Both the position numbers and the translations under genes were made by a program. Shown here piece by piece: positions 1 to 64,000 of a stretch of DNA of 64,000 bases (positions within the stretch are counted from its first letter, which is position 1; every line of letters starts with the position of its first letter). Origin of the DNA: a virus. The stretch lies in the IMG/VR virus record IMGVR_UViG_3300050821_004765, positions 1 to 64,000 of that record. One strand, written 5' to 3'. The notes beneath the pieces are model-generated. The model had not been told where the DNA came from. It did not search any database and saw nothing but the letters and a program-made list of their open reading frames with translations.

Positions 1-655
1 ACAGATAATTAAACCATGGCTCTGGTAAAACTTGAACCATGGAAAGTGTGGGATATTCCATTGGCTCGAATTCGGCATCGCGCCATTCATATCTAGCATC
101 ATTTGCGTCAGGATTTATGCTAGGATAAACTACCATAAATCGGTGACGCTTCTGAATGATGTCGATATTTGAGCTAGCTTTACCGAGAAACCTATAACCG
201 GCTGGCACCAAGTATAGGGCAATATAACTCGTTGTGCCAGAATCCCAGCGTGACGAACTACGGACAGTTGGGGGCAGCTTGCCTAAATTATTCTCAATAT
301 CTTGCAGCTGCTTATAGCCATCTTTGTCTTTATAGTTGTCGACATCGATACCAATTAGTTCCCAGCCGGTGACAATTTGCCCACCATATACAGCTGGCAA
401 TTCCACATTATCTGGGACTTCAACTTTACTGAGACGTAGGCCGATATTGCCCTTGTCTACAAACTTGTCATGATGTGAATCACACCACTCTTTGATATCG
501 GCTATGCTGGGCGGTTTGCCACGGGCTCCTGTGAAGCCTTTTGGCGGTGGGCCCTTTAGCCCAGCCGGGAGCGGTATTGTACCGGTGAAGCCCGACTGAT
601 AATAATATTTGACTGCGTAAAGAAAAGGTTCGTCAGTTGTAGGTCCATTAGGCAT
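1..655 (-). CDS. Bifunctional DNA primase/polymerase (prim-pol), N-terminal part; runs off the window edge
   Basis: Hand translation from ATG 655: ...IPLPAGLKGPPPKGFTG...GNIGLRL...LIGIDVDNY...HRFMVVYPS; these are prim-pol motifs (NIG, IDVD, V.PS); open to position 1. Confidence 0.85.
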   Translation of the reverse strand, partial: MPNGPTTDEPFLYAVKYYYQSGFTGTIPLPAGLKGPPPKGFTGARGKPPSIADIKEWCDSHHDKFVDKGNIGLRLSKVEVPDNVELPAVYGGQIVTGWELIGIDVDNYKDKDGYKQLQDIENNLGKLPPTVRSSSRWDSGTTSYIALYLVPAGYRFLGKASSNIDIIQKRHRFMVVYPSINPDANDARYEWRDAEFEPMEYPTLSMVQVLPEPWFNYL

Positions 656-748
656 CCTTGCCAGTCTTTCCCGCCAGGGCAGCGCTCAGTCTGCTAAGTT
701 TACCGGTCGTGAGTGCGCGCCGGTCATCGGTCTATGCCTAATGGTTAT

Positions 749-1189
749 TTAGTTATTGGCTGGTGCTGCAATTACTTCCTTAGCTTCTGCTAGAAGCTCA
801 GGGTTTTCAAAAATAGTGCGTACGCAATCGGCTAGCATAGCAGCCAGCATATTTGCAGTGAGCAACGGCGGGGCCTGAATAAAGTGTGCCACAAGATCGG
901 CATAACCGAAGTGGCTAAATGCTTCATTGTTTTCATCGCCGCGTGCGACGATTGATTCCACGAGCTTATGAATCATGACATCACAAACCGCGTCCATGCT
1001 GTCAAGTGCTTTATCGAGGTACTTGTGTAGATCTTCGTCAACTTCATTGACATCGAGCTGACGAAACTCAACCGGTTTATCGGGAGATAGATCCATTGCC
1101 ACAGGAGTTACATTACAATGAGTCTGGCCATTATCGAGCGTGGTAATTTCGGGGAACAATCCGAAGTGCTCATATGGGTTCTTGCTCAC
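749..1189 (-). CDS. Hypothetical protein
   Basis: 146-aa ORF coupled to the upstream ORF. Confidence 0.65.
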   Translation of the reverse strand: MSKNPYEHFGLFPEITTLDNGQTHCNVTPVAMDLSPDKPVEFRQLDVNEVDEDLHKYLDKALDSMDAVCDVMIHKLVESIVARGDENNEAFSHFGYADLVAHFIQAPPLLTANMLAAMLADCVRTIFENPELLAEAKEVIAAPANN

Positions 1190-1533
1190 TGGCTTCTCCT
1201 GTTACTAAATAGTTGTTTTGTTGGTTGGTACCACGCATCAACTTGATTAATGATGCGCATAAAACTAAGTTTCTCTGACAGCAGTAATTTCACCAAACCA
1301 AAATGGGCAGGTGTGCCAGCCACAGCTGTGGAGTCCCCAACAGAATTCGCCGCAGACAACTTTGCCGCTTCTTGTGGCGTAATTATTACCGTCTGTTTGC
1401 AATCGTTGCAAACTAGCATCGTGTCGCCCTGTTTCGCGTACAGGAAGCGATGTTGGTGGGGTAGTTCGGGCTGCTGGCGACAAGCGGTGCACAAACCGCT
1501 TGAATCTCGCCAAAAGTGCGGACATGCGCCCAT
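1186..1533 (-). CDS. Hypothetical protein with CxxC pairs
   Basis: CTAC and CNDC motifs; tandem operon arrangement. Confidence 0.55.
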   Translation of the reverse strand: MGACPHFWRDSSGLCTACRQQPELPHQHRFLYAKQGDTMLVCNDCKQTVIITPQEAAKLSAANSVGDSTAVAGTPAHFGLVKLLLSEKLSFMRIINQVDAWYQPTKQLFSNRRSQ

Positions 1534-1542
1534 CCCCCTAGT

Positions 1543-1794
1543 CTAACCCTGCTTGGCGCGCCGCGCCTCTAACTGGTTGGCCTGGAATTCGCTGTAGATA
1601 TTGCCGAAGTTAAGCGAGTCATACTCGCCGAGATACATCGTAAACAGGCTGGTCACAGCCTGTTCGCGCGTGTTATAGCCCGGTTCCGGCGACCGCGCAA
1701 TGTCCTTGGCTTCGCCGGCATCATCTATGCTGCTGATCTTCCAGTGCCATTTGTCAAGCACATCTTGTTCAACAGTGATCTGATTTACTGCCAC
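1543..1794 (-). CDS. Hypothetical protein
   Basis: 83-aa ORF in operon. Confidence 0.6.
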   Translation of the reverse strand: MAVNQITVEQDVLDKWHWKISSIDDAGEAKDIARSPEPGYNTREQAVTSLFTMYLGEYDSLNFGNIYSEFQANQLEARRAKQG

Positions 1795-2183
1795 CGATCC
1801 ATCCCATCATCATAGTCGTGAAAATTCGGCATTGTCTCGGCGGGGTATTGACCTTCATATATGCCATCTTGCGCATACTGTTGATTCTCGTAGTCAGCGC
1901 GATGCCGATACGCTGCCATTTGGCGTTCCCATTCCAATTTAGCGCGACGATTTAATTGGGATAGGCTATATACAAAGCGAGCTATTGCAATAGCGGCCCC
2001 TACAAATGCAAACAATATATAAATGCCCATAGTTGCCTTGGGGTCTGCAATGAAACCCCCGACTGTAGCACAAATAGCAATTACAGTAATAAACGCCAAC
2101 GGGTTGCCAAAGCCGTAGTCGCCACGACCTCGACCTTCATAAGCAGTTACTATCTGTATGTTATTTCGGTTGCTCGCTTTCAT
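1785..2183 (-). CDS. Membrane protein (2 TM)
   Basis: Two hydrophobic stretches LAFITVIAICATVGGFIA and MGIYILFAFVGAAIAIA. Confidence 0.7.
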   Translation of the reverse strand: MKASNRNNIQIVTAYEGRGRGDYGFGNPLAFITVIAICATVGGFIADPKATMGIYILFAFVGAAIAIARFVYSLSQLNRRAKLEWERQMAAYRHRADYENQQYAQDGIYEGQYPAETMPNFHDYDDGMDRWQ

Positions 2184-2442
2184 CGAAAATGTATCCTTCT
2201 GCCATTGCGCCGATAATTATCAGACGGCGTACCGTCTCACTTGTGCTGCGTCCGCCATAACGTCCTGTGTATTCCTCCAAGAATCGCGCTAGCTCTAATT
2301 CCACATAAGAGCCAACTTTAATCGTACGGGCGGATTGTGGCAGCAAAGGAATCGGTAGCATTGGGTGCCCAAGGTAGGGCTGAGCCGATGCGAGTCGATC
2401 GGCCAACTTCTTTTTGAAGTCCTCGGCCGTGAAGCTTGGCAT
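2161..2442 (-). CDS. Ribbon-helix-helix-like DNA-binding protein
   Basis: RTIKVGSYVELELARFLEEY...STSETVRRLI pattern; RBS GAGGA; first gene after promoter 2486-2520. Confidence 0.55.
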   Translation of the reverse strand: MPSFTAEDFKKKLADRLASAQPYLGHPMLPIPLLPQSARTIKVGSYVELELARFLEEYTGRYGGRSTSETVRRLIIIGAMAEGYIFDESEQPK

Positions 2443-2485
2443 TTTATTTCCTCTGTTTTACTTATTAGTTATTGCCACAAACTCT

Positions 2486-2520
2486 ATTATACCGTATCAG
2501 ACCGTCTTAGTCTAGTCCGA
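2486..2520 (-). promoter_or_regulatory. SigA-like promoter, TAGACT-N17-TATAAT, preceded by TCGGAC
   Basis: Minus strand TCGGAC TAGACT aagacggtctgatacgg TATAAT. Confidence 0.8.
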
Positions 2521-2522
2521 CT

Positions 2523-3200
2523 TTATACATAAGCTCCGTTACGTCCGAATAGATGTGGCCAAGCCAGTGCCCGAAGTTTTTCGCTTTGTTTGGCTCTACG
2601 CAGAAAGAGGATGGCATGCCGATCAGCATCCCTAGCATGTTCGAGTCCACCATATTTATCGTACATTCCCCACTCTCGCAACCGTTCGTCGGTACAGGTA
2701 CTTTTGGCATCTGCGGGCGATTGTACATGATAGTCTCTCCCTGATATCCATGTTGAATAACCAATAGCTGCTGTTATCCTGACTGGACTGAGGAGGTCTC
2801 GGTCCATACGGAGCTGCCGAAGTGTGAAATCCTCAATGACAACGGCCGCACTGGGCCAACTATGAATAAACTTGGCAATATCGTATATACCAGAAAATTC
2901 TCCATCCGTACTGATACCACTGTGCAATGTGGTTGCGAGATTACCTCGATGTGTGCCGCAGTCCACTTGTCCATGTTGATGAGAGATGATATTATCAAGA
3001 ATGCGAGCATCAGACTCCTGTAAGACCTCGGGGATGACGCTTATCATGCTCCATCCGGTGGTGCCTCCAGGATCTATTGCAATGATGGAGGCTATGTCAT
3101 AATTGAGTTCTTCTTCTTTGATATAGCCACGTCTGCGCCTGGTGAATTTTGACAGATCAATTGTAGCTATACCCCTGCGCGGGAGAGAAGATGTTGACAA
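2523..3200 (-). CDS. RuvC-like Holliday junction resolvase
   Basis: IAIDPGGTTGW, VVIEDF and HARDA acidic catalytic motifs. Confidence 0.8.
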   Translation of the reverse strand: MSTSSLPRRGIATIDLSKFTRRRRGYIKEEELNYDIASIIAIDPGGTTGWSMISVIPEVLQESDARILDNIISHQHGQVDCGTHRGNLATTLHSGISTDGEFSGIYDIAKFIHSWPSAAVVIEDFTLRQLRMDRDLLSPVRITAAIGYSTWISGRDYHVQSPADAKSTCTDERLREWGMYDKYGGLEHARDADRHAILFLRRAKQSEKLRALAWPHLFGRNGAYV

Positions 3201-3244
3201 CCTAGCCTCCTACTCGACGGTGAGAAGGCGCTACCCGCCACAGG

Positions 3245-3454
3245 TTAATTGTCGGTCTTGCTTCCGTTATTTTGTTTTACATTGATGATCTTGCTGACCT
3301 TGATCTCCAGTCCAGAAAGCGCCTTTCTAGCATCAGTAAAGCTCTCGCCGACTAGAACAAACCTCTTTGTCTCAATGTAGTATACTGCCGATGCCTGGCC
3401 AAATCTATTCACGACCTTTTCACCGGCGGGGATGATATTAGGCTGTTCGTTCAT
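3245..3454 (-). CDS. Hypothetical protein
   Basis: 69-aa ORF in operon. Confidence 0.55.
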   Translation of the reverse strand: MNEQPNIIPAGEKVVNRFGQASAVYYIETKRFVLVGESFTDARKALSGLEIKVSKIINVKQNNGSKTDN

Positions 3455-3632
3455 AGTTCACCATATTCATAATTTCCATTAAGTTTTCAAGAACAGGCAC
3501 CAAACTACCATCTGATAAAGTCAATACAGTACCGTCACCACCGGTGAGATAGGGCTCATATCTGATGATATGGGACACGCCAAAGCCCGTTTTATGGGTA
3601 TTACCTTCTACGGTTAAAGCCACAACTTTCAT
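3438..3632 (-). CDS. Hypothetical protein
   Basis: ATG 3632 overlaps the ThyX stop (ATGA). Confidence 0.55.
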   Translation of the reverse strand: MKVVALTVEGNTHKTGFGVSHIIRYEPYLTGGDGTVLTLSDGSLVPVLENLMEIMNMVNYERTA

Positions 3633-4708
3633 TGACGTGCTGCCTTCGGATCTGCAAGCCATTCGACATCATGAATGCTACAAATTTGGATGTCATCACG
3701 TTCAGTGAACGATTCGCCCCATTCACTACTGGGTCGGCCAATTTCGCTATTAGCCTGCACTCGATCTCGAATAGAGCAAAAGCGGTCGCCAGCGCTCATG
3801 AATTCGCACTTGCCGGTTTTGTAACAAATTGGCTTAAACAGGTTGGCAATTTCATCGAACTGCCACTGTGCTGGATGCATTTCTTGCCAGTATGGCATTG
3901 TTTGGTATATCTGATGCTGACCATACTCGCGAATGGCCTTGATAATCTCCACCCAAACTAGCCGCCATTCGAACTGGGCTTGAGTGCACAAACGTAGTCC
4001 TGCGTGGTCAATAAGATGGCGCAATGACGTGGTGTAGTTGAGCTGCGTGAGCACGGAAGTAGGCGCCAGTCCGCGGGCATCTTCAGCAGGCATTCCACTG
4101 TTGACGAGATTGTTATAGGCGTGCCCAATGGTTTTGACTGTTGCATCCCACTCCCGTCGCCATATCTGCTGGGGTTTCGCTTGCTCTTGCGCATACTTAT
4201 CAACTAAACGTACACGTTCATAATTTTCTGATTCATCTTGAAGTGATTGCAAATTCAAATTACCCAATCCACCAGGGAACAGCTCGCCAGCACACTTGGC
4301 AACCCAGTCTTTCCATGGTAATGTCCCTGCCAGGCTTGGCGGCAAGGCAACGGGCATGGTTTCTTTTACTGCGAATCGCATGGACTCTTGAGCATAGCAA
4401 GCTGTACGCTGACGTACCATTTGGTGGGTGAATCCCCGCGTGACTCCCGTAATACGGAAATGGAAGTGCACAAATTCCAAAGGAGCAAGCAATACGTTTT
4501 TGCGAACGTCGGCAAGGAAAAATCGTCGTTCGTCGTCTGTGATTTCAGCCAGGGACGAATGAAACCGTCCCTGATAAGTGTGGGCAGCGGCAGCAATGGT
4601 GCCCAATGGATCAGGTGTGCAGCTAAGAAGTTGGACTTTGGGGCCTTCATTGGTCTGCTCCTCAGCTGCAAACATGGCGGGGTCTACCCACTTTTGCACT
4701 TCATTCAT
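3629..4708 (-). CDS. thyX: ThyX-like flavin-dependent thymidylate synthase
   Basis: PLEFVHFHFRITGVTRGFTHQMVRQRTACYAQESMRF (ThyX motif, with RQR for RHR), EDARGLAP, RLCTQAQFEW; start moved to MNEVQK at 4708. Confidence 0.9.
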   Translation of the reverse strand: MNEVQKWVDPAMFAAEEQTNEGPKVQLLSCTPDPLGTIAAAAHTYQGRFHSSLAEITDDERRFFLADVRKNVLLAPLEFVHFHFRITGVTRGFTHQMVRQRTACYAQESMRFAVKETMPVALPPSLAGTLPWKDWVAKCAGELFPGGLGNLNLQSLQDESENYERVRLVDKYAQEQAKPQQIWRREWDATVKTIGHAYNNLVNSGMPAEDARGLAPTSVLTQLNYTTSLRHLIDHAGLRLCTQAQFEWRLVWVEIIKAIREYGQHQIYQTMPYWQEMHPAQWQFDEIANLFKPICYKTGKCEFMSAGDRFCSIRDRVQANSEIGRPSSEWGESFTERDDIQICSIHDVEWLADPKAARQ

Positions 4709-5024
4709 CGCTGGCCTCCTGGGGCTCTGGATCAATATCGACTGGGCCTGTGTACATTGCCTCAATGTTGAGACCTGTCAGGTACTGGTATTCTTTGCCA
4801 ATAAGTTCATTGACAGGAATGATGAAGTATGGACTACCTTCATCTGGCGTTACTAACTGTGGTACAATACCAATTTTTTCAAGAGACTTGATAATTGGCT
4901 CATGCGCTGGCTTGGCATTCAGCTTGTCCAAGAACTTGCCAATGCCAGATACTGCACCATTCAAGTCTGGTGTTGGGCCAGACGCTTTCGATCCCACGTC
5001 CAGTCGTCTCTTTGCCTCGCCCAT
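4701..5024 (-). CDS. Hypothetical protein
   Basis: 107-aa coupled ORF. Confidence 0.6.
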   Translation of the reverse strand: MGEAKRRLDVGSKASGPTPDLNGAVSGIGKFLDKLNAKPAHEPIIKSLEKIGIVPQLVTPDEGSPYFIIPVNELIGKEYQYLTGLNIEAMYTGPVDIDPEPQEASDE

Positions 5025-5371
5025 TAGCTGCCTTCCCAGTTTCTGTCATATTTCACGTGGCAACTCCTGCATCTTGGTTCATAGCTATCCATTTCCCACT
5101 CGTCACTTTCATGGATTTGCGACCAATCATGTGCTTGATCTCCACAGTCAACACAGTCGTGCTCTTTAGCTTTGCCCTTTTGACGTTCAATTCTACTGTG
5201 AATTGATCGTTTTGATATAGATTTGCCAGCCCAGTTGTGACTTTCCTCTCCTTGTTTAGGAGCAGTATGCCTTTTGCATGTACAACCGTCTAAGCAAATA
5301 TCAAGACGCCCAATAGCATGACGACCACAGGTACAATCAGGTTCGCATTTTCTTCCGATATAATTTGCCAT
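5024..5371 (-). CDS. HNH-like endonuclease with N-terminal CxxxCxCxRH repeats
   Basis: CVDC...W...SYEPRCRSCHVKYD; two CxxxCTCxRH repeats. Confidence 0.7.
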   Translation of the reverse strand: MANYIGRKCEPDCTCGRHAIGRLDICLDGCTCKRHTAPKQGEESHNWAGKSISKRSIHSRIERQKGKAKEHDCVDCGDQAHDWSQIHESDEWEMDSYEPRCRSCHVKYDRNWEGS

Positions 5372-7707
5372 TAGTCAATTACCACTACATGCATAGATTT
5401 AACTTGAATACTTGTACCAAATCCTTCACGCTTTTTGCCTGCTGCAACAATTGCGTCTTTACCTATTTCAAGGTCTTCAATGGCCTGTTGAAACTTAGGA
5501 AAAGACCATCGATTAAATCTTAGGTACACTTCTTCATCAAATTCGTCACGGCATTTAATAGTTGCAGATTTAAGAAGGTGAGGGTCTTTCATTTCAGAAA
5601 GAATCTCTTCAACGCTCTTGCCACTTCTGGCGCGCTCATCTTCCACATAGTCCTTATACTCAACGGTATAGGGAATACCGGCCCAGACGACCGCGTGCTC
5701 GCCCTCCCGAGGGAGTGTATCAGACCTGTGGGTCGGCGTCGGTAGGTAGTCGGGGTTATCCTTCTTACAGGCCTTCCGCAATTCCTTCATTTTCGCCGAC
5801 ATGATATTTAGGCCAAATGGATCTGATCCTTCAGCAAAATCTCGGATCTTTTCCATGGTCTTTGGCCCAATACGCGACACATTGATTAGGTCGTCCCAGT
5901 CGGGTTCGCGATCCCAATAGCTGTTATCAAGGTAGTCCAGTATGTTATCTGCGGTTTTGTCGCCAATGCCCGGAACTTGCAAGAATCCTGCAATGATGCC
6001 GTTATCGGCAGCTTCCCAATTCTTCCCAGATAGCGTTATGCTCGGCGGGGCAATCTTAAGCCCATGCCGCATCGCATCCTTCAGCGATCTAGTGCGTTTG
6101 TATACTGTCTTGTCATCATTGCCATTGCCGGTTTTCCGTAGTGCTGCGGCATAGAATGCGGTCTGGTGATGTTGTTTTATCCACATCTGCCAAAACGCTA
6201 GCATCGAGTAGGAAATACAGTGGGCAATGTTGAATGAGTACGTTGCGGAGGTCGCCATGAAGCGCCAAATTCTGCGGGCCTGTTCCTTTGTACACCCATG
6301 CTCCTTAATCGCATTATCTTCAAATTGCTGATACATGGACTCGAACTGGGCTTCGCCAAGCTTTTGTGAAATGATCTGTCGGATAGCGTGTACTTTTGTC
6401 ATTGGGAACCCGCCAAGCTCCCGGATAATACTTAGCACTTGCTCCTGGTAAATAATCTGTCCGTAAGTGAACTCAGTATGTTTATCAACAATGGGGTGGT
6501 AATTTTCAATTGTTTTGCGCCCATGTTTAATGTCAACATATTGGGCCGCCATACCAGAGAACAACGGACCTGGCCGCGATAGCGCATTGATATCCGCCAG
6601 ATGTTGAAAGTGATCTGGGACCACGTCCCGACAAACGAGACGAGTGGCACGCCCTTCAAATTGGAAAATTCCAACAACGTCATTCTTGCGGAAGGCTGCC
6701 AAAGTACGCTTATCATCAAGCGGCACACGGTATAAGTCTTCAAGGTCCATTCCTATGATGTCGAGGGCTTGCCCGATCATGCCCATAGTTGACAACCCCA
6801 GAATATCCTGTTTCAGGAAGCCCAGACTAGCGCTATCTTTTTTGTCGTATGCAATAACTTCGGCTTGTCGACCTGCAACTTCCCGGGTGTAAACTGCACA
6901 AAAGTCTGTGATTGGTCGATTAGAAATAACAAGCCCAGCGGCGTGTACGCCCATTCCACGGTAATTGCCTTCGAGCCTAACAGCATTTGTAAGTTGTGGA
7001 TGTTTATCGAGGACCGCCATCGCCTTGGGAAACATAGCAAAGGTATCCTCAAGGCTATCATCGGCTCTTGAGTCGCCGCCAGACCGCTCGATGATGAGAT
7101 TCTTAACAACTTCGCAATCCCACTTTGGAATATGGTAGACTCGTGCCACGTCATCTATCGAGTTCTTTCCCTTGTATTTCGTGAAGTTGCCAATATGGCC
7201 AACGTTTGCCACTCCGTACCTGGAACCAGCATAAGCGAAAACTTCATGCCGCCGATCATCGGAGAAATCCAGGTCAATATCTGGTAATTCATCGCGCGTT
7301 GGATCAATGAAGCGCTCGAATAGCATATGTTCATGCTGAAGTGGGTCGACTTCAGTAATTCGTAATAGGTAACACACCAATGAAGCTGCAGCAGATCCGC
7401 GTGCTGGCCCCACCGGAATTTTATGGTCTTTTGCCCATCTGACGATGTCACTTGTGACCAAGAAGTAGTCCACAAAGCCTTTGCTGATGATAAGATTGAG
7501 TTCATGCTCAACTCTCGCAATGTAATCACCCCGCCTGGTGTGCAGAAATGTGTTGCCGGTCCGTTGTAACCGAAAGGTCCAGCCGAAATTTAGCCACTCC
7601 CGAATAAGGGCAATAGCTTCCGGTGAAGATTTATCATAGCGATCTGCGAGTACACGCCCAGATGCTTCATCGACTTTAATGCCTTGGGCTTGCTCTATGC
7701 TAGTCAT
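5371..7707 (-). CDS. dnaE: DnaE-like DNA polymerase III alpha, polymerase-core part of a split gene
   Basis: GPARGSAAASLV, FERF, PDIDLD, HAAG, KQDILGL, GIFQFE, YQEQ and YSFN motifs; ATG 7707 overlaps the HNH stop. Confidence 0.92.
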   Translation of the reverse strand: MTSIEQAQGIKVDEASGRVLADRYDKSSPEAIALIREWLNFGWTFRLQRTGNTFLHTRRGDYIARVEHELNLIISKGFVDYFLVTSDIVRWAKDHKIPVGPARGSAAASLVCYLLRITEVDPLQHEHMLFERFIDPTRDELPDIDLDFSDDRRHEVFAYAGSRYGVANVGHIGNFTKYKGKNSIDDVARVYHIPKWDCEVVKNLIIERSGGDSRADDSLEDTFAMFPKAMAVLDKHPQLTNAVRLEGNYRGMGVHAAGLVISNRPITDFCAVYTREVAGRQAEVIAYDKKDSASLGFLKQDILGLSTMGMIGQALDIIGMDLEDLYRVPLDDKRTLAAFRKNDVVGIFQFEGRATRLVCRDVVPDHFQHLADINALSRPGPLFSGMAAQYVDIKHGRKTIENYHPIVDKHTEFTYGQIIYQEQVLSIIRELGGFPMTKVHAIRQIISQKLGEAQFESMYQQFEDNAIKEHGCTKEQARRIWRFMATSATYSFNIAHCISYSMLAFWQMWIKQHHQTAFYAAALRKTGNGNDDKTVYKRTRSLKDAMRHGLKIAPPSITLSGKNWEAADNGIIAGFLQVPGIGDKTADNILDYLDNSYWDREPDWDDLINVSRIGPKTMEKIRDFAEGSDPFGLNIMSAKMKELRKACKKDNPDYLPTPTHRSDTLPREGEHAVVWAGIPYTVEYKDYVEDERARSGKSVEEILSEMKDPHLLKSATIKCRDEFDEEVYLRFNRWSFPKFQQAIEDLEIGKDAIVAAGKKREGFGTSIQVKSMHVVVID

Positions 7708-8192
7708 ACCCACGCCCAAGATATACCAACAATAGCTGCCCACATAGTGGCGCGGTTTACTCCAAATTCATAGGCAAGATGTGATGCAGACTCTCCATTG
7801 TTATATCTCTCTCTTGCCAATAAGACTATTTCTTTTGTTAATTTTGCATTGGGTCTATCTGATCCAAGAGGAGTTTTGCCATTCCTTTTTGCATCTTCTT
7901 GATTCTCTAATGCTGTTCCCCACATTAGATTGGATGCTGCATTATTATCTCTGTTGTCATCTATGTGACGGACTTGGAGTCCATTAGGTCGTTCACCGTG
8001 AAATGTTCTACAAATTGCAACATGTATTGGTACAGTATCTTTTACACAAGTAGTACCATCTGGTCGCAAACCTACCCACCAATATCTGGTAGCTTTATTC
8101 CATATCGGAACTAATGGCTTACCACGAACTCCAAATATAGTGCCATCTTCCATGGCCATATGGCGATATCCAGGGATCTTAACTATATCCAT
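7704..8192 (-). mobile_element. HNH homing endonuclease gene between the two dnaE parts
   Basis: HVAICRTFHG...VRHIDDNRDNNAASNLMWGT..EN HNH motif plus C-terminal NAKLT..HTH. Confidence 0.88.
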
Positions 8193-9103
8193 GGCACATG
8201 GTCCCTTTCGCCAATAGGATATTTGATTGTCTCAACTTGTTCTAGGTGAGCGTCACATCTGTCGGCAATACGACCAGTATTTAGTAGCGCTTCTTGTGCG
8301 CCATCTTCTGATAAGCCTGTACCAACAAGTTGCTTGTAGACTTCGTCATCGGAAGTGGGAATTGATAAGAGTATGTCATATTCCCAGCTGGCCTCAACCG
8401 CACTAACAGTAGAACCACGATGTGCAGCGTGCAATATTTTTTGCATTTCGTTGTCGGCAGGATTGACATAATGGCAGTCGCTAGTAGCAACGAGCGGAAT
8501 TCCCGTTTCAGATGCAACGATTTCGAATGCCGGGTTAAGTACGCGAGTTCTATCAAGTCCTTCAAATCTTTGGCACTCCAGATAAAATCTATCACCAAAT
8601 ATGTTCTTGTACCATTCAGCGAGGTTAATGGTATTGCGTAATTGCTTGGTGGTATATCCCCCTCGCTTCTCTCCAAGGCTTTTTCCGCCAAGGAGCGTAC
8701 ACGAGATTGCACTATCCGCGCAGCCTGATAATACGATGAGCCCATCGCTAAATTCCTCTAGTCTATGCATATGCACAGTAGGCCAACGATAAAAGTCTTT
8801 CCAGCTTTGGGTTACCAAACGATTGAGATTCCGTAAACCATCTTGATTCATTGCAATAATGGTCTGGTGAAACTTACGCGACTCTTTCGGCGGGGCAACA
8901 TAGGCCTCTACGCCAAATAATGGTTTAATGTTGTGTTTCTTACATGCTTTTTCTAATTGCACGTGGCTAGAAAGATTGCCATGCTCGGTAAGCGCCATGG
9001 CTTTCATGCCATACTCTGCACAAAATTGAACATGCTCTTCCGGTAATTGAAATCCGTCGCCGTACGAGTGGGTGCTGTGGTGGTGAAGGGACACATATTC
9101 CAT
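8183..9103 (-). CDS. dnaE: DnaE N-terminal PHP domain as a separate gene
   Basis: LHHHSTHSYGDG, ALTEHG, GVEAY, LSGC, ATSDCHY and NTGRIADRC PHP motifs. Confidence 0.92.
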   Translation of the reverse strand: MEYVSLHHHSTHSYGDGFQLPEEHVQFCAEYGMKAMALTEHGNLSSHVQLEKACKKHNIKPLFGVEAYVAPPKESRKFHQTIIAMNQDGLRNLNRLVTQSWKDFYRWPTVHMHRLEEFSDGLIVLSGCADSAISCTLLGGKSLGEKRGGYTTKQLRNTINLAEWYKNIFGDRFYLECQRFEGLDRTRVLNPAFEIVASETGIPLVATSDCHYVNPADNEMQKILHAAHRGSTVSAVEASWEYDILLSIPTSDDEVYKQLVGTGLSEDGAQEALLNTGRIADRCDAHLEQVETIKYPIGERDHVPWI

Positions 9104-9267
9104 TATGCTTTTACCTTTGCCCCTTCCGCTCGCAGGAAATCTATGAAAGCCTCAACATTTGGAAAACCAAAGAATCGGTACAATATCTCCAAATCGCGCT
9201 TATACAGGTATCCGCCATAGCCTACTCTATTGCCCTTCTTTGGGCCATATACGACATCCCTCCGCAT
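9103..9267 (-). CDS. 54-aa hypothetical protein, probably leaderless (not in ORF track)
   Basis: MRRDVVYGPKKG...AKVKA; ATG 6 nt after the -10 box; stop overlaps the PHP-gene ATG. Confidence 0.6.
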   Translation of the reverse strand: MRRDVVYGPKKGNRVGYGGYLYKRDLEILYRFFGFPNVEAFIDFLRAEGAKVKA

Positions 9268-9273
9268 AAGTTA

Positions 9274-9308
9274 ATTATACCGGACAGGACCGTAGAAGTC
9301 TAGTCCGA
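9274..9308 (-). promoter_or_regulatory. SigA-like promoter TAGACT-N17-TATAAT
   Basis: TCGGAC TAGACT tctacggtcctgtccgg TATAAT; the TAG is also the upstream stop codon. Confidence 0.8.
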
Positions 9309-10070
9309 CTTTCTGATCGCTAGCAATAGATGCCCGATCAAATCCATCATCACTTCTTTTGGTTGCTCAAATTTAAGTTCTTCGCCATCCCAAAGTGCAC
9401 GCTTAAGTTTCCACACTTTACGCCAGATATCTACAAACTGCCCACGCGGTCCAAGGCTCTTAACTTCATCACTAATGTCCCCGCCATAATCTTTGCACTT
9501 ACTTAGCCAAAGCTGCAATGTCTGCGGCAATACCTTGATAAGCACGTCTTCGGCAACATTATTCGGCACACCTTCAATGCGCATGTAATATGTCTTGGCG
9601 CCGATATCATATTTGTAATGTACATCTACACCATTACCGGTGATAGCAACTTCCAATGGAGGCGCCATCTTTTTACCATAGGTCATTTCTCCTGGCAATG
9701 GCGTGCTTTTGCTCACAATTTCCTCACTTGGCATCATACCCAGTTGGACTCTTCCTGCGTCGTCGCTATATTTTGCAATAGCAACTTTATCCCATCCATT
9801 TCTAAGAAATTGCGATAGAGTGCTCCATGGATCATATACTTGCAAGCTAGCTTCACGATATTCTTCATAGCAAATTTGCCCGGAACATTTATCAGGATGA
9901 TCTAGCTTTGCTTGTACCAGATCTAGTTTTGCTACGGCACGCCAACAATCTTTTTCTGTATATTCATTATCCCAACTTGGAATCACTGCCCAATCTTTTG
10001 TTGCTTTGTGATATGCACCATGACAGCGAATTGCTAGGTAATCTGGATTACCCGTGACATTCTGTTTCAT
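9300..10070 (-). CDS. Protein with C-terminal Nmad1/DUF1599-like (MazG-fold) domain
   Basis: KCKDYG...LGPRGQFVDIWRKVWKLK...EVMMDLIGHLLL pattern; ATGA coupling to the oxidoreductase. Confidence 0.6.
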   Translation of the reverse strand: MKQNVTGNPDYLAIRCHGAYHKATKDWAVIPSWDNEYTEKDCWRAVAKLDLVQAKLDHPDKCSGQICYEEYREASLQVYDPWSTLSQFLRNGWDKVAIAKYSDDAGRVQLGMMPSEEIVSKSTPLPGEMTYGKKMAPPLEVAITGNGVDVHYKYDIGAKTYYMRIEGVPNNVAEDVLIKVLPQTLQLWLSKCKDYGGDISDEVKSLGPRGQFVDIWRKVWKLKRALWDGEELKFEQPKEVMMDLIGHLLLAIRKSD

Positions 10071-10933
10071 ACCGTTATCCCCAATCTCAGCCTTAGTTCG
10101 GCCTGTACTTCGTGCCAGGCATCGGTCACTACCACACCTTTTTGCCATTTGCCGAACCTTCCTACGTGTAGCCAGCGCGTACCATTAACTGGGTTGATAT
10201 CAAACTCAGCAGGCACATATTTCAATGGCTTAATCAACTTGCTCGCTGGGATGCCTACACTAACATCGCGACCAATACAATGTGCCGGCCACTCCACGGT
10301 CTTGTAGCCAAACACATGACTGAGCCGATTGTAAGCAACGTCAGGGCTACCATCACAAATGATTGTCATGTCTGGCACTTCAAGATTGACGAATTGACCC
10401 CGCTCTGGGGCGTCACCTACTGCCCAGCCTAGACTGTAGATATACTGCTCACCTTCAATTGCCCAGATACGGCGGGGTACTGTGGAAATCACCAAATCAT
10501 AGGAGTCAATATTCAAGTCCTTATTCAGTGTCCAATATGGATGTGCATATCCGTCGCCGGGGATCTTTGGGGCTTCTCTTGAAGGTATTACATAATCCTG
10601 TACCAGGTCGTGATACTTTCGCCAGAGTATATTGTAAGCACGCCGAATATCCCAGGCTGGGTGAGCTGTCTCGAAATCCGCCGGGGCAATAATACCATCC
10701 CAAAATTTGCCATGAGTTTTGCGACGATATTCTTCAGGTGTGCCCTTATTGATATAAGTAACCCACTCTTCTTCGCCATGATCAATTCCAGGAATCGGTT
10801 CGTGTAAGTATTGGCTACCATAAAGGGCGGACTTTATCTTGCGGGAGAATACTTGGGGGTATATACCATGCGTCAGGCATGCGTGGGCGGCAATCATTCC
10901 TGTTGGACCGCAACCCAAAATCGCTACCTTCAT
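10067..10933 (-). CDS. FAD-dependent oxidoreductase (UDP-galactopyranose mutase / amine oxidase-like fold)
   Basis: N-terminal KVAILGCGPTG (GxGxxG), VISTVP, C-terminal VGRFGKW; RBS AGAGGA before ATG 10933. Confidence 0.8.
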   Translation of the reverse strand: MKVAILGCGPTGMIAAHACLTHGIYPQVFSRKIKSALYGSQYLHEPIPGIDHGEEEWVTYINKGTPEEYRRKTHGKFWDGIIAPADFETAHPAWDIRRAYNILWRKYHDLVQDYVIPSREAPKIPGDGYAHPYWTLNKDLNIDSYDLVISTVPRRIWAIEGEQYIYSLGWAVGDAPERGQFVNLEVPDMTIICDGSPDVAYNRLSHVFGYKTVEWPAHCIGRDVSVGIPASKLIKPLKYVPAEFDINPVNGTRWLHVGRFGKWQKGVVVTDAWHEVQAELRLRLGITV

Positions 10934-11201
10934 CTGGGATCCTCTTCTCGCAGCAATTCTCTTCATGGACATACAGTGCACAATCTTCCATATTGTCACT
11001 GCTAAATTCATCAAACTTACGGTACTGATGCGTTTTGATTTGCGTAGACTTTGGCCCAAGTACTGGGTCATACATATCAAATTTTATATCTTCTGTATCT
11101 TCTGGTAAAATCAAGATCGGCGGAATAGCATTGTGTGATTGGTTTAGTGTAAAAGTTTTGCCATGACATGGCCCGAACATACAGAGCGCATTTATGATCA
11201 T
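10815..11201 (-). CDS. Hypothetical protein
   Basis: Strong RBS AGGAG; overlaps the next gene by about 120 nt. Confidence 0.5.
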   Translation of the reverse strand: MIINALCMFGPCHGKTFTLNQSHNAIPPILILPEDTEDIKFDMYDPVLGPKSTQIKTHQYRKFDEFSSDNMEDCALYVHEENCCEKRIPDEGSDFGLRSNRNDCRPRMPDAWYIPPSILPQDKVRPLW

Positions 11202-11384
11202 GTTGCTCCTAAGTGTAGGGCGAGTTCCTGGTAATTAATCAGGTTGGGTTATGGGACTCGCGGCTCCACGTTTAGTTGGCTATTTAGGGGCAGATCTCTG
11301 GTGCCCAGGTTGCCACCCTAACTTGGCGTTATATGAAGCCCACACCCAGTCATCAAGGCTCTACTGTACTGCTATTACAGTAGT
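11202..11384 (-). ncRNA. Possible structured intergenic RNA
   Basis: No sizeable ORF; nested complementary segments (GGCTTCA/TGGAGCC, TTAGGG/CCCTAA, GCGAGT/ACTCGC, CTACTGTA/TACAGTAG). Confidence 0.3.
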
Positions 11385-12077
11385 CTAAAATGGGCCGCCT
11401 TCAGCATCGACGTAATCCCCATCTTCGGCATCTTCATAGTCATCGTCATCGGTGTCGGCGTCAGCTTCATCCTCGACATCCTCATCCCCGATGTCGTCGT
11501 CTTCATCTTCATCATAGCCATCCTCGTCCAACTCCTGACGATTCTTGCTATTCTTGCGAGGAATGTACTCCGCCACCTCAGCCTTAAACTGTCCCTTGTA
11601 GCTACTGGGCTTTGCCAGCACCTGAACGAGTAGCTCGCCGCTGGGCGAGTTAATGGCATAATTGCCAATGCTCTCCACGTGCTTCTCGACAGTATTGTCC
11701 TTTTTCTTCACGCGCTTGACTTTCGGGCCAACATCCCAGAATGCCTTCTCGATCTCATGCTTGGCCTGGTCGCTGCCATCGGTGAGACCATGCAAGAAAG
11801 CATTGACAAAAGGTAACGACGACTTGATGATATTCAGGCCATCCCAAATTGGGTGGCCTAAATATTCCTTCTTGCTATCAGGTCCAACAACTTCAAGCAA
11901 CACGCTAATGCGAGGCTTGCCTTTATTCTCCCCAATGGACTTGATCTCACCAACCGTCATACGCTTGATTTTGCACAGATAGCTGCCCTTGGGCAAGTTA
12001 GGGCCATCATAGCCACCCATACCACCGGCGGGGTCGACGCCAGCGCCATTGATGTCCCACTTAATCCTTGTTGCCAT
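11385..12077 (-). CDS. Single-stranded DNA-binding protein (DUF669-like)
   Basis: LPKGSYLCKI OB-like start; long acidic tail ending PF; adjacent to the AAA ATPase and exonuclease. Confidence 0.7.
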   Translation of the reverse strand: MATRIKWDINGAGVDPAGGMGGYDGPNLPKGSYLCKIKRMTVGEIKSIGENKGKPRISVLLEVVGPDSKKEYLGHPIWDGLNIIKSSLPFVNAFLHGLTDGSDQAKHEIEKAFWDVGPKVKRVKKKDNTVEKHVESIGNYAINSPSGELLVQVLAKPSSYKGQFKAEVAEYIPRKNSKNRQELDEDGYDEDEDDDIGDEDVEDEADADTDDDDYEDAEDGDYVDAEGGPF

Positions 12078-12080
12078 TTA

Positions 12081-13040
12081 CTAGACCTCCATCATCATAT
12101 TGCTGAGTTCATCATCGTTGTCAGATTCGTCGGGAATAGCTGCGACGACTTCGGCCTTAGCGTCGGACGTAGGACGACGGCGCAACCGCTCACGGTCCTC
12201 GGCAGGCTTACGTACAGCCTTGTTCTCGTCCGTCTTATTCGGCGGTACGCGTCCAGGTGCGGGCTGTTTTGGCCCCGATTCTAGTAGTTCGCGAATGTCC
12301 TTCAGCCCATTCAGATGGCTCGGGCCGATAATGGTGCGCGGTGCCAAACAGCGAGTACGGTCCTTAGCCATGACGGTCTTGGTACCATGCCACTGAATAA
12401 CCCTTTGCTCTTCGTATTGTGGTTTCCCATCAACTTCACCGACTTTCTTTCGCACAGTTTTCATGTTACCAAAGCTAGTCATCCAGCCACACACCAGCTT
12501 TGAGTACTGGGTACCCTTACCCTGAATCATCGGCAAGACATAGGATTCTTCATCCTCATTCTTGTCTTCTTGTTGCAAGGCAGTGTACAGCATATTTACT
12601 GGCAAGGAATTGAACGCTTTCACCATGCGTTGGAACTTGTTGTAGTATGGCTGCCAATCGCGAATATCAGGAATGTCCTGGTCACCACCTCGTTCCTCAA
12701 CTGCCTTCGCCAAAACCCAACGCATACACATGCTCTGCATTTCAGTTAGCGAATCAAGGACAACCCAATTGAAAGGGATGGTGTCGAGTGTGTATAGCCA
12801 CTCGTAAGCCGCCACGACGTCATCCCAGCCTTCGGCACCCTCACGAACTTTCCACTTTTTAGCGGTCGAGCCGAATCTTTTGGCGGACAAAGTTCCATTG
12901 TCCTCGGGAGCAATAAAAAGGACGTCATCATCAGAGCCTGCCAAGACGGTTTTGCCCACACCAGAGTCGCCGTAGATGAGCAGGTTGTTATATTCATCCT
13001 CATCCGCCAGTTCGATGATGTTACTTGGAAGTTCTACCAC
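12081..13040 (-). CDS. AAA ATPase, Sak4-like recombinase
   Basis: IYGDSGVGKT Walker A, VVLDSLT Walker B, AKDRT. Confidence 0.85.
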   Translation of the reverse strand: MVELPSNIIELADEDEYNNLLIYGDSGVGKTVLAGSDDDVLFIAPEDNGTLSAKRFGSTAKKWKVREGAEGWDDVVAAYEWLYTLDTIPFNWVVLDSLTEMQSMCMRWVLAKAVEERGGDQDIPDIRDWQPYYNKFQRMVKAFNSLPVNMLYTALQQEDKNEDEESYVLPMIQGKGTQYSKLVCGWMTSFGNMKTVRKKVGEVDGKPQYEEQRVIQWHGTKTVMAKDRTRCLAPRTIIGPSHLNGLKDIRELLESGPKQPAPGRVPPNKTDENKAVRKPAEDRERLRRRPTSDAKAEVVAAIPDESDNDDELSNMMMEV

Positions 13041-13227
13041 TTGTTAGCCTTTCGTCATGTATCTCTGCTAATCGTTGCCGACCGGCACATGTAGCTTGAT
13101 ACTGGTTACCAATTCTTATCTCGTGGCCATTATCATCAATCACATATGAAGTTATTGTTTCATTTGTTAACATTTCAAACCAAGCCAAAAGTGAAATATC
13201 ATCCGATGGCTTATTGTGATAACTCAA
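13021..13227 (-). CDS. Hypothetical protein
   Basis: 68-aa coupled ORF. Confidence 0.5.
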   Translation of the reverse strand: MSYHNKPSDDISLLAWFEMLTNETITSYVIDDNGHEIRIGNQYQATCAGRQRLAEIHDERLTSGRTSK

Positions 13228-14357
13228 TGCTCCACCTTCTTGGTGCGATGGTCGGCATAAGGGTCGACCTTTTTGTACACCGTTTCGATGAAGTATTCCA
13301 CATCCTCTGGCTCACTACCTTCATCAAGTGAGCAAAGGTTGTAGAAGTTACAGAAATTGCAATCCTTGGCGAAGGACTTTGTAACTGGAATGTCCCCCGC
13401 CGCGGTACGCTCCATGATGGCGGCCTCTTGGCTGATCCGCATGATGGTCTTGTTGCGTTCACGTGGGGTACGTGCAACGAACTCCCGGCGAAACAGTGGG
13501 GTTTCGCTGCGTTCGCCGTGTACTTTTAGTTTGCAGCGCTCAGCTTCGGCGGCCAGTTCGTCCTTCAATAGCTTTTTGAAACTGGCAGGGTCAACCTCAA
13601 TGCCATCTTTGGCATAAGAATTGATTAGCGCATCTATGTAATGCTGCTTCAATGGCTCCTTGAAAATTTTGCCTTTGCGCAAGAAGTTGTACTCCATACC
13701 CTTGACATAATCATCCTTGTTGATTAGCCCTTGGTCTTGGAGCGCTTTCGTCGCAACTGCAATATAAGTCGAAGCTTGCGGATCAAGGTCAAGATGCAAC
13801 GTCGATAGTTGATTGGCGGTTTTGTGGTCCACCATCTTGATGTGTCCGTCGTTAAGATCGCGATAGCAAAGATCAAATACACCAACGAGAGTGCATATAG
13901 GCCGATAACCTTTACGTCCATCTTTCAAAATTGGTGGGTAGCGGATATCTGGGATGGTAACTGCAAAGTTGCGCTCGGCGTCCAGGACGTCCCAGTGCGG
14001 GTCGCCGGCATATTCAATAACATATTCTTCAAGGAGATTACGCCCAAGGGTGTAGAAGTCTTCCCAAGTTGCAATTTCTTCTTCATCAACTTGCTCCTTG
14101 ACTCGCAGGACATTGATCACATCTTGTGCTAATCGCTCCCAAGTTTCCGCTGGGTGCGGTCCGCGTTTTACCCCAGGTTGGTAGTATTCCGCCATGCAGA
14201 GGTGCACAATAGTACCGAATTCTGCAGCTGTCTTCCGTTCGGCTATTGGCCGCAGGCAATCTACATAGCCCCAATACCAAGCCTGGGGGCAACGGTGATA
14301 GGTTGCGCGCTCACTACTTCGCAGTAATGGCAATTCCTTACCAACGACGCCTGCCAT
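13224..14357 (-). CDS. RecB/Cas4-like PD-(D/E)XK exonuclease
   Basis: RCP..W, GTIVH, GVFDL...VDHKT, QxxxY, C-terminal CNFCNFYNLC. Confidence 0.88.
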   Translation of the reverse strand: MAGVVGKELPLLRSSERATYHRCPQAWYWGYVDCLRPIAERKTAAEFGTIVHLCMAEYYQPGVKRGPHPAETWERLAQDVINVLRVKEQVDEEEIATWEDFYTLGRNLLEEYVIEYAGDPHWDVLDAERNFAVTIPDIRYPPILKDGRKGYRPICTLVGVFDLCYRDLNDGHIKMVDHKTANQLSTLHLDLDPQASTYIAVATKALQDQGLINKDDYVKGMEYNFLRKGKIFKEPLKQHYIDALINSYAKDGIEVDPASFKKLLKDELAAEAERCKLKVHGERSETPLFRREFVARTPRERNKTIMRISQEAAIMERTAAGDIPVTKSFAKDCNFCNFYNLCSLDEGSEPEDVEYFIETVYKKVDPYADHRTKKVEH

Positions 14358-15091
14358 CAGAGTGCCTGCACAGCTAGCTGCTCGCCATCAACTACATAAC
14401 CAAGACACTTAAATTCTAATCCGCTGCCATTTATTTCATGAAATGCTGCAAATTCACCTAGTTTAGGGTGGTCCCAACCTGGATAGTTCCAGAATTCATC
14501 AAATACAATGATTGTACCACTTTTAATCCATGGCCTTAGCGTATCTAATACAAATTTAGTGCTACTGTAGAGATCGCAATCTATATGGATAAGTGCAATA
14601 CCTTCACCATCAAGATAGGGCTGTTGAATATCAATCCAAGCCGGCAATGAATCTTCGAAAAGCCCCGATACAATTGCTACACTATCCCATTTTACTATTT
14701 CTTCTAGTCTGTATGTATCTATTGCAAATGACCCCTTGGGGTATTCACCTCGCCAAGCTTCTGGCAATCCTAGGAAACTATCAAATCCATAAGTAAACCT
14801 ATGTTGCCGCAGCCAATTCAATGAGGTGCCATCGCCAACGCCAAACTCTAGGCAATAGCCGTCAGGATTATCTCTCTGCAATACTGCACAATGGTTGAGC
14901 ATCGGGGCACGACCAAGATATTCGTGCGCGTAGAATGGGCCATTTTTATCTGGTGAAGTGCTAATAATATATTCAGCGGTATCAACACATGCTTGTCGAT
15001 ACATTTCTCGCTTGATATTACTTACGCTTGTGCGCTCACGAATGAATGTCCTGAAGTGATCACTGTCAATAGTGACTTCATCGAGACCCAC
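14357..15091 (-). CDS. TylF/MycF/NovP-like SAM-dependent O-methyltransferase
   Basis: LEFGVGDG, YGFDSFLGLPE, HIDCDLYSST, IVFDEF. Confidence 0.85.
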   Translation of the reverse strand: MGLDEVTIDSDHFRTFIRERTSVSNIKREMYRQACVDTAEYIISTSPDKNGPFYAHEYLGRAPMLNHCAVLQRDNPDGYCLEFGVGDGTSLNWLRQHRFTYGFDSFLGLPEAWRGEYPKGSFAIDTYRLEEIVKWDSVAIVSGLFEDSLPAWIDIQQPYLDGEGIALIHIDCDLYSSTKFVLDTLRPWIKSGTIIVFDEFWNYPGWDHPKLGEFAAFHEINGSGLEFKCLGYVVDGEQLAVQAL

Positions 15092-15296
15092 TATATTACT
15101 CCCGCCACAGGTTGTTGTATTTACTTAAGTTATTCTGGAGAATGGCGAACGTCGCTGTAGTACTGACTTGGGATATAAGTCAATCCTTATTCGCCATTCA
15201 CCAGAACGTACAGAGCCAGCCCGCATATGGCAGTCCTGTACTTCTGGCCCACACTCGGTCTGGAGTGCCTCCATTTCGGCAGTGGGCGCCGGTCTA

Positions 15297-16025
15297 TCAG
15301 AAGCTAGACTTGCTAGCCCCAACCTTGTTGAGTCGACCTTCACGGCCCTTGAAACGTCCGCGCGTGGACTCAGCCGGTGCCTCTTCGGTATCGCCTTCTA
15401 CAGCGCCTTCGCCTTCAGCCTTGGCTGTTGCCTTAGCTTCACGGGCAGCTTCACGCTGCTCGCGGGCTGCTTCGCGCTGGTCGCGCTTCTGCTGGGCGGT
15501 CTCTTCCGCTTCCTGGCGCTTCTTGTCACGCTCTTCCAGCTTGCGCTGCCGGTCAGCTTCCTTAGCCAGCCGGTCAGCTTCACGCTGCTCACGCTTGGCG
15601 CTCTGGTTGAATTCGCGCTCGGCACGAAGCCATTCCCGCACGCCCTTCTCAGATTCGCGCTGCTCAGCCTTCTGCTGACGCTCGGCATCACGCTGAGCCT
15701 TGGCTGCAGCCTTCGCCTCGTTGACCTCTCGGTTGGCCTCTTCGCGTTCTGCAGTACGTGCCTTACGCTCGCGGTCAGCTTCAGTCAGCCCCTCTTCGTC
15801 ACGCGCGCTGTTACGCCATGCCTGCCACTCGCTGTGGTTGGTCAGAACTGCCTGCACATGCCCTGCATCAATGGTTACGCCTGCCTTTTCGCCAGCGTAT
15901 CGCGCGAGAGAAACGGCTGCAGGGCCAGGGTTCTCAACGGAATAACGCTTGCGGTCGGTCTCATTGGCCATGATTGGTAAATCCTCTTTGCTAGTAGTTT
16001 GGGTCTTCCGCGATCTACGCGACAT
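15297..16025 (-). CDS. HSEWQ-motif protein with long charged coiled coil
   Basis: E/R/K/A-rich helix; paralogous motif in 32975-33319; own promoter. Confidence 0.75.
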   Translation of the reverse strand: MSRRSRKTQTTSKEDLPIMANETDRKRYSVENPGPAAVSLARYAGEKAGVTIDAGHVQAVLTNHSEWQAWRNSARDEEGLTEADRERKARTAEREEANREVNEAKAAAKAQRDAERQQKAEQRESEKGVREWLRAEREFNQSAKREQREADRLAKEADRQRKLEERDKKRQEAEETAQQKRDQREAAREQREAAREAKATAKAEGEGAVEGDTEEAPAESTRGRFKGREGRLNKVGASKSSF

Positions 16026-16035
16026 CTACCCTTCA

Positions 16036-16065
16036 AGTATACCTTAGTCTAGTCCGGCGCGTAAA
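16036..16065 (-). promoter_or_regulatory. Promoter TTTACG-N18-TATACT with the CGGACTAGACT motif in the spacer
   Basis: Minus strand TTTACG cgccggactagactaagg TATACT. Confidence 0.65.
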
Positions 16066-16082
16066 GGCCTATTTTCGGCCCG

Positions 16083-16430
16083 TTATCCGTCCGCCTCGAC
16101 CGCTGGGCGTAGCGGTCGGCGAACTACTCGCCGTCGAACCCGCATTTTTGACACACGCGCCTCTTTGCCGCTGTCGGGTCGCGGCATAGTGCGACGCTTT
16201 GCATCATGCAACATTTTGCGAGTTAAGTTGTAGCGTTCGTCTGCCTCCTCAGCATTGACTACTCTATGCATATAACGCTGGATATCTGGCCGCGTGATTT
16301 TATCCAACATTGCTTGCCGTCTACCCATATGTGCAGCAAACCATATGCTGGCGGGGTAGAAAATGGCCATGCCGCCACCGGCAAGAATCTCAGTTGTCGT
16401 GAGTACCATTTGCCCGCATATCAGCAGCAA
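16083..16430 (-). CDS. Hypothetical membrane-anchored protein
   Basis: Hydrophobic N-terminus, Arg-rich tail. Confidence 0.5.
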   Translation of the reverse strand: MLLICGQMVLTTTEILAGGGMAIFYPASIWFAAHMGRRQAMLDKITRPDIQRYMHRVVNAEEADERYNLTRKMLHDAKRRTMPRPDSGKEARVSKMRVRRRVVRRPLRPAVEADG

Positions 16431-16656
16431 GATGCATGATGTGTTTCAGCTCTTTCTCTGAATAACGCTCTACATCGTGAGTAAGTTTCAAATTGGGCAC
16501 TTCAATGCCTTCATGAATAGCATGCCCCTGCTCGTGGCGTTCCACCTTGTATTTGCGAATACGTCCTGGTGGGCACATGTGGTGCTCCCAGTTCTTCGCT
16601 GGGGAGACTTCAATGACCCGCGTTGGGATGATCTTTGGCATATTTATGAATGGCAT
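16390..16656 (-). CDS. Hypothetical protein
   Basis: Coupled ORF. Confidence 0.55.
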   Translation of the reverse strand: MPFINMPKIIPTRVIEVSPAKNWEHHMCPPGRIRKYKVERHEQGHAIHEGIEVPNLKLTHDVERYSEKELKHIMHLAADMRANGTHDN

Positions 16657-16895
16657 CAGACCTCAAATTCATTGTAGTATTTCAATGTATTGGATCGTGC
16701 TTGCTGCAATTCAATTAAAGTAGCTTGCACATCTATGATAACCAATTCAATATCAGTTAGCACTGCAGTTTGTGCCAAGGTTTCTGCAAACTTAGCTTGC
16801 AAATATGGTTTGCAATTTTCAAAGTGTGCCGCTTGTTGTGGTGTATTAGCCCATATTGTTACTTTGGTAGGTTTGGATTCATTTATGAGTGGCAT
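16656..16895 (-). CDS. Hypothetical protein
   Basis: Coupled ORF. Confidence 0.55.
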   Translation of the reverse strand: MPLINESKPTKVTIWANTPQQAAHFENCKPYLQAKFAETLAQTAVLTDIELVIIDVQATLIELQQARSNTLKYYNEFEV

Positions 16896-17173
16896 ATCAC
16901 CTTACCCCCATGGTAGTGCACAATATTCATCGCGTCCGCGATATCCTGTGCACCCTCCATGCTTTCACAGTTGATCCAGGCTACCACTGCACCATGGTCA
17001 CCATATACCCAGAGCGTGTTGTTGAACTCTATGGTAAAGCTATGGGTTACCCCGCTGGCGATTGCATTTCCATCATTGTCAACTGCCCAATCAAGTTCTG
17101 GTCCCCAATCATCGGGCTCTTCCCAGCTTGCCGCTTCTTCACTTTGACCACTGTCTCCGTCGCTGCATGGCAT
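16883..17173 (-). CDS. Hypothetical acidic protein
   Basis: ORF in operon with GGGGAG RBS. Confidence 0.5.
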   Translation of the reverse strand: MPCSDGDSGQSEEAASWEEPDDWGPELDWAVDNDGNAIASGVTHSFTIEFNNTLWVYGDHGAVVAWINCESMEGAQDIADAMNIVHYHGGKVICHS

Positions 17174-17249
17174 CCGATGTAACTCCCCTTATCCTTGACC
17201 TTACCATTTGTATGTTTGCCATACTTAATGGGTTTTGCTTGCGATGGCA

Positions 17250-19181
17250 TTACACTCCTAACAGTTCCTTGGCAAAATTGGCACCTCGACTTCCGTCGAT
17301 TATGTTCTTGATATTAAATTCTGCCTGCATATTGCTCTTAGCAATATTCTCTTCTATTGTACCCCTTGAACGCAGGTTCCAAATTGTGACCTGGTGATCG
17401 CGGCTGATTCGGTGCAGCCGGTCCTCGAGCTGCTCTTGGTCACTTGGGTCATAGGTCTCGTCACAGATGATCAAGTCGTCGGCCGCATCGAGCGTCAAAC
17501 TTACACCACCAGCCTTAGTAGATAGCAGGAGAATGCGGAATTCGCTGGCGGGGTTGTCTTGCCAGTCGTCTTTGATCTGTTCGCGCATTTTGTCGGTTGT
17601 CGCTCCAGTAAACACATGTGCTCGAATGCCTAAGGCCGTCAGCCCACTGGCAATAGCGTTGATTAAGCCCGCAAACTGACTTGCAATCACTACTTTCGGT
17701 GTGTCCTGGTCGATCTTCATGCCTTTTTCGATGCCGCGTTCTTCGAGCCATTCCACGATCCAATCGAATTTGTTACTGGGCAACTTAGCTTTAAAGTTGC
17801 CAGTACCTTCATCCATAATGCCACAGCTGCCAGCGAATTGCTTAAGCCGCGTCATTTCGGCTAGCAATCCGTTAGCCATCAACAAACCGCCCTCGATTTC
17901 GGCAGTTGCTGACTTAACCATATCGTCGTACGCTTGCTTCTGCTGAGGCAACATATCTAGCCAAACAGCGACTGGGCTACCGGGTACGCTCGGGTCGAGC
18001 GGTTCACCGGCATAGAACTTCGGCGGCAAATCTTGGGCAACTTCTGCCTTAGTGCGCCTAATCATGACGTTCTTGGCTTCAGCATAAAGGTTTTCCGCAC
18101 TCTTCATGCCGCCAATCTGCATACCAAACCCGTTATTTGTCACCCAAAAGTGTTGCTCCACCCATTTCCAATATGCGCGGTAGAGGTCAGGCCGCAACCA
18201 ATTGAGTGTTCCCCAAAGATAAACCTCTTTGCCACGAAATGGCGTGCCGGAGAGTGCCATGCGCAACCCATTTGTCCGTACTTCGAGGGCTCCAATCCCA
18301 AGTCGCTGAGCAGATTGTTTCTTTTTATTACCAGAGGGGACAGGGAGAATTTGATGGGATTCATCGACAATGATAGCACTCCATAATACATTTTGGAATT
18401 CCAGCAAACTTTCACCCACAGGTTTAATGATCTTCTTGCCACTGTGATCCTTTACATAGTTGCCATAGTCATCAAGCTCTGCTTTAATTCGCACGTAGTT
18501 AGGGCTGGTAACTACCCACAGTCGTTTCGCCACATTCTCTTGGTTGTCAACAATGAACTGCATTACCTTGGCACGTTCACTCGCCGGCATATGTGCCCCA
18601 ATCTGCACAATGCTCTCGTCATTGCCCAGCCAACGCCGTATTTCTTTTGGCCAAGTTAATTTTGCTGCTTGCTTGGGGGCGACGATGAGAATCGGTCCTG
18701 TTGTTCCTGCCTCAACAATTGCCCCAATTGCCTGCAGTGTTTTGCCAAGTCCCGGCTGATCTGCGATAAGGCAGGCTCTGTTCCTTGCTGCGAACGCCAC
18801 TCCAACAGATTGAAAAGGTCGGCTAGAAAGCGCTCGCCAGATTCCAGGAGCTTGTTCTCTAACTGGCAAGAGATCAACAAGTTCGACAGCCCCAACATCT
18901 GGTATTGATTCTTGGTGAGCGCGTTCTCTAGTTGCCCAGTCGTGCAGTTCATTGCTGATTCGGATTGTGGCTCCATGGCGATCTGCTACCTTTCGTAGAT
19001 TTGTGCAAGCATCCCAGTTCAACGGGAATATCCAACGCTTACTCGGCCCGTGCCAGCGATACGGGCCTGGCATGATTTTCTTTAGCCCGGAATTAACAAC
19101 CGTATCAAATTGATCTAGCTGTACCCAAAGCGTAGAGTTGTTATCTGCTGTCCCCGCCAGCCATGTACGTTTCTTGCTCAT
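17250..19181 (-). CDS. SNF2-family DNA helicase
   Basis: ADQPGLGKT, IVDESH, LSGTP, RRTK, STKAGGVSLTL, QLEDRLHRI. Confidence 0.92.
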   Translation of the reverse strand: MSKKRTWLAGTADNNSTLWVQLDQFDTVVNSGLKKIMPGPYRWHGPSKRWIFPLNWDACTNLRKVADRHGATIRISNELHDWATRERAHQESIPDVGAVELVDLLPVREQAPGIWRALSSRPFQSVGVAFAARNRACLIADQPGLGKTLQAIGAIVEAGTTGPILIVAPKQAAKLTWPKEIRRWLGNDESIVQIGAHMPASERAKVMQFIVDNQENVAKRLWVVTSPNYVRIKAELDDYGNYVKDHSGKKIIKPVGESLLEFQNVLWSAIIVDESHQILPVPSGNKKKQSAQRLGIGALEVRTNGLRMALSGTPFRGKEVYLWGTLNWLRPDLYRAYWKWVEQHFWVTNNGFGMQIGGMKSAENLYAEAKNVMIRRTKAEVAQDLPPKFYAGEPLDPSVPGSPVAVWLDMLPQQKQAYDDMVKSATAEIEGGLLMANGLLAEMTRLKQFAGSCGIMDEGTGNFKAKLPSNKFDWIVEWLEERGIEKGMKIDQDTPKVVIASQFAGLINAIASGLTALGIRAHVFTGATTDKMREQIKDDWQDNPASEFRILLLSTKAGGVSLTLDAADDLIICDETYDPSDQEQLEDRLHRISRDHQVTIWNLRSRGTIEENIAKSNMQAEFNIKNIIDGSRGANFAKELLGV

Positions 19182-19227
19182 GTTGGCGCACCATTCATGG
19201 TAGCGATATGAATATTATATTTAGCTG

Positions 19228-19878
19228 TCATGCGATACTCACAATTGCATCTAGATATACGGCCCGAAAGCCAGTTTCTTTGTTGTCTACAAAATTGACG
19301 ATATCGCGACCATTGCGCGTAATTCCATTTACTTTAGCTACATATGCAGACTCTAGCAGACCGCTCTGTGAGTTCAGCCAGCTAATCGTCGTACCCCGTA
19401 GCGCGCGGACGACCGCCGAATCATCGCCCGCGAGTACCGGCGCAATCGCGCTACGGGCGATGCGGAGCGCTTCGCCGGTCGGGGCTACCGCGCTCGCTAA
19501 ATCGTCGCTTACAAGCGCGCCTACGGTCGTGTTCCGCCGATTAATCCGTCTGGTCTGCTTCTGTACTTGCTTAGCAAGCCGCTCAGTATCAGGAGCCCGC
19601 AACGCGATCGACACGCACGCCGACACATTTTGCAGCTTCTGCTCGTGCCCAGCCAATACGTACCGCGGGGGATTCGCTGCAGTAATTGCGCCATTACCAG
19701 GCTGCCACCAAATCTCGATGACCTCGTCTTCACCCCGCCGAGCGAATACGTGCACCATACCAATCTCATCTTCTTTGACCTTGGCTTCCCAGCCATTGTC
19801 TTGAATTGTCTGGATAAACTTCGCAGCTTTTTCTAGTCCGCTTCGCCCTGCGGAAATGTAACTTGACTTGGTGCGCAT
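19228..19878 (-). CDS. Hypothetical protein
   Basis: 216-aa ORF with RBS, downstream of a promoter. Confidence 0.7.
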   Translation of the reverse strand: MRTKSSYISAGRSGLEKAAKFIQTIQDNGWEAKVKEDEIGMVHVFARRGEDEVIEIWWQPGNGAITAANPPRYVLAGHEQKLQNVSACVSIALRAPDTERLAKQVQKQTRRINRRNTTVGALVSDDLASAVAPTGEALRIARSAIAPVLAGDDSAVVRALRGTTISWLNSQSGLLESAYVAKVNGITRNGRDIVNFVDNKETGFRAVYLDAIVSIA

Positions 19879-19927
19879 TGTAGACCCTTCTGGTTGGCGG
19901 AACTTCGATACTTTTGGCTACGCTTCT

Positions 19928-19962
19928 ATTATACCGGACCAGACCGCGCTAGTCTAGCCCGG
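19928..19962 (-). promoter_or_regulatory. SigA-like promoter TAGACT-N17-TATAAT
   Basis: CCGGGC TAGACT agcgcggtctggtccgg TATAAT; TAG is the stop of 19954-20355. Confidence 0.8.
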
Positions 19963-20355
19963 CTTATTGTCTTTATTTGCAACTTCTGTTGGCCATGCCG
20001 ATAAGCGATCAAGATCGACCATGGGTTCGCCGCAGCATGGGCACGGTCTGTCTGTAACATGATAGGACTGTAATGGTGACTCGCGTAATTCAACACCCGA
20101 CATATCAAGTCGAACTTTGCTGCCGCGTACGCCAAAGCAACCCATCATCTTTGCTATTTTGATATGTCTACAATTTTGCAAGCCATATTCACCACTGTAC
20201 TGGTAGGCGGGGCAATTACAGCTCGCCGGCAAATTTTGTCCGTGAAATTGCACAAGATACTTACGGTGCGCCGTTGAGCTTGGCACAAGGAAATTGCTGT
20301 ACCATTGCGGACAGCGGTAGCCGAGTTCGTATGGGGTGATCATGCTTCCTGCCAA
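19954..20355 (-). CDS. SWIM zinc-finger protein
   Basis: SCNCPAY...CRHI motif plus CPCCG. Confidence 0.75.
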   Translation of the reverse strand: MAGSMITPYELGYRCPQWYSNFLVPSSTAHRKYLVQFHGQNLPASCNCPAYQYSGEYGLQNCRHIKIAKMMGCFGVRGSKVRLDMSGVELRESPLQSYHVTDRPCPCCGEPMVDLDRLSAWPTEVANKDNKPG

Positions 20356-20552
20356 GTGAATTTCCTAAGTGTGGGTTGCGCTAGGAATGGCATGTTTTTT
20401 AACTTGATGAAAACATCAATTGTTTCAGCTGCATCATAAGATGTAAATGTGAAAGTTTCACCACCAATAATTGCCTTGGATGGAAAATTCCACAAACTGA
20501 TCGTGCCAAGACTAGTTGCACTAACAGTAATTTCATACTTTACTTCATTCAT
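20340..20552 (-). CDS. Hypothetical protein
   Basis: Coupled ORF. Confidence 0.5.
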   Translation of the reverse strand: MNEVKYEITVSATSLGTISLWNFPSKAIIGGETFTFTSYDAAETIDVFIKLKNMPFLAQPTLRKFTWQEA

Positions 20553-20974
20553 CCGATCACCTCAATGGTGTCCCAGTTACGCTTGCCGCAGAAGTCTAGC
20601 AACGTTGGCCAAATCATCCTGCTCTTTCTGGAGTCACTCCGGCTGCCATCCTGGGTGAGATACCAATAAACACCACGCTTAATGGCGGCATAAGTATAGA
20701 CATTATCGGCAATATAATGCGAGGAATTGCTTGCTGTACCTCTCATATATAAACGTGAAAAAGTAGTAGTAAAGCGCACTACGCTGCCATTTGCTTCAGG
20801 TTCTACCGGAGTAGTAAGTGCAAGCAATTCAGCTTCTGCACGTTTAATTGCATCTTCATGGGCAGCCAAACGCTCTTCTGCATTTTTGGCTAATTTGCTG
20901 TACTTATCCAGTTCAGCCTGCCATGCAGCAATCTGCTGCTCTTTGTCAAGTTTTGCTTTGGTCGTGCGTGCCAT
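20549..20974 (-). CDS. Hypothetical protein with N-terminal coiled coil
   Basis: Coupled ORF. Confidence 0.65.
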   Translation of the reverse strand: MARTTKAKLDKEQQIAAWQAELDKYSKLAKNAEERLAAHEDAIKRAEAELLALTTPVEPEANGSVVRFTTTFSRLYMRGTASNSSHYIADNVYTYAAIKRGVYWYLTQDGSRSDSRKSRMIWPTLLDFCGKRNWDTIEVIG

Positions 20975-22179
20975 TAGCCCAGCTCCTTTTGGTTATTCTT
21001 ATCTACTTCACCGTCATTGCGGAGGTTGACCTTATTTGCTACATCGACGCCACGTTGCCACGCGGTCGGGTCACCGGCTGTGCTCCGTGTCCGAATTTTC
21101 TTGTAATTGCGCATTGCCTTTTCCTTAGCAGCTTCGGCTTCCGCTTTGCGACGTGCTTCTTCAGCGACCACGTACGCCTGTTCTTCTGGCGACATTGCCA
21201 TGAAGAGCAACAGCTTTTTGGCTTTCTCTGCCGCCTCTTCCTTGGCAATGTTCTCGGGGTCATATTGCGGGAATAACCGATAGAATTCCGCCTCAACTTG
21301 CTCTTTAGTATCCTTCACCGCGAGCGCAAACCGGTCGCGATCAGCGATAACTTCACCATCACGAGCCCGCAAAGCCTCTTCACGAATTTCTCGCATACGC
21401 CGGCAAATTGTGTTGCGATAGCTCTGTGCAAAACTTGCCTTATAGACATTGTGTCGGTTTGTTTGACCGGCGTACTCGATGCCGGCGTGTTGGCAATAGT
21501 TCTTCACGGCGCCACGCAACCCGTACATGCCCTTAGTTTTGGCTGGGTCTGGGCATTCAATCAACTTACCAGTTAGCACATCCATGTAATCCCATTCAGC
21601 GCCAATATTATTCTGCATACGAATTTTATATGCATATGCGCGGTGCCAAATTTCATGCCAGGTGTACCCCGCCTGCATAAAGTTGTAGGCATTTTCGCCA
21701 AGCTGGAAGCTCTGCCCTTGCCACTGCGGGTTTAGGTTGGTAACAAATGCTTTGAAGATATTGAACCAAATGCGTTCGGCATAGGCAATATCTTCGGGGT
21801 ACCCCAGTATAGTGATTTTTCGGGTTTCATAGTCAATAGTGCCATCTTCGCGTACGGCATATTCGAAATTTGGCACCTTTTTCAGATTGCCATGTTCGAC
21901 TACTGCTGTCATGAGGTAGACGATGTGGTAGGCATAACTACTGCTATTATAGCTATCTGCAGCACTAAAATTGACAAACCACTCCGTCTGAATGATCTTG
22001 GACTTCTCTTCTGGCTTGAGGTCCATGCGATCAATCATGTGCTTGGCCATAAGGCGCTCAGCACGCTCAGCAGCCAGCGCTGCCTCTGCCGGCGGGGTAC
22101 TGGGGTTATTGGCAACTTCTAGCAACTTCATGATGCGATTCATGGTGTTGCGAGTAGCAGCAGATTCTGTTGAGGTCAT
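20974..22179 (-). CDS. DUF2786-domain protein
   Basis: RIMKLLEVANNPSTPPAEAALAAERAERLMAKHMID. Confidence 0.75.
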   Translation of the reverse strand: MTSTESAATRNTMNRIMKLLEVANNPSTPPAEAALAAERAERLMAKHMIDRMDLKPEEKSKIIQTEWFVNFSAADSYNSSSYAYHIVYLMTAVVEHGNLKKVPNFEYAVREDGTIDYETRKITILGYPEDIAYAERIWFNIFKAFVTNLNPQWQGQSFQLGENAYNFMQAGYTWHEIWHRAYAYKIRMQNNIGAEWDYMDVLTGKLIECPDPAKTKGMYGLRGAVKNYCQHAGIEYAGQTNRHNVYKASFAQSYRNTICRRMREIREEALRARDGEVIADRDRFALAVKDTKEQVEAEFYRLFPQYDPENIAKEEAAEKAKKLLLFMAMSPEEQAYVVAEEARRKAEAEAAKEKAMRNYKKIRTRSTAGDPTAWQRGVDVANKVNLRNDGEVDKNNQKELG

Positions 22180-22180
22180 G

Positions 22181-22420
22181 CTATTTAACCTTTACTGTAA
22201 CGACACGTAACTTCCAGTTGCTTGGCCACTCAAAGGTGAAATCAGCCCGGGAAAATTCTTTTCCCGTTTCTTGAGCCATAACAATTATTTTTCTTCCGGA
22301 TGGATTTAAGTTAATAACTTCCCATATCATACCAATGTTTATGAAATAATCTCCAGGCTGTAATTCATTTACAGGTATTTGTTCTGTTGTTATGCCCAAT
22401 TCAACATTGACAGCGCCCAT
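22181..22420 (-). CDS. Hypothetical protein
   Basis: Coupled ORF. Confidence 0.55.
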   Translation of the reverse strand: MGAVNVELGITTEQIPVNELQPGDYFINIGMIWEVINLNPSGRKIIVMAQETGKEFSRADFTFEWPSNWKLRVVTVKVK

Positions 22421-22677
22421 TAGATTAGCTCCACTTCTTTAAAATTAACCCACATGCTATCTAGTGTGTCACCGTCGACTTCAAAGCCCAATTCATTTTG
22501 GTCTGCATCTATGTCGATCACATGACCTTCAACACCAATGAATTGGGTTTGTACAATATTCTTGTCAATGATATCTTTGTGCGCATAGATTTCTTTGTCT
22601 GTCTTGAGCAATTCACCATCTTCAGTCAAGTAGGCAACAACTTTGACGCGATCGCCAATTTCAAATGTCATTATCAA
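22420..22677 (-). CDS. Hypothetical SH3-like protein
   Basis: FEIGDRVKV...EVELI pattern. Confidence 0.55.
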   Translation of the reverse strand: MIMTFEIGDRVKVVAYLTEDGELLKTDKEIYAHKDIIDKNIVQTQFIGVEGHVIDIDADQNELGFEVDGDTLDSMWVNFKEVELI

Positions 22678-22743
22678 CTACACTTTCTGGTTCCCCAAAG
22701 ATTTCATAGAGCAACCACTCGGCTGAGCCTTCTTCATAGGGGT

Positions 22744-23442
22744 TCATTTGTTGTTACCGTTGTACTTGTGGATAACGTCTGCGGCACGGCGCATTTCATC
22801 GAATTTCTCGCCGAAGTTGCGGCTGCCGCAAATTGGGCCGATACCGAGCGCGATACTAATTTCGTCAGTAAGCGTTCGACCGCAAATAACGCAAACCCCG
22901 TACAACTTACCAAACTTGGCTGCTTCTGCCATTGACATCTTGTGCTCTGGCCGAATATTACGGATTGCGCTGGGTGCGTTGCGGAAGCTTGCCTTGGCCC
23001 GGTAGCGATCAGGCACCAACTTCTTGGCATATTGGTAGCCGCTACCATTCACCGCATGCTGAACTTTGTAAATGGTACCGTCAACCACATACAGACCGTC
23101 TTCGATGGGCCGACGCGGCGACCGTGCAACTTGCTCCGGCGCAGACTTGGCTGGCATACGCAATAGCTGGTCAATGAACTTGCTGACATCTACTTGCGCA
23201 TAGCTCTGCAGATTAAAGATTTGCTCATCAGTATGAGTGCCCATCATGTTGACCAACCCAAGGAACAAACCCCGCCAGTCTGGCGGCATGCTAGCGACCA
23301 TGTTGCCATAGTCGCGCTGCCGAGTAAGGTCGCGCATGTACTTGATACTGCGTACGCTCGCCGGATTTGGCTTAGTGGGTGCAACCAGTGTGGCGGCGTC
23401 GTCAAAGTTTGGTTCGTACATGCTTGAGTCGCTAAGTGTCAT
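22744..23442 (-). CDS. DUF6011-like zinc-binding protein
   Basis: CVICGRTLTDEISIALGIGPIC. Confidence 0.75.
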   Translation of the reverse strand: MTLSDSSMYEPNFDDAATLVAPTKPNPASVRSIKYMRDLTRQRDYGNMVASMPPDWRGLFLGLVNMMGTHTDEQIFNLQSYAQVDVSKFIDQLLRMPAKSAPEQVARSPRRPIEDGLYVVDGTIYKVQHAVNGSGYQYAKKLVPDRYRAKASFRNAPSAIRNIRPEHKMSMAEAAKFGKLYGVCVICGRTLTDEISIALGIGPICGSRNFGEKFDEMRRAADVIHKYNGNNK

Positions 23443-23678
23443 GATTCGGTCTCAAGTTCCTCTGTGGGGAATATAAGTGGTGCAAGATCACCGAGAAATT
23501 CTGATAGCACTGGGTCTGGCATATCCTTGAACGCATAGAACCATTCTAGCCATTTTGCCCGTACCGGCTCTAATGCTTTGCGGGCAGCGGTAACAGCATA
23601 AGCATATTGAGATGATTTGCTGCCGCCAACCAAAAGGTTGCACGCTGTATTTGCCGCTTCTTCTGCTGGATCTACCAT
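23439..23678 (-). CDS. DPAxEA...LAPLI family small protein (paralog of 25585-25818)
   Basis: Shared motifs DPAxEA, AAR...P.R and LAPLI. Confidence 0.7.
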   Translation of the reverse strand: MVDPAEEAANTACNLLVGGSKSSQYAYAVTAARKALEPVRAKWLEWFYAFKDMPDPVLSEFLGDLAPLIFPTEELETES

Positions 23679-23729
23679 TATGCTAACCTATCTGCTCTGG
23701 TGGCCCCGGCTCTATTGGCCGTTACCTTA

Positions 23730-23763
23730 ATTATACCTTGGCAGTCCGGTCTAGTCTAGACTA
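23730..23763 (-). promoter_or_regulatory. Promoter TAGACT-N17-TATAAT overlapping the palindrome TAGTCTAGACTA
   Basis: -10 at 23730-23735, -35 at 23753-23758; perfect 12-bp palindrome 23752-23763. Confidence 0.8.
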
Positions 23764-23989
23764 CAATAGGATAAAGTTCTATACCATTTTCTTGAGACGC
23801 GATAGCGATTGCTCGTTTACGAATTTCCTCTGCTGTCATGAACGAGTCCTCACCCACATCCAACTTGACCCAATGTGCGGGCATGTAAACGCCCATGAAT
23901 CTCATGCCTGTTGTACGCATAATTACAAATGGTTCTTTGCCATCTGCGACTAACAGCATGCGGTAAGCTTTATCATGTTTGTTAAACAT
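23756..23989 (-). CDS. Hypothetical protein
   Basis: ORF in operon. Confidence 0.55.
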   Translation of the reverse strand: MFNKHDKAYRMLLVADGKEPFVIMRTTGMRFMGVYMPAHWVKLDVGEDSFMTAEEIRKRAIAIASQENGIELYPIVV

Positions 23990-23990
23990 G

Positions 23991-24257
23991 TCAACCTAGA
24001 TGGCCATAGAAGTAGCCGCACCAAAAGTGCGCAAAACACTTTTGTTCATCTGTGAGCTTTTCTGACTCAAAGATAATTTGCTGCGCTTTACTAGTGGCAT
24101 TAGCATTGCCACTTGGGTACCGAACTACTTCTTCTTCGGTGTAGCGGTGGTAAATGACAATATCACCCCCAATATTTTGTACCAACCAGTCGCCGTCAGG
24201 CGGAAGTTGTGCCATTAGTCTGCTCCTTGCTGAATGGGTTGGTGAATAAGATGTCAT
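23991..24257 (-). CDS. Hypothetical protein
   Basis: ORF; likely start MAQLPP after the AAGGAG RBS. Confidence 0.6.
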   Translation of the reverse strand: MTSYSPTHSARSRLMAQLPPDGDWLVQNIGGDIVIYHRYTEEEVVRYPSGNANATSKAQQIIFESEKLTDEQKCFAHFWCGYFYGHLG

Positions 24258-24516
24258 CTATGTGGACAAACTGGCGCCACTGTAGGTGGTGTCTTGGCGG
24301 TGCTGCCCAGAGCAGCACTTGCATTTGGTCGCCGGCATCCCGGTGGAGATCTATTGCAGGAGCAATGTAATCTTCACCCGGTGCAATGCTGGCGGGGTAA
24401 TGCTCTGCTGAAAATACCACCCAACAATCTGGTTCTGGTTCAGGGAGACTGCCCGCCAAGGTCATCATATTGCCAATAGTTGGCATTGCTGGCTTACTAG
24501 TTGTCAATCCGGCCAC
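24196..24516 (-). CDS. Hypothetical protein
   Basis: ORF filling the gap; start uncertain. Confidence 0.4.
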   Translation of the reverse strand: MAGLTTSKPAMPTIGNMMTLAGSLPEPEPDCWVVFSAEHYPASIAPGEDYIAPAIDLHRDAGDQMQVLLWAAPPRHHLQWRQFVHIDDILFTNPFSKEQTNGTTSA

Positions 24517-24866
24517 ACTCCTTTCTGGAAGTGTTGTTCGTCAAATTCGTCAGTTAGCACCCAAACCATTTTTGGGGTAAGGTGTGTTGCACCAGTAGCC
24601 TGTACCCATTCTGGTCGAACATTACGCTGTACTGTTTTGCCGTCACAGATGTATTCAAATGCCGGAGCTAACAATCGACCAAGGATCCAAATGTGCGGAG
24701 AAAACCAGCATACTTTCCATGGGTATCCTTCTGGTATACCGGCAGTGAGGTCACAATAATTACAGGTAGACACCTCATAGTTTGGGTCGATAGTTGCGCG
24801 AATCGACTCAATTATCTTTGCAGTTTCTTCCTTAGTTCGCGGCATACGCTTAGTATACTCCACCAT
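24504..24866 (-). CDS. Hypothetical protein
   Basis: ORF with CNYC. Confidence 0.55.
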   Translation of the reverse strand: MVEYTKRMPRTKEETAKIIESIRATIDPNYEVSTCNYCDLTAGIPEGYPWKVCWFSPHIWILGRLLAPAFEYICDGKTVQRNVRPEWVQATGATHLTPKMVWVLTDEFDEQHFQKGVWPD

Positions 24867-24911
24867 TCTAGTTTAGACTATAGGTCGAAATATGGGTTTG
24901 CAAACCAGTCT

Positions 24912-25391
24912 TCATCCACCGACTTTGAGGAGGTCGAACAGGTAGTTTCCTGTGAATCTGGTGAAACGTCGGATACGCTGCTTGAGGATGCCTCTGATGC
25001 TTGGGGTTGCATCCCAAAAAGTGATTCCAGTGATTGTTTCACGCCCATGTGGTATTGCTCCTATATTGTTGAGATTGCCCCAGTCTGCTAGCGGATCTGG
25101 CTCTTGTTGCGGTTGAATAGCCCAATTTGGTGGCTTTGGCACTTCTTCTATTGGGTCTTGGTAGCTTTCTGCTACTGAATCTGACATGCTGAAATTCCTT
25201 GCTTTCATAGTTGCTGCTTGATATTGTGGCATACCTTTATGTAATTTTGCATATATTGAATTTGCCGGTACAGTAAAATTCATTTTATCTGGGTACTGGT
25301 CGAGGGTGTGTGGCTCTTGTCGCGTTAAATGTGTTCGCATATGGTCGCGTAATGGGCTATCATCTGTGTTATATTTGGGATATTTAGCCAT
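24912..25391 (-). CDS. Hypothetical protein
   Basis: Coupled ORF. Confidence 0.55.
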   Translation of the reverse strand: MAKYPKYNTDDSPLRDHMRTHLTRQEPHTLDQYPDKMNFTVPANSIYAKLHKGMPQYQAATMKARNFSMSDSVAESYQDPIEEVPKPPNWAIQPQQEPDPLADWGNLNNIGAIPHGRETITGITFWDATPSIRGILKQRIRRFTRFTGNYLFDLLKVGG

Positions 25392-25588
25392 TAGACCGCA
25401 CCACCGGCAAGGGATTCGAGGCTCGCGCTGATCCGATCCAGCCGTTTCACATCACAGTCGGGGCACCAATACGGACCCCACAATGTGCCAGCGGGTTCTC
25501 CGCAATCCAAACAGTTGTGCCCGGAGGATTTCTGACAGACGTGACCCTCTGTACCCCAGCAATTCGGGTGGCTTCTCGACTCGCTCAT
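25391..25588 (-). CDS. Small Cys-rich zinc-binding protein
   Basis: CLDC...CPDC. Confidence 0.6.
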   Translation of the reverse strand: MSESRSHPNCWGTEGHVCQKSSGHNCLDCGEPAGTLWGPYWCPDCDVKRLDRISASLESLAGGAV

Positions 25589-25818
25589 TGGTTGCCATTC
25601 AGGTCGTCGTCGGAGTAGATCAACGGGGCAAGTTGGGCGAGCAGCAGCGGATTAACGCCGCCCTGTCCCGCAACCCACTTCTGTGTCTCTCGCTCGTACC
25701 ACTCCCGGATCGGCTTGGCCATTTCACGGGCGGCAGGTAATGCAACGTCATATTCCTTGCCATCATTCGGGCATTGCGCCCATGCACGTTTCACCGCTTC
25801 GACGGCAGGATCACTCAT
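25585..25818 (-). CDS. DPAVEA...LAPLI family small protein
   Basis: MSDPAVEA...AAREMAKPIRE...LAPLIYS. Confidence 0.7.
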   Translation of the reverse strand: MSDPAVEAVKRAWAQCPNDGKEYDVALPAAREMAKPIREWYERETQKWVAGQGGVNPLLLAQLAPLIYSDDDLNGNQ

Positions 25819-25966
25819 TGCATACCCTTCCGATAGCTGTTGGCTTTACAGCAGCAAACCTGGTTACCGTCATTGTCTTCGAGTGGCCACTCGCCCGCCT
25901 CGTAATCACCCATGCAGCTAAAGCAGCAATGCCCTTCATGCTGCGGCGCTTCGACGGCAGGATCAC
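25795..25966. repeat. 20-bp direct repeat CGCTTCGACGGCAGGATCAC at 25795-25814 and 25947-25966
   Basis: Exact match; encodes DPAVEA near the starts of two adjacent genes. Confidence 0.9.
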
Positions 25967-25976
25967 GCCCGGTCAT
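25815..25976 (-). CDS. 53-aa Cys-rich microprotein (not in ORF track)
   Basis: MTGRDPAVEAPQHEGHCCFSC...CCCK; ATGA overlaps at both ends. Confidence 0.6.
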   Translation of the reverse strand: MTGRDPAVEAPQHEGHCCFSCMGDYEAGEWPLEDNDGNQVCCCKANSYRKGMQ

Positions 25977-26140
25977 TGTTCAACCCTAATGTTGGGCACC
26001 AGTACATCCAATGGCTTGCCCTTGCGCGAAGCGCAATCAGGATCATCATGGCCCCCATAACACACCTCATGACACAGGCAATGGCAAAAGATTCCTGTGC
26101 AAGTTGGTGTGCCTGATCTATTGCCGCGTCGTTTGGTCAT
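25973..26140 (-). CDS. 55-aa Cys/His-rich microprotein (not in ORF track)
   Basis: MTKRRG...CTGIFCHCLCHEVCYGGHDDPDC; ATGA overlaps at both ends. Confidence 0.6.
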   Translation of the reverse strand: MTKRRGNRSGTPTCTGIFCHCLCHEVCYGGHDDPDCASRKGKPLDVLVPNIRVEQ

Positions 26141-26550
26141 TCTTCTTCCTTTGGCTCTTCAAAGACAAAATTACCGGCGTGAATGTGTGGTGCGTCCGGG
26201 TGACCTGGCACTTCACAGGTAGCACTATCTGTTTCATCAATTAAGATGGGATAATGCTCAAGTAGATACTTAGCTAAAATATTCATGGTTTTGGATGGCG
26301 CTACAACTGAATTGCAATGGTATGCTGCATTATGCAACTCCATTGCTAGTTCTTTAAAACGCTTGTATTGCCTATCTTTTGCAGCTTCCTCTTTTTCAAG
26401 AGTTTCTGCAGCGTTACTTAGTTGGGCTATCACCCAACGCCGCGCATTAGCCCAATCACCTGTTGTTGTAAACTCCTTTACTATTTCGGCTGCTTTGCGC
26501 AAGTCTTGCGGGGTGTATTCAGGCATTGCTTGGTCCTCTGTAGATTTCAT
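26137..26550 (-). CDS. Hypothetical protein
   Basis: ORF in operon. Confidence 0.6.
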   Translation of the reverse strand: MKSTEDQAMPEYTPQDLRKAAEIVKEFTTTGDWANARRWVIAQLSNAAETLEKEEAAKDRQYKRFKELAMELHNAAYHCNSVVAPSKTMNILAKYLLEHYPILIDETDSATCEVPGHPDAPHIHAGNFVFEEPKEEE

Positions 26551-26719
26551 GGTGTGTAGCTATGCACCAATCTTGGTGTGGGTCATTATCGCAGATTGGG
26601 CCAGAATCATTGATGTGAATATGCGGGACTCTTACTTCACAACGTTTACAATCTGTTGCGGCCTCTACTTTTGGGCCATTAACAAATTCATATTGAAATT
26701 TAGGCATCGTGCTCCACAT
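26519..26719 (-). CDS. Small Cys/His-rich protein
   Basis: CKRC..H.H...C...H..C. Confidence 0.5.
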   Translation of the reverse strand: MWSTMPKFQYEFVNGPKVEAATDCKRCEVRVPHIHINDSGPICDNDPHQDWCIATHHEIYRGPSNA

Positions 26720-27581
26720 TGAATTTCTCAGTGGCTATCATGTAGCCTGTGATATAGTTGACAGGCTGGCGGCTGCTGACAGACTCACAAACCACGAACC
26801 CCGCGGAGGGGTCAATGACTTGCCAAAGGCACTTGTCTGTATTGTAGGTTAGCAAGAGCGCCTCAGTGCCTTGGATAATGTCATCCAGTTCGCCTTTGCC
26901 TAGCATAGGGCATTTGTAGCTTTCATGTGGCGGCCCACCGTCAACCAACTCCTGGGCGGGGTAATAAATTGTCACGAGGCCTGCTTTCTGGTCTTGTTGT
27001 AGCTCATAAAGAACTGTATGAAGGCGGTATGCTAAGCGCTTTAGTTTGTCCTTGCGGGTTTGCTCTTGGCGGTAGGTGTTAGTTGCTGGTGGCGTGTAGC
27101 TATTTGCTAGCTTTTGCTGGTGCACTTTATTGTGATGTTCGTGACGATCCTTGAGAAATTGCCGCCGAATTGGGCTGATAGCGTCGCTGCCTTCTACTAC
27201 AAAACGTTGACCTAACCCTTCACCCAACCTACAGCGATAATTAGAGAAATGCACCAAGCACAGGTTGGCCCAAACTTGGGTACCAGAGGTAGCAGTGGGT
27301 GGCGCTACCGGTGGAGGGATCTTGGCAAATGCATATGCCAAGACGTGCTTGCCAGTAAACAAACAGTAGTCACAGTTAGGTAGCGCAGGAACTTGTAGCT
27401 CGCTGTGGTCTTTTTTGCTGTAGCTACTTGGGTCTGTGCTTTTGCGTTCTAGTGACATTGGTGACCGTACACAGACATGATGGATACTGCTGCGACTATG
27501 CTTAGTCCGAATACCATAACCATTATCATGTACCACTTTAAAAACGGACTCACATGTACCTCCTGTAGAAGTAGCCCACAC
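26700..27581 (-). CDS. Hypothetical protein with CDYC...CLVH zinc-like motif
   Basis: Long ORF; true start possibly MSLERK. Confidence 0.55.
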   Translation of the reverse strand: MWATSTGGTCESVFKVVHDNGYGIRTKHSRSSIHHVCVRSPMSLERKSTDPSSYSKKDHSELQVPALPNCDYCLFTGKHVLAYAFAKIPPPVAPPTATSGTQVWANLCLVHFSNYRCRLGEGLGQRFVVEGSDAISPIRRQFLKDRHEHHNKVHQQKLANSYTPPATNTYRQEQTRKDKLKRLAYRLHTVLYELQQDQKAGLVTIYYPAQELVDGGPPHESYKCPMLGKGELDDIIQGTEALLLTYNTDKCLWQVIDPSAGFVVCESVSSRQPVNYITGYMIATEKFNVEHDA

Positions 27582-27613
27582 AAAGTGATGCTACGGTGAA
27601 TACCATTAGTGCT

Positions 27614-28543
27614 CTAGTGGCGATGGCGTCCATTGGTGTGCCCCACAGTCTTTGCTTTTTGGGTGAGTTGTTTAGTTGCTATCTTGCTGGTTGTTTTGTT
27701 AGCGGCCAGCGGTACTGCTGTTGTGATAGGGGCCACCTTCTTGCTGTAGGCGCTATCAATGACCGGCTTAAGCAGCTTGTTGAGACCGTTAGTAATCTGT
27801 GCCGGCAGGAACTTTTGCAATGCGCTAACCAACGGCAATGTTGGGGTGGGCACCATGTAGGTTGTGGTAACCCCGCCAAGTTTGTTGGTACTGGTTGTGA
27901 TATCTGCCTTTGGAATTTGGCTGATGTCTTGTGTGATGACGGTCGTGTGCACAGTAGCCGCACCAATAAGCGCGTTGGCAACCGCAAGTAGATAGCCAGG
28001 GCTCAGCGGGTTATTTGGGAAGTCTGCTAAGCCGTCATACTGCTTGACATAGAGGCTAAGGTTGTAGGGGGTCACCGGTGTAGCGAGCGGTGTGTAGTTG
28101 AGCACTGGGATAAACTTACCAATGAATGGCGTGAGCATACCAGTACCGCGCTCTTCATCTTCGATTTCGACAAACTGAACTTGGCTTTTGGGAATGCCAG
28201 CCTTCATGTCATTGACCATAATCTGGTCTGTAACCAATGTGCCCTCGCTGATGCTGAGAATAGTTAGGGTTTTGTATGTAGCGTTCGGGTTCCCGACGTT
28301 AGCGCTAAGCCACGCCGATTGTAGCGCTGTCACGTCGGCTACGCCGGTCTGTACGCTCGGCCCTAGGGTAGTCGTCCCCTCGAACGGCGCCAAGCTCGCG
28401 TCGTACGCCGCACGCTCGGTAATACCGGGTTGGTAGGCGTAATTGAAGAAGTCACCAGTTGCTACGCCGTAAGTAGTTGGCTGCGCACTAGCGCCCAGCA
28501 CGAGAATTGTACTGACCAGTGTTTGGGTAATTGGATCTGCCAT
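27614..28543 (-). CDS. PE-PPE domain (cutinase-like serine hydrolase fold) secreted protein
   Basis: SISEG nucleophile elbow, QYDGLADFPNNPL...AVANALIG..TVH, TTTYMVPTPTLPL, LKPVIDSAY. Confidence 0.82.
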   Translation of the reverse strand: MADPITQTLVSTILVLGASAQPTTYGVATGDFFNYAYQPGITERAAYDASLAPFEGTTTLGPSVQTGVADVTALQSAWLSANVGNPNATYKTLTILSISEGTLVTDQIMVNDMKAGIPKSQVQFVEIEDEERGTGMLTPFIGKFIPVLNYTPLATPVTPYNLSLYVKQYDGLADFPNNPLSPGYLLAVANALIGAATVHTTVITQDISQIPKADITTSTNKLGGVTTTYMVPTPTLPLVSALQKFLPAQITNGLNKLLKPVIDSAYSKKVAPITTAVPLAANKTTSKIATKQLTQKAKTVGHTNGRHRH

Positions 28544-28657
28544 TATTGGACCTTTGTTAGTAGTTTGCGACGTTGATGTAAGATATTGCTGACATTAGCA
28601 AGAACAAAAGAACTGATGTAACTGCAAATGCGATAAGAAATACTTTCCAGAATTCAT

Positions 28658-28909
28658 TCATCTGCCCGCCAATCTTGCTCGTTCAGTAGTACATGGCCAC
28701 ACGGTACCGCACTCTAAACACAATGGAAAGAAAAAGCCATGGTCTATTTGGTGGATTGCCCGCATATTTGCTAACTGCCGGTACATTGATTCGACTTCAT
28801 CTGCATGTACAATAATAACTTTGTGATCTTTTTCATCTAAAAGTTCCATACCCATAAATGTAATTTTATCGCCACAAGGCTGAAGTTTTGTACCGCTAAG
28901 GTCTGTCAT
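28658..28909 (-). CDS. Small protein with CLECGTVWPC motif
   Basis: H..CxxC...WPC zinc-like motif. Confidence 0.6.
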   Translation of the reverse strand: MTDLSGTKLQPCGDKITFMGMELLDEKDHKVIIVHADEVESMYRQLANMRAIHQIDHGFFFPLCLECGTVWPCTTERARLAGR

Positions 28910-28912
28910 GAT

Positions 28913-30091
28913 TTAGCCAAACACAATCGTGTCGAAGAGGCCGAGTTGGACAATAGTGTCACAGACGCTGGAGTCGCTATCGCCGTCGGTACCATTGGTG
29001 AGGTCTTGAATGAGAAATTGGCGGTAGTACGCACTAAGGTGCATACCGAACCCATTCATGATAGGTGCAGTTCGAGTTTGCTTAGCTGCTTTAGCCTGCT
29101 CAGCTGCATCTGCGTGCAGTTGCTTGCTTTGGTCAAAGCTTTCTGGCAATACCCCGCCAAGCTCGTCTGGGTTGCAATCCTGGCTATGTGGCGGGTTACC
29201 CAAGCTATCACGCCCACCAAAGCACCATTCCCAGAACCGCATGATGCCTAGCTCAATGGTATCGATGGTAATTGCTAGTTGTAGCTGCTGTTTGCCATCC
29301 TGCATCTTGGCTTCGCCGCTGAGCAATGGGTGGTCTGCTGACAACCCAAAGTTGCTGAAGGTGTTGCGTGGGTACATTTGTGTTGTTGGGTTGGGGTCGT
29401 CGATGTCGCTGAGGTCTGGGTCTGGGTCTTCAGCGTCAACGACGATTGCCTTGAATGCGGCTAGCTCTGCCGTTTGGTCTGCAGGGTCGTCGTCATTGTA
29501 GCTGTAACCGGAGTTGTAGCCAGTTTTGTAGTCTAGCAGCTTGGCCCAGTAGTTGATACCACCTTCACAGGCAGTGGTGAACACATACTGCAGGAACTCT
29601 ACTCGTGCTGGAGTTCGGGGCATTACCACATTATCTAGCATAGTTGGGCGTTTTACCTTTCTGCGGAGTTGCCTGGTATAGTAATTGTTGGGGCCGAACG
29701 ACGGCTCTGGGATAGTAATTTCATGCAAGGGCAGTATGTTGTTGTGCGCAAGGAGGTTGGCAGGCAAGTCGTGGTGAATGTTAACAGAAAATTTGCATGT
29801 AGTACAAACGTAGTCGTTATGGGCTTGTCTAGGGTCTGCGGTCCAGGAAATATTGTTGGTGGCTCGGCCAGCATCTGCGCCGCGGTACCATATTGTACCA
29901 TTGGTATCCCTCCTGGCTGGGTAGAGCGTGGCGATGTCTAGTGGTGGCATGTTAAAGGTCTTGCCCAGCCGATATGCTGAGCACCAAGTGCCCAACAAAT
30001 CTACAGTTTGGCCAGCAACCATTTGGGCCCTCTGCGCAAGTGTGCATACCGTAGCTGACAATCTGCTTGCTGACACCGCAATCGCTGTCAT
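28913..30091 (-). CDS. Hypothetical protein (start uncertain)
   Basis: C-terminal region with TACEGGINYWA and DTIVQLGLFDTIVFG looks like a conserved phage domain. Confidence 0.6.
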   Translation of the reverse strand: MTAIAVSASRLSATVCTLAQRAQMVAGQTVDLLGTWCSAYRLGKTFNMPPLDIATLYPARRDTNGTIWYRGADAGRATNNISWTADPRQAHNDYVCTTCKFSVNIHHDLPANLLAHNNILPLHEITIPEPSFGPNNYYTRQLRRKVKRPTMLDNVVMPRTPARVEFLQYVFTTACEGGINYWAKLLDYKTGYNSGYSYNDDDPADQTAELAAFKAIVVDAEDPDPDLSDIDDPNPTTQMYPRNTFSNFGLSADHPLLSGEAKMQDGKQQLQLAITIDTIELGIMRFWEWCFGGRDSLGNPPHSQDCNPDELGGVLPESFDQSKQLHADAAEQAKAAKQTRTAPIMNGFGMHLSAYYRQFLIQDLTNGTDGDSDSSVCDTIVQLGLFDTIVFG

Positions 30092-30214
30092 AGCCGATCA
30101 CTATTGGTGTGTCAAATGGGTACTCTGCGTGAACCTCTGTTGGGTTTGTGCATAATGCACTAAGTAAGTCACCTAATGTGCTAGGTGTTTTATCTGGTTC
30201 TTGCTTTTCTGCCA

Positions 30215-30601
30215 TTAGTAGCGCACCACCTTATTCATATCATCGTCTGCTTTGTCGATCACCTTTGCACTTTCTGGGCAAAGGTATGTGGTTGCGTAAT
30301 ACCCCGCCTCAGCGGCTTCGTGTGGGCTATTGTATTTGCTAAGCAGCAACGTTGCTACCATATTCGCGCCAGCGTCGGTAGGGTTGTTTTGCAGAATGGC
30401 GCAAACCTGCGTGCCGATAATGTAGTCTTTGCTGCTTTGCTCCGCGGTATATGGGTTAGTTGGCGGTTCTGCAGTAAGTGGTGTCTGGGTATCTGTGCTG
30501 GTTGGGTCTGGGTGTGCAGTGGCGGGGTACATAGCCGCTGCTACAGCCGTGGCTGCCAGCGCTAGCAAGGTTTTGGCTGCAGTTTTGGTGGGCATTACCA
30601 T
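30215..30601 (-). CDS. Secreted DUF732-like protein
   Basis: Signal peptide (LLALAATAVAAAMYPATAHP), GTQVCAIL...YLCP two-Cys pattern. Confidence 0.6.
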   Translation of the reverse strand: MVMPTKTAAKTLLALAATAVAAAMYPATAHPDPTSTDTQTPLTAEPPTNPYTAEQSSKDYIIGTQVCAILQNNPTDAGANMVATLLLSKYNSPHEAAEAGYYATTYLCPESAKVIDKADDDMNKVVRY

Positions 30602-31407
30602 TTTTGTGTGCCTCCATGGAGTATGTTTTTGAGTTGTTCGTTGGTAAGTGCATTCGCTTTGGAGCGAATGCGCGCCACTTCTTCGAGTGTACGAAATGCC
30701 GGTGCTTTATCCTTTCGGTTCTTGGCATTTGGCAATACGTGCTTAACGGGCGCTTGTTTAGCATCTGGGTTGTCTGGGTTATTCAAGTTGATTTGGTCTT
30801 CTGGGCGCTTTGCTTCATATTCAGCAATAGCTTTTTCTACTTCTGGTATGGGATTAAACGCTAGGTTTGCAGCTGGGTGTAGCTGCTGTTCTGATTTCTT
30901 TTGCTGCTCACGTGCGAGCTGTTTTGCGCGCAATCTGAGGATTCTTTTTGCTTCTGGGCTTACTATTTGGTCTAGCCCAACGCTAGCATCCATGAGTGCT
31001 GCATGCCCTAAGCGCGCGGTCGAGCGTGCGTATGCGACTGCTTCTTTATGGCTGAGTCCAGTTGCCCGCATCTTGCGGTAGTACACAACGTGCTGTTTGA
31101 GTTTTGGATCTAACCCCGCCTGGAGTATGCGGTTGTACTCGTGACCTCTGGGGCGCAGGTGCGGTGGAAGCTTGGTGGGGGTGGCCTCTGTGATTGGCTG
31201 GGAGACTTTTTTGTCGCGCATATTTTGCGCGCGTTTGGCTTGGGCTCGCTGTAATTGTCGCTTACGGTGCGCTGCGGATGATGCTTTTGAACGGCGGTAA
31301 TGTGCCAAAGCGTCTTTGGAAAGTGGGTCTAACCCCAGCTCTCGCATACCTAAAAACTCGTCGCGCGTCTGGCCTGGCAGCCTTGGCGGTAGCTTTTCGT
31401 AGCCCAT
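30595..31407 (-). CDS. Basic hypothetical protein
   Basis: 270-aa K/R-rich ORF downstream of promoter 31475. Confidence 0.7.
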   Translation of the reverse strand: MGYEKLPPRLPGQTRDEFLGMRELGLDPLSKDALAHYRRSKASSAAHRKRQLQRAQAKRAQNMRDKKVSQPITEATPTKLPPHLRPRGHEYNRILQAGLDPKLKQHVVYYRKMRATGLSHKEAVAYARSTARLGHAALMDASVGLDQIVSPEAKRILRLRAKQLAREQQKKSEQQLHPAANLAFNPIPEVEKAIAEYEAKRPEDQINLNNPDNPDAKQAPVKHVLPNAKNRKDKAPAFRTLEEVARIRSKANALTNEQLKNILHGGTQKW

Positions 31408-31474
31408 TTTACTGCCCCCTAACGGTTTGAAGAGTTGGAGTCGGGTGGCCTCGCGGTTTTTCGCTGAGGTCTTA

Positions 31475-31503
31475 AGTATACCTTGGCATAACCGAAAAGT
31501 AAA
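31475..31503 (-). promoter_or_regulatory. Promoter TTTACT-N17-TATACT
   Basis: Minus strand TTTACT tttcggttatgccaagg TATACT. Confidence 0.7.
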
Positions 31504-31569
31504 TATCTAAGGGTTTGCAGAGGTGAATAGGAGTGATACTAGAGACTGCACTAGGTTATTCGGCGAAAA

Positions 31570-31805
31570 GGTAACCATGGTTACCGACGAGCGAACCCAT
31601 GGTAACCGCTGGTCGGAGGGGGTATAGAGCTAGAGGTAACCAGTTAACTAGCGCACGACTAGTCTCCCTATAGGTATATATACGGGAGCCCTATATAACC
31701 CCTATTTTCTCGCTGATGCGTATTCGTTTTTATTTGGTAAAAGCTAACTTTAAGATATAAAATATAGGTTGATCAGGGAAAATAGAGGTTACCAAAGGGG
31801 TAACC
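31570..31805. repeat. Six GGT(A/T)ACC repeats around an AT-rich tract; candidate origin or packaging region
   Basis: Copies at 31570, 31579, 31601, 31635, 31787, 31799; 16-bp palindrome GGTAACCATGGTTACC. Confidence 0.6.
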
Positions 31806-32073
31806 AGTTAGGGGGTGATGGTTATCTTATTGATGTATAATATTAACGCTTGCGTTAATTATGAGTTGCAGCTCTGAATTTGTATTTTTAACAGTTTACC
31901 ACTTTCAAACGCTGCAACGCGCGTATAAGTCAGCTTATATTGTTAGGTGGCCTAGCAAAATTTCCGGCCTCCAGCACCATAACTCACAGGTGGCCTTAGC
32001 GCTAATATTTGGGTAAGTTACGAGTTGCAAGTTATCAAAAAGTTACGTTACTCTTTTCATGTTTCCGTAACGC

Positions 32074-32114
32074 AAAAAACCGGGTCGCCCCACAAGTCAG
32101 TGAAGCGCCCGGTT
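32074..32114 (-). terminator. Intrinsic terminator ending the early leftward unit
   Basis: CCGGGCGCTTCAC-loop-GTGGGGCGACCCGG followed by T6. Confidence 0.8.
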
Positions 32115-32190
32115 CAGCAGGTGGCCTAGAAGTAGTAAGCAAACAGGAACGTCAACGCCCCACCCACCATTCCCATACCAATAGTAAACA

Positions 32191-32475
32191 TCAGCGGTCC
32201 ATTCGCTTTCCTTCATTCAAGTTAAACTCCACTAGCGCTTCGGCCATACACCAAGCGCACACCAGAGAGTTATCATCATCGGGCGTCAGCAACACCGCGG
32301 GGGATTCTCCGGGAATACCACAACGCTCACAAACACCAGTTTCGGTAAACGGTACCGTACTAGCAATAAGTAGTTCTTCTACCATTCCGCGGTCTTCAGC
32401 CACGGTAGCATCGCGTAACGTCGTCACCAACGTTACCGCAAAATCTAGGTAGCTACTATCCCAAGGTTCAGTCAC
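32191..32475 (-). CDS. Small zinc-binding protein (CERC..CAWC), lacks His and Gln
   Basis: GAGGGA RBS, GTG start. Confidence 0.6.
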   Translation of the reverse strand: MTEPWDSSYLDFAVTLVTTLRDATVAEDRGMVEELLIASTVPFTETGVCERCGIPGESPAVLLTPDDDNSLVCAWCMAEALVEFNLNEGKRMDR

Positions 32476-32520
32476 GATATTCCCTCATTTCAGTTTCGTA
32501 GGCAAATTTAAATGCAGGAA

Positions 32521-32544
32521 TAAGGGCGACCAAGGTCGCCCCTA
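32521..32544 (-). terminator. Hairpin with CUUG loop (weak terminator or processing site)
   Basis: UAGGGGCGAC CUUG GUCGCCCUUA. Confidence 0.5.
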
Positions 32545-32556
32545 TCACCAGATATA

Positions 32557-32661
32557 TCAACGCGCGGCCTTTCGAATAGCCCAAGCTTCAGCTTTCGCAA
32601 ATAACGGCGGTAGTAGCGCTACCAGCAACAACACAGTCGCCGCGCTTACCCAGAACATCAT
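32557..32661 (-). CDS. 34-aa membrane peptide (not in ORF track)
   Basis: MMFWVSAATVLLLVALLPPLFAKAEAWAIRKAAR. Confidence 0.5.
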   Translation of the reverse strand: MMFWVSAATVLLLVALLPPLFAKAEAWAIRKAAR

Positions 32662-32666
32662 TTCGG

Positions 32667-32870
32667 TTACGCCACTTTCGCAACTACAGCGAGCGCGTAC
32701 TCGATTTCAGCAAGTAACGCCGGCATCGTTCGGTAGATACTCACACCACGGCGTACCGCCCGCAAATACGCATCACCTTTCGGGCCGCGTTTCACAGCAG
32801 GCACCTTATACTTATCCGCATACGTTTCCGCGCGGGTAAGCACAGCATTATACATCTCAAGACTCGTCAT
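32667..32870 (-). CDS. Hypothetical early protein, lacks His and Gln
   Basis: RBS AGGAAAGG and start context AGGTCTCTGAAATG. Confidence 0.7.
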   Translation of the reverse strand: MTSLEMYNAVLTRAETYADKYKVPAVKRGPKGDAYLRAVRRGVSIYRTMPALLAEIEYALAVVAKVA

Positions 32871-32974
32871 TTCAGAGACCTTTCCTAGGCACAGGAAAGA
32901 CGTACCGATTAGTACGCCATACCCGAACCGGGGAAACTTATTCCACCCGGTTCGAGTAAAGCGCGCTAAGCGGT

Positions 32975-33319
32975 TCAGACTTCGACCGGAATACCGAGCG
33001 ACTCCAGCAGGGCAATCGCGTCGGCCTTCTTCTTCTCAGTCCGCTCCGCGTTCTTCTCGGTCCGCTTCGAGGCAGTAACGGCGTTAACCGCGGCCTTCAG
33101 TTCCGGCGAACCGTTCTTCCAGGACTGGAACTCGGAGTGGTACTTAACGACGGCGGCGATCTGATCGGCATCGAGTCCCAGTTCCGGGAAACGCTTCTGG
33201 AAGTAAAGCGTTTCCAGAGCGACCGTACCAGTCACCTTCGCTTCGCTCGCTTCGCCGACAACGCTTTCCAGCTCGGCGATCACATCGGCGTTAGCGGAAA
33301 CGATTTCAATAGCAGACAT
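32975..33319 (-). CDS. First gene of the early unit; HSEFQ-motif protein
   Basis: Start context AGGTCTTTGAAATG; paralog of 15297-16025. Confidence 0.8.
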   Translation of the reverse strand: MSAIEIVSANADVIAELESVVGEASEAKVTGTVALETLYFQKRFPELGLDADQIAAVVKYHSEFQSWKNGSPELKAAVNAVTASKRTEKNAERTEKKKADAIALLESLGIPVEV

Positions 33320-33375
33320 TTCAAAGACCTCTCAGTTCGTCCGTTCGCTCGGATCGGCGAATCGGTACGTCTACG

Positions 33376-33410
33376 ACGCTACTGGCCCGGCGAGAGAAAG
33401 TCTAGTCCGG
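33376..33410 (-). promoter_or_regulatory. Promoter TAGACT-N17-TAGCGT
   Basis: CCGGAC TAGACT ttctctcgccgggccag TAGCGT. Confidence 0.7.
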
Positions 33411-33717
33411 AGCGAGATCGTTACCTAATCGTTACCGAAGTCGATACAGGCCTCTCATTCGCCCGTACACGAACGCAAGCCCGTCTCCGGTCCCGTCTAT
33501 CGCGACGCGCGGTATCGTCCGCGACACGAGCGTACAGCGGCCCGCACGAACGGGCCTACCGACCGCGCGACGGGTCGCCGGAGCGGGCGTTCGAACGTAC
33601 GTACGAAAAGTAAGGTAACCCTAACCCCTAGGGAGGGCGGTGCAGCTGTTCCGTGCTCGCGAAATTTTTGCATGCACGTATAAAAACAACTTAGCCTAGC
33701 TAACTGTTGTAAGCGCG

Positions 33718-33729
33718 TATACTACTCAC
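33718..33729 (+). promoter_or_regulatory. -10 box TATACT positioned for a leaderless transcript of 33730
   Basis: TATACT 6 nt before the ATG; no RBS; no clear -35. Confidence 0.5.
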
Positions 33730-34311
33730 ATGACGCTCCCCTGGGATCACCAAGACGAGTACCCAAGTCCACTTGGGTCTGGCCCCACGGCTATCAACTA
33801 TGGGTACCCATTCCAAGTGGTCGGCCCAACTACACCAGAGCGTGCAGCCGAAGCACGCGCCACAGGCATTCCCAATCCATCACCACCCGTCGAGTACCAA
33901 CCGCCTCGGTCGCCAACCTACGACCCAACCTATGGCGGACTCCCACCCGACAAAAATACCAATTTCAACCCCAAGATGCCCAGGGACCCATTCAACACTC
34001 TACACGCCAGAGAGTCAGAAACAGAGTTCTCTTGGGGTGAGGGCATGTACCCAGACCCCATCCTGGACTACAGTGGCAGAGGTTCACGCTCCAGATTCCC
34101 GGTCGCGGACCCAGATGTCAGAGACCAGCTCCGCAACCTTGCTGCGCTACGGCGTACTGACCTCAGCAGTCCCTTCGCAGTCGCAGACCCGTACGTTGCT
34201 GGTAACCCAGACCGCTATGGTGCGCAGCCGCCGTTGGTGCGTAAGCGCGGGCGTTACAAGCGTGGCCACATTGATATCCCCAAGCCCCCACGTATGCACA
34301 GAGAGTGGTGA
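33730..34311 (+). CDS. Pro-rich hypothetical protein
   Basis: First rightward ORF. Confidence 0.6.
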   Translation: MTLPWDHQDEYPSPLGSGPTAINYGYPFQVVGPTTPERAAEARATGIPNPSPPVEYQPPRSPTYDPTYGGLPPDKNTNFNPKMPRDPFNTLHARESETEFSWGEGMYPDPILDYSGRGSRSRFPVADPDVRDQLRNLAALRRTDLSSPFAVADPYVAGNPDRYGAQPPLVRKRGRYKRGHIDIPKPPRMHREW

Positions 34312-34320
34312 CGCACGCAA

Positions 34321-35583
34321 ATGGCACCGCAAAACCAACAGGTCACCCCGGCATTTGTCAGCACAGAGGCACGCGAAGCGCACACCAAAGCCGTTGTACA
34401 GGCGGGGTTGATGTCACGCAATGACCAGCTACGCTTAGGCTTTCTTAAACCGGAGGACCTGGACGACGAAGAGATTGCGCATGGCACTGCCCGTGAGCCA
34501 GATGAAGACCCTGACATCCCGCTCAGCAAGCACATTGCGCGCCGGCAACGGCGCACGGGCAAGAACCGCAAGCGCACTGCATTGGGCACGCACAGCTACT
34601 ACATGGCGCCCGACCAAGCTATGCCGCTCGACGTGTTTACTGCCATGCAACAGGAGCACCAGAGGAGACTGGACAACTACCTGCGCAGCAATATCAACGA
34701 GGCATTGACTACAATTGTTGAGGTTATGCAGGACCAGACTGCAGAGCCGCGCGACCGCATGGATGCAGCGAAGTACATATTTGAGCGCGTGGCGGGGAAG
34801 ACACCTGACAAGGTCGAGGTTAAAGTTGATAAGGCACCCTGGGAAGAGGTGCTTACTGGTATTGCTAACGTTAGCCGTAGCATATCCCAGAAACTCAACA
34901 ACGCCACCAACCAAGACCCCAATGACCCAGACAATATCATGGATGTGGAATCCATACCAGAAGAAGATTTACCACAGCCGCGCATGTATGGGTACATCCA
35001 GACTACTACAGACTTTGACCCCACAAACCCCTACCAGCCACAGCCACAAACAGAAGACAACCAAACTGCTAACTTTGATATTAACCAGCCGCAAGAGGCT
35101 GGAGCTATGCCGATTTACCAGCCGGCAGGACAAGAGCTAGCTGTCCCTGACCACGACGAACAAGCTACGGTGCCGAGTAGCCAGTTTGCGCCACCACACC
35201 CCAGGGCCAATAGCTTTGCTGCGCCAGACTTTAGCAACCCGCGGAATACCTCCAGCACGATGCCAAACACCTACGACCACCCGTTATACCAGGCACAAGA
35301 GGTGTACGCTGCGCCGAGCGAACCCTTGAGTGGCTACCTGCGCGAGCAGCAGGCACGAGCTGAAGAACTAGCAGTAGAGCGGAAAGCACAGAAAGCCAAA
35401 CAAAAGGACACACAGGATAACCGGAAAGCTGCAAGTAAAGCACGCTTGCAAGCTAAGCAACGCCGGATCGTGCGGCGCACCATGGGCATGGATGCCATGG
35501 ATAACAGCGAAATCCAGATGACAGAAACGCCATTAGGTGATACAGACAGTGAAGAATACCAGATTAAGTTCAGCGCGGACTAG
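34321..35583 (+). CDS. Possible terminase small subunit with long disordered tail
   Basis: Helical core (EALTTIVEVM...RMDAAKYIFERVAGK) and position upstream of terL. Confidence 0.5.
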   Translation: MAPQNQQVTPAFVSTEAREAHTKAVVQAGLMSRNDQLRLGFLKPEDLDDEEIAHGTAREPDEDPDIPLSKHIARRQRRTGKNRKRTALGTHSYYMAPDQAMPLDVFTAMQQEHQRRLDNYLRSNINEALTTIVEVMQDQTAEPRDRMDAAKYIFERVAGKTPDKVEVKVDKAPWEEVLTGIANVSRSISQKLNNATNQDPNDPDNIMDVESIPEEDLPQPRMYGYIQTTTDFDPTNPYQPQPQTEDNQTANFDINQPQEAGAMPIYQPAGQELAVPDHDEQATVPSSQFAPPHPRANSFAAPDFSNPRNTSSTMPNTYDHPLYQAQEVYAAPSEPLSGYLREQQARAEELAVERKAQKAKQKDTQDNRKAASKARLQAKQRRIVRRTMGMDAMDNSEIQMTETPLGDTDSEEYQIKFSAD

Positions 35584-35609
35584 AACCCCCAAAAAGTATC
35601 AGGTATACT
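35577..35609 (+). promoter_or_regulatory. Promoter GGAC TAGAAC-N17-TATACT
   Basis: Same family as the leftward promoters; TAG is the upstream stop. Confidence 0.7.
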
Positions 35610-35644
35610 AACTAGTGTGCGCACCCGCCACAGCGCCCACCCGC

Positions 35645-35685
35645 TGCCCTAGCTAGGTTGGACTCGTCACCGCCTAGCTAGGGCA
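35645..35685 (+). other. 13-bp perfect stem-loop in the leader
   Basis: TGCCCTAGCTAGG...CCTAGCTAGGGCA. Confidence 0.7.
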
Positions 35686-35708
35686 ACGGCCCAAATACAG
35701 CAGGAGCT

Positions 35709-35906
35709 ATGATGGCAAGTAGTTGGCAACAAGTTGGCTGCCGTGCTTTGCAGCCGATCCCGCGTGTCGTGGATAACACCGCGGAATTGGCGATCCGGCA
35801 GTGGGCAATTACGTCGAGCCATGTGCCTGTGCGCACCAGTGATATGCCTGGTGGACCTGGTACCTTCAGCCCGTACGGCAACATCAACTTCCTGGGTGGT
35901 ACGTAA
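35709..35906 (+). CDS. Small hypothetical protein ending NFLGGT
   Basis: Strong RBS CAGGAG. Confidence 0.65.
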   Translation: MMASSWQQVGCRALQPIPRVVDNTAELAIRQWAITSSHVPVRTSDMPGGPGTFSPYGNINFLGGT

Positions 35907-35912
35907 ACCATC

Positions 35913-36746
35913 ATGCGAGAGCAAGCTGAGGGCTATGGGGCGGCATTTGACCCGCGTGACCCATACACATCTCACGTTGCCCCGGCAACAGCAGAGCGCC
36001 CCATGCCTGTGCACGGTGAGATTTACGGCTTGCCGCACTGGAGCTTGCTCGAAGGTGCCACTTCCAAATGGGTAAAGTGGCTGTTTCATGAGATAGAAGA
36101 GGCCACCCTGGCGGGGTTGCCAATTGCAGATACTTATGCTCACCATGAGTATAGGGCCGTTGTGGCGGCATTGATCAAACTCAGTCAACGAATGGAGCAA
36201 ATTATGACATTGGTACAGATCGACCAGGTGGTACTTGACACCTTCGCGCAGGAATTCGCAGCGGCTGTGACCGCTGTTGCGCAGGAGATCAACACCTTGC
36301 TGCAGAACGTGCAGCCCGCGCTTGGTAACGCTGACACCACTGCGTTGCAGGCTGCGCTCAATAACTTGGTGGAGCTGGAGACGCCCTCCAGTGGGCCAGC
36401 CCCGACGCCCACGCCGGACCCTACCCCAACGCCGACCCCGGACCCCACTCCTACGCCCGACCCGACGCCTGCACCTGTAGCTACCGGACCAGTGGTGAGC
36501 GGTGTGAGCCCCAATACCGGCTCTGTAGCGGGTGGTGAGAGCATTACCATTTCTGGTAGTGGTTTTACCGCAGCGACGGACGTAACATTCGGCACGGAGC
36601 CCGCGACGGCTTTTGTGATCGTCTCGGACACCGAAATTACTGCGACTGCCCCGGCAGCATCTGCTGCGGGTACGGTCGACGTGACAGTGACTGACGCCAG
36701 TGGGTCGAGTGCTACTGGCTCTGCCGACCAGTACACCACCTCTTAA
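35913..36746 (+). CDS. IPT/TIG (Ig-like) domain protein with PT/PD linker
   Basis: PVVSGVSPNTGSVAGGESITISGSGF...VDVTVT; (PT)nPD repeats. Confidence 0.8.
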   Translation: MREQAEGYGAAFDPRDPYTSHVAPATAERPMPVHGEIYGLPHWSLLEGATSKWVKWLFHEIEEATLAGLPIADTYAHHEYRAVVAALIKLSQRMEQIMTLVQIDQVVLDTFAQEFAAAVTAVAQEINTLLQNVQPALGNADTTALQAALNNLVELETPSSGPAPTPTPDPTPTPTPDPTPTPDPTPAPVATGPVVSGVSPNTGSVAGGESITISGSGFTAATDVTFGTEPATAFVIVSDTEITATAPAASAAGTVDVTVTDASGSSATGSADQYTTS

Positions 36747-36799
36747 TAACCAAGACGAACGTCCCATAGGTAACGCGATAAGCTCACAAGGAGACAAAT

Positions 36800-36991
36800 A
36801 TGTTGCAATATATCGTCCTGTTTGAGGGCGTTGCCTATGGGCCGTTCCTCACCAACGATGAAACGGTGAATGCGGCCAACACTGACGCTGAGTACTGGGC
36901 TAGCCATAACTGCTTTGGTGCCAGTATCATGGAGTTGAAGCCGCCTGCCTCGTTCTTGCCGCCGTTCCCTGCCAGCGAGGCCAAGGGTTAA
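36800..36991 (+). CDS. Hypothetical protein
   Basis: RBS AAGGAG. Confidence 0.6.
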   Translation: MLQYIVLFEGVAYGPFLTNDETVNAANTDAEYWASHNCFGASIMELKPPASFLPPFPASEAKG

Positions 36992-37018
36992 CCAACAACC
37001 ACAACGCTAGGAGCAGCA

Positions 37019-37378
37019 ATGGCAAAAGGTCGAGGACAAACTGGTAAAGTCAACCTAAGTGCCGCAGCTGGCGCTGACCGCCGTAGTGGAGGCAAGAGCA
37101 GTGAGTTCGCCAGAGCCCGCAACGTCAACTCTTTCTCCGGTAAAGGCTCTACGACAGCGGGCGGCCCAGCTGCTAGTGTCCGTGGAAGCAGCCGTAAGCA
37201 ACCAGCCTTCAATGGCTCCAATATGTATGGCATTACCGCCAAGGCTAGCAGCAGCCGAAACACTGGTAGCGCACCTAACGCAGCCCAAGGCAACAGCCGA
37301 TTTGGCTCAGGCGGGGTAAAGGGCACGCCCAGCACTGTCAGCAAGGGCAAGACTCGGGGTGGTGGCCGTGGCCGGTAA
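37019..37378 (+). CDS. Basic low-complexity G/S/K/R-rich protein
   Basis: RBS AGGAG; composition. Confidence 0.7.
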   Translation: MAKGRGQTGKVNLSAAAGADRRSGGKSSEFARARNVNSFSGKGSTTAGGPAASVRGSSRKQPAFNGSNMYGITAKASSSRNTGSAPNAAQGNSRFGSGGVKGTPSTVSKGKTRGGGRGR

Positions 37379-37763
37379 GGGCAAGAAAATGGTGAAGCCC
37401 GGCAAGGGCAAATCCACCTTTGCTAGCAACTCGAGCACTAGTAATTCTGCACCCCGTGCACCTGGACCTGCTGGTAAAGGTGGCAATTGGCGCGCAGGTA
37501 TTGCACAGCACGGTGAAGCAAGTAGCACGCTTGGCATGGCAAGCCGCCCGTCAAGTAAGAGTCACATTGGTACGCCTGCTGTCCAAGGTTCCAGTACTGC
37601 CAATATGGGTGATAATTGCTCTACAAGTGGGCATAATGCGCCGCGTGGATTCTACGCGAAGAACGCTGCCAAAAAGGGTATACTTGCTGGAGGCAGTACC
37701 CCGCTAGCCAAGACTGGGACTCGCAACCCGGCAGCTCAGGTAACTGGCCCGTACGGGTTCTGA
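37359..37763 (+). CDS. Basic low-complexity protein
   Basis: Composition; tandem arrangement. Confidence 0.65.
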   Translation: MVAVAGKGKKMVKPGKGKSTFASNSSTSNSAPRAPGPAGKGGNWRAGIAQHGEASSTLGMASRPSSKSHIGTPAVQGSSTANMGDNCSTSGHNAPRGFYAKNAAKKGILAGGSTPLAKTGTRNPAAQVTGPYGF

Positions 37764-37779
37764 TGGAAGGTGGCGACAC

Positions 37780-38169
37780 ATGGCAAGAGGTAAGCGGAGC
37801 GGACGCCGCGCAGGCGGTCAGTCCATTGTGAGCGGTATGCTTGCTGGCTCGAATGGTGACCTTGTCAGTCAAAGTGGTGGCCGAGCAACGTCGTTCCAAT
37901 CCACAAATGGATCCAAAAAGAACAAGTATGGCCCTGGAAGCACTGGAGGCAAGAGTACGGGGACAGGTGGCTGGATTCCTGGCCGGACGTACGCGATTTA
38001 CGGATCGCAGGGTGACTCCGCAGAAATGCGAAGCGGTCGCACTAAGACCCCGCAAGCAACCATAAAGACCACAGGCAATACCGGCGCCACTAACGCGAGC
38101 ATTGTGATGCCGAAGGCGCTTGGGCCTAAGGGCTTTGGTGGTCAGTATCGGCTATCAAAAGGCTACTGA
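37780..38169 (+). CDS. Basic low-complexity protein
   Basis: RBS GAAGG; composition. Confidence 0.7.
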   Translation: MARGKRSGRRAGGQSIVSGMLAGSNGDLVSQSGGRATSFQSTNGSKKNKYGPGSTGGKSTGTGGWIPGRTYAIYGSQGDSAEMRSGRTKTPQATIKTTGNTGATNASIVMPKALGPKGFGGQYRLSKGY

Positions 38170-38633
38170 TGATAATTGGTATTTGTGAAGGCGTTTCTGG
38201 CGTATTAAATTACACGCCATCATATTGGGATTCGCCTGAATACCAAAGAGTACACGCCTTGGTGCGCAAACTCTATGGCCCAGCCATTGAATATATTTGC
38301 ATACAATGTAGTTGTAGTGCCCAAGTTTGGGCCTGGCAACACGGTGAAGATCCAAGTTTGCCCAGTAGTTATCAGCCAATGTGTGTATGGTGCCATAGGT
38401 ATTATGACAATACTCAACAATGGCGTGAAAATATTAGTTTGGGGCAAATAGGAAATAATAAAGGCCAAGGGATCAATAATGGTAGTGCTAAACTATCTGA
38501 AAAAGATGTGCTAGAAATTAGATCACTATATAGCACTGGCAATTTTAGTCAAACTAATCTTGCCAATATTTATGATGTGAATCAAAGTAGGATAAGTAGT
38601 ATCGTGACTCGAAGAACTTGGAGACACATCTGA
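38169..38633 (+). mobile_element. HNH-like endonuclease with C-terminal HTH
   Basis: CIQC...W...SYQPMCVWCHRYYD and SAKLSEKDVLEIR...LANIYDV; AT-richer than its flanks. Confidence 0.75.
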
Positions 38634-38974
38634 TGCCAGTCCACACTCCTGGAGCAATTAATAGCTCCGGCAATGATGACCAGGGTGCGCAGCAGACTAA
38701 CCTTGCGAAACAGTACCCGAACACTGTCGATACCTTGGCTGGTATGCAGTACCCCGATATGGGCGGTGGACCAGACAGTAACGCACTACGGTTGCCATAC
38801 CAGACCGCACACCCGGCCAGTACTCCAGCGGTAAATGACCCGGGCTTTGGTGCATACTACTTGAACCAGAGCGACCCGATTGTCGGCACTAAGAAAAACC
38901 CAGTGCCGGATTTCCCACAGTATGGGACAAGTCTCAACGAGGGCACCACTTACGCCGCACACTCTGAGGAGTAA
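38633..38974 (+). CDS. Hypothetical disordered protein
   Basis: ATG overlaps the HNH stop. Confidence 0.65.
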   Translation: MPVHTPGAINSSGNDDQGAQQTNLAKQYPNTVDTLAGMQYPDMGGGPDSNALRLPYQTAHPASTPAVNDPGFGAYYLNQSDPIVGTKKNPVPDFPQYGTSLNEGTTYAAHSEE

Positions 38975-38976
38975 CC

Positions 38977-39501
38977 ATGGCTAAGCGCAATGGCGCTGCA
39001 GGTAAGGGCGTTGGCCCTATGCAGTTTGGTAAAAGCACGATTGGCTGGGGCGCGAGTGCTAGTCCTGCGGCTTACGCAATGGGTCGGGCGTACGGGAGTA
39101 TCCCGACAAGTCGTACTGCGGGAACCCAGCGGTCGGCACGGGGCGGTGGCTACCGGCGTATCCTGAACCCGTGGGGCAATAATGTCCCGAAGGCTAGCGC
39201 GGTTGGCGCGAATGGTATTGGCCAGAGCAAGTTCCAGCTAAACTTCAAGGCAGTTGGCGGCCGACGGATGCCAATTCAGGCACCCGACCAGATTCGCATC
39301 GACTACCCCGCCAATGACCCGCGTCGTTGGCCTATTGCCGGCGGCAAGACGTTGATCTTCAACCAGGCTGGGAAGGCGAACCGCCACAACGCCTTGGTGA
39401 ACCACGCTTATGTGCGTGCTGGATATGGCCAGTACAATAGCCCGACGTACTCTGGTACTGACGCGCAGTACGCTGAAGTGCCATACGCACCGAGCGTCTA
39501 A
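38977..39501 (+). CDS. Basic Gly-rich protein
   Basis: RBS GAGGAG. Confidence 0.7.
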   Translation: MAKRNGAAGKGVGPMQFGKSTIGWGASASPAAYAMGRAYGSIPTSRTAGTQRSARGGGYRRILNPWGNNVPKASAVGANGIGQSKFQLNFKAVGGRRMPIQAPDQIRIDYPANDPRRWPIAGGKTLIFNQAGKANRHNALVNHAYVRAGYGQYNSPTYSGTDAQYAEVPYAPSV

Positions 39502-39947
39502 TGGCAGTATTCTTCAATGGTACATTCCTACGGGAATTGCGGCGTGAAACTGAACGGCACTTTCGCCGTGAAACTGCCGATAGGGGCGTAAGGTCAATTG
39601 CCCATGCCATCACTGGATCGTTATCTCCTAGGAATAGTTTCGCTGGCCTTGGTACTCGGCGTGTTCTCTCTGGCCGCGGTCGAACTCAGGCTCTACGCAG
39701 CCCACTTTCTCAGCAAACTGGAACAAGTAAGACCCAGTACAGCAGTCCAGGCAACCAGTCAAAATCTAGTGTTGGGCGGGGTCGGAATGCACAAAAAGGA
39801 CCAACCACAGGCACGAGTGGCACTGCTGGCACACGAGCGGCAACAAGCGGCACAACTGGGACAAGAGGAACCTCACCAACTAACTTTCAGCGAGTTTCTG
39901 CTCGCAAGGCCGCACGAAACCACGGCAAGAAGTATACTCAATCATGA
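39501..39947 (+). CDS. Arg/Thr/Gly-rich basic protein
   Basis: Coupled to its neighbours. Confidence 0.65.
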   Translation: MAVFFNGTFLRELRRETERHFRRETADRGVRSIAHAITGSLSPRNSFAGLGTRRVLSGRGRTQALRSPLSQQTGTSKTQYSSPGNQSKSSVGRGRNAQKGPTTGTSGTAGTRAATSGTTGTRGTSPTNFQRVSARKAARNHGKKYTQS

Positions 39948-41560
39948 GCTTGCTGGACCCGTGGGCGATCTGGGGACACCAACGTGTTAACTGGCGTCCC
40001 CACCAAGATCAAATCAATATTCTCGAGTCTCGAGCAAGACACCGAGTTTGGTGTGCTGGTCGACGCACCGGCAAGTCAGACTTGGGCGGTAACTCCCTCT
40101 TGCCAGAAGCTTTTTACACAAAGTCTGTCGCAAACGACTGGCTCAAGCTCGGTAAGCGCCGTGAATTTTGGATAGTTGGGCCAGAGTATTCTGACTCTGA
40201 AAAAGAGTTCCGTGTTATTTACAATAGACTTAAGTCTCTGCAAGTACCCTTCGACCGCCCCGGGACATATTACGACCCCATCGGGCACAACATGCATATT
40301 TCGCTGTGGGAAGGGGCCTTCCAGGTCCACGCTCACTCTGCCAAATATCCTGACCACCTCGTCGGTGAAGCGCTCTGTGGCGTACTGATGGTAGAAGCCG
40401 CAAAGGCTAAGCCGTCAATTTGGCATAAGTACATTCGACCAATGCTCAATGACTATAAGGGCTGGTCAATGCATACGAGTACCCCAGAAGGAAAGAACCA
40501 CTTCTTTGAGAAGTATGAAATGGGACAAGACCCATTTAACTCTGAGTGGGAGTCTTGGCGCGTGCCTTCTTGGCACAATCCTTATGTGCATACCATCAGG
40601 ACTGTCGATGAGCACGTTAAGTTTATGCTTGATATCATGGTTGACCACCCCAGCATGTCTGCCGCTAAGATTTGTCGTCAGCACAACCTACAGATAGATA
40701 AAGAAATTATCGACTTGGCAGATGATCTGTCCGTCGAAATGTTTAAACAGGAGATTGCAGCAGACTTTACCGAATTCGTCGGCCAAGTCTTTAAGGATTA
40801 CGACGAGGAATATCATGTCGGTAACTTGGAGTTTGAGCCTGAATGGCAAACGTTTGCTGGCGTTGACTACGGATATACTAACCCCAACGTTTGGCTACTC
40901 ATACAAGTTGGCCCTTGGGGAGAGATTAATATTCTCGATGAAGTGTACGAGCCAGGACTTACGGCTGACCAATTTGCTGAGGAAATTAAGAGACGAGGCC
41001 TCAACCCTCCGCAGCTCCGCATCTTTTACCCAGACCCCGCTGACCCAATGTCCTCAAGGACACTGGAAGACAAGCTTAGGATAAAGGCATCAGGCGGCAC
41101 CGGCGGGGAGCTGCCAATTCGCATCAACCTAATTCGCGAGAAATTGCGAAAAGGCCGTATTGATATGAGCCAGAGTGCCTTAAGTGAGCAGAACGCAGAT
41201 AAATGGCGGCCGCAGTTGATGATTGACCGGAAATGTGCGCGATTGCGGTCTGATATGATGGCATATCGGTACCCTGAACGCAAGGATGACAAAGAAGATT
41301 CCTTGCCACGCTTTGAATTGCCAATGAAAAAGGATGACCACGGACCAGAAGCGCTTGGTCGGTTCATGATCGGGTTCTTCGGGGCCGGTGAACTCCATGG
41401 TCACGGCGGTACTCGGGTCCGCAAGGGTAATGTGTCACGTCGGCACACCCAAAAAACCACACAACGTCAAGATTACCGTTCGGTGTCACCGCCGATGAAG
41501 CCATTGAGTAGTATGATTACTACTAAATCAGGCTTTCCCAACTGGAAGGAATGGCGTTAA
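39944..41560 (+). CDS. terL: Terminase large subunit
   Basis: AGRRTGKS Walker A, STPEGKNHF, GVDYG, DPAD, DDHGPEAL. Confidence 0.93.
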   Translation: MSLLDPWAIWGHQRVNWRPHQDQINILESRARHRVWCAGRRTGKSDLGGNSLLPEAFYTKSVANDWLKLGKRREFWIVGPEYSDSEKEFRVIYNRLKSLQVPFDRPGTYYDPIGHNMHISLWEGAFQVHAHSAKYPDHLVGEALCGVLMVEAAKAKPSIWHKYIRPMLNDYKGWSMHTSTPEGKNHFFEKYEMGQDPFNSEWESWRVPSWHNPYVHTIRTVDEHVKFMLDIMVDHPSMSAAKICRQHNLQIDKEIIDLADDLSVEMFKQEIAADFTEFVGQVFKDYDEEYHVGNLEFEPEWQTFAGVDYGYTNPNVWLLIQVGPWGEINILDEVYEPGLTADQFAEEIKRRGLNPPQLRIFYPDPADPMSSRTLEDKLRIKASGGTGGELPIRINLIREKLRKGRIDMSQSALSEQNADKWRPQLMIDRKCARLRSDMMAYRYPERKDDKEDSLPRFELPMKKDDHGPEALGRFMIGFFGAGELHGHGGTRVRKGNVSRRHTQKTTQRQDYRSVSPPMKPLSSMITTKSGFPNWKEWR

Positions 41561-43275
41561 TGCCAATTGATCCGCGGCAATACGATTCCGCGATTGATTA
41601 CATTGACTCTGACGCTGAATTCAGTAAGTCTATTGGCAATATGGCCAATATGGACGATAAATTACGTATCAAGTGCTATGAACTGTACGAAGATATGTAC
41701 AATAACCGTCCAGAACATATGCGAGTGGTCCTCCGTGGAGAGGATGAAGACGCTGTTGAGATCTATATGCCTAGTGCCAAGAAGGTAATTGAGGCAATTA
41801 CTCGGTTTTTGTGCGTTGGCTGGGACTATTTCATCGATGCAAACGTTGGTAGCACCGATGACCAGAGAGATATCGATAATGCACTAGCAAATCTCTTCAA
41901 AAAGCAGCATTTTTACCGTAAATTCAACCAAATGAAGCGGTATATGCTTATGAAAGGGGATGCTTGCTTCCATGTTTTGGGGAAGGATTGGGAGCGTGCA
42001 GGCCATCGAATTGCGATTGAAGAGCTAAAGCCAGAACACTACTTTCCAATTGAAGACCTTGTAACCGGCGAGCTGATGGGATGCCACATTGTTGACATTA
42101 TCAGGAACCCCAGAACAACGCCGAATACTAAGCGATACGCCCCAGAATACGTTGCTAGACGTCAAACCTATCGCAAAGAGGTCGATGACAACTTGGTGCC
42201 GACGGGTCGAATTACGACTGAACTCACACTATGGGAGATAGGTCGTTGGGACGACCGCATTCCTTGGCTAGAGCTAGCTTGGGTCGACACCATCACAATG
42301 GAAGAGTACCTGCCAGAGGCAATTAACGAATTGCCAGTGTACCACTTTGCAAATAACCCGCCACCAACGAGCACATTTGGTATGTCAGAGCTGGCGGGGG
42401 TCGAAAGCCTCATTAATGCAATAAATCAGGCCATGTCCGACGAAGATCTGACTTTGATTACCCAAGGTTTGGGGGTGTATTGGACCGATGCAAGTGCACC
42501 TAAAGGCGCTGATGGTCAGATTGCTGAGTGGGAAATTGGCCCCGGTTCAGTCGTTGAGATTGGTGCCGGTGGCAAATTTGGTCGTGTTACTGGCGTTAGC
42601 TCTGTCACTCCTTATCTTGAGCATATATTGGCCTTGGATGAGTCCCTTCAACAGGCGCTCGGCGTGCCTGATATTGCTATCGGTATGGTGGATGTCGCTA
42701 CTGCTGAGTCTGGGATCGCGCTAAACTTCAAACTTGGGCCGATGTTGGCTAAGAATGCTGAAAAAGAGCTATTCATCATTGAAGTGGCTGACAAGCTACT
42801 AGAAGACCTGGTCAACGCCTGGTTGCCGGCATATGAAAATATTGCAGTTGACGGGATTTCTGTAACGTCAACTGTAGAAGACCCCATTCCCAAGAATGAT
42901 TCACAGCTACTGCAGGACTTGTTGGGTGTTTGGGGCGAGTGCAGCGAATATCTGCCGGTTGGCTTCCTATTCCAGCAGTTGAATACCATTATGAATTGGG
43001 ATCTTACGCATGAGGACTTCATGCAAGCTCTCAAAGATCAAACTCTCATTGCTCAAATGCAAGCTGCTGCTAATCCGCAACCTGCACCAGGCGCTGCTGG
43101 ACCCAATGGTAAACCAGGGGCTGCACCGCCAAAGCCGAGTGCTGGCGCTAATGCAAGTCAAATTGATAACTTGACGAAGTACACGCAGTCTGAACGGCTA
43201 AGTAAGCAAACTGGAATCCGTGGTGGATACAACTCTGCTGGAGTTTCCGCTGCGCTCTCAAGTGGGGAAATTTAA
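41560..43275 (+). CDS. Portal protein
   Basis: Follows terL; GMSELAGVESL, AESGIAL; size. Confidence 0.85.
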   Translation: MPIDPRQYDSAIDYIDSDAEFSKSIGNMANMDDKLRIKCYELYEDMYNNRPEHMRVVLRGEDEDAVEIYMPSAKKVIEAITRFLCVGWDYFIDANVGSTDDQRDIDNALANLFKKQHFYRKFNQMKRYMLMKGDACFHVLGKDWERAGHRIAIEELKPEHYFPIEDLVTGELMGCHIVDIIRNPRTTPNTKRYAPEYVARRQTYRKEVDDNLVPTGRITTELTLWEIGRWDDRIPWLELAWVDTITMEEYLPEAINELPVYHFANNPPPTSTFGMSELAGVESLINAINQAMSDEDLTLITQGLGVYWTDASAPKGADGQIAEWEIGPGSVVEIGAGGKFGRVTGVSSVTPYLEHILALDESLQQALGVPDIAIGMVDVATAESGIALNFKLGPMLAKNAEKELFIIEVADKLLEDLVNAWLPAYENIAVDGISVTSTVEDPIPKNDSQLLQDLLGVWGECSEYLPVGFLFQQLNTIMNWDLTHEDFMQALKDQTLIAQMQAAANPQPAPGAAGPNGKPGAAPPKPSAGANASQIDNLTKYTQSERLSKQTGIRGGYNSAGVSAALSSGEI

Positions 43276-44054
43276 TGACCATTGTTCTGACTAAACTTAT
43301 CGAACGACCTGACAATCCATTCCGGCTAGGGCGTCATCAGGAGCATGATGAACGAGCATGGCACTTTCCAACTCCCTGGAGTAAGCCACAAAACATTAGT
43401 AAGTTCTGGACAACCGCCGCTCCCATCTTGGACCAGGGTAATGTCGGTAGTTGTACAGGAAACACTGTGGTTGACGTTGTCAACACTGACTTGTTTACGC
43501 CGATCAGGACAGCAAAAAATCATGGCAATTACCTGGTTGAAGCCGATGCTCTCAATATCTACTCAAAAGGCACCTATCTCAGTGCTATCGGCGGTGGTCA
43601 GACCTATCCACCCGACGACCCAGGTTGTACCGGACCGGCTGTAGCTAAGGCTGCAGAGGATTTGGGGCTATTTGACAAGTACCTACACTGCTTTAACTGG
43701 GATCAATTTTGCGCAACTATTGAGCAAACACCGGTAATGCTTGGGACACCGTGGACCCAGCAGATGTTCGACCCTGACCAGGACGGATTCTGTAGAGTTG
43801 GCGACATTAATGATAGCACTCTTGCTGGCGGACATGAGTATATGGGTCGCGCGATTGACTATGAAAACACTCGCGTACTTTGCCGCAACCACTGGAACGC
43901 ACAGTGGAATCCAGAACAGATTGATCAAAAAGATCCTGGCGAGTTCTGGCTATCCTTTACTGATCTGCAGTCATTGCTTCAAAATGGTGGCGATGTCACC
44001 GTCCCATTCGCAGCAGGTTGCACCCCTCAACAAGGAGTAAATGAAAATGGCTAA
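43275..44054 (+). CDS. Papain-like (C1) cysteine peptidase
   Basis: DQGNVGSCTG (Gln/Cys), GGHE (His), RNHW (Asn). Confidence 0.82.
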   Translation: MTIVLTKLIERPDNPFRLGRHQEHDERAWHFPTPWSKPQNISKFWTTAAPILDQGNVGSCTGNTVVDVVNTDLFTPIRTAKNHGNYLVEADALNIYSKGTYLSAIGGGQTYPPDDPGCTGPAVAKAAEDLGLFDKYLHCFNWDQFCATIEQTPVMLGTPWTQQMFDPDQDGFCRVGDINDSTLAGGHEYMGRAIDYENTRVLCRNHWNAQWNPEQIDQKDPGEFWLSFTDLQSLLQNGGDVTVPFAAGCTPQQGVNENG

Positions 44055-44220
44055 GCCGAATGCAAAAGCAAAGCTCGGGTCTGGCGGACGTTTTGCCGCT
44101 GTCGCCAAGTCAGCTGGCGGGGGCAAGAAGGGTGCAGCTATTGCTGCAGCCGTAGGTCGTAAGAAATATGGTGCTAAGAAAATGGGTGCCATGGCCGCAA
44201 AGGGCCGCAAGAAGAAGTGA
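44047..44220 (+). CDS. 57-aa very basic K/A/G-rich protein (not in ORF track)
   Basis: MAKPNAKAKLGSGGRF...GRKKYGAKK...KGRKKK; RBS AAGGAG. Confidence 0.75.
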   Translation: MAKPNAKAKLGSGGRFAAVAKSAGGGKKGAAIAAAVGRKKYGAKKMGAMAAKGRKKK

Positions 44221-44981
44221 CTTACGTTTGGTACGTTGGTAATGCTAACGTCCGAACAATCACAGTTGTTGATTGGTCGTCAATTGGCATCACTGTTACC
44301 GGGGATACTACTTGGGACCAAGATAATGGTTGGTCAGTGCCAACATCATCACTTTCTGGTCCACAACTCACCTATTTAGAGTCAGAAACTTCATTCGTCA
44401 CCGGGCAAACGGATGCAGAACGTCCAACACCGGCAGTAAATAATGATGGTGGCGGTTCATCTGGGCTACCTGCATCGCAAAATACCGGCACGAAATTTCT
44501 TTGTGACTCTATTTCATGGCAACCAGTAATTGGTGCTAATGTTGAGACTACAGTAACTTTCACTGTTAGTGGTTCTACATACACTGAAACAGAATCTGTT
44601 GATGCAGCAATATCATATGCTTATAATCTTGCATTCTATGCCGTTAATCTTGCACAGTCTGGTGTAGCATATAGCATACAAAATGTGCTAACTGGTGCAT
44701 CCGCTACTGAAATGTCTGGCGCTTACTGTGGACTTGGGGTTTCAAATATTGTCGACCCTCAAGGCCAAGTCTGTACACTATCCATAGGATTACAAGTCAA
44801 TAGCGGTATTCTAGCCGGCATGATTTCTCGGTGGCTGGTTGTCAGCGCCGGTACAGTAGAATTTACTATGGAGTCTGGTGTTACAATTAAAAGTGTTACT
44901 GGAGCAGCAACGATGACCCAAATGGGCGTAGCAACTTTCTATTGCCTAGGCAATGACGAATGGCTCTTGGATATTACATGA
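44217..44981 (+). CDS. Putative virion accessory protein; N-domain paralogous to 50545-50895
   Basis: V.YVG.A..R.I...W.S.GI...TWD..N...PTS...QL.YL shared. Confidence 0.65.
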   Translation: MTYVWYVGNANVRTITVVDWSSIGITVTGDTTWDQDNGWSVPTSSLSGPQLTYLESETSFVTGQTDAERPTPAVNNDGGGSSGLPASQNTGTKFLCDSISWQPVIGANVETTVTFTVSGSTYTETESVDAAISYAYNLAFYAVNLAQSGVAYSIQNVLTGASATEMSGAYCGLGVSNIVDPQGQVCTLSIGLQVNSGILAGMISRWLVVSAGTVEFTMESGVTIKSVTGAATMTQMGVATFYCLGNDEWLLDIT

Positions 44982-45247
44982 CTATGGTAAAGCGCGCTAT
45001 GAAGGCTGCCGGGCACTACCCACCAGGTACAATACCGGGTCAGCCAGCTGCTGGGCATCATCCATTCAAATCTCAAGCCCAATGGAGGTTATTCTTTGCT
45101 AACCCCAAGCTTCGTCGTTGGGCCATTGGTAAGGCGCACGCAACTGGTGGGCATCACGAAATCACCCAGAGGCTCAAATATAGTCCGGCATATCGGAGTC
45201 TCCCTGATCGTAAGCTTTCGACAATTCAGCGAGTACCAATTCGATGA
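44978..45247 (+). CDS. Small basic protein
   Basis: PFKSQAQWRLFFAN motif; ATGA coupling. Confidence 0.65.
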   Translation: MTMVKRAMKAAGHYPPGTIPGQPAAGHHPFKSQAQWRLFFANPKLRRWAIGKAHATGGHHEITQRLKYSPAYRSLPDRKLSTIQRVPIR

Positions 45248-45627
45248 ACTTCACTTACCACCGGGTTGAGCCGCGCACCATTTCTAAATACCAAGCTAGA
45301 ATTCTCAAGAGAATTGCGCACTCTGAATTGCCAATCGAAGCCTGTGGAGTAATATTACGCGATGGCACCATCGTGGAATACCCGAATACTTGTCCAAATC
45401 CAGAGCATGGCTTCGATTTTGCAGCGCAATTGAACCATAATATCAAAGCTATTTGGCACTCACATCCAAATGGACTTACCACACCTAGTGACGATGACTT
45501 ACCAATGATCGAAACGCTCGCCAGGCGGGGTTTCAATTGTCATCACCTTATTGTAACTGCAGAAAATGTCTATGAATACGCGGCAGATTTTAGTCAAGTA
45601 GCTTCCGCGTCTCAGTGTCAAACGTAG
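45244..45627 (+). CDS. JAB/MPN (Mov34) metalloprotease
   Basis: EACGV...WHSHP...PSDDD, the complete JAMM motif. Confidence 0.9.
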   Translation: MNFTYHRVEPRTISKYQARILKRIAHSELPIEACGVILRDGTIVEYPNTCPNPEHGFDFAAQLNHNIKAIWHSHPNGLTTPSDDDLPMIETLARRGFNCHHLIVTAENVYEYAADFSQVASASQCQT

Positions 45628-45668
45628 TAAAGTATCTGTCAACTACCGTTTATTAGGAGTTAGCTAAA

Positions 45669-46457
45669 ATGCGCCAGAGTCCAGACTTTATTGTCGATGA
45701 GACCGAATTTGATGCGTTTCTGTTCCATTTTTGGGGTGGTGATGGTGATCGCGACGACGATGACGTCGATGACGACGATGACAGCTCTGACTCCGACGAT
45801 GAAGATGATTCTGATGAGTCTGATGATGATGACTCTGACAATGATGATGACGATGATGACGACGGCAGTAATGCTGGAAGATCGACTACGAAAAAGCCTG
45901 GGAGTAAAGACACTCAGGATGATGATGACGCCGAAGCTGATGCAGATAAGCTTAAAGCAGAGAATATCAAGCTCAAGCGCGCTCTTGATGCTGAAAAAGA
46001 TAAAAACAAAGTTAGCACTAAGGGCAAGACCAAGCTTGAGCGTGATTACAACGCGATGAAGACTCGTGCCTCCAAGCTCGAAAATTTCATGCAGACCACA
46101 TACATCGACGCAGCCATCGTCAAGGACGTTCGGTATGCTTGGAACAACATCGAAGATGTGCGACTCAACATCAAGGATTCAGCTATTCGCCTGGACATGG
46201 AAACCGGTGAAATCGAAGGCTTGGATCTTGAACTCAAGCGTATTGCAAAAGCCAAGCCATATCTTCTCAAGAAGAAGGCAACGCGTGAAGACTCCGATGA
46301 CGATCAGGGCGATGGAAATGGTCGCCAAGGGAATCCGGGAAATCGTCGTCAAAGTGGTGCCCATCCTTTTGGCGGTCGTACAAAAACTGATGGAAAAGAT
46401 CGTGCACGTATTGCAAGTAAGTACAAAATCCCTGGCGTTCCCGGGATTACAGGATAG
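45669..46457 (+). CDS. Scaffolding protein
   Basis: Asp-rich N-region, coiled coil, AKAKPYLLK; position before the capsid genes. Confidence 0.8.
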   Translation: MRQSPDFIVDETEFDAFLFHFWGGDGDRDDDDVDDDDDSSDSDDEDDSDESDDDDSDNDDDDDDDGSNAGRSTTKKPGSKDTQDDDDAEADADKLKAENIKLKRALDAEKDKNKVSTKGKTKLERDYNAMKTRASKLENFMQTTYIDAAIVKDVRYAWNNIEDVRLNIKDSAIRLDMETGEIEGLDLELKRIAKAKPYLLKKKATREDSDDDQGDGNGRQGNPGNRRQSGAHPFGGRTKTDGKDRARIASKYKIPGVPGITG

Positions 46458-46471
46458 GGGAAAGGCAAAAG

Positions 46472-47170
46472 ATGGCTCGCTATGACAAGTATGACCCGAT
46501 CAACGGGGGATTCCGTGCTGCGGTAGCCGTTGACTTTCCCGATGGCGATCTAGGTGCTGCTTGGGGCTATGGCATTAACTCTGCCGGACAGTGTGTCAAG
46601 GGCGCAGGACAGACCGGCGTTATTGGCGTTCTGGTCGTCACCCAGAAGCCGGGTCGTGTTGGTCCGCAGCGGGAAATCACCACTGTTGACATCATGCAGG
46701 TTGGTTGCATTACGGACTTTGGGCCTTCTACCTATGGCAATGTGCCCGGTGTGAACTTTGGTAATGCCGGTACTAACTACTACAGTGACGCAAATGGCTT
46801 TATCTCGGCGAGTCAGACTGACTTGTCCGTTCAGACCGTTACGGTTGGTGCAGCTAGTGCCGGTACTTTCACGCTAACTTACGGTGGTCAGACGACCACT
46901 GCGATTGCCTACAACGCCTCTGCAGCTACTGTACAGGCTGCACTGGTTGCTTTGAGTTCGATCGGTGCTGGCAATGCGGTTGTTACGAGCCCGTCCGCTG
47001 GGATTTGGGTAATTTCCCTCTCCAACGCCTTGGAAGAGTCTGTCGCTTTGGGGGCATTTACCGGCGCAGGCTCGGGTTTGACTGGCGGAGCGTTTGCCGT
47101 TAGTAGCTCAAAGGGTGTGCTTGTTGGCTTTACGGTCGAAACTGACCGCTTGCAAGTTACGATGTCTTAA
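46472..47170 (+). CDS. Capsid decoration/minor head protein with an inserted domain
   Basis: MARYDKYDP..GGFRA...VGFTVETDRL; insert shared with the major tail protein. Confidence 0.7.
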   Translation: MARYDKYDPINGGFRAAVAVDFPDGDLGAAWGYGINSAGQCVKGAGQTGVIGVLVVTQKPGRVGPQREITTVDIMQVGCITDFGPSTYGNVPGVNFGNAGTNYYSDANGFISASQTDLSVQTVTVGAASAGTFTLTYGGQTTTAIAYNASAATVQAALVALSSIGAGNAVVTSPSAGIWVISLSNALEESVALGAFTGAGSGLTGGAFAVSSSKGVLVGFTVETDRLQVTMS

Positions 47171-47191
47171 TAAGAAGCTGAAAGGACAACA

Positions 47192-48367
47192 ATGCTGAAG
47201 GAAAGTTTGCTTTTCCGCTTCTGGGGCGGCGACGGTAACCGTTCTGGTTACATGACTGAGGGTGATATCCTCACCCATACAGTCGATGGCGTCGACCTAA
47301 ACCAGCTCTGGGCTGAGTTTATTGATGCCAATACCATCTATAACGAGCACAAGCAGGGTATGGTCGGTTTGCTGACCTACCCGGTGCTCTCGGACATTGA
47401 ACTTGTCCCCCAGATCGGTGACTTCAACTTTGAAGAGGCAACCGAGTTCGGTATCCCTCGTGGTCAGAACACCAACATCAGCTACTACCAGCTGGCGTAT
47501 GACTACAAGGACTATGACCTCAAGTTGGGCTACACCTGGAAGTTCTTGCGTGATGCCCCCGCCCAGCAGGTTGAGGCTATTCACACTAAGGCAATCCAGG
47601 CCGACCAGGCCCTGGTGTTCCGCAAGACGATGGAAGCTATTTTCTACAACGTCTCGCGAACTACCATCATCAACTCCATGCAGTACAAGGTGTCGCCGTT
47701 GGCGAACGCCGATGGTTGGGTACCGCCTAGCTACAAGGGCGTGGTGTTCGATGGTACGCACGACCACTACATCACTACTGGTGGTAGCGTTGTCGACTCT
47801 GGCGACGTTGAGGACTGCGTCAACCACCTAACCGAACACGGTTATGGTTGGGATACTGGTACCCAGATCGTTGCATTCTGCAACCGGTCGGAAATCAACC
47901 AGATCCGCACCTTCCGTTTTGGTCAGACTAACAACAACTCGGTTGTTGCGAACTTCGACTTCGTGCCGGCACTTGGCCAGCCCGCGTTGATTGTTCCTAA
48001 CGCTGAAGGTCTGTTGGGTGGTCAGGCGCCTGCGGTCTGGAATGGCCTGCGTGTATCTGGTTCTTACATGGACGTTCTGTTTGTGGAAGAGCCGCTAATG
48101 CCTCCCGGTTACATGATGTTCCTATCCACCGGTGGCGTCAACACCGACGAGAACATCGTGGGTGTGCGCGAGCACGTTTCACCGGAATGGCGGGGTTTGC
48201 GGTTGCTGCCGGGTAACCAGCAGCGCTACCCACTGGTGGATGGCTACTACATCCACGGCTTTGGTACTGGTATTCGTCGGCGTACTGGCGCTCTGGTTTG
48301 CCAGGTGTCTACCAACGGTAGCTACACGCCGCCTGCGCAGTACACCAACAACGGGGCGACTCGATGA
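47192..48367 (+). CDS. Major capsid protein
   Basis: 391 aa, strong codon bias, FEEATEFG, HLTEHGYG, GFGTGIRRR. Confidence 0.88.
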   Translation: MLKESLLFRFWGGDGNRSGYMTEGDILTHTVDGVDLNQLWAEFIDANTIYNEHKQGMVGLLTYPVLSDIELVPQIGDFNFEEATEFGIPRGQNTNISYYQLAYDYKDYDLKLGYTWKFLRDAPAQQVEAIHTKAIQADQALVFRKTMEAIFYNVSRTTIINSMQYKVSPLANADGWVPPSYKGVVFDGTHDHYITTGGSVVDSGDVEDCVNHLTEHGYGWDTGTQIVAFCNRSEINQIRTFRFGQTNNNSVVANFDFVPALGQPALIVPNAEGLLGGQAPAVWNGLRVSGSYMDVLFVEEPLMPPGYMMFLSTGGVNTDENIVGVREHVSPEWRGLRLLPGNQQRYPLVDGYYIHGFGTGIRRRTGALVCQVSTNGSYTPPAQYTNNGATR

Positions 48368-48765
48368 GCAGGGCTTCTCTGCAGGATATCCAGAACCTCG
48401 GTCGTCGTTTGACGACTGAGGAGGAGCGATACTTGCAAGCCCGTAGTCGCGGTTGGGAAATTGAGGTCAACCATCGTCAGCATCCCAAAAAGGATGACGC
48501 GCTTATTCCAAGCGATGATGAAGAATTTGTACTGACGGTTGGCGATGACGATGATGAAGCCGAAGATGCCCAGCTTGCTGCTGGCGATGACGTAGCTGAT
48601 GATGCGACCGCCAAGTACGAGCAGGCACTTGTTGCTCAAGTCAAGGGCTTGAGTGTCAAGGACTTGAAAGCTGAGTTGCAAGAACGTACCATCATCTACT
48701 CGCGTAGCGATTTGAAGAAGGACTTGCAGCTCAAATTGCTTGAGGCTGTTAGCAACGAAGCATAG
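48364..48765 (+). CDS. Protein with C-terminal HeH/SAP-like motif
   Basis: LSVKDLKAELQER.....DLKKDL. Confidence 0.6.
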   Translation: MSRASLQDIQNLGRRLTTEEERYLQARSRGWEIEVNHRQHPKKDDALIPSDDEEFVLTVGDDDDEAEDAQLAAGDDVADDATAKYEQALVAQVKGLSVKDLKAELQERTIIYSRSDLKKDLQLKLLEAVSNEA

Positions 48766-48773
48766 GGGTTACC

Positions 48774-49163
48774 TTGGCGACCCAACAGGCGATTGCATCT
48801 GTACAGCAGTATCTGCCGTCTTGGGCCAGCACATTACCTGCAAACCCTTGGACGACTGAAACTATCAGCAATACACTTGACACCAATTGTGGTGATGTGT
48901 ACAAGACAGTTCGAGCATTCTGGGTACAGCGGGTTAGCGATCTGCAACCCTTGACAGATGTTCGCGAAGCTGACAGTGGGCGTCCATTGTCCCAGAACTT
49001 TGATCATGCATTTAAGATGCTAACTTACTGGGATGCTTATCTTGAGACATCTCACGAGACCAAGTTCACCAAGATAAAGCGGCGGTACCGCAAGCCACGC
49101 CCAGGCATTCTTATTGGGGTCGACCCATTTGGCTTTGGAAGTCCGTATGCCAGGACTGATTAG
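48774..49163 (+). CDS. Head-to-tail adaptor
   Basis: Position; DVREADSGRPLSQ. Confidence 0.6.
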   Translation: MATQQAIASVQQYLPSWASTLPANPWTTETISNTLDTNCGDVYKTVRAFWVQRVSDLQPLTDVREADSGRPLSQNFDHAFKMLTYWDAYLETSHETKFTKIKRRYRKPRPGILIGVDPFGFGSPYARTD

Positions 49164-49563
49164 TATCCAGAATGCCGAACTTGCATTTGTCACGCAAGAG
49201 TATATCAACGAGCTACCAACCACGATAACCCTCACTCCGTCACGTGGCACGCCTGTCCTCAAGGCTAGCGGCGGTCACGACTATACACCGGCTACGCCGC
49301 GCGCTCCGCAGGTCTTTCGGGTCGTTCCTCGGCCCTCCCCAGCCGGGACCGAAGAGACTCAGGACGGCCCAAATTTCGTCAAAAAGTACGGCTATACCCT
49401 AGTTGGCATGCCAAATTCCATTGTAGCATTTGGAGACGTCTGGGATGAGACTACAGAAGATGGTACAAACCTTCATTACCACGTTGATGAAGTAATGCCC
49501 GCTACTGGCTGGGACTTTCGTGCCAATGTTACATGCTATGCTACGGAGCCGCAGCATGGCTAA
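49147..49563 (+). CDS. Head-to-tail stopper
   Basis: Position and size. Confidence 0.55.
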   Translation: MPGLISIQNAELAFVTQEYINELPTTITLTPSRGTPVLKASGGHDYTPATPRAPQVFRVVPRPSPAGTEETQDGPNFVKKYGYTLVGMPNSIVAFGDVWDETTEDGTNLHYHVDEVMPATGWDFRANVTCYATEPQHG

Positions 49564-50101
49564 TGTCGAGTTCAGTTGGGATACCGCAAGCTCAACGGCT
49601 TTGCAAACGAGATTCCAGAATCTGCCAGAAGAAATTGACGTAAAAATGGTCACTTTCTTGGAGCAACTCGCACCAAAAGCCGAGACAGAAATGAAAGTCC
49701 GTGCTCCTTGGCGTAACTGGACTTGGGATGCTCGAAACGGACTGTTTGTTGAGCCGGTAGTGCTCGGTTTGCCAGGCGGGGTTCGTGAATATAGCTTGAT
49801 ATTTGGCCATACTGTTGATTATGGTATATATTTGGAAACTATCGTCAATGGTAAGTATCAGATCATTATGCCAATGGTTAAAGCGACCGGCGAAACGATT
49901 ATGCAAGCCCTTGGCGGTCTTCTTGGGCCTTATGGGGCTATGGAAATTGGCGAGATTAAGCCCGAACTGTATTCTGGCGGCACCTCAGAGACTGTTGGAC
50001 GCGAAATCATGCATCTATTGCGTAATTATAAGCGCAATGTAAAGCAACACTTTGGCAACAACGCCTACTACCCGCGTGCAGCACCTAGGTGGTCGCGATG
50101 A
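49556..50101 (+). CDS. HK97 gp10-like tail completion protein
   Basis: APW...T.DARNGL, HTVDYGIYLE. Confidence 0.7.
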   Translation: MANVEFSWDTASSTALQTRFQNLPEEIDVKMVTFLEQLAPKAETEMKVRAPWRNWTWDARNGLFVEPVVLGLPGGVREYSLIFGHTVDYGIYLETIVNGKYQIIMPMVKATGETIMQALGGLLGPYGAMEIGEIKPELYSGGTSETVGREIMHLLRNYKRNVKQHFGNNAYYPRAAPRWSR

Positions 50102-50544
50102 GTAGAGCTGTTGTATTTAGTGTACTATCAAATTCCACTAAATTACAAAACCTTGGATTCACCAGTGGATATATTCTCCCCAACTATGATGGTGACCAAC
50201 GTCCCAATATTAGCATCAACCAAAACAACCCATTCTTTATGGTCTTACGCTGGGGCGCGCAACGCTTTGATCCGCGCTTCTATCGTGGACCGCGCACTCT
50301 TGACATTTGGGTGCATATGGCTCGCGAAATTAGTACAGATTATAGTCGAATTGACGCTGTGATTGAGATAATTGATCCGCTGTTAACAGGTATAATTGAT
50401 ACGCCTGGAGCCGACGGACAATCTGTTACTTCAATTGAGATGATGGGGCGAAGTGTCGATTTAGAAGACCCAGTATATCAGACACTTTGTCGTAATGCTT
50501 CTTATAAGATCATATCGAGGAACACAACTACAGGAGCTGAGTAA
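50098..50544 (+). CDS. Tail terminator
   Basis: Position; LDIWVH...DYSRID. Confidence 0.6.
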   Translation: MSRAVVFSVLSNSTKLQNLGFTSGYILPNYDGDQRPNISINQNNPFFMVLRWGAQRFDPRFYRGPRTLDIWVHMAREISTDYSRIDAVIEIIDPLLTGIIDTPGADGQSVTSIEMMGRSVDLEDPVYQTLCRNASYKIISRNTTTGAE

Positions 50545-50895
50545 ATGTCTCAACTTGTTATCCCGAAGCCAGATGTGCATTTGAATGCCAATGTAGCAGT
50601 CAACCGTCGCGCTGCCGACCCTGAGAAGGCCAAGGGCCCATTTGTCAAGTATGTGGGTATTGCATCCAAGCGTCTGATTCGCTCGGATCACTGGCGGAGT
50701 AAGGGCATCGATCTCAAAGATTCGAGTGCTTCCCACACATGGGACATTAAGAACAAGCACATGATTCCAACCTCAGAGTTTTCCAACGAGCAGCTGGATT
50801 ACTTGCTGGTCGATGATTTGCAAGCGAAGGGCGGCCATAGCTTCCTTGAAGTTGATTACAATGATGAAGGACAACTTGTTCAGGTAAAGCACTAA
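50545..50895 (+). CDS. Virion-associated protein, paralog of the N-domain of 44217
   Basis: Shared motif; RBS AGGAG. Confidence 0.65.
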   Translation: MSQLVIPKPDVHLNANVAVNRRAADPEKAKGPFVKYVGIASKRLIRSDHWRSKGIDLKDSSASHTWDIKNKHMIPTSEFSNEQLDYLLVDDLQAKGGHSFLEVDYNDEGQLVQVKH

Positions 50896-50898
50896 CCA

Positions 50899-51102
50899 AT
50901 GGACGAACCGCTTGAGATGCGGTGCAATACACTGCACGGTATTGTCAAGAACGGTTTAATCGAAATAAAGTGTCACTATATTAAATGCACCAAAGGCAAA
51001 GCGGTCAACGTATTTCACTACTTTGATCCTAAGACCGGTGATTTGGTAGATACCAAAGTCTATCAAGATCCAGTACCAAAGATGAAAGGACGCAAGCGAT
51101 GA
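50899..51102 (+). CDS. Small Cys/His-containing protein
   Basis: RCNTLHG...KCHYIKC. Confidence 0.6.
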   Translation: MDEPLEMRCNTLHGIVKNGLIEIKCHYIKCTKGKAVNVFHYFDPKTGDLVDTKVYQDPVPKMKGRKR

Positions 51103-52259
51103 CCGCTCCTGTGCCTGATCCGTTGCCGTACGGTATTCGGCAGATTATGCTCACACCGTACCTGGATGTTCAGGGCACAATGTTGAGCACGCAGAGTTAC
51201 CCCCTGCCTGTCGCTATGACTCTAGGTTTCTCTGAAACTGAACAGTTCGATGAACTTCGTGGTGATGACAAGCTTGTAGCAGTGCACGGCCGTGGCCCAC
51301 AGGTCGACTGGTCGTTGGAGTCCGGCGGTATGAATATGGTGGCCTGGTCCATTATCACCGGTGGCTCCGTTGTAGAGTCCGGTGTCGCACCGAACCGCCA
51401 GGTTGCTCTACAGAAGTCTTGGGATGACGAGCGGCCATACTTCCGCATCGATGGTCGGATCATTTCTGACTCGGGTGGTAACGTCGTGGCCCGCATCTAC
51501 CGCGCTAAGGCCAATGGTAAGATCCAGGCCAACCACAAGAACGGCGCATTCCAGACCAGCCAGATTGATGGTATCGGCCTGCCGTTGGTTAATGACGACG
51601 CTTCTTGGCTGTATGAAATTGTACAGAACGAGACCGATTCGCCCCTGTCGGGTACGCCGACCCCCAACCCGGTCCCCATTCCCACTAACGTCTATGTTGG
51701 TGTTATCACCAATACAACCGTGGCGCTGTCCTGGACTGACATCATTGAGGCGTCGCAATACCTCGTTCAGCAGTCCATCGACGGCGGAGTAACTTGGACT
51801 GCCGTGCCTGCGGGTACAAATGCGGTGCAGACGGTAACGCTTGCCAACGCGACTGGTGGTACCTTCACCCTGACGTTTGGTGGACAGACCACTGTACCGA
51901 TCGCTTATAACGCAAGCGCTGCTACTGTGCAGTCCGCTTTGATGGCGCTGTCTTCGATTGGCGCCAATAACGTTGTCGTATCGCTGACTGGTTCTGTGTA
52001 CACCGTCACTTTCGATGACGCACTTGGTGACGCAGCTCAGACCTTGATGACGGATTCGGCGACTGGCTTGACGGGTAGTTCGCCTACTATCACCATTGCT
52101 ACCGCAACTGCCGGTACTTCTGGCGGCGGTCAGCCAACCGAGCCGTTTACTACCATCACCGGATTGACTGCTAATACACATTACCAGTTCCAGGTGGCCG
52201 CGGTCGTTAACAGCGTAACTGGCGAATACTGCACCCCGGTACTTGCTTTGACTACTTAA
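51099..52259 (+). CDS. Major tail protein with C-terminal FN3 domain interrupted by an insert
   Basis: LPYGIRQI...LRGDD; VALSW...GLTANTHYQFQVAAV FN3 signature. Confidence 0.85.
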   Translation: MTAPVPDPLPYGIRQIMLTPYLDVQGTMLSTQSYPLPVAMTLGFSETEQFDELRGDDKLVAVHGRGPQVDWSLESGGMNMVAWSIITGGSVVESGVAPNRQVALQKSWDDERPYFRIDGRIISDSGGNVVARIYRAKANGKIQANHKNGAFQTSQIDGIGLPLVNDDASWLYEIVQNETDSPLSGTPTPNPVPIPTNVYVGVITNTTVALSWTDIIEASQYLVQQSIDGGVTWTAVPAGTNAVQTVTLANATGGTFTLTFGGQTTVPIAYNASAATVQSALMALSSIGANNVVVSLTGSVYTVTFDDALGDAAQTLMTDSATGLTGSSPTITIATATAGTSGGGQPTEPFTTITGLTANTHYQFQVAAVVNSVTGEYCTPVLALTT

Positions 52260-52289
52260 TAGCAATTTCAACGAGTCCAAGGAGACCAA

Positions 52290-52955
52290 ATGAGTAGTCC
52301 GATTGCCCCGCCTGGTGGCGTAATGATTGACGCCGCCACTGCTGCTACGGTAGAGCGTTTACGTGCAGCCGGTCTATTGCAGGATAGCGGTGTACAAGTT
52401 ACGCCACCGCCTATCCCCCAAGAGCCAATTAAGCCGGTGAATCCTTACGCGCCGACAGGTTGGCGCAAGAAGCAGTCCCTCGAGTTTGACTTGACATTGC
52501 CTAGCGGCCAGACAGTGCGGTTACGCCGACTCGACCGGGCTGACCTGTTCAAGCTTAGGATCATCGATCACCTTGACACGCTATTGCCTATGCTGATTGA
52601 CATGGCTGACGATACTTCATCCGATGATATCCGTGAGCAAATCAAGGACAAGTCTGGTGTGATCGGCGATATGGTCAATGCTGCCGATGTTGCTATATTG
52701 GCGTGCTGTATTCGACCGGCTGTTACCAACGACCCGAAGGCAACTTACTACGGTACAGAAGCGGAACAGGCTGATCCAAACTTCTGGCCAATTTTCCACA
52801 TTGATGATATTGACCTTGACGACAAGCTGGCGATTTTTACGGCTGTGTTCAAAGGTGAATCTGATGCGTTGAAAAGTGTTTCAAGAGCGCCGGTTAGCGT
52901 GGAACCTGTATCAACAAACCCAGTCGTATCATTGCCCACCGAGCCAGTTGATTGA
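52290..52955 (+). CDS. Tail assembly chaperone (G)
   Basis: Between the major tail protein and tape measure; LTLPSGQ. Confidence 0.8.
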   Translation: MSSPIAPPGGVMIDAATAATVERLRAAGLLQDSGVQVTPPPIPQEPIKPVNPYAPTGWRKKQSLEFDLTLPSGQTVRLRRLDRADLFKLRIIDHLDTLLPMLIDMADDTSSDDIREQIKDKSGVIGDMVNAADVAILACCIRPAVTNDPKATYYGTEAEQADPNFWPIFHIDDIDLDDKLAIFTAVFKGESDALKSVSRAPVSVEPVSTNPVVSLPTEPVD

Positions 52956-53205
52956 CATTGAAGGTGCAGCTGGTTACATTCTTGATCGAGCAATATGGAT
53001 CTTTGGTACTAATGTAGAGGCAAAGATGGCAGAGGCTGAATCGTCCGCAAGCGGTGACGCATTCCGTCGATCTGCCAGAATGCGGGCTTTCGCTCGCTGT
53101 ATGGGCGACAACATGGAGACCTCCACAGCGGGGTTCGCAAGCCCATTTGTTTCATCAGCCAAAGACTCCACAGATGATAGTGAAATTCTGATGGAGAACT
53201 TTTAA
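52873..53205 (+). CDS. Tail assembly chaperone T segment (+1 frame)
   Basis: Overlaps G by about 80 nt; ends at the tape-measure start. Confidence 0.7.
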   Translation, partial: KVFQERRLAWNLYQQTQSYHCPPSQLIDIEGAAGYILDRAIWIFGTNVEAKMAEAESSASGDAFRRSARMRAFARCMGDNMETSTAGFASPFVSSAKDSTDDSEILMENF

Positions 53206-56200
53206 TGGCTGATGAAGATCTAGGCACAGCGCATGGCCAAGTCAAGATCACCGCAGATGTCAGCGGTGCTCTTGAAGCTTCTGCTGCTATGGCGGGTCTT
53301 AATACCGAAGGCAAAACGCTCCAGGGCACACTCGGTAAAACTACCGACGAAATGTCCAGACAAGAGAAGCAGTCACAGGTTAGTGCTGCTTCACTAAGTA
53401 ATTTACAGAGTAAGCACGAAGGTTTGCGGCAACGTATGCAGGAAACTGCAGATGCTGCTGGTAAAGTCCGGCAAGCACAAGCCGATCTTGATGCAGTAAT
53501 GCTCAACGTCTCTTCAACTACAGAAGAGCAAAGGGATGCGCTTAAGAATTTAACACAAGTTAAGCGAGATGCAACAGAAGCGGAAAAAGCACAGACGCTT
53601 GCTGCAGATGCTTTCAGACGTGCCATGGATAATCACAACAATACTGTTGGCAAAAGCAGTATTGTTCAAAGAGCCTTCTCTGCAGACGCGCGTGAATCAG
53701 CACGCACTATGCGTACGTTTGGTCAATCACTTGATGAAGCTGGCGAAAAACTCCAGGAATTTGACAAGCGTAAGGATCACACTCGCGAAAATATCCGTGG
53801 CTTCCGCAGGGACTGGGAAGACATGGTTGATTCAATTGGCAAATTTGTCAAGATCAATTCGACCAAAGAAACGCTACAGGGTATTGCCGATACCATTAGC
53901 AATGTTCGTAATGCTACTTTAGGCGTTCTTGCAGGTGGCGGACTAGCCGGTGGACTAGGTTTGCTGCTTGGTGGCGGTACTGAAGGCCTAGTTGGCATGG
54001 TTGCGTCTATGACGGAGCTAGTCGGACTAGTAGGACTTCTGCCAGGTCTCCTAGCAGGAGCCGGGGCCGGTGTAGCGACCCTCGCAGTCGGGTTCCATGG
54101 AGTCGCTGAGTCTATCGGCGCCATGGGCGATCCCATGAAATTCGTAGAATCGCTACGCGAACTTGGACCTGTTACTCGGCAGGCCATGGTTGAAATCCAT
54201 AGTTTCTATGCAAGCTTCCGTGGTGCCATGGAAGAAGTGCAAGATAGTATCTTCACACCGATTTTGAATGATATCCAACCGCTAGTTATGACTTATTTGC
54301 CTATGCTTATGCATGCAGGGCAAGAAATTGGCGCCGTCTTCGGTCAAGCTGGGCATCTATTTGCAGCTTGGTTGGAAACTCCAGAGACTGTACAAACTAT
54401 TCAGCAGTTCTTGCACAATGTAGCCGGTGGTTTGCAAGCCGCACTTCCTGCAGTCCAGGCATTCTCCAATGCGTTCCTGACTATCAGTGCCGTTGGCGGG
54501 GGATTCTTTCAGCAAATTGGTGAATCAGTTGCAGCAGTCGCCAAAGAATTTAACGCTTTCATAAGTAGCGCTGCACAAAGCGGTAAACTACAAGAATTCA
54601 TTCAGTATGGTATTGATTCCTTTAAAGTCTTGATGACTAACATCAAAGATGTTAGTGAAGCACTATTCAATATATTCTCAATTGGCAATCAATATGGCGG
54701 TGGCTTCTTAGAGCTTTTCCGCAATATCGGGCAAGAGTTCCTTAATTGGACTAAGTCTATTGGCGGCCAACGAACAATCGCTGACTTCTTTCAAACAATT
54801 ACGGAAGCCGGTAAAGCACTTCACCCAATTCTTCGTGAAGTTGGCAGTGGACTGGCCACTGTTGTATCTAGCATAGTTCACCTTGGTACAGATATTGCAC
54901 CGAGTATTAATGTATTCTTCAAGGATCTAAATGATGCACTGAAGATTCTTGGTCCGGCATTGATACAATCTGCTCCGGCATTTAGCGAATTTGTTGAAGC
55001 TATGGGGCGTTTGGTATTAGGTGTAGTACAAGCACTTGGGCCGAACTTACCAACATTCCTTAAGAACTTTGCTGACGCCGCTATTAAATTAGTTGGTCCG
55101 GCCACTGAATTGGCTGGAGCGCTCGGCGAACTACTCGGCAAATTAACGCCCAAAGAAATTGAATTTATTATTGGTGCTGTAGGTGCATTTAATGCACTGG
55201 GTACAGTTATTCCAATCGTTACAGGCGCTGTTGCATTACTAGCCAATCCCGTTGGCCTAGTAGTTGCAGGTATTGCTGCCCTTACTGCTGGTCTTGTTTA
55301 CTTCTATGAAAACAATGATGGCTTTAAAGAGTGGGTGGATGATGTTAATGCTGGCATCGATGAATTACCAGATGCGCTTAGTAAAGTGCCTAGTTTCTTT
55401 GAGAGTATGTGGGATACTGTTACGAAATTGATTAAGGGTTGGTGGGGCGATGTAAGTAATTGGGGTGAAAAGCTTGCCGATGATTTTGCAGCTGGCATTC
55501 GCAGTGGTTTAACTACGGTAGAAGATGCCGTCAAGGACATGTTCGGCATACCAGTATCCCATGGCAAACCGGGCTCGCCTACTGAAGAGGGACCACTTTC
55601 AGATACTTGGTCTGATACATGGGGCGCACAATTTAGTCATGACTATGCATCCGGTATTGCATCGGGGCAAGGTGAAGTAGCGGCTGCAGCAAGTGGCGTA
55701 GCAGGTGCAGCTAAAGATCAATTTAGTACATCAGGAAATACAGTCGCTGTTGGTGGAGAGTATCATGCTGGCAGCTCTGGTTTTGACCAATGGATTAAAC
55801 GATTAACTTCAGATATGAAGGCAGTATCTAATATTGCCCATGAAGTTATCAGCACCGGTCTTGGTGCAGCAAGCGATGTGCTTAAAGGCGTAAAACTCTT
55901 TGCCGAATTGTGGAAGGGTGGCGTCAACCCATTGACTGCACCTGGCGGTTTTGACCAAGGTGATAAACCGCTAATTCCACAAGCAGCATACCAAGGTCAA
56001 TTCGATGTACCAAATGTACCAAAGGCGAGTCCATATGGACAACTAAGCGCTACGGATACCACAGTGCCTGCGACAGGCAGCGGACCGACCACGGGCACTT
56101 ATGTACCGCCCAGCGCTAAAGGACCGGCAAGCGATACGCCGCCAACAACACCAGTCGCGCCTACAGGTGGAGCAGTCGCGCCCGCTGGTGGACAAGTTGG

Positions 56201-58310
56201 ACCTACTGGATTAACTCAAGACCAATTTGCCGCAGAAGTTATCAACCAGGCAAAAGCCATGGGATTTAATGAAGAGCAAACTTTATCGGCTCTTGGTACT
56301 GGTTTACAAGAAACTGGACTGGGTACTAACCCAAGAACGAATGTACTTCAGAATCAAAATGGTACGCCAGATATTGGTGGCGCTTACCAACAAGATAGTA
56401 GTTACGACAAGTACGGAAACAAGCTAGACCCAAAGGTTGCAATTCATGGATTCCTTGACCAATTTAGAAGTCGTGGCCAAGGCTTAAATAATCCCAACCC
56501 TTGGAACCAAGCGCTTCGCGTGCAAGTCCCCGCTACTGTAGCTGGTGGCGGATATAATGATGCGCCGTCCGGCGAAATTGGCCCGGGCGATTACTTGCGA
56601 AATAGACAACGGCAAAATGCTCTAGGCATTTACAATCGATTGACAGCAGGTGGCGCTGCGCCTACGTCAGCCAATAATATACCAACTCGCAACGCATCCG
56701 ACTACGGCGGGGTAGCCCTCAATGACACAGAACACCCATTAGATCCTGGCGGTGGTGTTGCCGATAACCCCGCCAGCCAGGCAACGCGGGCGCAGCCGTT
56801 CCTTGGGGGCAGCACGGTAAGTGCTTATGACCGAGCCCGTAGTGCTGGTGCGTTTACTAGCCCACCGCTCTATGCGCCGGGGACAGACACCGGTGGCTAC
56901 GGGCACCCGGGCAAATTGCCTGCATGGATGACAGACTTGGGTAATAGGTTTGGGGTTATCCCAAGCACTTATCCTGAAGGTGGCACACTACACCAAGAGG
57001 GGTTCGCGACAGACTGGGTTGCGAAGCCCGGGGACAAAGACCCGGCTGGCACAATGGATAAGTTTGCTGACTTCATTATGAATAGCTTGATGAGTCAGAC
57101 TATGGAGCTTATCCACGCTAACTCAAAGCAAGGCAAAACTTGGGGAATATTTGCTGGCGAACCGGTTGGGCCTGGTACTAAGTACCCAGATTACAACAAA
57201 GGTGACTGGGCTGGCCACGATGACTATGGGCCAGAGCCGCACGTACACTGGGCTACGGATGTGGCGCCGCTGCTGAATGGTATGCCGCCGCAGGGCGGTT
57301 CGCCGCCTGCTGGCGGACCGGGAACTGGGCAGATGACACCATCTGGTGGCGCGTGGCTTACACCGGGCGGCAACGTAGTAACTACCAATCAGCAGACTAA
57401 TATGCCGGGTACTGGCCTGTTACCTGGTGGCGGAACGCCAGGTAATGGCTTACAGTCGGGTGGCGGTTCTTGGTTGGGTGGACAGAATAGCCAGCAACCC
57501 GGGCAAAGTGGTGGGACTTGGCTTGGTGGAATGGGCCAACAGAGCGTGCCTGGTGTCCCGCAGGCACCTACCCAAGCACCAATGTCTGGTATGCAAATTG
57601 CTACCCAGGCTATCCAGGGTGCCGGTAATATTGCGGATAGCATCTTTTCTAGTATCAACAGCGTAATTGATTCCATTGGTGCTGGTGCCGACTTAATTAA
57701 GAAAGCAGCTTTGCTACCCAAGGATACTCAGACTGTTATCAGTATGGTAAAGGATGTCCAACAATTTATTACAACTGGCGCACAGATTGCACAAACGACA
57801 TCGTCTGTCTTGGGAACGGTCAGTAGCTTTGTTGGTGCCGGTGCAAGTGCCGATCCCTCCGGCGGGGCAGCTGGAGCTGCGGCCGCTTTAGGTGCAGCCA
57901 GTAGCATTGCTGGACTTGTCGGTGACGCATTGTCAACTGTGAATATGGGTATTACTGCAGGTATTGATATTTACCAGCAAGTTACTAAATACATGGGTGA
58001 TATCGCTGGCTTTACGTTGGGTGGTAAAGCGACCGGTTGGCTTGGCGGCAATGTGAATATGTTGCTCAATACTAATAATGGATCGCTGTATACTTATAGC
58101 CAGAACGATCCACTCAATAAGAACGTATTGAACCCCGGTTTCCAGCAAGCTTATGATCACACCAATGCTCCACAGCAACTAACGCCGACGGTGGGTTCTG
58201 TAAATGTGTATGCTGGCCCGGGACAAACGACACAGCAAATGATGTCAGACACAATGTGGATGGTGGGTACTGGTGCACCTTCAGTGGTATCGGCAGCAGG
58301 TAAGACATGA
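53205..58310 (+). CDS. Tape measure protein with two putative muralytic domains
   Basis: 1701 aa; helical repeats; GLQETG..GAYQQ and H-x6-D...HVH motifs. Confidence 0.92.
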   Translation: MADEDLGTAHGQVKITADVSGALEASAAMAGLNTEGKTLQGTLGKTTDEMSRQEKQSQVSAASLSNLQSKHEGLRQRMQETADAAGKVRQAQADLDAVMLNVSSTTEEQRDALKNLTQVKRDATEAEKAQTLAADAFRRAMDNHNNTVGKSSIVQRAFSADARESARTMRTFGQSLDEAGEKLQEFDKRKDHTRENIRGFRRDWEDMVDSIGKFVKINSTKETLQGIADTISNVRNATLGVLAGGGLAGGLGLLLGGGTEGLVGMVASMTELVGLVGLLPGLLAGAGAGVATLAVGFHGVAESIGAMGDPMKFVESLRELGPVTRQAMVEIHSFYASFRGAMEEVQDSIFTPILNDIQPLVMTYLPMLMHAGQEIGAVFGQAGHLFAAWLETPETVQTIQQFLHNVAGGLQAALPAVQAFSNAFLTISAVGGGFFQQIGESVAAVAKEFNAFISSAAQSGKLQEFIQYGIDSFKVLMTNIKDVSEALFNIFSIGNQYGGGFLELFRNIGQEFLNWTKSIGGQRTIADFFQTITEAGKALHPILREVGSGLATVVSSIVHLGTDIAPSINVFFKDLNDALKILGPALIQSAPAFSEFVEAMGRLVLGVVQALGPNLPTFLKNFADAAIKLVGPATELAGALGELLGKLTPKEIEFIIGAVGAFNALGTVIPIVTGAVALLANPVGLVVAGIAALTAGLVYFYENNDGFKEWVDDVNAGIDELPDALSKVPSFFESMWDTVTKLIKGWWGDVSNWGEKLADDFAAGIRSGLTTVEDAVKDMFGIPVSHGKPGSPTEEGPLSDTWSDTWGAQFSHDYASGIASGQGEVAAAASGVAGAAKDQFSTSGNTVAVGGEYHAGSSGFDQWIKRLTSDMKAVSNIAHEVISTGLGAASDVLKGVKLFAELWKGGVNPLTAPGGFDQGDKPLIPQAAYQGQFDVPNVPKASPYGQLSATDTTVPATGSGPTTGTYVPPSAKGPASDTPPTTPVAPTGGAVAPAGGQVGPTGLTQDQFAAEVINQAKAMGFNEEQTLSALGTGLQETGLGTNPRTNVLQNQNGTPDIGGAYQQDSSYDKYGNKLDPKVAIHGFLDQFRSRGQGLNNPNPWNQALRVQVPATVAGGGYNDAPSGEIGPGDYLRNRQRQNALGIYNRLTAGGAAPTSANNIPTRNASDYGGVALNDTEHPLDPGGGVADNPASQATRAQPFLGGSTVSAYDRARSAGAFTSPPLYAPGTDTGGYGHPGKLPAWMTDLGNRFGVIPSTYPEGGTLHQEGFATDWVAKPGDKDPAGTMDKFADFIMNSLMSQTMELIHANSKQGKTWGIFAGEPVGPGTKYPDYNKGDWAGHDDYGPEPHVHWATDVAPLLNGMPPQGGSPPAGGPGTGQMTPSGGAWLTPGGNVVTTNQQTNMPGTGLLPGGGTPGNGLQSGGGSWLGGQNSQQPGQSGGTWLGGMGQQSVPGVPQAPTQAPMSGMQIATQAIQGAGNIADSIFSSINSVIDSIGAGADLIKKAALLPKDTQTVISMVKDVQQFITTGAQIAQTTSSVLGTVSSFVGAGASADPSGGAAGAAAALGAASSIAGLVGDALSTVNMGITAGIDIYQQVTKYMGDIAGFTLGGKATGWLGGNVNMLLNTNNGSLYTYSQNDPLNKNVLNPGFQQAYDHTNAPQQLTPTVGSVNVYAGPGQTTQQMMSDTMWMVGTGAPSVVSAAGKT

Positions 58311-59293
58311 CCGGGCCAACTAACCCAGACACTGGACAGGCGAACCCTAACACAAGCGGGAACCCGCCTGGGCCCGGACCTTACCAGCCTATTGAGCAAC
58401 AAACAACGGTAGCTTCTGCACTAAACTTGCGGCCATTCCAATATCAGATTGGCGGCTTAGTATTTGGTAGACATACCAATATGGTAGTTAGCAAAGTTGA
58501 TATTCAAACTTATAACGTCAATGCTGAAGACTTCCAGATCATTAGGACAAATGAAAGATCATTCGGTGTTGATACTCTGTCACCTGGCAGTTTGGTATTC
58601 ACGCTCGGCGCTTTGGATAATCGACCTATTAACTTTGCTGCCGCAATAGACTATGACTTACTCCCATTGATGCTTGGTTACAAATCCCAAGCTATGCTAT
58701 CCGATTTCCTTATGGAGTGGAAGGCCAATGATGTATTCCCTAACTGGGGTGAAACTAAACCAATTTACTTTGCTGACCGAGATGGCGTCACCAAGCGTAT
58801 TTATGGACGTCCAGGTAAAGTCACATACTCGCGGTCTACCACCAAGAACGCTTTTTGGAATGTGCAGGCCGAGTATAGACGTGCAGATACATACGTCTAC
58901 AGCGATGTAGAATATTTCGTTGGCCCAATCTATCCAGGGCAAGCTCCGGTATTTGCATCTAGGCAGGATGGCGATGGCCCCGCATGGATGCGTATTCTTT
59001 TCACGGGGCCATTCAACCACCCTGTGATGACATATGGAGAAAACGTTCTCGAGGTTGGTGTACAAGAAGCGGATGGATCTGTTCTTGAAGTTAACAGCTA
59101 TCCCTGGGAGCGTCGTGTCATTGATAGTAATGGCATCAACTGGCGATCACAGTTGCTAGGGGAGACAGTATATTTGGATCAATTACAATTCCCGGTCGGC
59201 ACGACTTGGCCGATCAGCTGGGTACAGGAAGGCACAGCTAACTCTGATACCGCAGCATACTTCTGTTGGCGCGAATCATACAATATGATGTGA
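58307..59293 (+). CDS. Minor tail protein (Dit-like)
   Basis: Follows the tape measure; RIYGRP, C-terminal WRESY. Confidence 0.7.
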   Translation: MTGPTNPDTGQANPNTSGNPPGPGPYQPIEQQTTVASALNLRPFQYQIGGLVFGRHTNMVVSKVDIQTYNVNAEDFQIIRTNERSFGVDTLSPGSLVFTLGALDNRPINFAAAIDYDLLPLMLGYKSQAMLSDFLMEWKANDVFPNWGETKPIYFADRDGVTKRIYGRPGKVTYSRSTTKNAFWNVQAEYRRADTYVYSDVEYFVGPIYPGQAPVFASRQDGDGPAWMRILFTGPFNHPVMTYGENVLEVGVQEADGSVLEVNSYPWERRVIDSNGINWRSQLLGETVYLDQLQFPVGTTWPISWVQEGTANSDTAAYFCWRESYNMM

Positions 59294-59294
59294 T

Positions 59295-61223
59295 ATGACT
59301 ATTCAAATTGTGCAAGAGAAAGTTATTGGGCAATCCAATAATACTGGAGCGATTAGCTTTAGTTTTGCTAGTGCGGTTACCCTTGGCAATACTGTAGTAG
59401 TTGTAGTTGCTTGTTCCAATAGCGACGCATACCCAATGGCAGCAAGCAACTGCTTCCTCGGCTACGAGCTAGTACCCGGTACATTTGCCGTTTGGGATCC
59501 GGGTAATAGTGCCGGTATCAATGAAGCTGTTGATGAAGGCATCTTTGCTACTTGCTGGGTGCTACCAAATTGCCCCGCCGGTAATGGTATCACATTGAGC
59601 ATTGCCAATATGGAATATATCAACGAGATAGTTGCCTATGAAATTAGTGGACTAGGCAACTCACCAATCGTTGACCAGTTTATTTTCAATTCTGGTGCTA
59701 CTGGCAATATTAACTCTGGTGAAACCCAAGGATCTACATTTGCACCGGAGATTGCCATTGGCGTTGGTATGGCGCTCAACGGCGGCGCACAAGCGCCGAG
59801 TGGCGACACAACTTGGACTGCAGTTGAGGCGTCTGGAGAGACGTACGCGCGAATTGGCTACACCGTAGCTACATCTACTGCGACTAAGTTCTCTTGGGTT
59901 GAGACCATTAGCAGCGGCCCTTGGGTTTCCGGTATCGTTAGCCTGTACGCTGCACCCCTAACTGGTACCGTACAGCCTGCGAGTATTCCTACTGGCGATG
60001 AAGGTAAGTTTCGTTTCATTGTGGAGGAAGCAGTAACTGGTAAGATTCTTACGCGGGATCTCAATGTCACCAAGCCTAAGCTGCTACGCGCATTAAGCGG
60101 CCCGTGTAAAATTGAGTTCGATGTTGACTACCGCGATCTATCTGCCATTGGTATTGGGTTCAATCCGTGGGGGCACTGGATTCATGTGGAAAAAGAAATC
60201 TATGGCGAACGTAAGATTTGGTGCAGTGGTATTGTACAGCCCGGTAAGGTAGACAAGAAGACCGGTGTCTTGCACCTACAAGCTCAGGGGTTCGCTGGAT
60301 ATCCAAAAGGTATTCCGTGGCTAGAGAATTGGAACCCCCTTACCGTCGACCCGTTCCAAGTTGTTCAAAAGATTTGGCATCATCTACAGAGTTATAGCAA
60401 TGGCAATCTTGGGGTAACAGTTTACCCGTCTATTGCCGGACTCGAAATGCTACCGGGTTATGCGTTCGATGGCAATATCATGAACCTGGACTTCTTTGCT
60501 GAGTATATTCGTGCAGAAGACAAGAACGACTGTGGCGATTACATCAATACTCTTGCACAAAATATTCCTTTTGACTATGTCGAATATAGTAATTGGAATG
60601 ATGACTACTCGGCAATCCAGAAGTCAATATTCCTTGGCTATCCTAAGGCTGGTGTACAGCAAGACTACTTATCATTTGTCATCAATGAAAATGTTATGGA
60701 GGCACTACCATATGTGGAAGCTCAAATTGACTGGGCTAGTGATGTTATTATTGACGGTTGGTTCCCCGGCAGTGAGTACAGCGCAACCTTCACTAATCCC
60801 CTCCCCAACAGATATCGTCGCGTGCTTACCGAAGATGAAGCTAGAATCAACAGCAACGAAATCGCAGCAGCTTGGGCTCAGCGTAAGTTGTCAAAGCGAC
60901 AAACCCCTGCCTACTGGTCCGATATTGTTACCATCTTGGGGCACCCAAATGCCCCATTTGGATCCTACGACGTAGGCGATGATATTTGGGTCACTGGCTA
61001 TATGCCATGGGTCGGTGACGTCAACCAGCTTCATAAGATCCTCGCAATTCAAGTAAATGAAGACCAAGGCACCTGTGAGTTAACGCTCATGGCTGAAGGC
61101 GCATTCAACTATGCGCCGGTATACTATCAGGGTAGCATTAGTGGTTCTACAACTATGGTTGAAAGCGCCACACCAAATGTAACTGTCGCCACTTATGCCG
61201 CACAGATTGGACCGGGCAGTTGA
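59295..61223 (+). CDS. Minor tail/hub protein with extra N-terminal beta-rich domain
   Basis: Position; RALSGP, DVGDDI. Confidence 0.7.
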   Translation: MTIQIVQEKVIGQSNNTGAISFSFASAVTLGNTVVVVVACSNSDAYPMAASNCFLGYELVPGTFAVWDPGNSAGINEAVDEGIFATCWVLPNCPAGNGITLSIANMEYINEIVAYEISGLGNSPIVDQFIFNSGATGNINSGETQGSTFAPEIAIGVGMALNGGAQAPSGDTTWTAVEASGETYARIGYTVATSTATKFSWVETISSGPWVSGIVSLYAAPLTGTVQPASIPTGDEGKFRFIVEEAVTGKILTRDLNVTKPKLLRALSGPCKIEFDVDYRDLSAIGIGFNPWGHWIHVEKEIYGERKIWCSGIVQPGKVDKKTGVLHLQAQGFAGYPKGIPWLENWNPLTVDPFQVVQKIWHHLQSYSNGNLGVTVYPSIAGLEMLPGYAFDGNIMNLDFFAEYIRAEDKNDCGDYINTLAQNIPFDYVEYSNWNDDYSAIQKSIFLGYPKAGVQQDYLSFVINENVMEALPYVEAQIDWASDVIIDGWFPGSEYSATFTNPLPNRYRRVLTEDEARINSNEIAAAWAQRKLSKRQTPAYWSDIVTILGHPNAPFGSYDVGDDIWVTGYMPWVGDVNQLHKILAIQVNEDQGTCELTLMAEGAFNYAPVYYQGSISGSTTMVESATPNVTVATYAAQIGPGS

Positions 61224-61717
61224 CCACAGGAGGCACAGGCCCAGTTATTGGGCCGAGTAACCCAATCAACAGGCCGCTTGACCTGTATGGCAAATTCTTT
61301 CAGAGCCTATTCGCTGGAGCGGTCGACTTTGTTGATGACCCAGTCTACTGCATGCTATGTACGAGTAGCTATACCCCCAACCAGGATTCACACCAATATA
61401 AATCAGATGTAACAAATGAGGTTGTTGGCAGCGGCTACTTTGAAGGTGGCCAAGCCCTCACGGGTGTTGAGGCGTTATATCAAGTCTCAGGTTCACTAAA
61501 GCAGCTTGTGGTTACGGCGGGGAACTTGGTTTGGCCCAGCGTTACCTTTTCTGCTGCTTATGCCATTTTGTACATGAACTCTGCCGTGCCGGAAACCCAA
61601 CAGCCACTGATCGGCTACATGAACTTCCAAGGTACACAGTCACCGGCTGACGAAGCCTTCTATATTAACTGGGCAAGTGCCGGGGTGTTTACACTTACCA
61701 TCCCGGTGGCGACATGA
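61220..61717 (+). CDS. Minor tail protein
   Basis: YTPNQDSHQY..DVTNEV.G.GY..GG motif. Confidence 0.7.
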   Translation: MTTGGTGPVIGPSNPINRPLDLYGKFFQSLFAGAVDFVDDPVYCMLCTSSYTPNQDSHQYKSDVTNEVVGSGYFEGGQALTGVEALYQVSGSLKQLVVTAGNLVWPSVTFSAAYAILYMNSAVPETQQPLIGYMNFQGTQSPADEAFYINWASAGVFTLTIPVAT

Positions 61718-63615
61718 CTGGACCGCTTTATCCTGGTGCCACAAGTTCTTCGCAGCAGACATATGCACTTAGTCAGATCGACTCAACGAAGTACCCAGAT
61801 ACCAATAAAGACTTTGAAGCGAATATGGGTCGCCTTAACACTTGGGTCGACTACATTGCTTCTTATCTGCAGACGATGCAGAAAGGTATTGACCAAGCCA
61901 ACCAGGATGCGCTCCAAAAAGTACAGAGTTTAGTATCTGGTATCGAGGAAATGTTCGCTGGTGGACAAGGCCTCTTTGGCATTGACCTTGGCAATCTACA
62001 ATATTATCTCCCCGCCATCGGTGCGCTCCTTGGATTTAATACCACAGATCCATTCCCGATCAACCTATTTGATGCAGCAGAGAACTTCTTTCTTGGTTAC
62101 ATTGTACCTTTGAGTAGTTTCGCTTCAACAATCAATGGGTTCATCACCCCCATCCTTGAAGACTTTGGTATTAATGCCAATTTCATTCAAGCAGCGCAAA
62201 ACCTTATCAACGCATTCCAGAATGTAACGAATGATGTTGAATCATTCCTGTCTAATATGTGGAATGTACTCACCGTCTTCGGCGTCACATCTGGTGGACT
62301 TAGTCCGTTCTCTGATTTGTGGCACGCGATAACAACATTGCTTGGTGGCTTCAGTCTTACCAACCTTGGTGCAATTACCAACCCGATCTTCTTGGCGCTC
62401 GCGCCTTGGGTACAAGACTTGGCCGACTTGGTCAACACTATCGGCGATGCCATTACTGCTATCGAGAACATCACCAACCCATTTGGGCAACTGCTACAGA
62501 ACTTCCTATCATTCACTAACATATTCGGTTGGCTCAATATTCCGGGTGCTAACTTTAGCAACTTTAGCGAGTGGTTCCAGATACCAGGCCTAACTGCAAT
62601 TAGCAATCTAATTGTCAATGTATCCACTGCGCTTGCCAACTTAGTAGACTTGTTATTCAATAAAATCACAGGCTCCAATGCGAGCGGTGTGTCATATGGT
62701 CTGCTTGGCGATGCCGTTAAAGGTCTGGCCGATCTTATCCAGAATGCCATGAATGGTATCGACACGATCCTGAATGTTGTAGGCAAACTATTCGGTATGG
62801 TGCAACAACTCGTTGATGACATTCTCAATATACCAATCTTCAAAGGCATAGAAGATCTACTCAACAATATTGAGGGCGCCATATCTGGTTGGTGGAACAA
62901 TATTGTTCAAAGTCTTACCGGCCAGAACCCGGGTACTGCTGCCAACACTACCCAGATCAATGCACTCTGGACCCAAGCCCTTAATGCTGGCGGGGTTAGT
63001 ATCTCCCAGAACTTTTCCTATGGTACAGCATTATCTTCAAGTTGGGGCGTCGTTGAAACGTACGCGCTCCCAACCGTTAGTGGTGCGGGCACTCAAGACT
63101 TTGTCTATGACGTCAATGGCAATATGCACTATGCAATATACAAGACGCCCTTGGCAACCCAGAATAACTATGTGTCATGTATTGTTAAGTATTTTGGCTC
63201 TAACGTTTATGGCCCGGTCCACCTAATACTTTGTGCACAATATAACACAACAACAACTACGCTTGGCGAATATGTAGTCCTTGAATTTGACCATCAGTGG
63301 TACGGTAACTTCTTGCGAATTGTGTCATACACTGGTCCTGGTACTGGTCGTGTTGTTCAAGCAACGGGTAGCCCGAGCGTTAATGTAGGTGATGTACTTG
63401 GTATTGCATATGATGAAGCAGAGAATACATTTGCAATGTTCCGCAATGAACAACAGGTAGGCCAAACCTGGACGGATACGGGTAATATTATCAACCATAG
63501 TACCGGCTACCTTTATACAGGACTTGTGACGAACGCATCTGGTTTATATTACAACGGTGCCAGCCCAGACTGGGGAACTGGTATCGGGCAGTTTGTGGCG
63601 TACGATGCCGTATAG
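61714..63615 (+). CDS. Minor tail protein with C-terminal beta-sandwich (possible receptor binding)
   Basis: Amphipathic helical stalk plus C-terminal beta-rich domain. Confidence 0.7.
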   Translation: MTGPLYPGATSSSQQTYALSQIDSTKYPDTNKDFEANMGRLNTWVDYIASYLQTMQKGIDQANQDALQKVQSLVSGIEEMFAGGQGLFGIDLGNLQYYLPAIGALLGFNTTDPFPINLFDAAENFFLGYIVPLSSFASTINGFITPILEDFGINANFIQAAQNLINAFQNVTNDVESFLSNMWNVLTVFGVTSGGLSPFSDLWHAITTLLGGFSLTNLGAITNPIFLALAPWVQDLADLVNTIGDAITAIENITNPFGQLLQNFLSFTNIFGWLNIPGANFSNFSEWFQIPGLTAISNLIVNVSTALANLVDLLFNKITGSNASGVSYGLLGDAVKGLADLIQNAMNGIDTILNVVGKLFGMVQQLVDDILNIPIFKGIEDLLNNIEGAISGWWNNIVQSLTGQNPGTAANTTQINALWTQALNAGGVSISQNFSYGTALSSSWGVVETYALPTVSGAGTQDFVYDVNGNMHYAIYKTPLATQNNYVSCIVKYFGSNVYGPVHLILCAQYNTTTTTLGEYVVLEFDHQWYGNFLRIVSYTGPGTGRVVQATGSPSVNVGDVLGIAYDEAENTFAMFRNEQQVGQTWTDTGNIINHSTGYLYTGLVTNASGLYYNGASPDWGTGIGQFVAYDAV

Positions 63616-64000
63616 CTTCGGTATCAATGTCTCAGATGCTTGGGTGCAAACTCAGCCACAACTTTACACGCAGAACAATGCCTTTGAAAAGCTCGAGCAG
63701 CTAAACCTAGGCATGTGGCGGATGGTGATTCCATATGGACTCGTTTGCACAAACTTACAGCCAGGACCTTATGAAGGCACCTCCAGTTCTGGCGACGTTA
63801 TCACAGCCACCATCACCGGTAGCGGATATGTTGGAACGTCAACTAGTCCACCAAATACAAATGGATCACTTAATGTCCAGGCGGTTGCTTACGGCTCTGG
63901 GGTAGTCACGAGCTTTGCTCCGGGTATGCGTGGACGGGACTGGAGTCTTGTCGACGCTGCCGTTAATAACATTCGCTTGAATGTAGGCTGTGACATTCTT
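63605..64000 (+). CDS. Partial ORF, glycoside hydrolase clan-A-like N-terminus
   Basis: Hand translation: FGINV...LNLGMWRMVIPY...DWSLVDAAVNNIR..GCDIL; runs off the edge. Confidence 0.5.
   Translation, partial: MPYSFGINVSDAWVQTQPQLYTQNNAFEKLEQLNLGMWRMVIPYGLVCTNLQPGPYEGTSSSGDVITATITGSGYVGTSTSPPNTNGSLNVQAVAYGSGVVTSFAPGMRGRDWSLVDAAVNNIRLNVGCDIL

Follow-up and report, generated by a model that had tools for sequence, protein, structure and literature searches.

Natural selection has purged the dinucleotide 5'-TG-3' from one DNA strand of a small gene module in an uncultured soil phage of mycolic-acid bacteria, and the price of this ban is the loss of His and Gln from the proteins that the module encodes. 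The phage is known from metagenome contigs alone, and the coordinates given here are those of the window, the 64,000-nucleotide stretch of DNA that was analysed (positions 1 to 64,000 of IMG/VR record IMGVR_UViG_3300050821_004765). The island lies at 32124–33640, where the + strand carries 6 TG compared with 74.2 expected from base composition (o/e 0.08), while CA on this same strand is normal at 118 (o/e 1.02); the minus strand, which is the coding strand, is thus nearly free of CA. The complete list of TG positions on the + strand is 32513, 33126, 33138, 33162, 33198 and 33383; none is present from 32515 to 33125, the 300 bp at 33341–33640 contain 1 TG and 7 CA, and the first TG past the island edge is at 33641. 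The six positions, the TG-free stretch, the low counts at 33341–33640, the return of TG at 33641 and the strand specificity of the bias had been reported in the original prediction, and our counts reproduce them. TG is the commonest dinucleotide of the 74-kb genome (1 per 13.2 nt), and its three longest gaps there (613, 391 and 258 nt) are all inside the island; no other dinucleotide has a gap longer than 265 nt anywhere in the genome. The identical island sequence is present in contigs from three soil DNA runs of three different studies, which excludes an assembly artefact.

The depletion was also measured against codon-based null models. Synonymous resampling with the proteins held fixed predicts 50.6 ± 5.5 CA on the coding strand (the minimum of 2000 resamplings was 33), and shuffling of codon order predicts 23.2 ± 3.3 (minimum 13); only 5 are observed, so the proposed depletion stands against both. 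In the first gene of the module 38 codons end in C and 29 begin with A, and the number of C|A junctions is 0 where 9.3 are expected; such junction avoidance is present in every lineage that carries the module (below). Since CA is avoided at codon junctions too, the constraint is on nucleotides, and the ban targets a nucleotide string rather than codons or tRNAs. Leu, Val and Arg are retained by use of CTC/CTT/CTA, GTC/GTT and CGC/CGT codons, respectively, a choice that indicates recoding under selection and not one-step TG>CG conversion. As had been predicted, four of the six TG are accounted for by the Gln (3) and His (1) codons of the gene at 32975–33319, and the remaining cassette proteins have neither residue (the genome frequency of His + Gln is 6.8%), so the constraint does shape amino-acid content.

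Layout of the module

The island is a self-contained accessory module in which a control region is followed by five small genes and a terminator; origin-like repeats border it on one side and the leaderless structural-arm promoter on the other. The control region (33320–33640, minus strand) is poor in both TG and CA and contains a conserved minus-strand box, TTAGGGTTACCTTAC (+ coordinates 33610–33626), that is common to lineages L022 and L024, where it precedes the small gene but has the other strand orientation with respect to terminase. Also in this region are a palindrome, TTCGAACGTACGTACGAA (33590–33607), and, as judged from sequence only, a candidate minus-strand promoter, TAGACT-17-TAGCGT (near 33370–33405).

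The five genes are all on the minus strand. Gene 1 (32975–33319) encodes a 114-aa protein, helical throughout, that has an HSEFQSW motif and a tail forming a charged coiled coil, as described by alignment, a family profile and an AF2 model (pLDDT 76); its CA count is 4 versus 17.8 expected and its TG count is normal. Gene 2 (32667–32870) encodes a 67-aa basic protein with no His or Gln (CA 0 versus 9.6 expected), and genes 3 and 4, both uncertain calls, would encode hydrophobic peptides of 34 aa (32557–32661; CA 0 versus 5.0) and 38 aa (32468–32584, with a TTG start; CA 1 versus 4.6). Gene 5 (32191–32475) encodes a 94-aa protein with two CxxC pairs (zinc-ribbon-like) that also has no His or Gln (CA 0 versus 13.3). 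Pfam and PHROG scans gave no match for gene 2 or gene 5; gene 1 had no Pfam match and a single weak PHROG match (phrog_3123, E 0.0018), its AF2 model had no fold match in the PDB, and a search for its close homologues returned only itself.

The unit ends at a strong intrinsic terminator (32074–32115, minus strand) with a hairpin of −30.2 kcal/mol (z −3.4 versus shuffles) followed by U6, and CA returns about 15 nt ahead of its stem; the original suggestion that the island covers a terminated unit thus holds. The left flank of the island (31180–32123) is an origin-like region, so named from its repeats, in which AGGTGGCCTAG occurs at 31945 and 32119 together with GGTWACC palindromes. No convincing inverted repeats that could explain an inversion were found flanking the module, and the extra-covered segment 31800–32400 has no similarity in any locus that was compared. 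RNA from one soil metatranscriptome is represented by only two read-size contigs at 31900–32195. The structural-arm control region (33641–33729, + strand) is outside the island and contains the palindromic operator TTAGCCTAGCTAA (33691–33703) and the late promoter, whose −10 TATACT (33718–33723) is followed after 7 nt by a leaderless ATG at 33730; the same layout of operator, GCGTATACT and ATG is present in lineages L016, L020, L022, L024 and L146. Farther away, a 293-aa protein is encoded at 26700–27581.

Lineages with and without the ban

Alignments with relatives and with a paralogue show that gene 1 belongs to an HSExQW family of small helical proteins, in which an N-terminal helical domain that ends in an [HYF]xEWQ-like motif is followed by a charged coiled coil. 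The family profile finds 25 cluster representatives and recovers gene 1 among them at E 7.6e-32, and most of these 25 representatives show the amino-acid footprint of the ban (2 His + Gln and at most 2 Met/Cys/Trp). The paralogue (15297–16025, minus strand; motif HSEWQAW) has 51 CA and 42 TG versus 47.3 and 33.1 expected, respectively; it is unconstrained in both and so is an internal control. Family member P0018 is encoded on a 73,891-bp contig, and searches of IMG/VR and species genomes with the family alignments and P0018 gave nothing further.

Module and ban occur together in at least five other lineages, and both are missing from other relatives. Among the module lineages, at least six with this phage included, the proteins have diverged to about 20–35% identity and the ban has been kept. 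TG is banned on both strands in four lineages and on one strand in two, this phage and L146. The homologous gene of L146 has had TG purged from its coding strand, has a normal number of TG (22) on its template strand and has kept its CA; there the ban starts right after the start codon and runs to the terminator. In both of these asymmetric lineages the purged strand is the terminase-arm sense strand and the small gene is oppositely oriented, an agreement between two lineages that has a 1 in 2 probability of arising by chance. In every lineage the module has repeats/iterons on one side and the late promoter on the other, and module-less relatives with the same promoter show no purge beside it, which ties the ban to the module and not to genomic position. 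TG and CA that are needed, in Trp-Gln, start codons and a −35-like TTGCCT, are kept at conserved places.

Strand-specific TC-free stretches are present in or near small terminase genes of the same clade. Two other candidates were rejected: the TC gap in G001 is explained by a coding bias that is TC-poor in general, and the T-poor stretch of G005 (1431–2450) is a Lys/Glu/Ala-rich low-complexity gene.

Neither near nor distant blastn searches with the region matched any cultured phage, and no close loci of gene 1 or the small terminase were found in IMG/VR. Cultured terminase/capsid relatives Onyinye, PBI1 and Nocardia P3.1 have no islands in the parts examined, and their gene order differs. The nearest cultured terminases are those of Mycobacterium phages PBI1, Hawkeye and Fowlmouth; PBI1-like and related Mycobacterium phages are, we presume, circularly permuted headful packagers. 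The genome ends share only a 97-bp terminal repeat, which looks like an assembly overlap. A first-injected position of the island, which one of the alternatives offered earlier assumed, is unsupported.

What might read T-G

It is a serious possibility, if still short of a probable one, that unrelated phage groups keep TG-erased, blank cassettes because, in the course of infection, T-G on single-stranded nucleic acid is read by an activity not yet described, and that the blank strand of this clade, which follows the genome (terminase-sense) and not the gene, points to a reader linked to replication or DNA entry over one linked to transcription or RNA decay. The preferred and more specific reading, which we put forward tentatively, is that the module escapes a thymine-directed, TG-context marking or reading activity that acts strand by strand. 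The harmful agent would read T then G on a single strand, and the module would have to stay free of a TG-context thymine mark. Such a mark might be laid by an unrecognised phage enzyme or by a host enzyme on exposed single strands, and the unmarked module would stay usable while the remaining genome is marked or attacked.

To our knowledge, the sole documented biology with such two-letter specificity is thymine-directed DNA chemistry (hypermodification at TG/TC, and T-dioxygenases that act at NTG/NTC), and a TG-context thymine mark is for that reason the best guess. The ban on TG extends to the control region, which is probably not transcribed, and this points to DNA rather than RNA. That the ban has lasted while the module copies diverged, and that the paralogue is not subject to it, supports this reading; by analogy, so may the presence of both TG- and TC-free stretches in the clade, since phage thymidine hypermodification is documented in these two contexts. 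With respect to transcription, L146 has the reverse asymmetry to this phage, and a single rule based on transcription does not fit both.

TG-context thymidine hypermodification is, as the original prediction stated, known in other phages: Pbunavirus F8 and 14-1 (PMC12191111) and Acinetobacter phage SH-Ab 15599, which carries alpha-dapT (PMC13458397). Of the phage T-dioxygenases, 5mYOX176 prefers NTG and 5mYOX97 prefers NTC (PMC13229309), and the authors report many divergent 5mYOX without TET/JBP annotation. The F8 and SH-Ab 15599 genomes have no TG- or CA-free island, so a TG mark alone does not demand a blank cassette. Pfam and PHROG searches of the ~100 ORFs found none of the known modification enzymes, that is no dUMP hydroxymethylase, 5-hmdU DNA kinase or aGPT-Pplase-type transferase, no ParB-like activator (PF02195, no match at E ≤ 1) and no TET/JBP-type T-dioxygenase (PF12851, no match at E ≤ 1 in this genome and five relatives). 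The TG-modifier F8 has no Pfam TET/JBP match either, and the absence here is therefore uninformative. In this respect the searches found only a ThyX-like protein (3629–4765) and two methyltransferase-like proteins; the genes for the latter are common to island-less relatives, and the ThyX-like gene, which TG-modified F8 has as well, is absent from island-less G001 and G002. The DarT1/DarT2 ADP-ribosyltransferases were rejected as candidate single-strand readers, as their published motifs (TNTC, relaxed G) are unlike TG.

Several other explanations address parts of the pattern. That CA-less and/or UG-less transcripts are immune to a two-letter endoribonuclease (a host toxin, collateral RNase or phage shut-off RNase) would fit a ban that spans the transcription unit and ends near the terminator, tolerated sites that are few and at needed residues (Trp-Gln, start codon), as a graded per-site cost predicts, and the both-strand ban of four lineages, which would suit sense plus antisense transcripts. 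We nonetheless consider it unlikely: about 275 nt upstream of the best candidate promoter are also TG-free, the CA ban here and the UG ban in the homologous L146 mRNA would need two different nucleases, and no RNase-like protein was found in the cassette by Pfam and PHROG scans or by the gene 1 fold search. No RNase specific for CA or UG is known to us, and MazF-type enzymes read 3 nt or more; CA is normal in the L146 mRNA, so the MazF-like alternative that accompanied the original prediction does not hold generally.

The principal proposal of the original prediction, that a bulky TG-context thymine modification in virion DNA blocks host RNA polymerase on the template strand and that the first-expressed genes avoid it, now appears improbable. 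It would explain why TG is absent from the template strand, normal on the coding strand and, with CA, low on both strands of the control region, and such hypermodification is real in other phages. However, L146 contradicts it, with its normal template-strand TG and purged coding strand, and TG-modified F8 and SH-Ab 15599 have no blank cassette, the latter having a canonical early/late programme according to its authors (PMC13458397). The left-arm replication genes of this phage are moreover rich in template-strand TG, and no modification enzyme was found in the ~100 ORFs.

Replication control, in which the TG-free strand is a zone without primer starts or a long-lived origin single strand without targets, is more doubtful again. 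Many primase start sites have TG at their core (CTG for E. coli DnaG, GTG for the pRN1 primase), and this phage encodes a PrimPol-D5 primase-helicase; the position of the module beside repeats/iterons in all lineages, and the purge of the same genomic strand in two lineages in spite of opposite gene orientation, are also in its favor. Against it, module-less relatives with the same primase and promoter show no purge, the island edges track the gene unit (from start codon to terminator in L146), the repeats are only origin-like, and the strand rule comes from two informative lineages. A start-codon ban, in which the lack of ATG, GTG, TTG and CTG in any frame prevents stray (leaderless) starts in an actinobacterial host, is very improbable: every start codon falls under NTG, leaderless starts are in use in the host (as at the late promoter) and the L146 ban begins directly past the start codon, but selection against internal near-cognate starts should normally be far too weak to strip Met, Cys, His and Gln, and the remaining genome and the paralogue show no such ban. 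Local hypermutation of TG/CA to CG without selection can hardly be credited, in spite of a 1.5–2.1 times enrichment of CG in the islands, because the Leu, Val and Arg codons are not one-step products of TG>CG or CA>CG, needed TG and CA are kept at conserved places, and the edges are sharp and the ban is maintained across lineages whose proteins are so diverged.

Comparison with known systems

Our literature search found no description of such dinucleotide-free islands. A complete strand-specific dinucleotide ban that removes amino acids and is kept amid protein divergence implies a strong selective agent with two-letter specificity. Should a TG-context thymine mark be responsible, hypermodified phage DNA could be recognised by such islands from sequence alone, and the islands would flag genes that have to function ahead of the mark or in spite of it; a host enzyme in this role would represent a novel type of defence. 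In both cases the proteins of the cassette are prime candidates for first-acting take-over or counter-defence factors.

In the TG-context hypermodified phages and enzymes (F8, 14-1, SH-Ab 15599; 5mYOX176/5mYOX97) the same word is read on DNA, T then G, with TC second. These systems differ in that their pathway enzymes were not found here and that F8 and SH-Ab 15599 are without an island, so that any link between mark and island is a proposed one. The T5 first-step-transfer DNA and the T7 early region are poor in restriction sites, and the EcoP15I sites of T7 are in one orientation; the likeness is that a particular word is kept out of a stretch of DNA with a presumed early role, strand-specifically in T7, but there the words are 5–6 nt restriction sites, whereas the island excludes a dinucleotide and gives up amino acids for it. 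Restriction-site avoidance (4–8 nt, both strands) does not describe the island, since one strand lacks every NTG and TGN while CA is normal, and GATC, TCGCGA and TTCGAA are present. ACA-less mRNAs are a further parallel, since they encode protein and yet are immune to MazF, a sequence-specific RNase whose motif they do not contain; however, MazF reads at least 3 nt, whereas here CA is gone altogether, also from likely untranscribed DNA, and the L146 homologue bans UG. Finally, the E. coli phage ECML-117 (Wifcevirus) has a block at 6750–8500 with only about 4-fold CA/TG depletion, as well as a CA-free, TG-rich stretch at 4476–4754. This phage and its proteins are unrelated to the one studied here, but the dinucleotide is the same and the scale is again that of a gene cassette, and this weaker block in a cultured phage makes the question testable at the bench.

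The TG-poor island and its genome

The original prediction held that the + strand of window positions 32124–33640 is almost free of TG, and its counts were reproduced exactly: there are six TGs (at 32513, 33126, 33138, 33162, 33198 and 33383), where base composition predicts 74, and 118 CAs, which matches expectation. CG, TT and TC are enriched in this island (1.52-, 1.40- and 1.30-fold, respectively). In the whole genome TG is the most frequent dinucleotide (one per 13.2 nt), and the three longest TG gaps (613, 391 and 258 nt) all lie inside the island; gaps of every other dinucleotide are 265 nt or less. When the five cassette proteins were held fixed and their codons redrawn from genome usage 2000 times, 50.6 ± 5.5 coding-strand CAs were expected (minimum of the draws, 33) and five are observed, four of which gene 1 (32975–33319, minus strand) cannot avoid, as they lie in its Gln or His codons; shuffling codon order gave 23.2 ± 3.3 (minimum 13). 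In gene 1, C is the last base of 38 codons and A the first base of 29, and there are 0 C|A junctions where 9.3 are expected. His plus Gln make up 4 of the 347 residues of the cassette proteins versus 6.8% genome-wide. The depletion is fully confirmed and highly significant, and the null models and absent C|A junctions indicate that the constraint acts on the nucleotide string and not on codons or tRNAs. Contigs with the identical island sequence occur in three soil DNA runs, which come from three studies.

The island includes a control region (33320–33640), gene 1, and genes for a basic 67-aa protein, two small hydrophobic peptides and a 94-aa protein with two CxxC pairs, and the module ends in a strong terminator (−30.2 kcal/mol, z −3.4, U6). 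The 114-aa gene 1 protein is all helical, with an HSEFQSW motif and a charged coil; its AF2 model (pLDDT 76) has no fold match in the PDB. On the left the island is flanked by origin-like repeats of putative origin function, and the structural arm starts 70 nt right of its other edge with a palindromic operator, a −10 TATACT and the ATG of the first gene. One segment, 31894–32291 (terminator and AGGTGGCCTAG repeats), is covered twice as deeply as its flanks in one soil DNA run and is the main part present in a third DNA run and in a soil metatranscriptome; it has no similar sequence among the fetched loci, and may be common to a more abundant strain or represent a small RNA of high abundance. 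Directly left of the origin-like repeats, a minus-strand gene (30595–31407) for a 270-aa Lys/Arg/Gln/His-rich protein renders the + strand rich in TG and poor in CA, with 50 and 13 per 500 bp, a mirror of the island, and CC is missing there over 265 nt (30711–30976).

The source record is a 74,238-bp IMG/VR virus whose ends overlap by 97 bp and are straddled by a PrimPol-D5 gene. It is a siphovirus genome whose two arms diverge: the one on the minus strand (1–33319) encodes a DnaE-like polymerase with a PHP domain, a helicase, an exonuclease, ThyX, two methyltransferase-like proteins and a PE-PPE LysB-like esterase, and the plus-strand arm (from 33730) encodes terminase, portal, capsid, tape measure, tail proteins, lysin and cutinase. 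The polymerase is apparently split (5371–9103, minus strand) into a PHP-domain gene (8183–9103), an HNH endonuclease gene (7704–8192) and the polymerase body (5371–7743). The capsid and terminase proteins are 78% and 59% identical to those of Mycobacterium phage Onyinye; this similarity, the LysB-type genes and the leaderless late promoter (below) point to a probable host among the mycolic-acid actinobacteria. The two esterase-type lysis candidates, the PE-PPE domain protein (27614–28543, minus strand) and a cutinase-like protein that follows the GH25 lysin (L076:5306–6184, genome 68805–69683, plus strand), suggest that the host's envelope contains mycolic acids.

The module in relatives and its blank strand

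About 100 loci of relatives, collected by terminase and neighbour-gene searches, fall into two groups. The first (complete genomes G001 and G002, loci L095, L098, L100, L109 and others) has neither the small gene nor the island. In the second, a purged module consisting of iterons or hairpins, a conserved box (TTAGGGTTGCCTTACC), a gene 1 homologue and a terminator lies immediately left of the same operator/promoter. This late-arm start (33691–33732 in the window and the same position in L016, L020, L022, L024 and L146) is a palindromic operator, TTAGC(C)TAGCTAA, then GCGTATA(C/A)T and an ATG 6–9 nt on, a layout that gives a leaderless first gene of the phrog_5460 family. Left of the module, L024 (4300–4800), L016 (3760–4000), L022 (40–200) and L146 (500–790) carry 8–9 iterons resembling ATCAGAAC or ATCGGAAC, then 5–7 short hairpins (TTCGGC-N3-4-GCCGAA).

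TG and CA are both nearly gone over 640–760 bp in L016, L022 and L024, and over 335 bp in the truncated L020; their small genes have 3–4 of each where 16–33 are expected, and codon-junction avoidance is significant in each lineage. The few TGs and CAs that remain in these relatives belong to start codons, to Trp-Gln codons (GTGGCAG-type words) and to a −35-like TTGCCT. The gene 1 family proteins are ~20–35% identical across lineages, and a family profile found 25 cluster representatives, all metagenomic, most with only two His plus Gln and at most two Met/Cys/Trp.

The window's module is inverted relative to these, with the conserved box and gene 1 on the minus strand and a coding strand that lacks CA and has normal TG. 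L146 (and L139) encodes a small protein 68% identical to the L016 homologue but shows the reverse: the coding strand contains 3 TGs versus 23.4 expected and 22 CAs versus 20.7 expected, so that TG is plentiful on the template strand and CA in the mRNA. Neither the template strand, the non-template strand nor the mRNA content yields a rule that holds in both lineages, and the blank strand does not follow gene direction. What they share is a TG-free terminase-sense strand, with which the four both-free lineages are compatible, and L024, whose TG/CA skew reverses at 4496, has a TG-free, CA-rich stretch (4496–4800) left of its both-free part in the same left-to-right layout as the window. With two asymmetric lineages this agreement has a 1 in 2 probability of arising by chance and could be just that; two separable constraints, each relaxed once, are the alternative.

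Several causes may be considered. The module may need a single strand free of priming or targets beside the putative origin. The cassette may have RNA-level immunity, a reading to be set beside the CA-full mRNA of L146. Start codons may be what is banned. Mutation bias is an unlikely cause of the TG loss, since Leu, Val and Arg are retained through CTC/CTT/CTA, GTC/GTT and CGC/CGT, which are not one-step TG>CG or CA>CG products. These codon choices, the ban in relatives and the normal CA and TG of the gene 1 paralogue (15297–16025, minus strand) indicate long-standing selection linked to the module, and not mutation bias or foreign origin. The paralogue encodes 242 aa with an HSEWQAW motif and a long Glu/Arg/Gln/Lys coil, has its own promoter, shares the word CCGGACTAGAC with the cassette's upstream region, and has homologues (33–36% identity) in the island-less G001 and G002.

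Possible thymine modification and comparison with known phages

Our best guess, a tentative one that we place clearly below an even chance, is that the island escapes a thymine-directed, TG-context mark or reader that would act on single strands. The original prediction was of a TG-context mark that host RNA polymerase cannot read on the template strand; it is supported in part, as its chemistry has real precedent. Earlier hypermodified phages carry modified thymidine mainly in TG or TC contexts, according to the SH-Ab 15599 authors, and SH-Ab 15599 itself has alpha-dapT at nearly all TGs (PMC13458397); phages F8 and 14-1 resist cleavage at TG-containing restriction sites, a sugar-derived T replacing about one quarter of T (PMC12191111); and the phage T-dioxygenases 5mYOX176 and 5mYOX97 prefer NTG and NTC, respectively (PMC13229309). 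The word banned in the island is thus a documented context of thymidine hypermodification. The predicted template-strand rule for RNA polymerase is contradicted by L146 and by the modified phages F8 and SH-Ab 15599. Neither of these two phages contains an island free of TG or CA (500-bp stretches of SH-Ab 15599 have 34 TGs on average and never fewer than 18); SH-Ab 15599 has a canonical early/late programme according to its authors (PMC13458397). That specific model is further weakened by the finding of no known thymidine-modification pathway enzyme in this genome or its relatives, a weak test given that F8 also has no PF12851 match. A ThyX-like gene is present in this genome and F8 and absent from the island-less G001 and G002, a co-occurrence that is a lead only.

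Strand-specific TC-free stretches (0–2 TCs in 300–640 nt, GA plentiful) lie within, or a short way upstream of, the small terminase gene in several relatives and cross gene borders (L004:885–1288; L014:864–1317; L016:7034–7675, equivalent to L015:6405–7046 and L019:1752–2393; L013:4058–4365; L068:2333–2639; window 35251–35468). After TG, TC is the second context in which phage thymidine hypermodification has been documented. A general coding bias against TC may account for part of the pattern. Pseudomonas phage F8 has a sharp intergenic TG/CA skew flip near its primase genes (L155:8500–10000, F8 58501–60000), from 62 TG and 13 CA per 500 bp to 28 TG and 93 CA per 1000 bp, which resembles the flip beside this clade's islands.

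Searches of the literature turned up no account of phage islands that lack a dinucleotide; new here are an actinophage-like clade with such an island, a clean one-strand TG purge across five genes, and a lineage pair whose blank strand is independent of gene direction. The cultured E. coli phage ECML-117 (L159) has a 1.7-kb block (6750–8500) with about 4-fold fewer TGs and CAs than the rest of its genome and a CA-free, TG-rich stretch of 278 nt (4476–4754), and it would allow tests of the phenomenon in culture.
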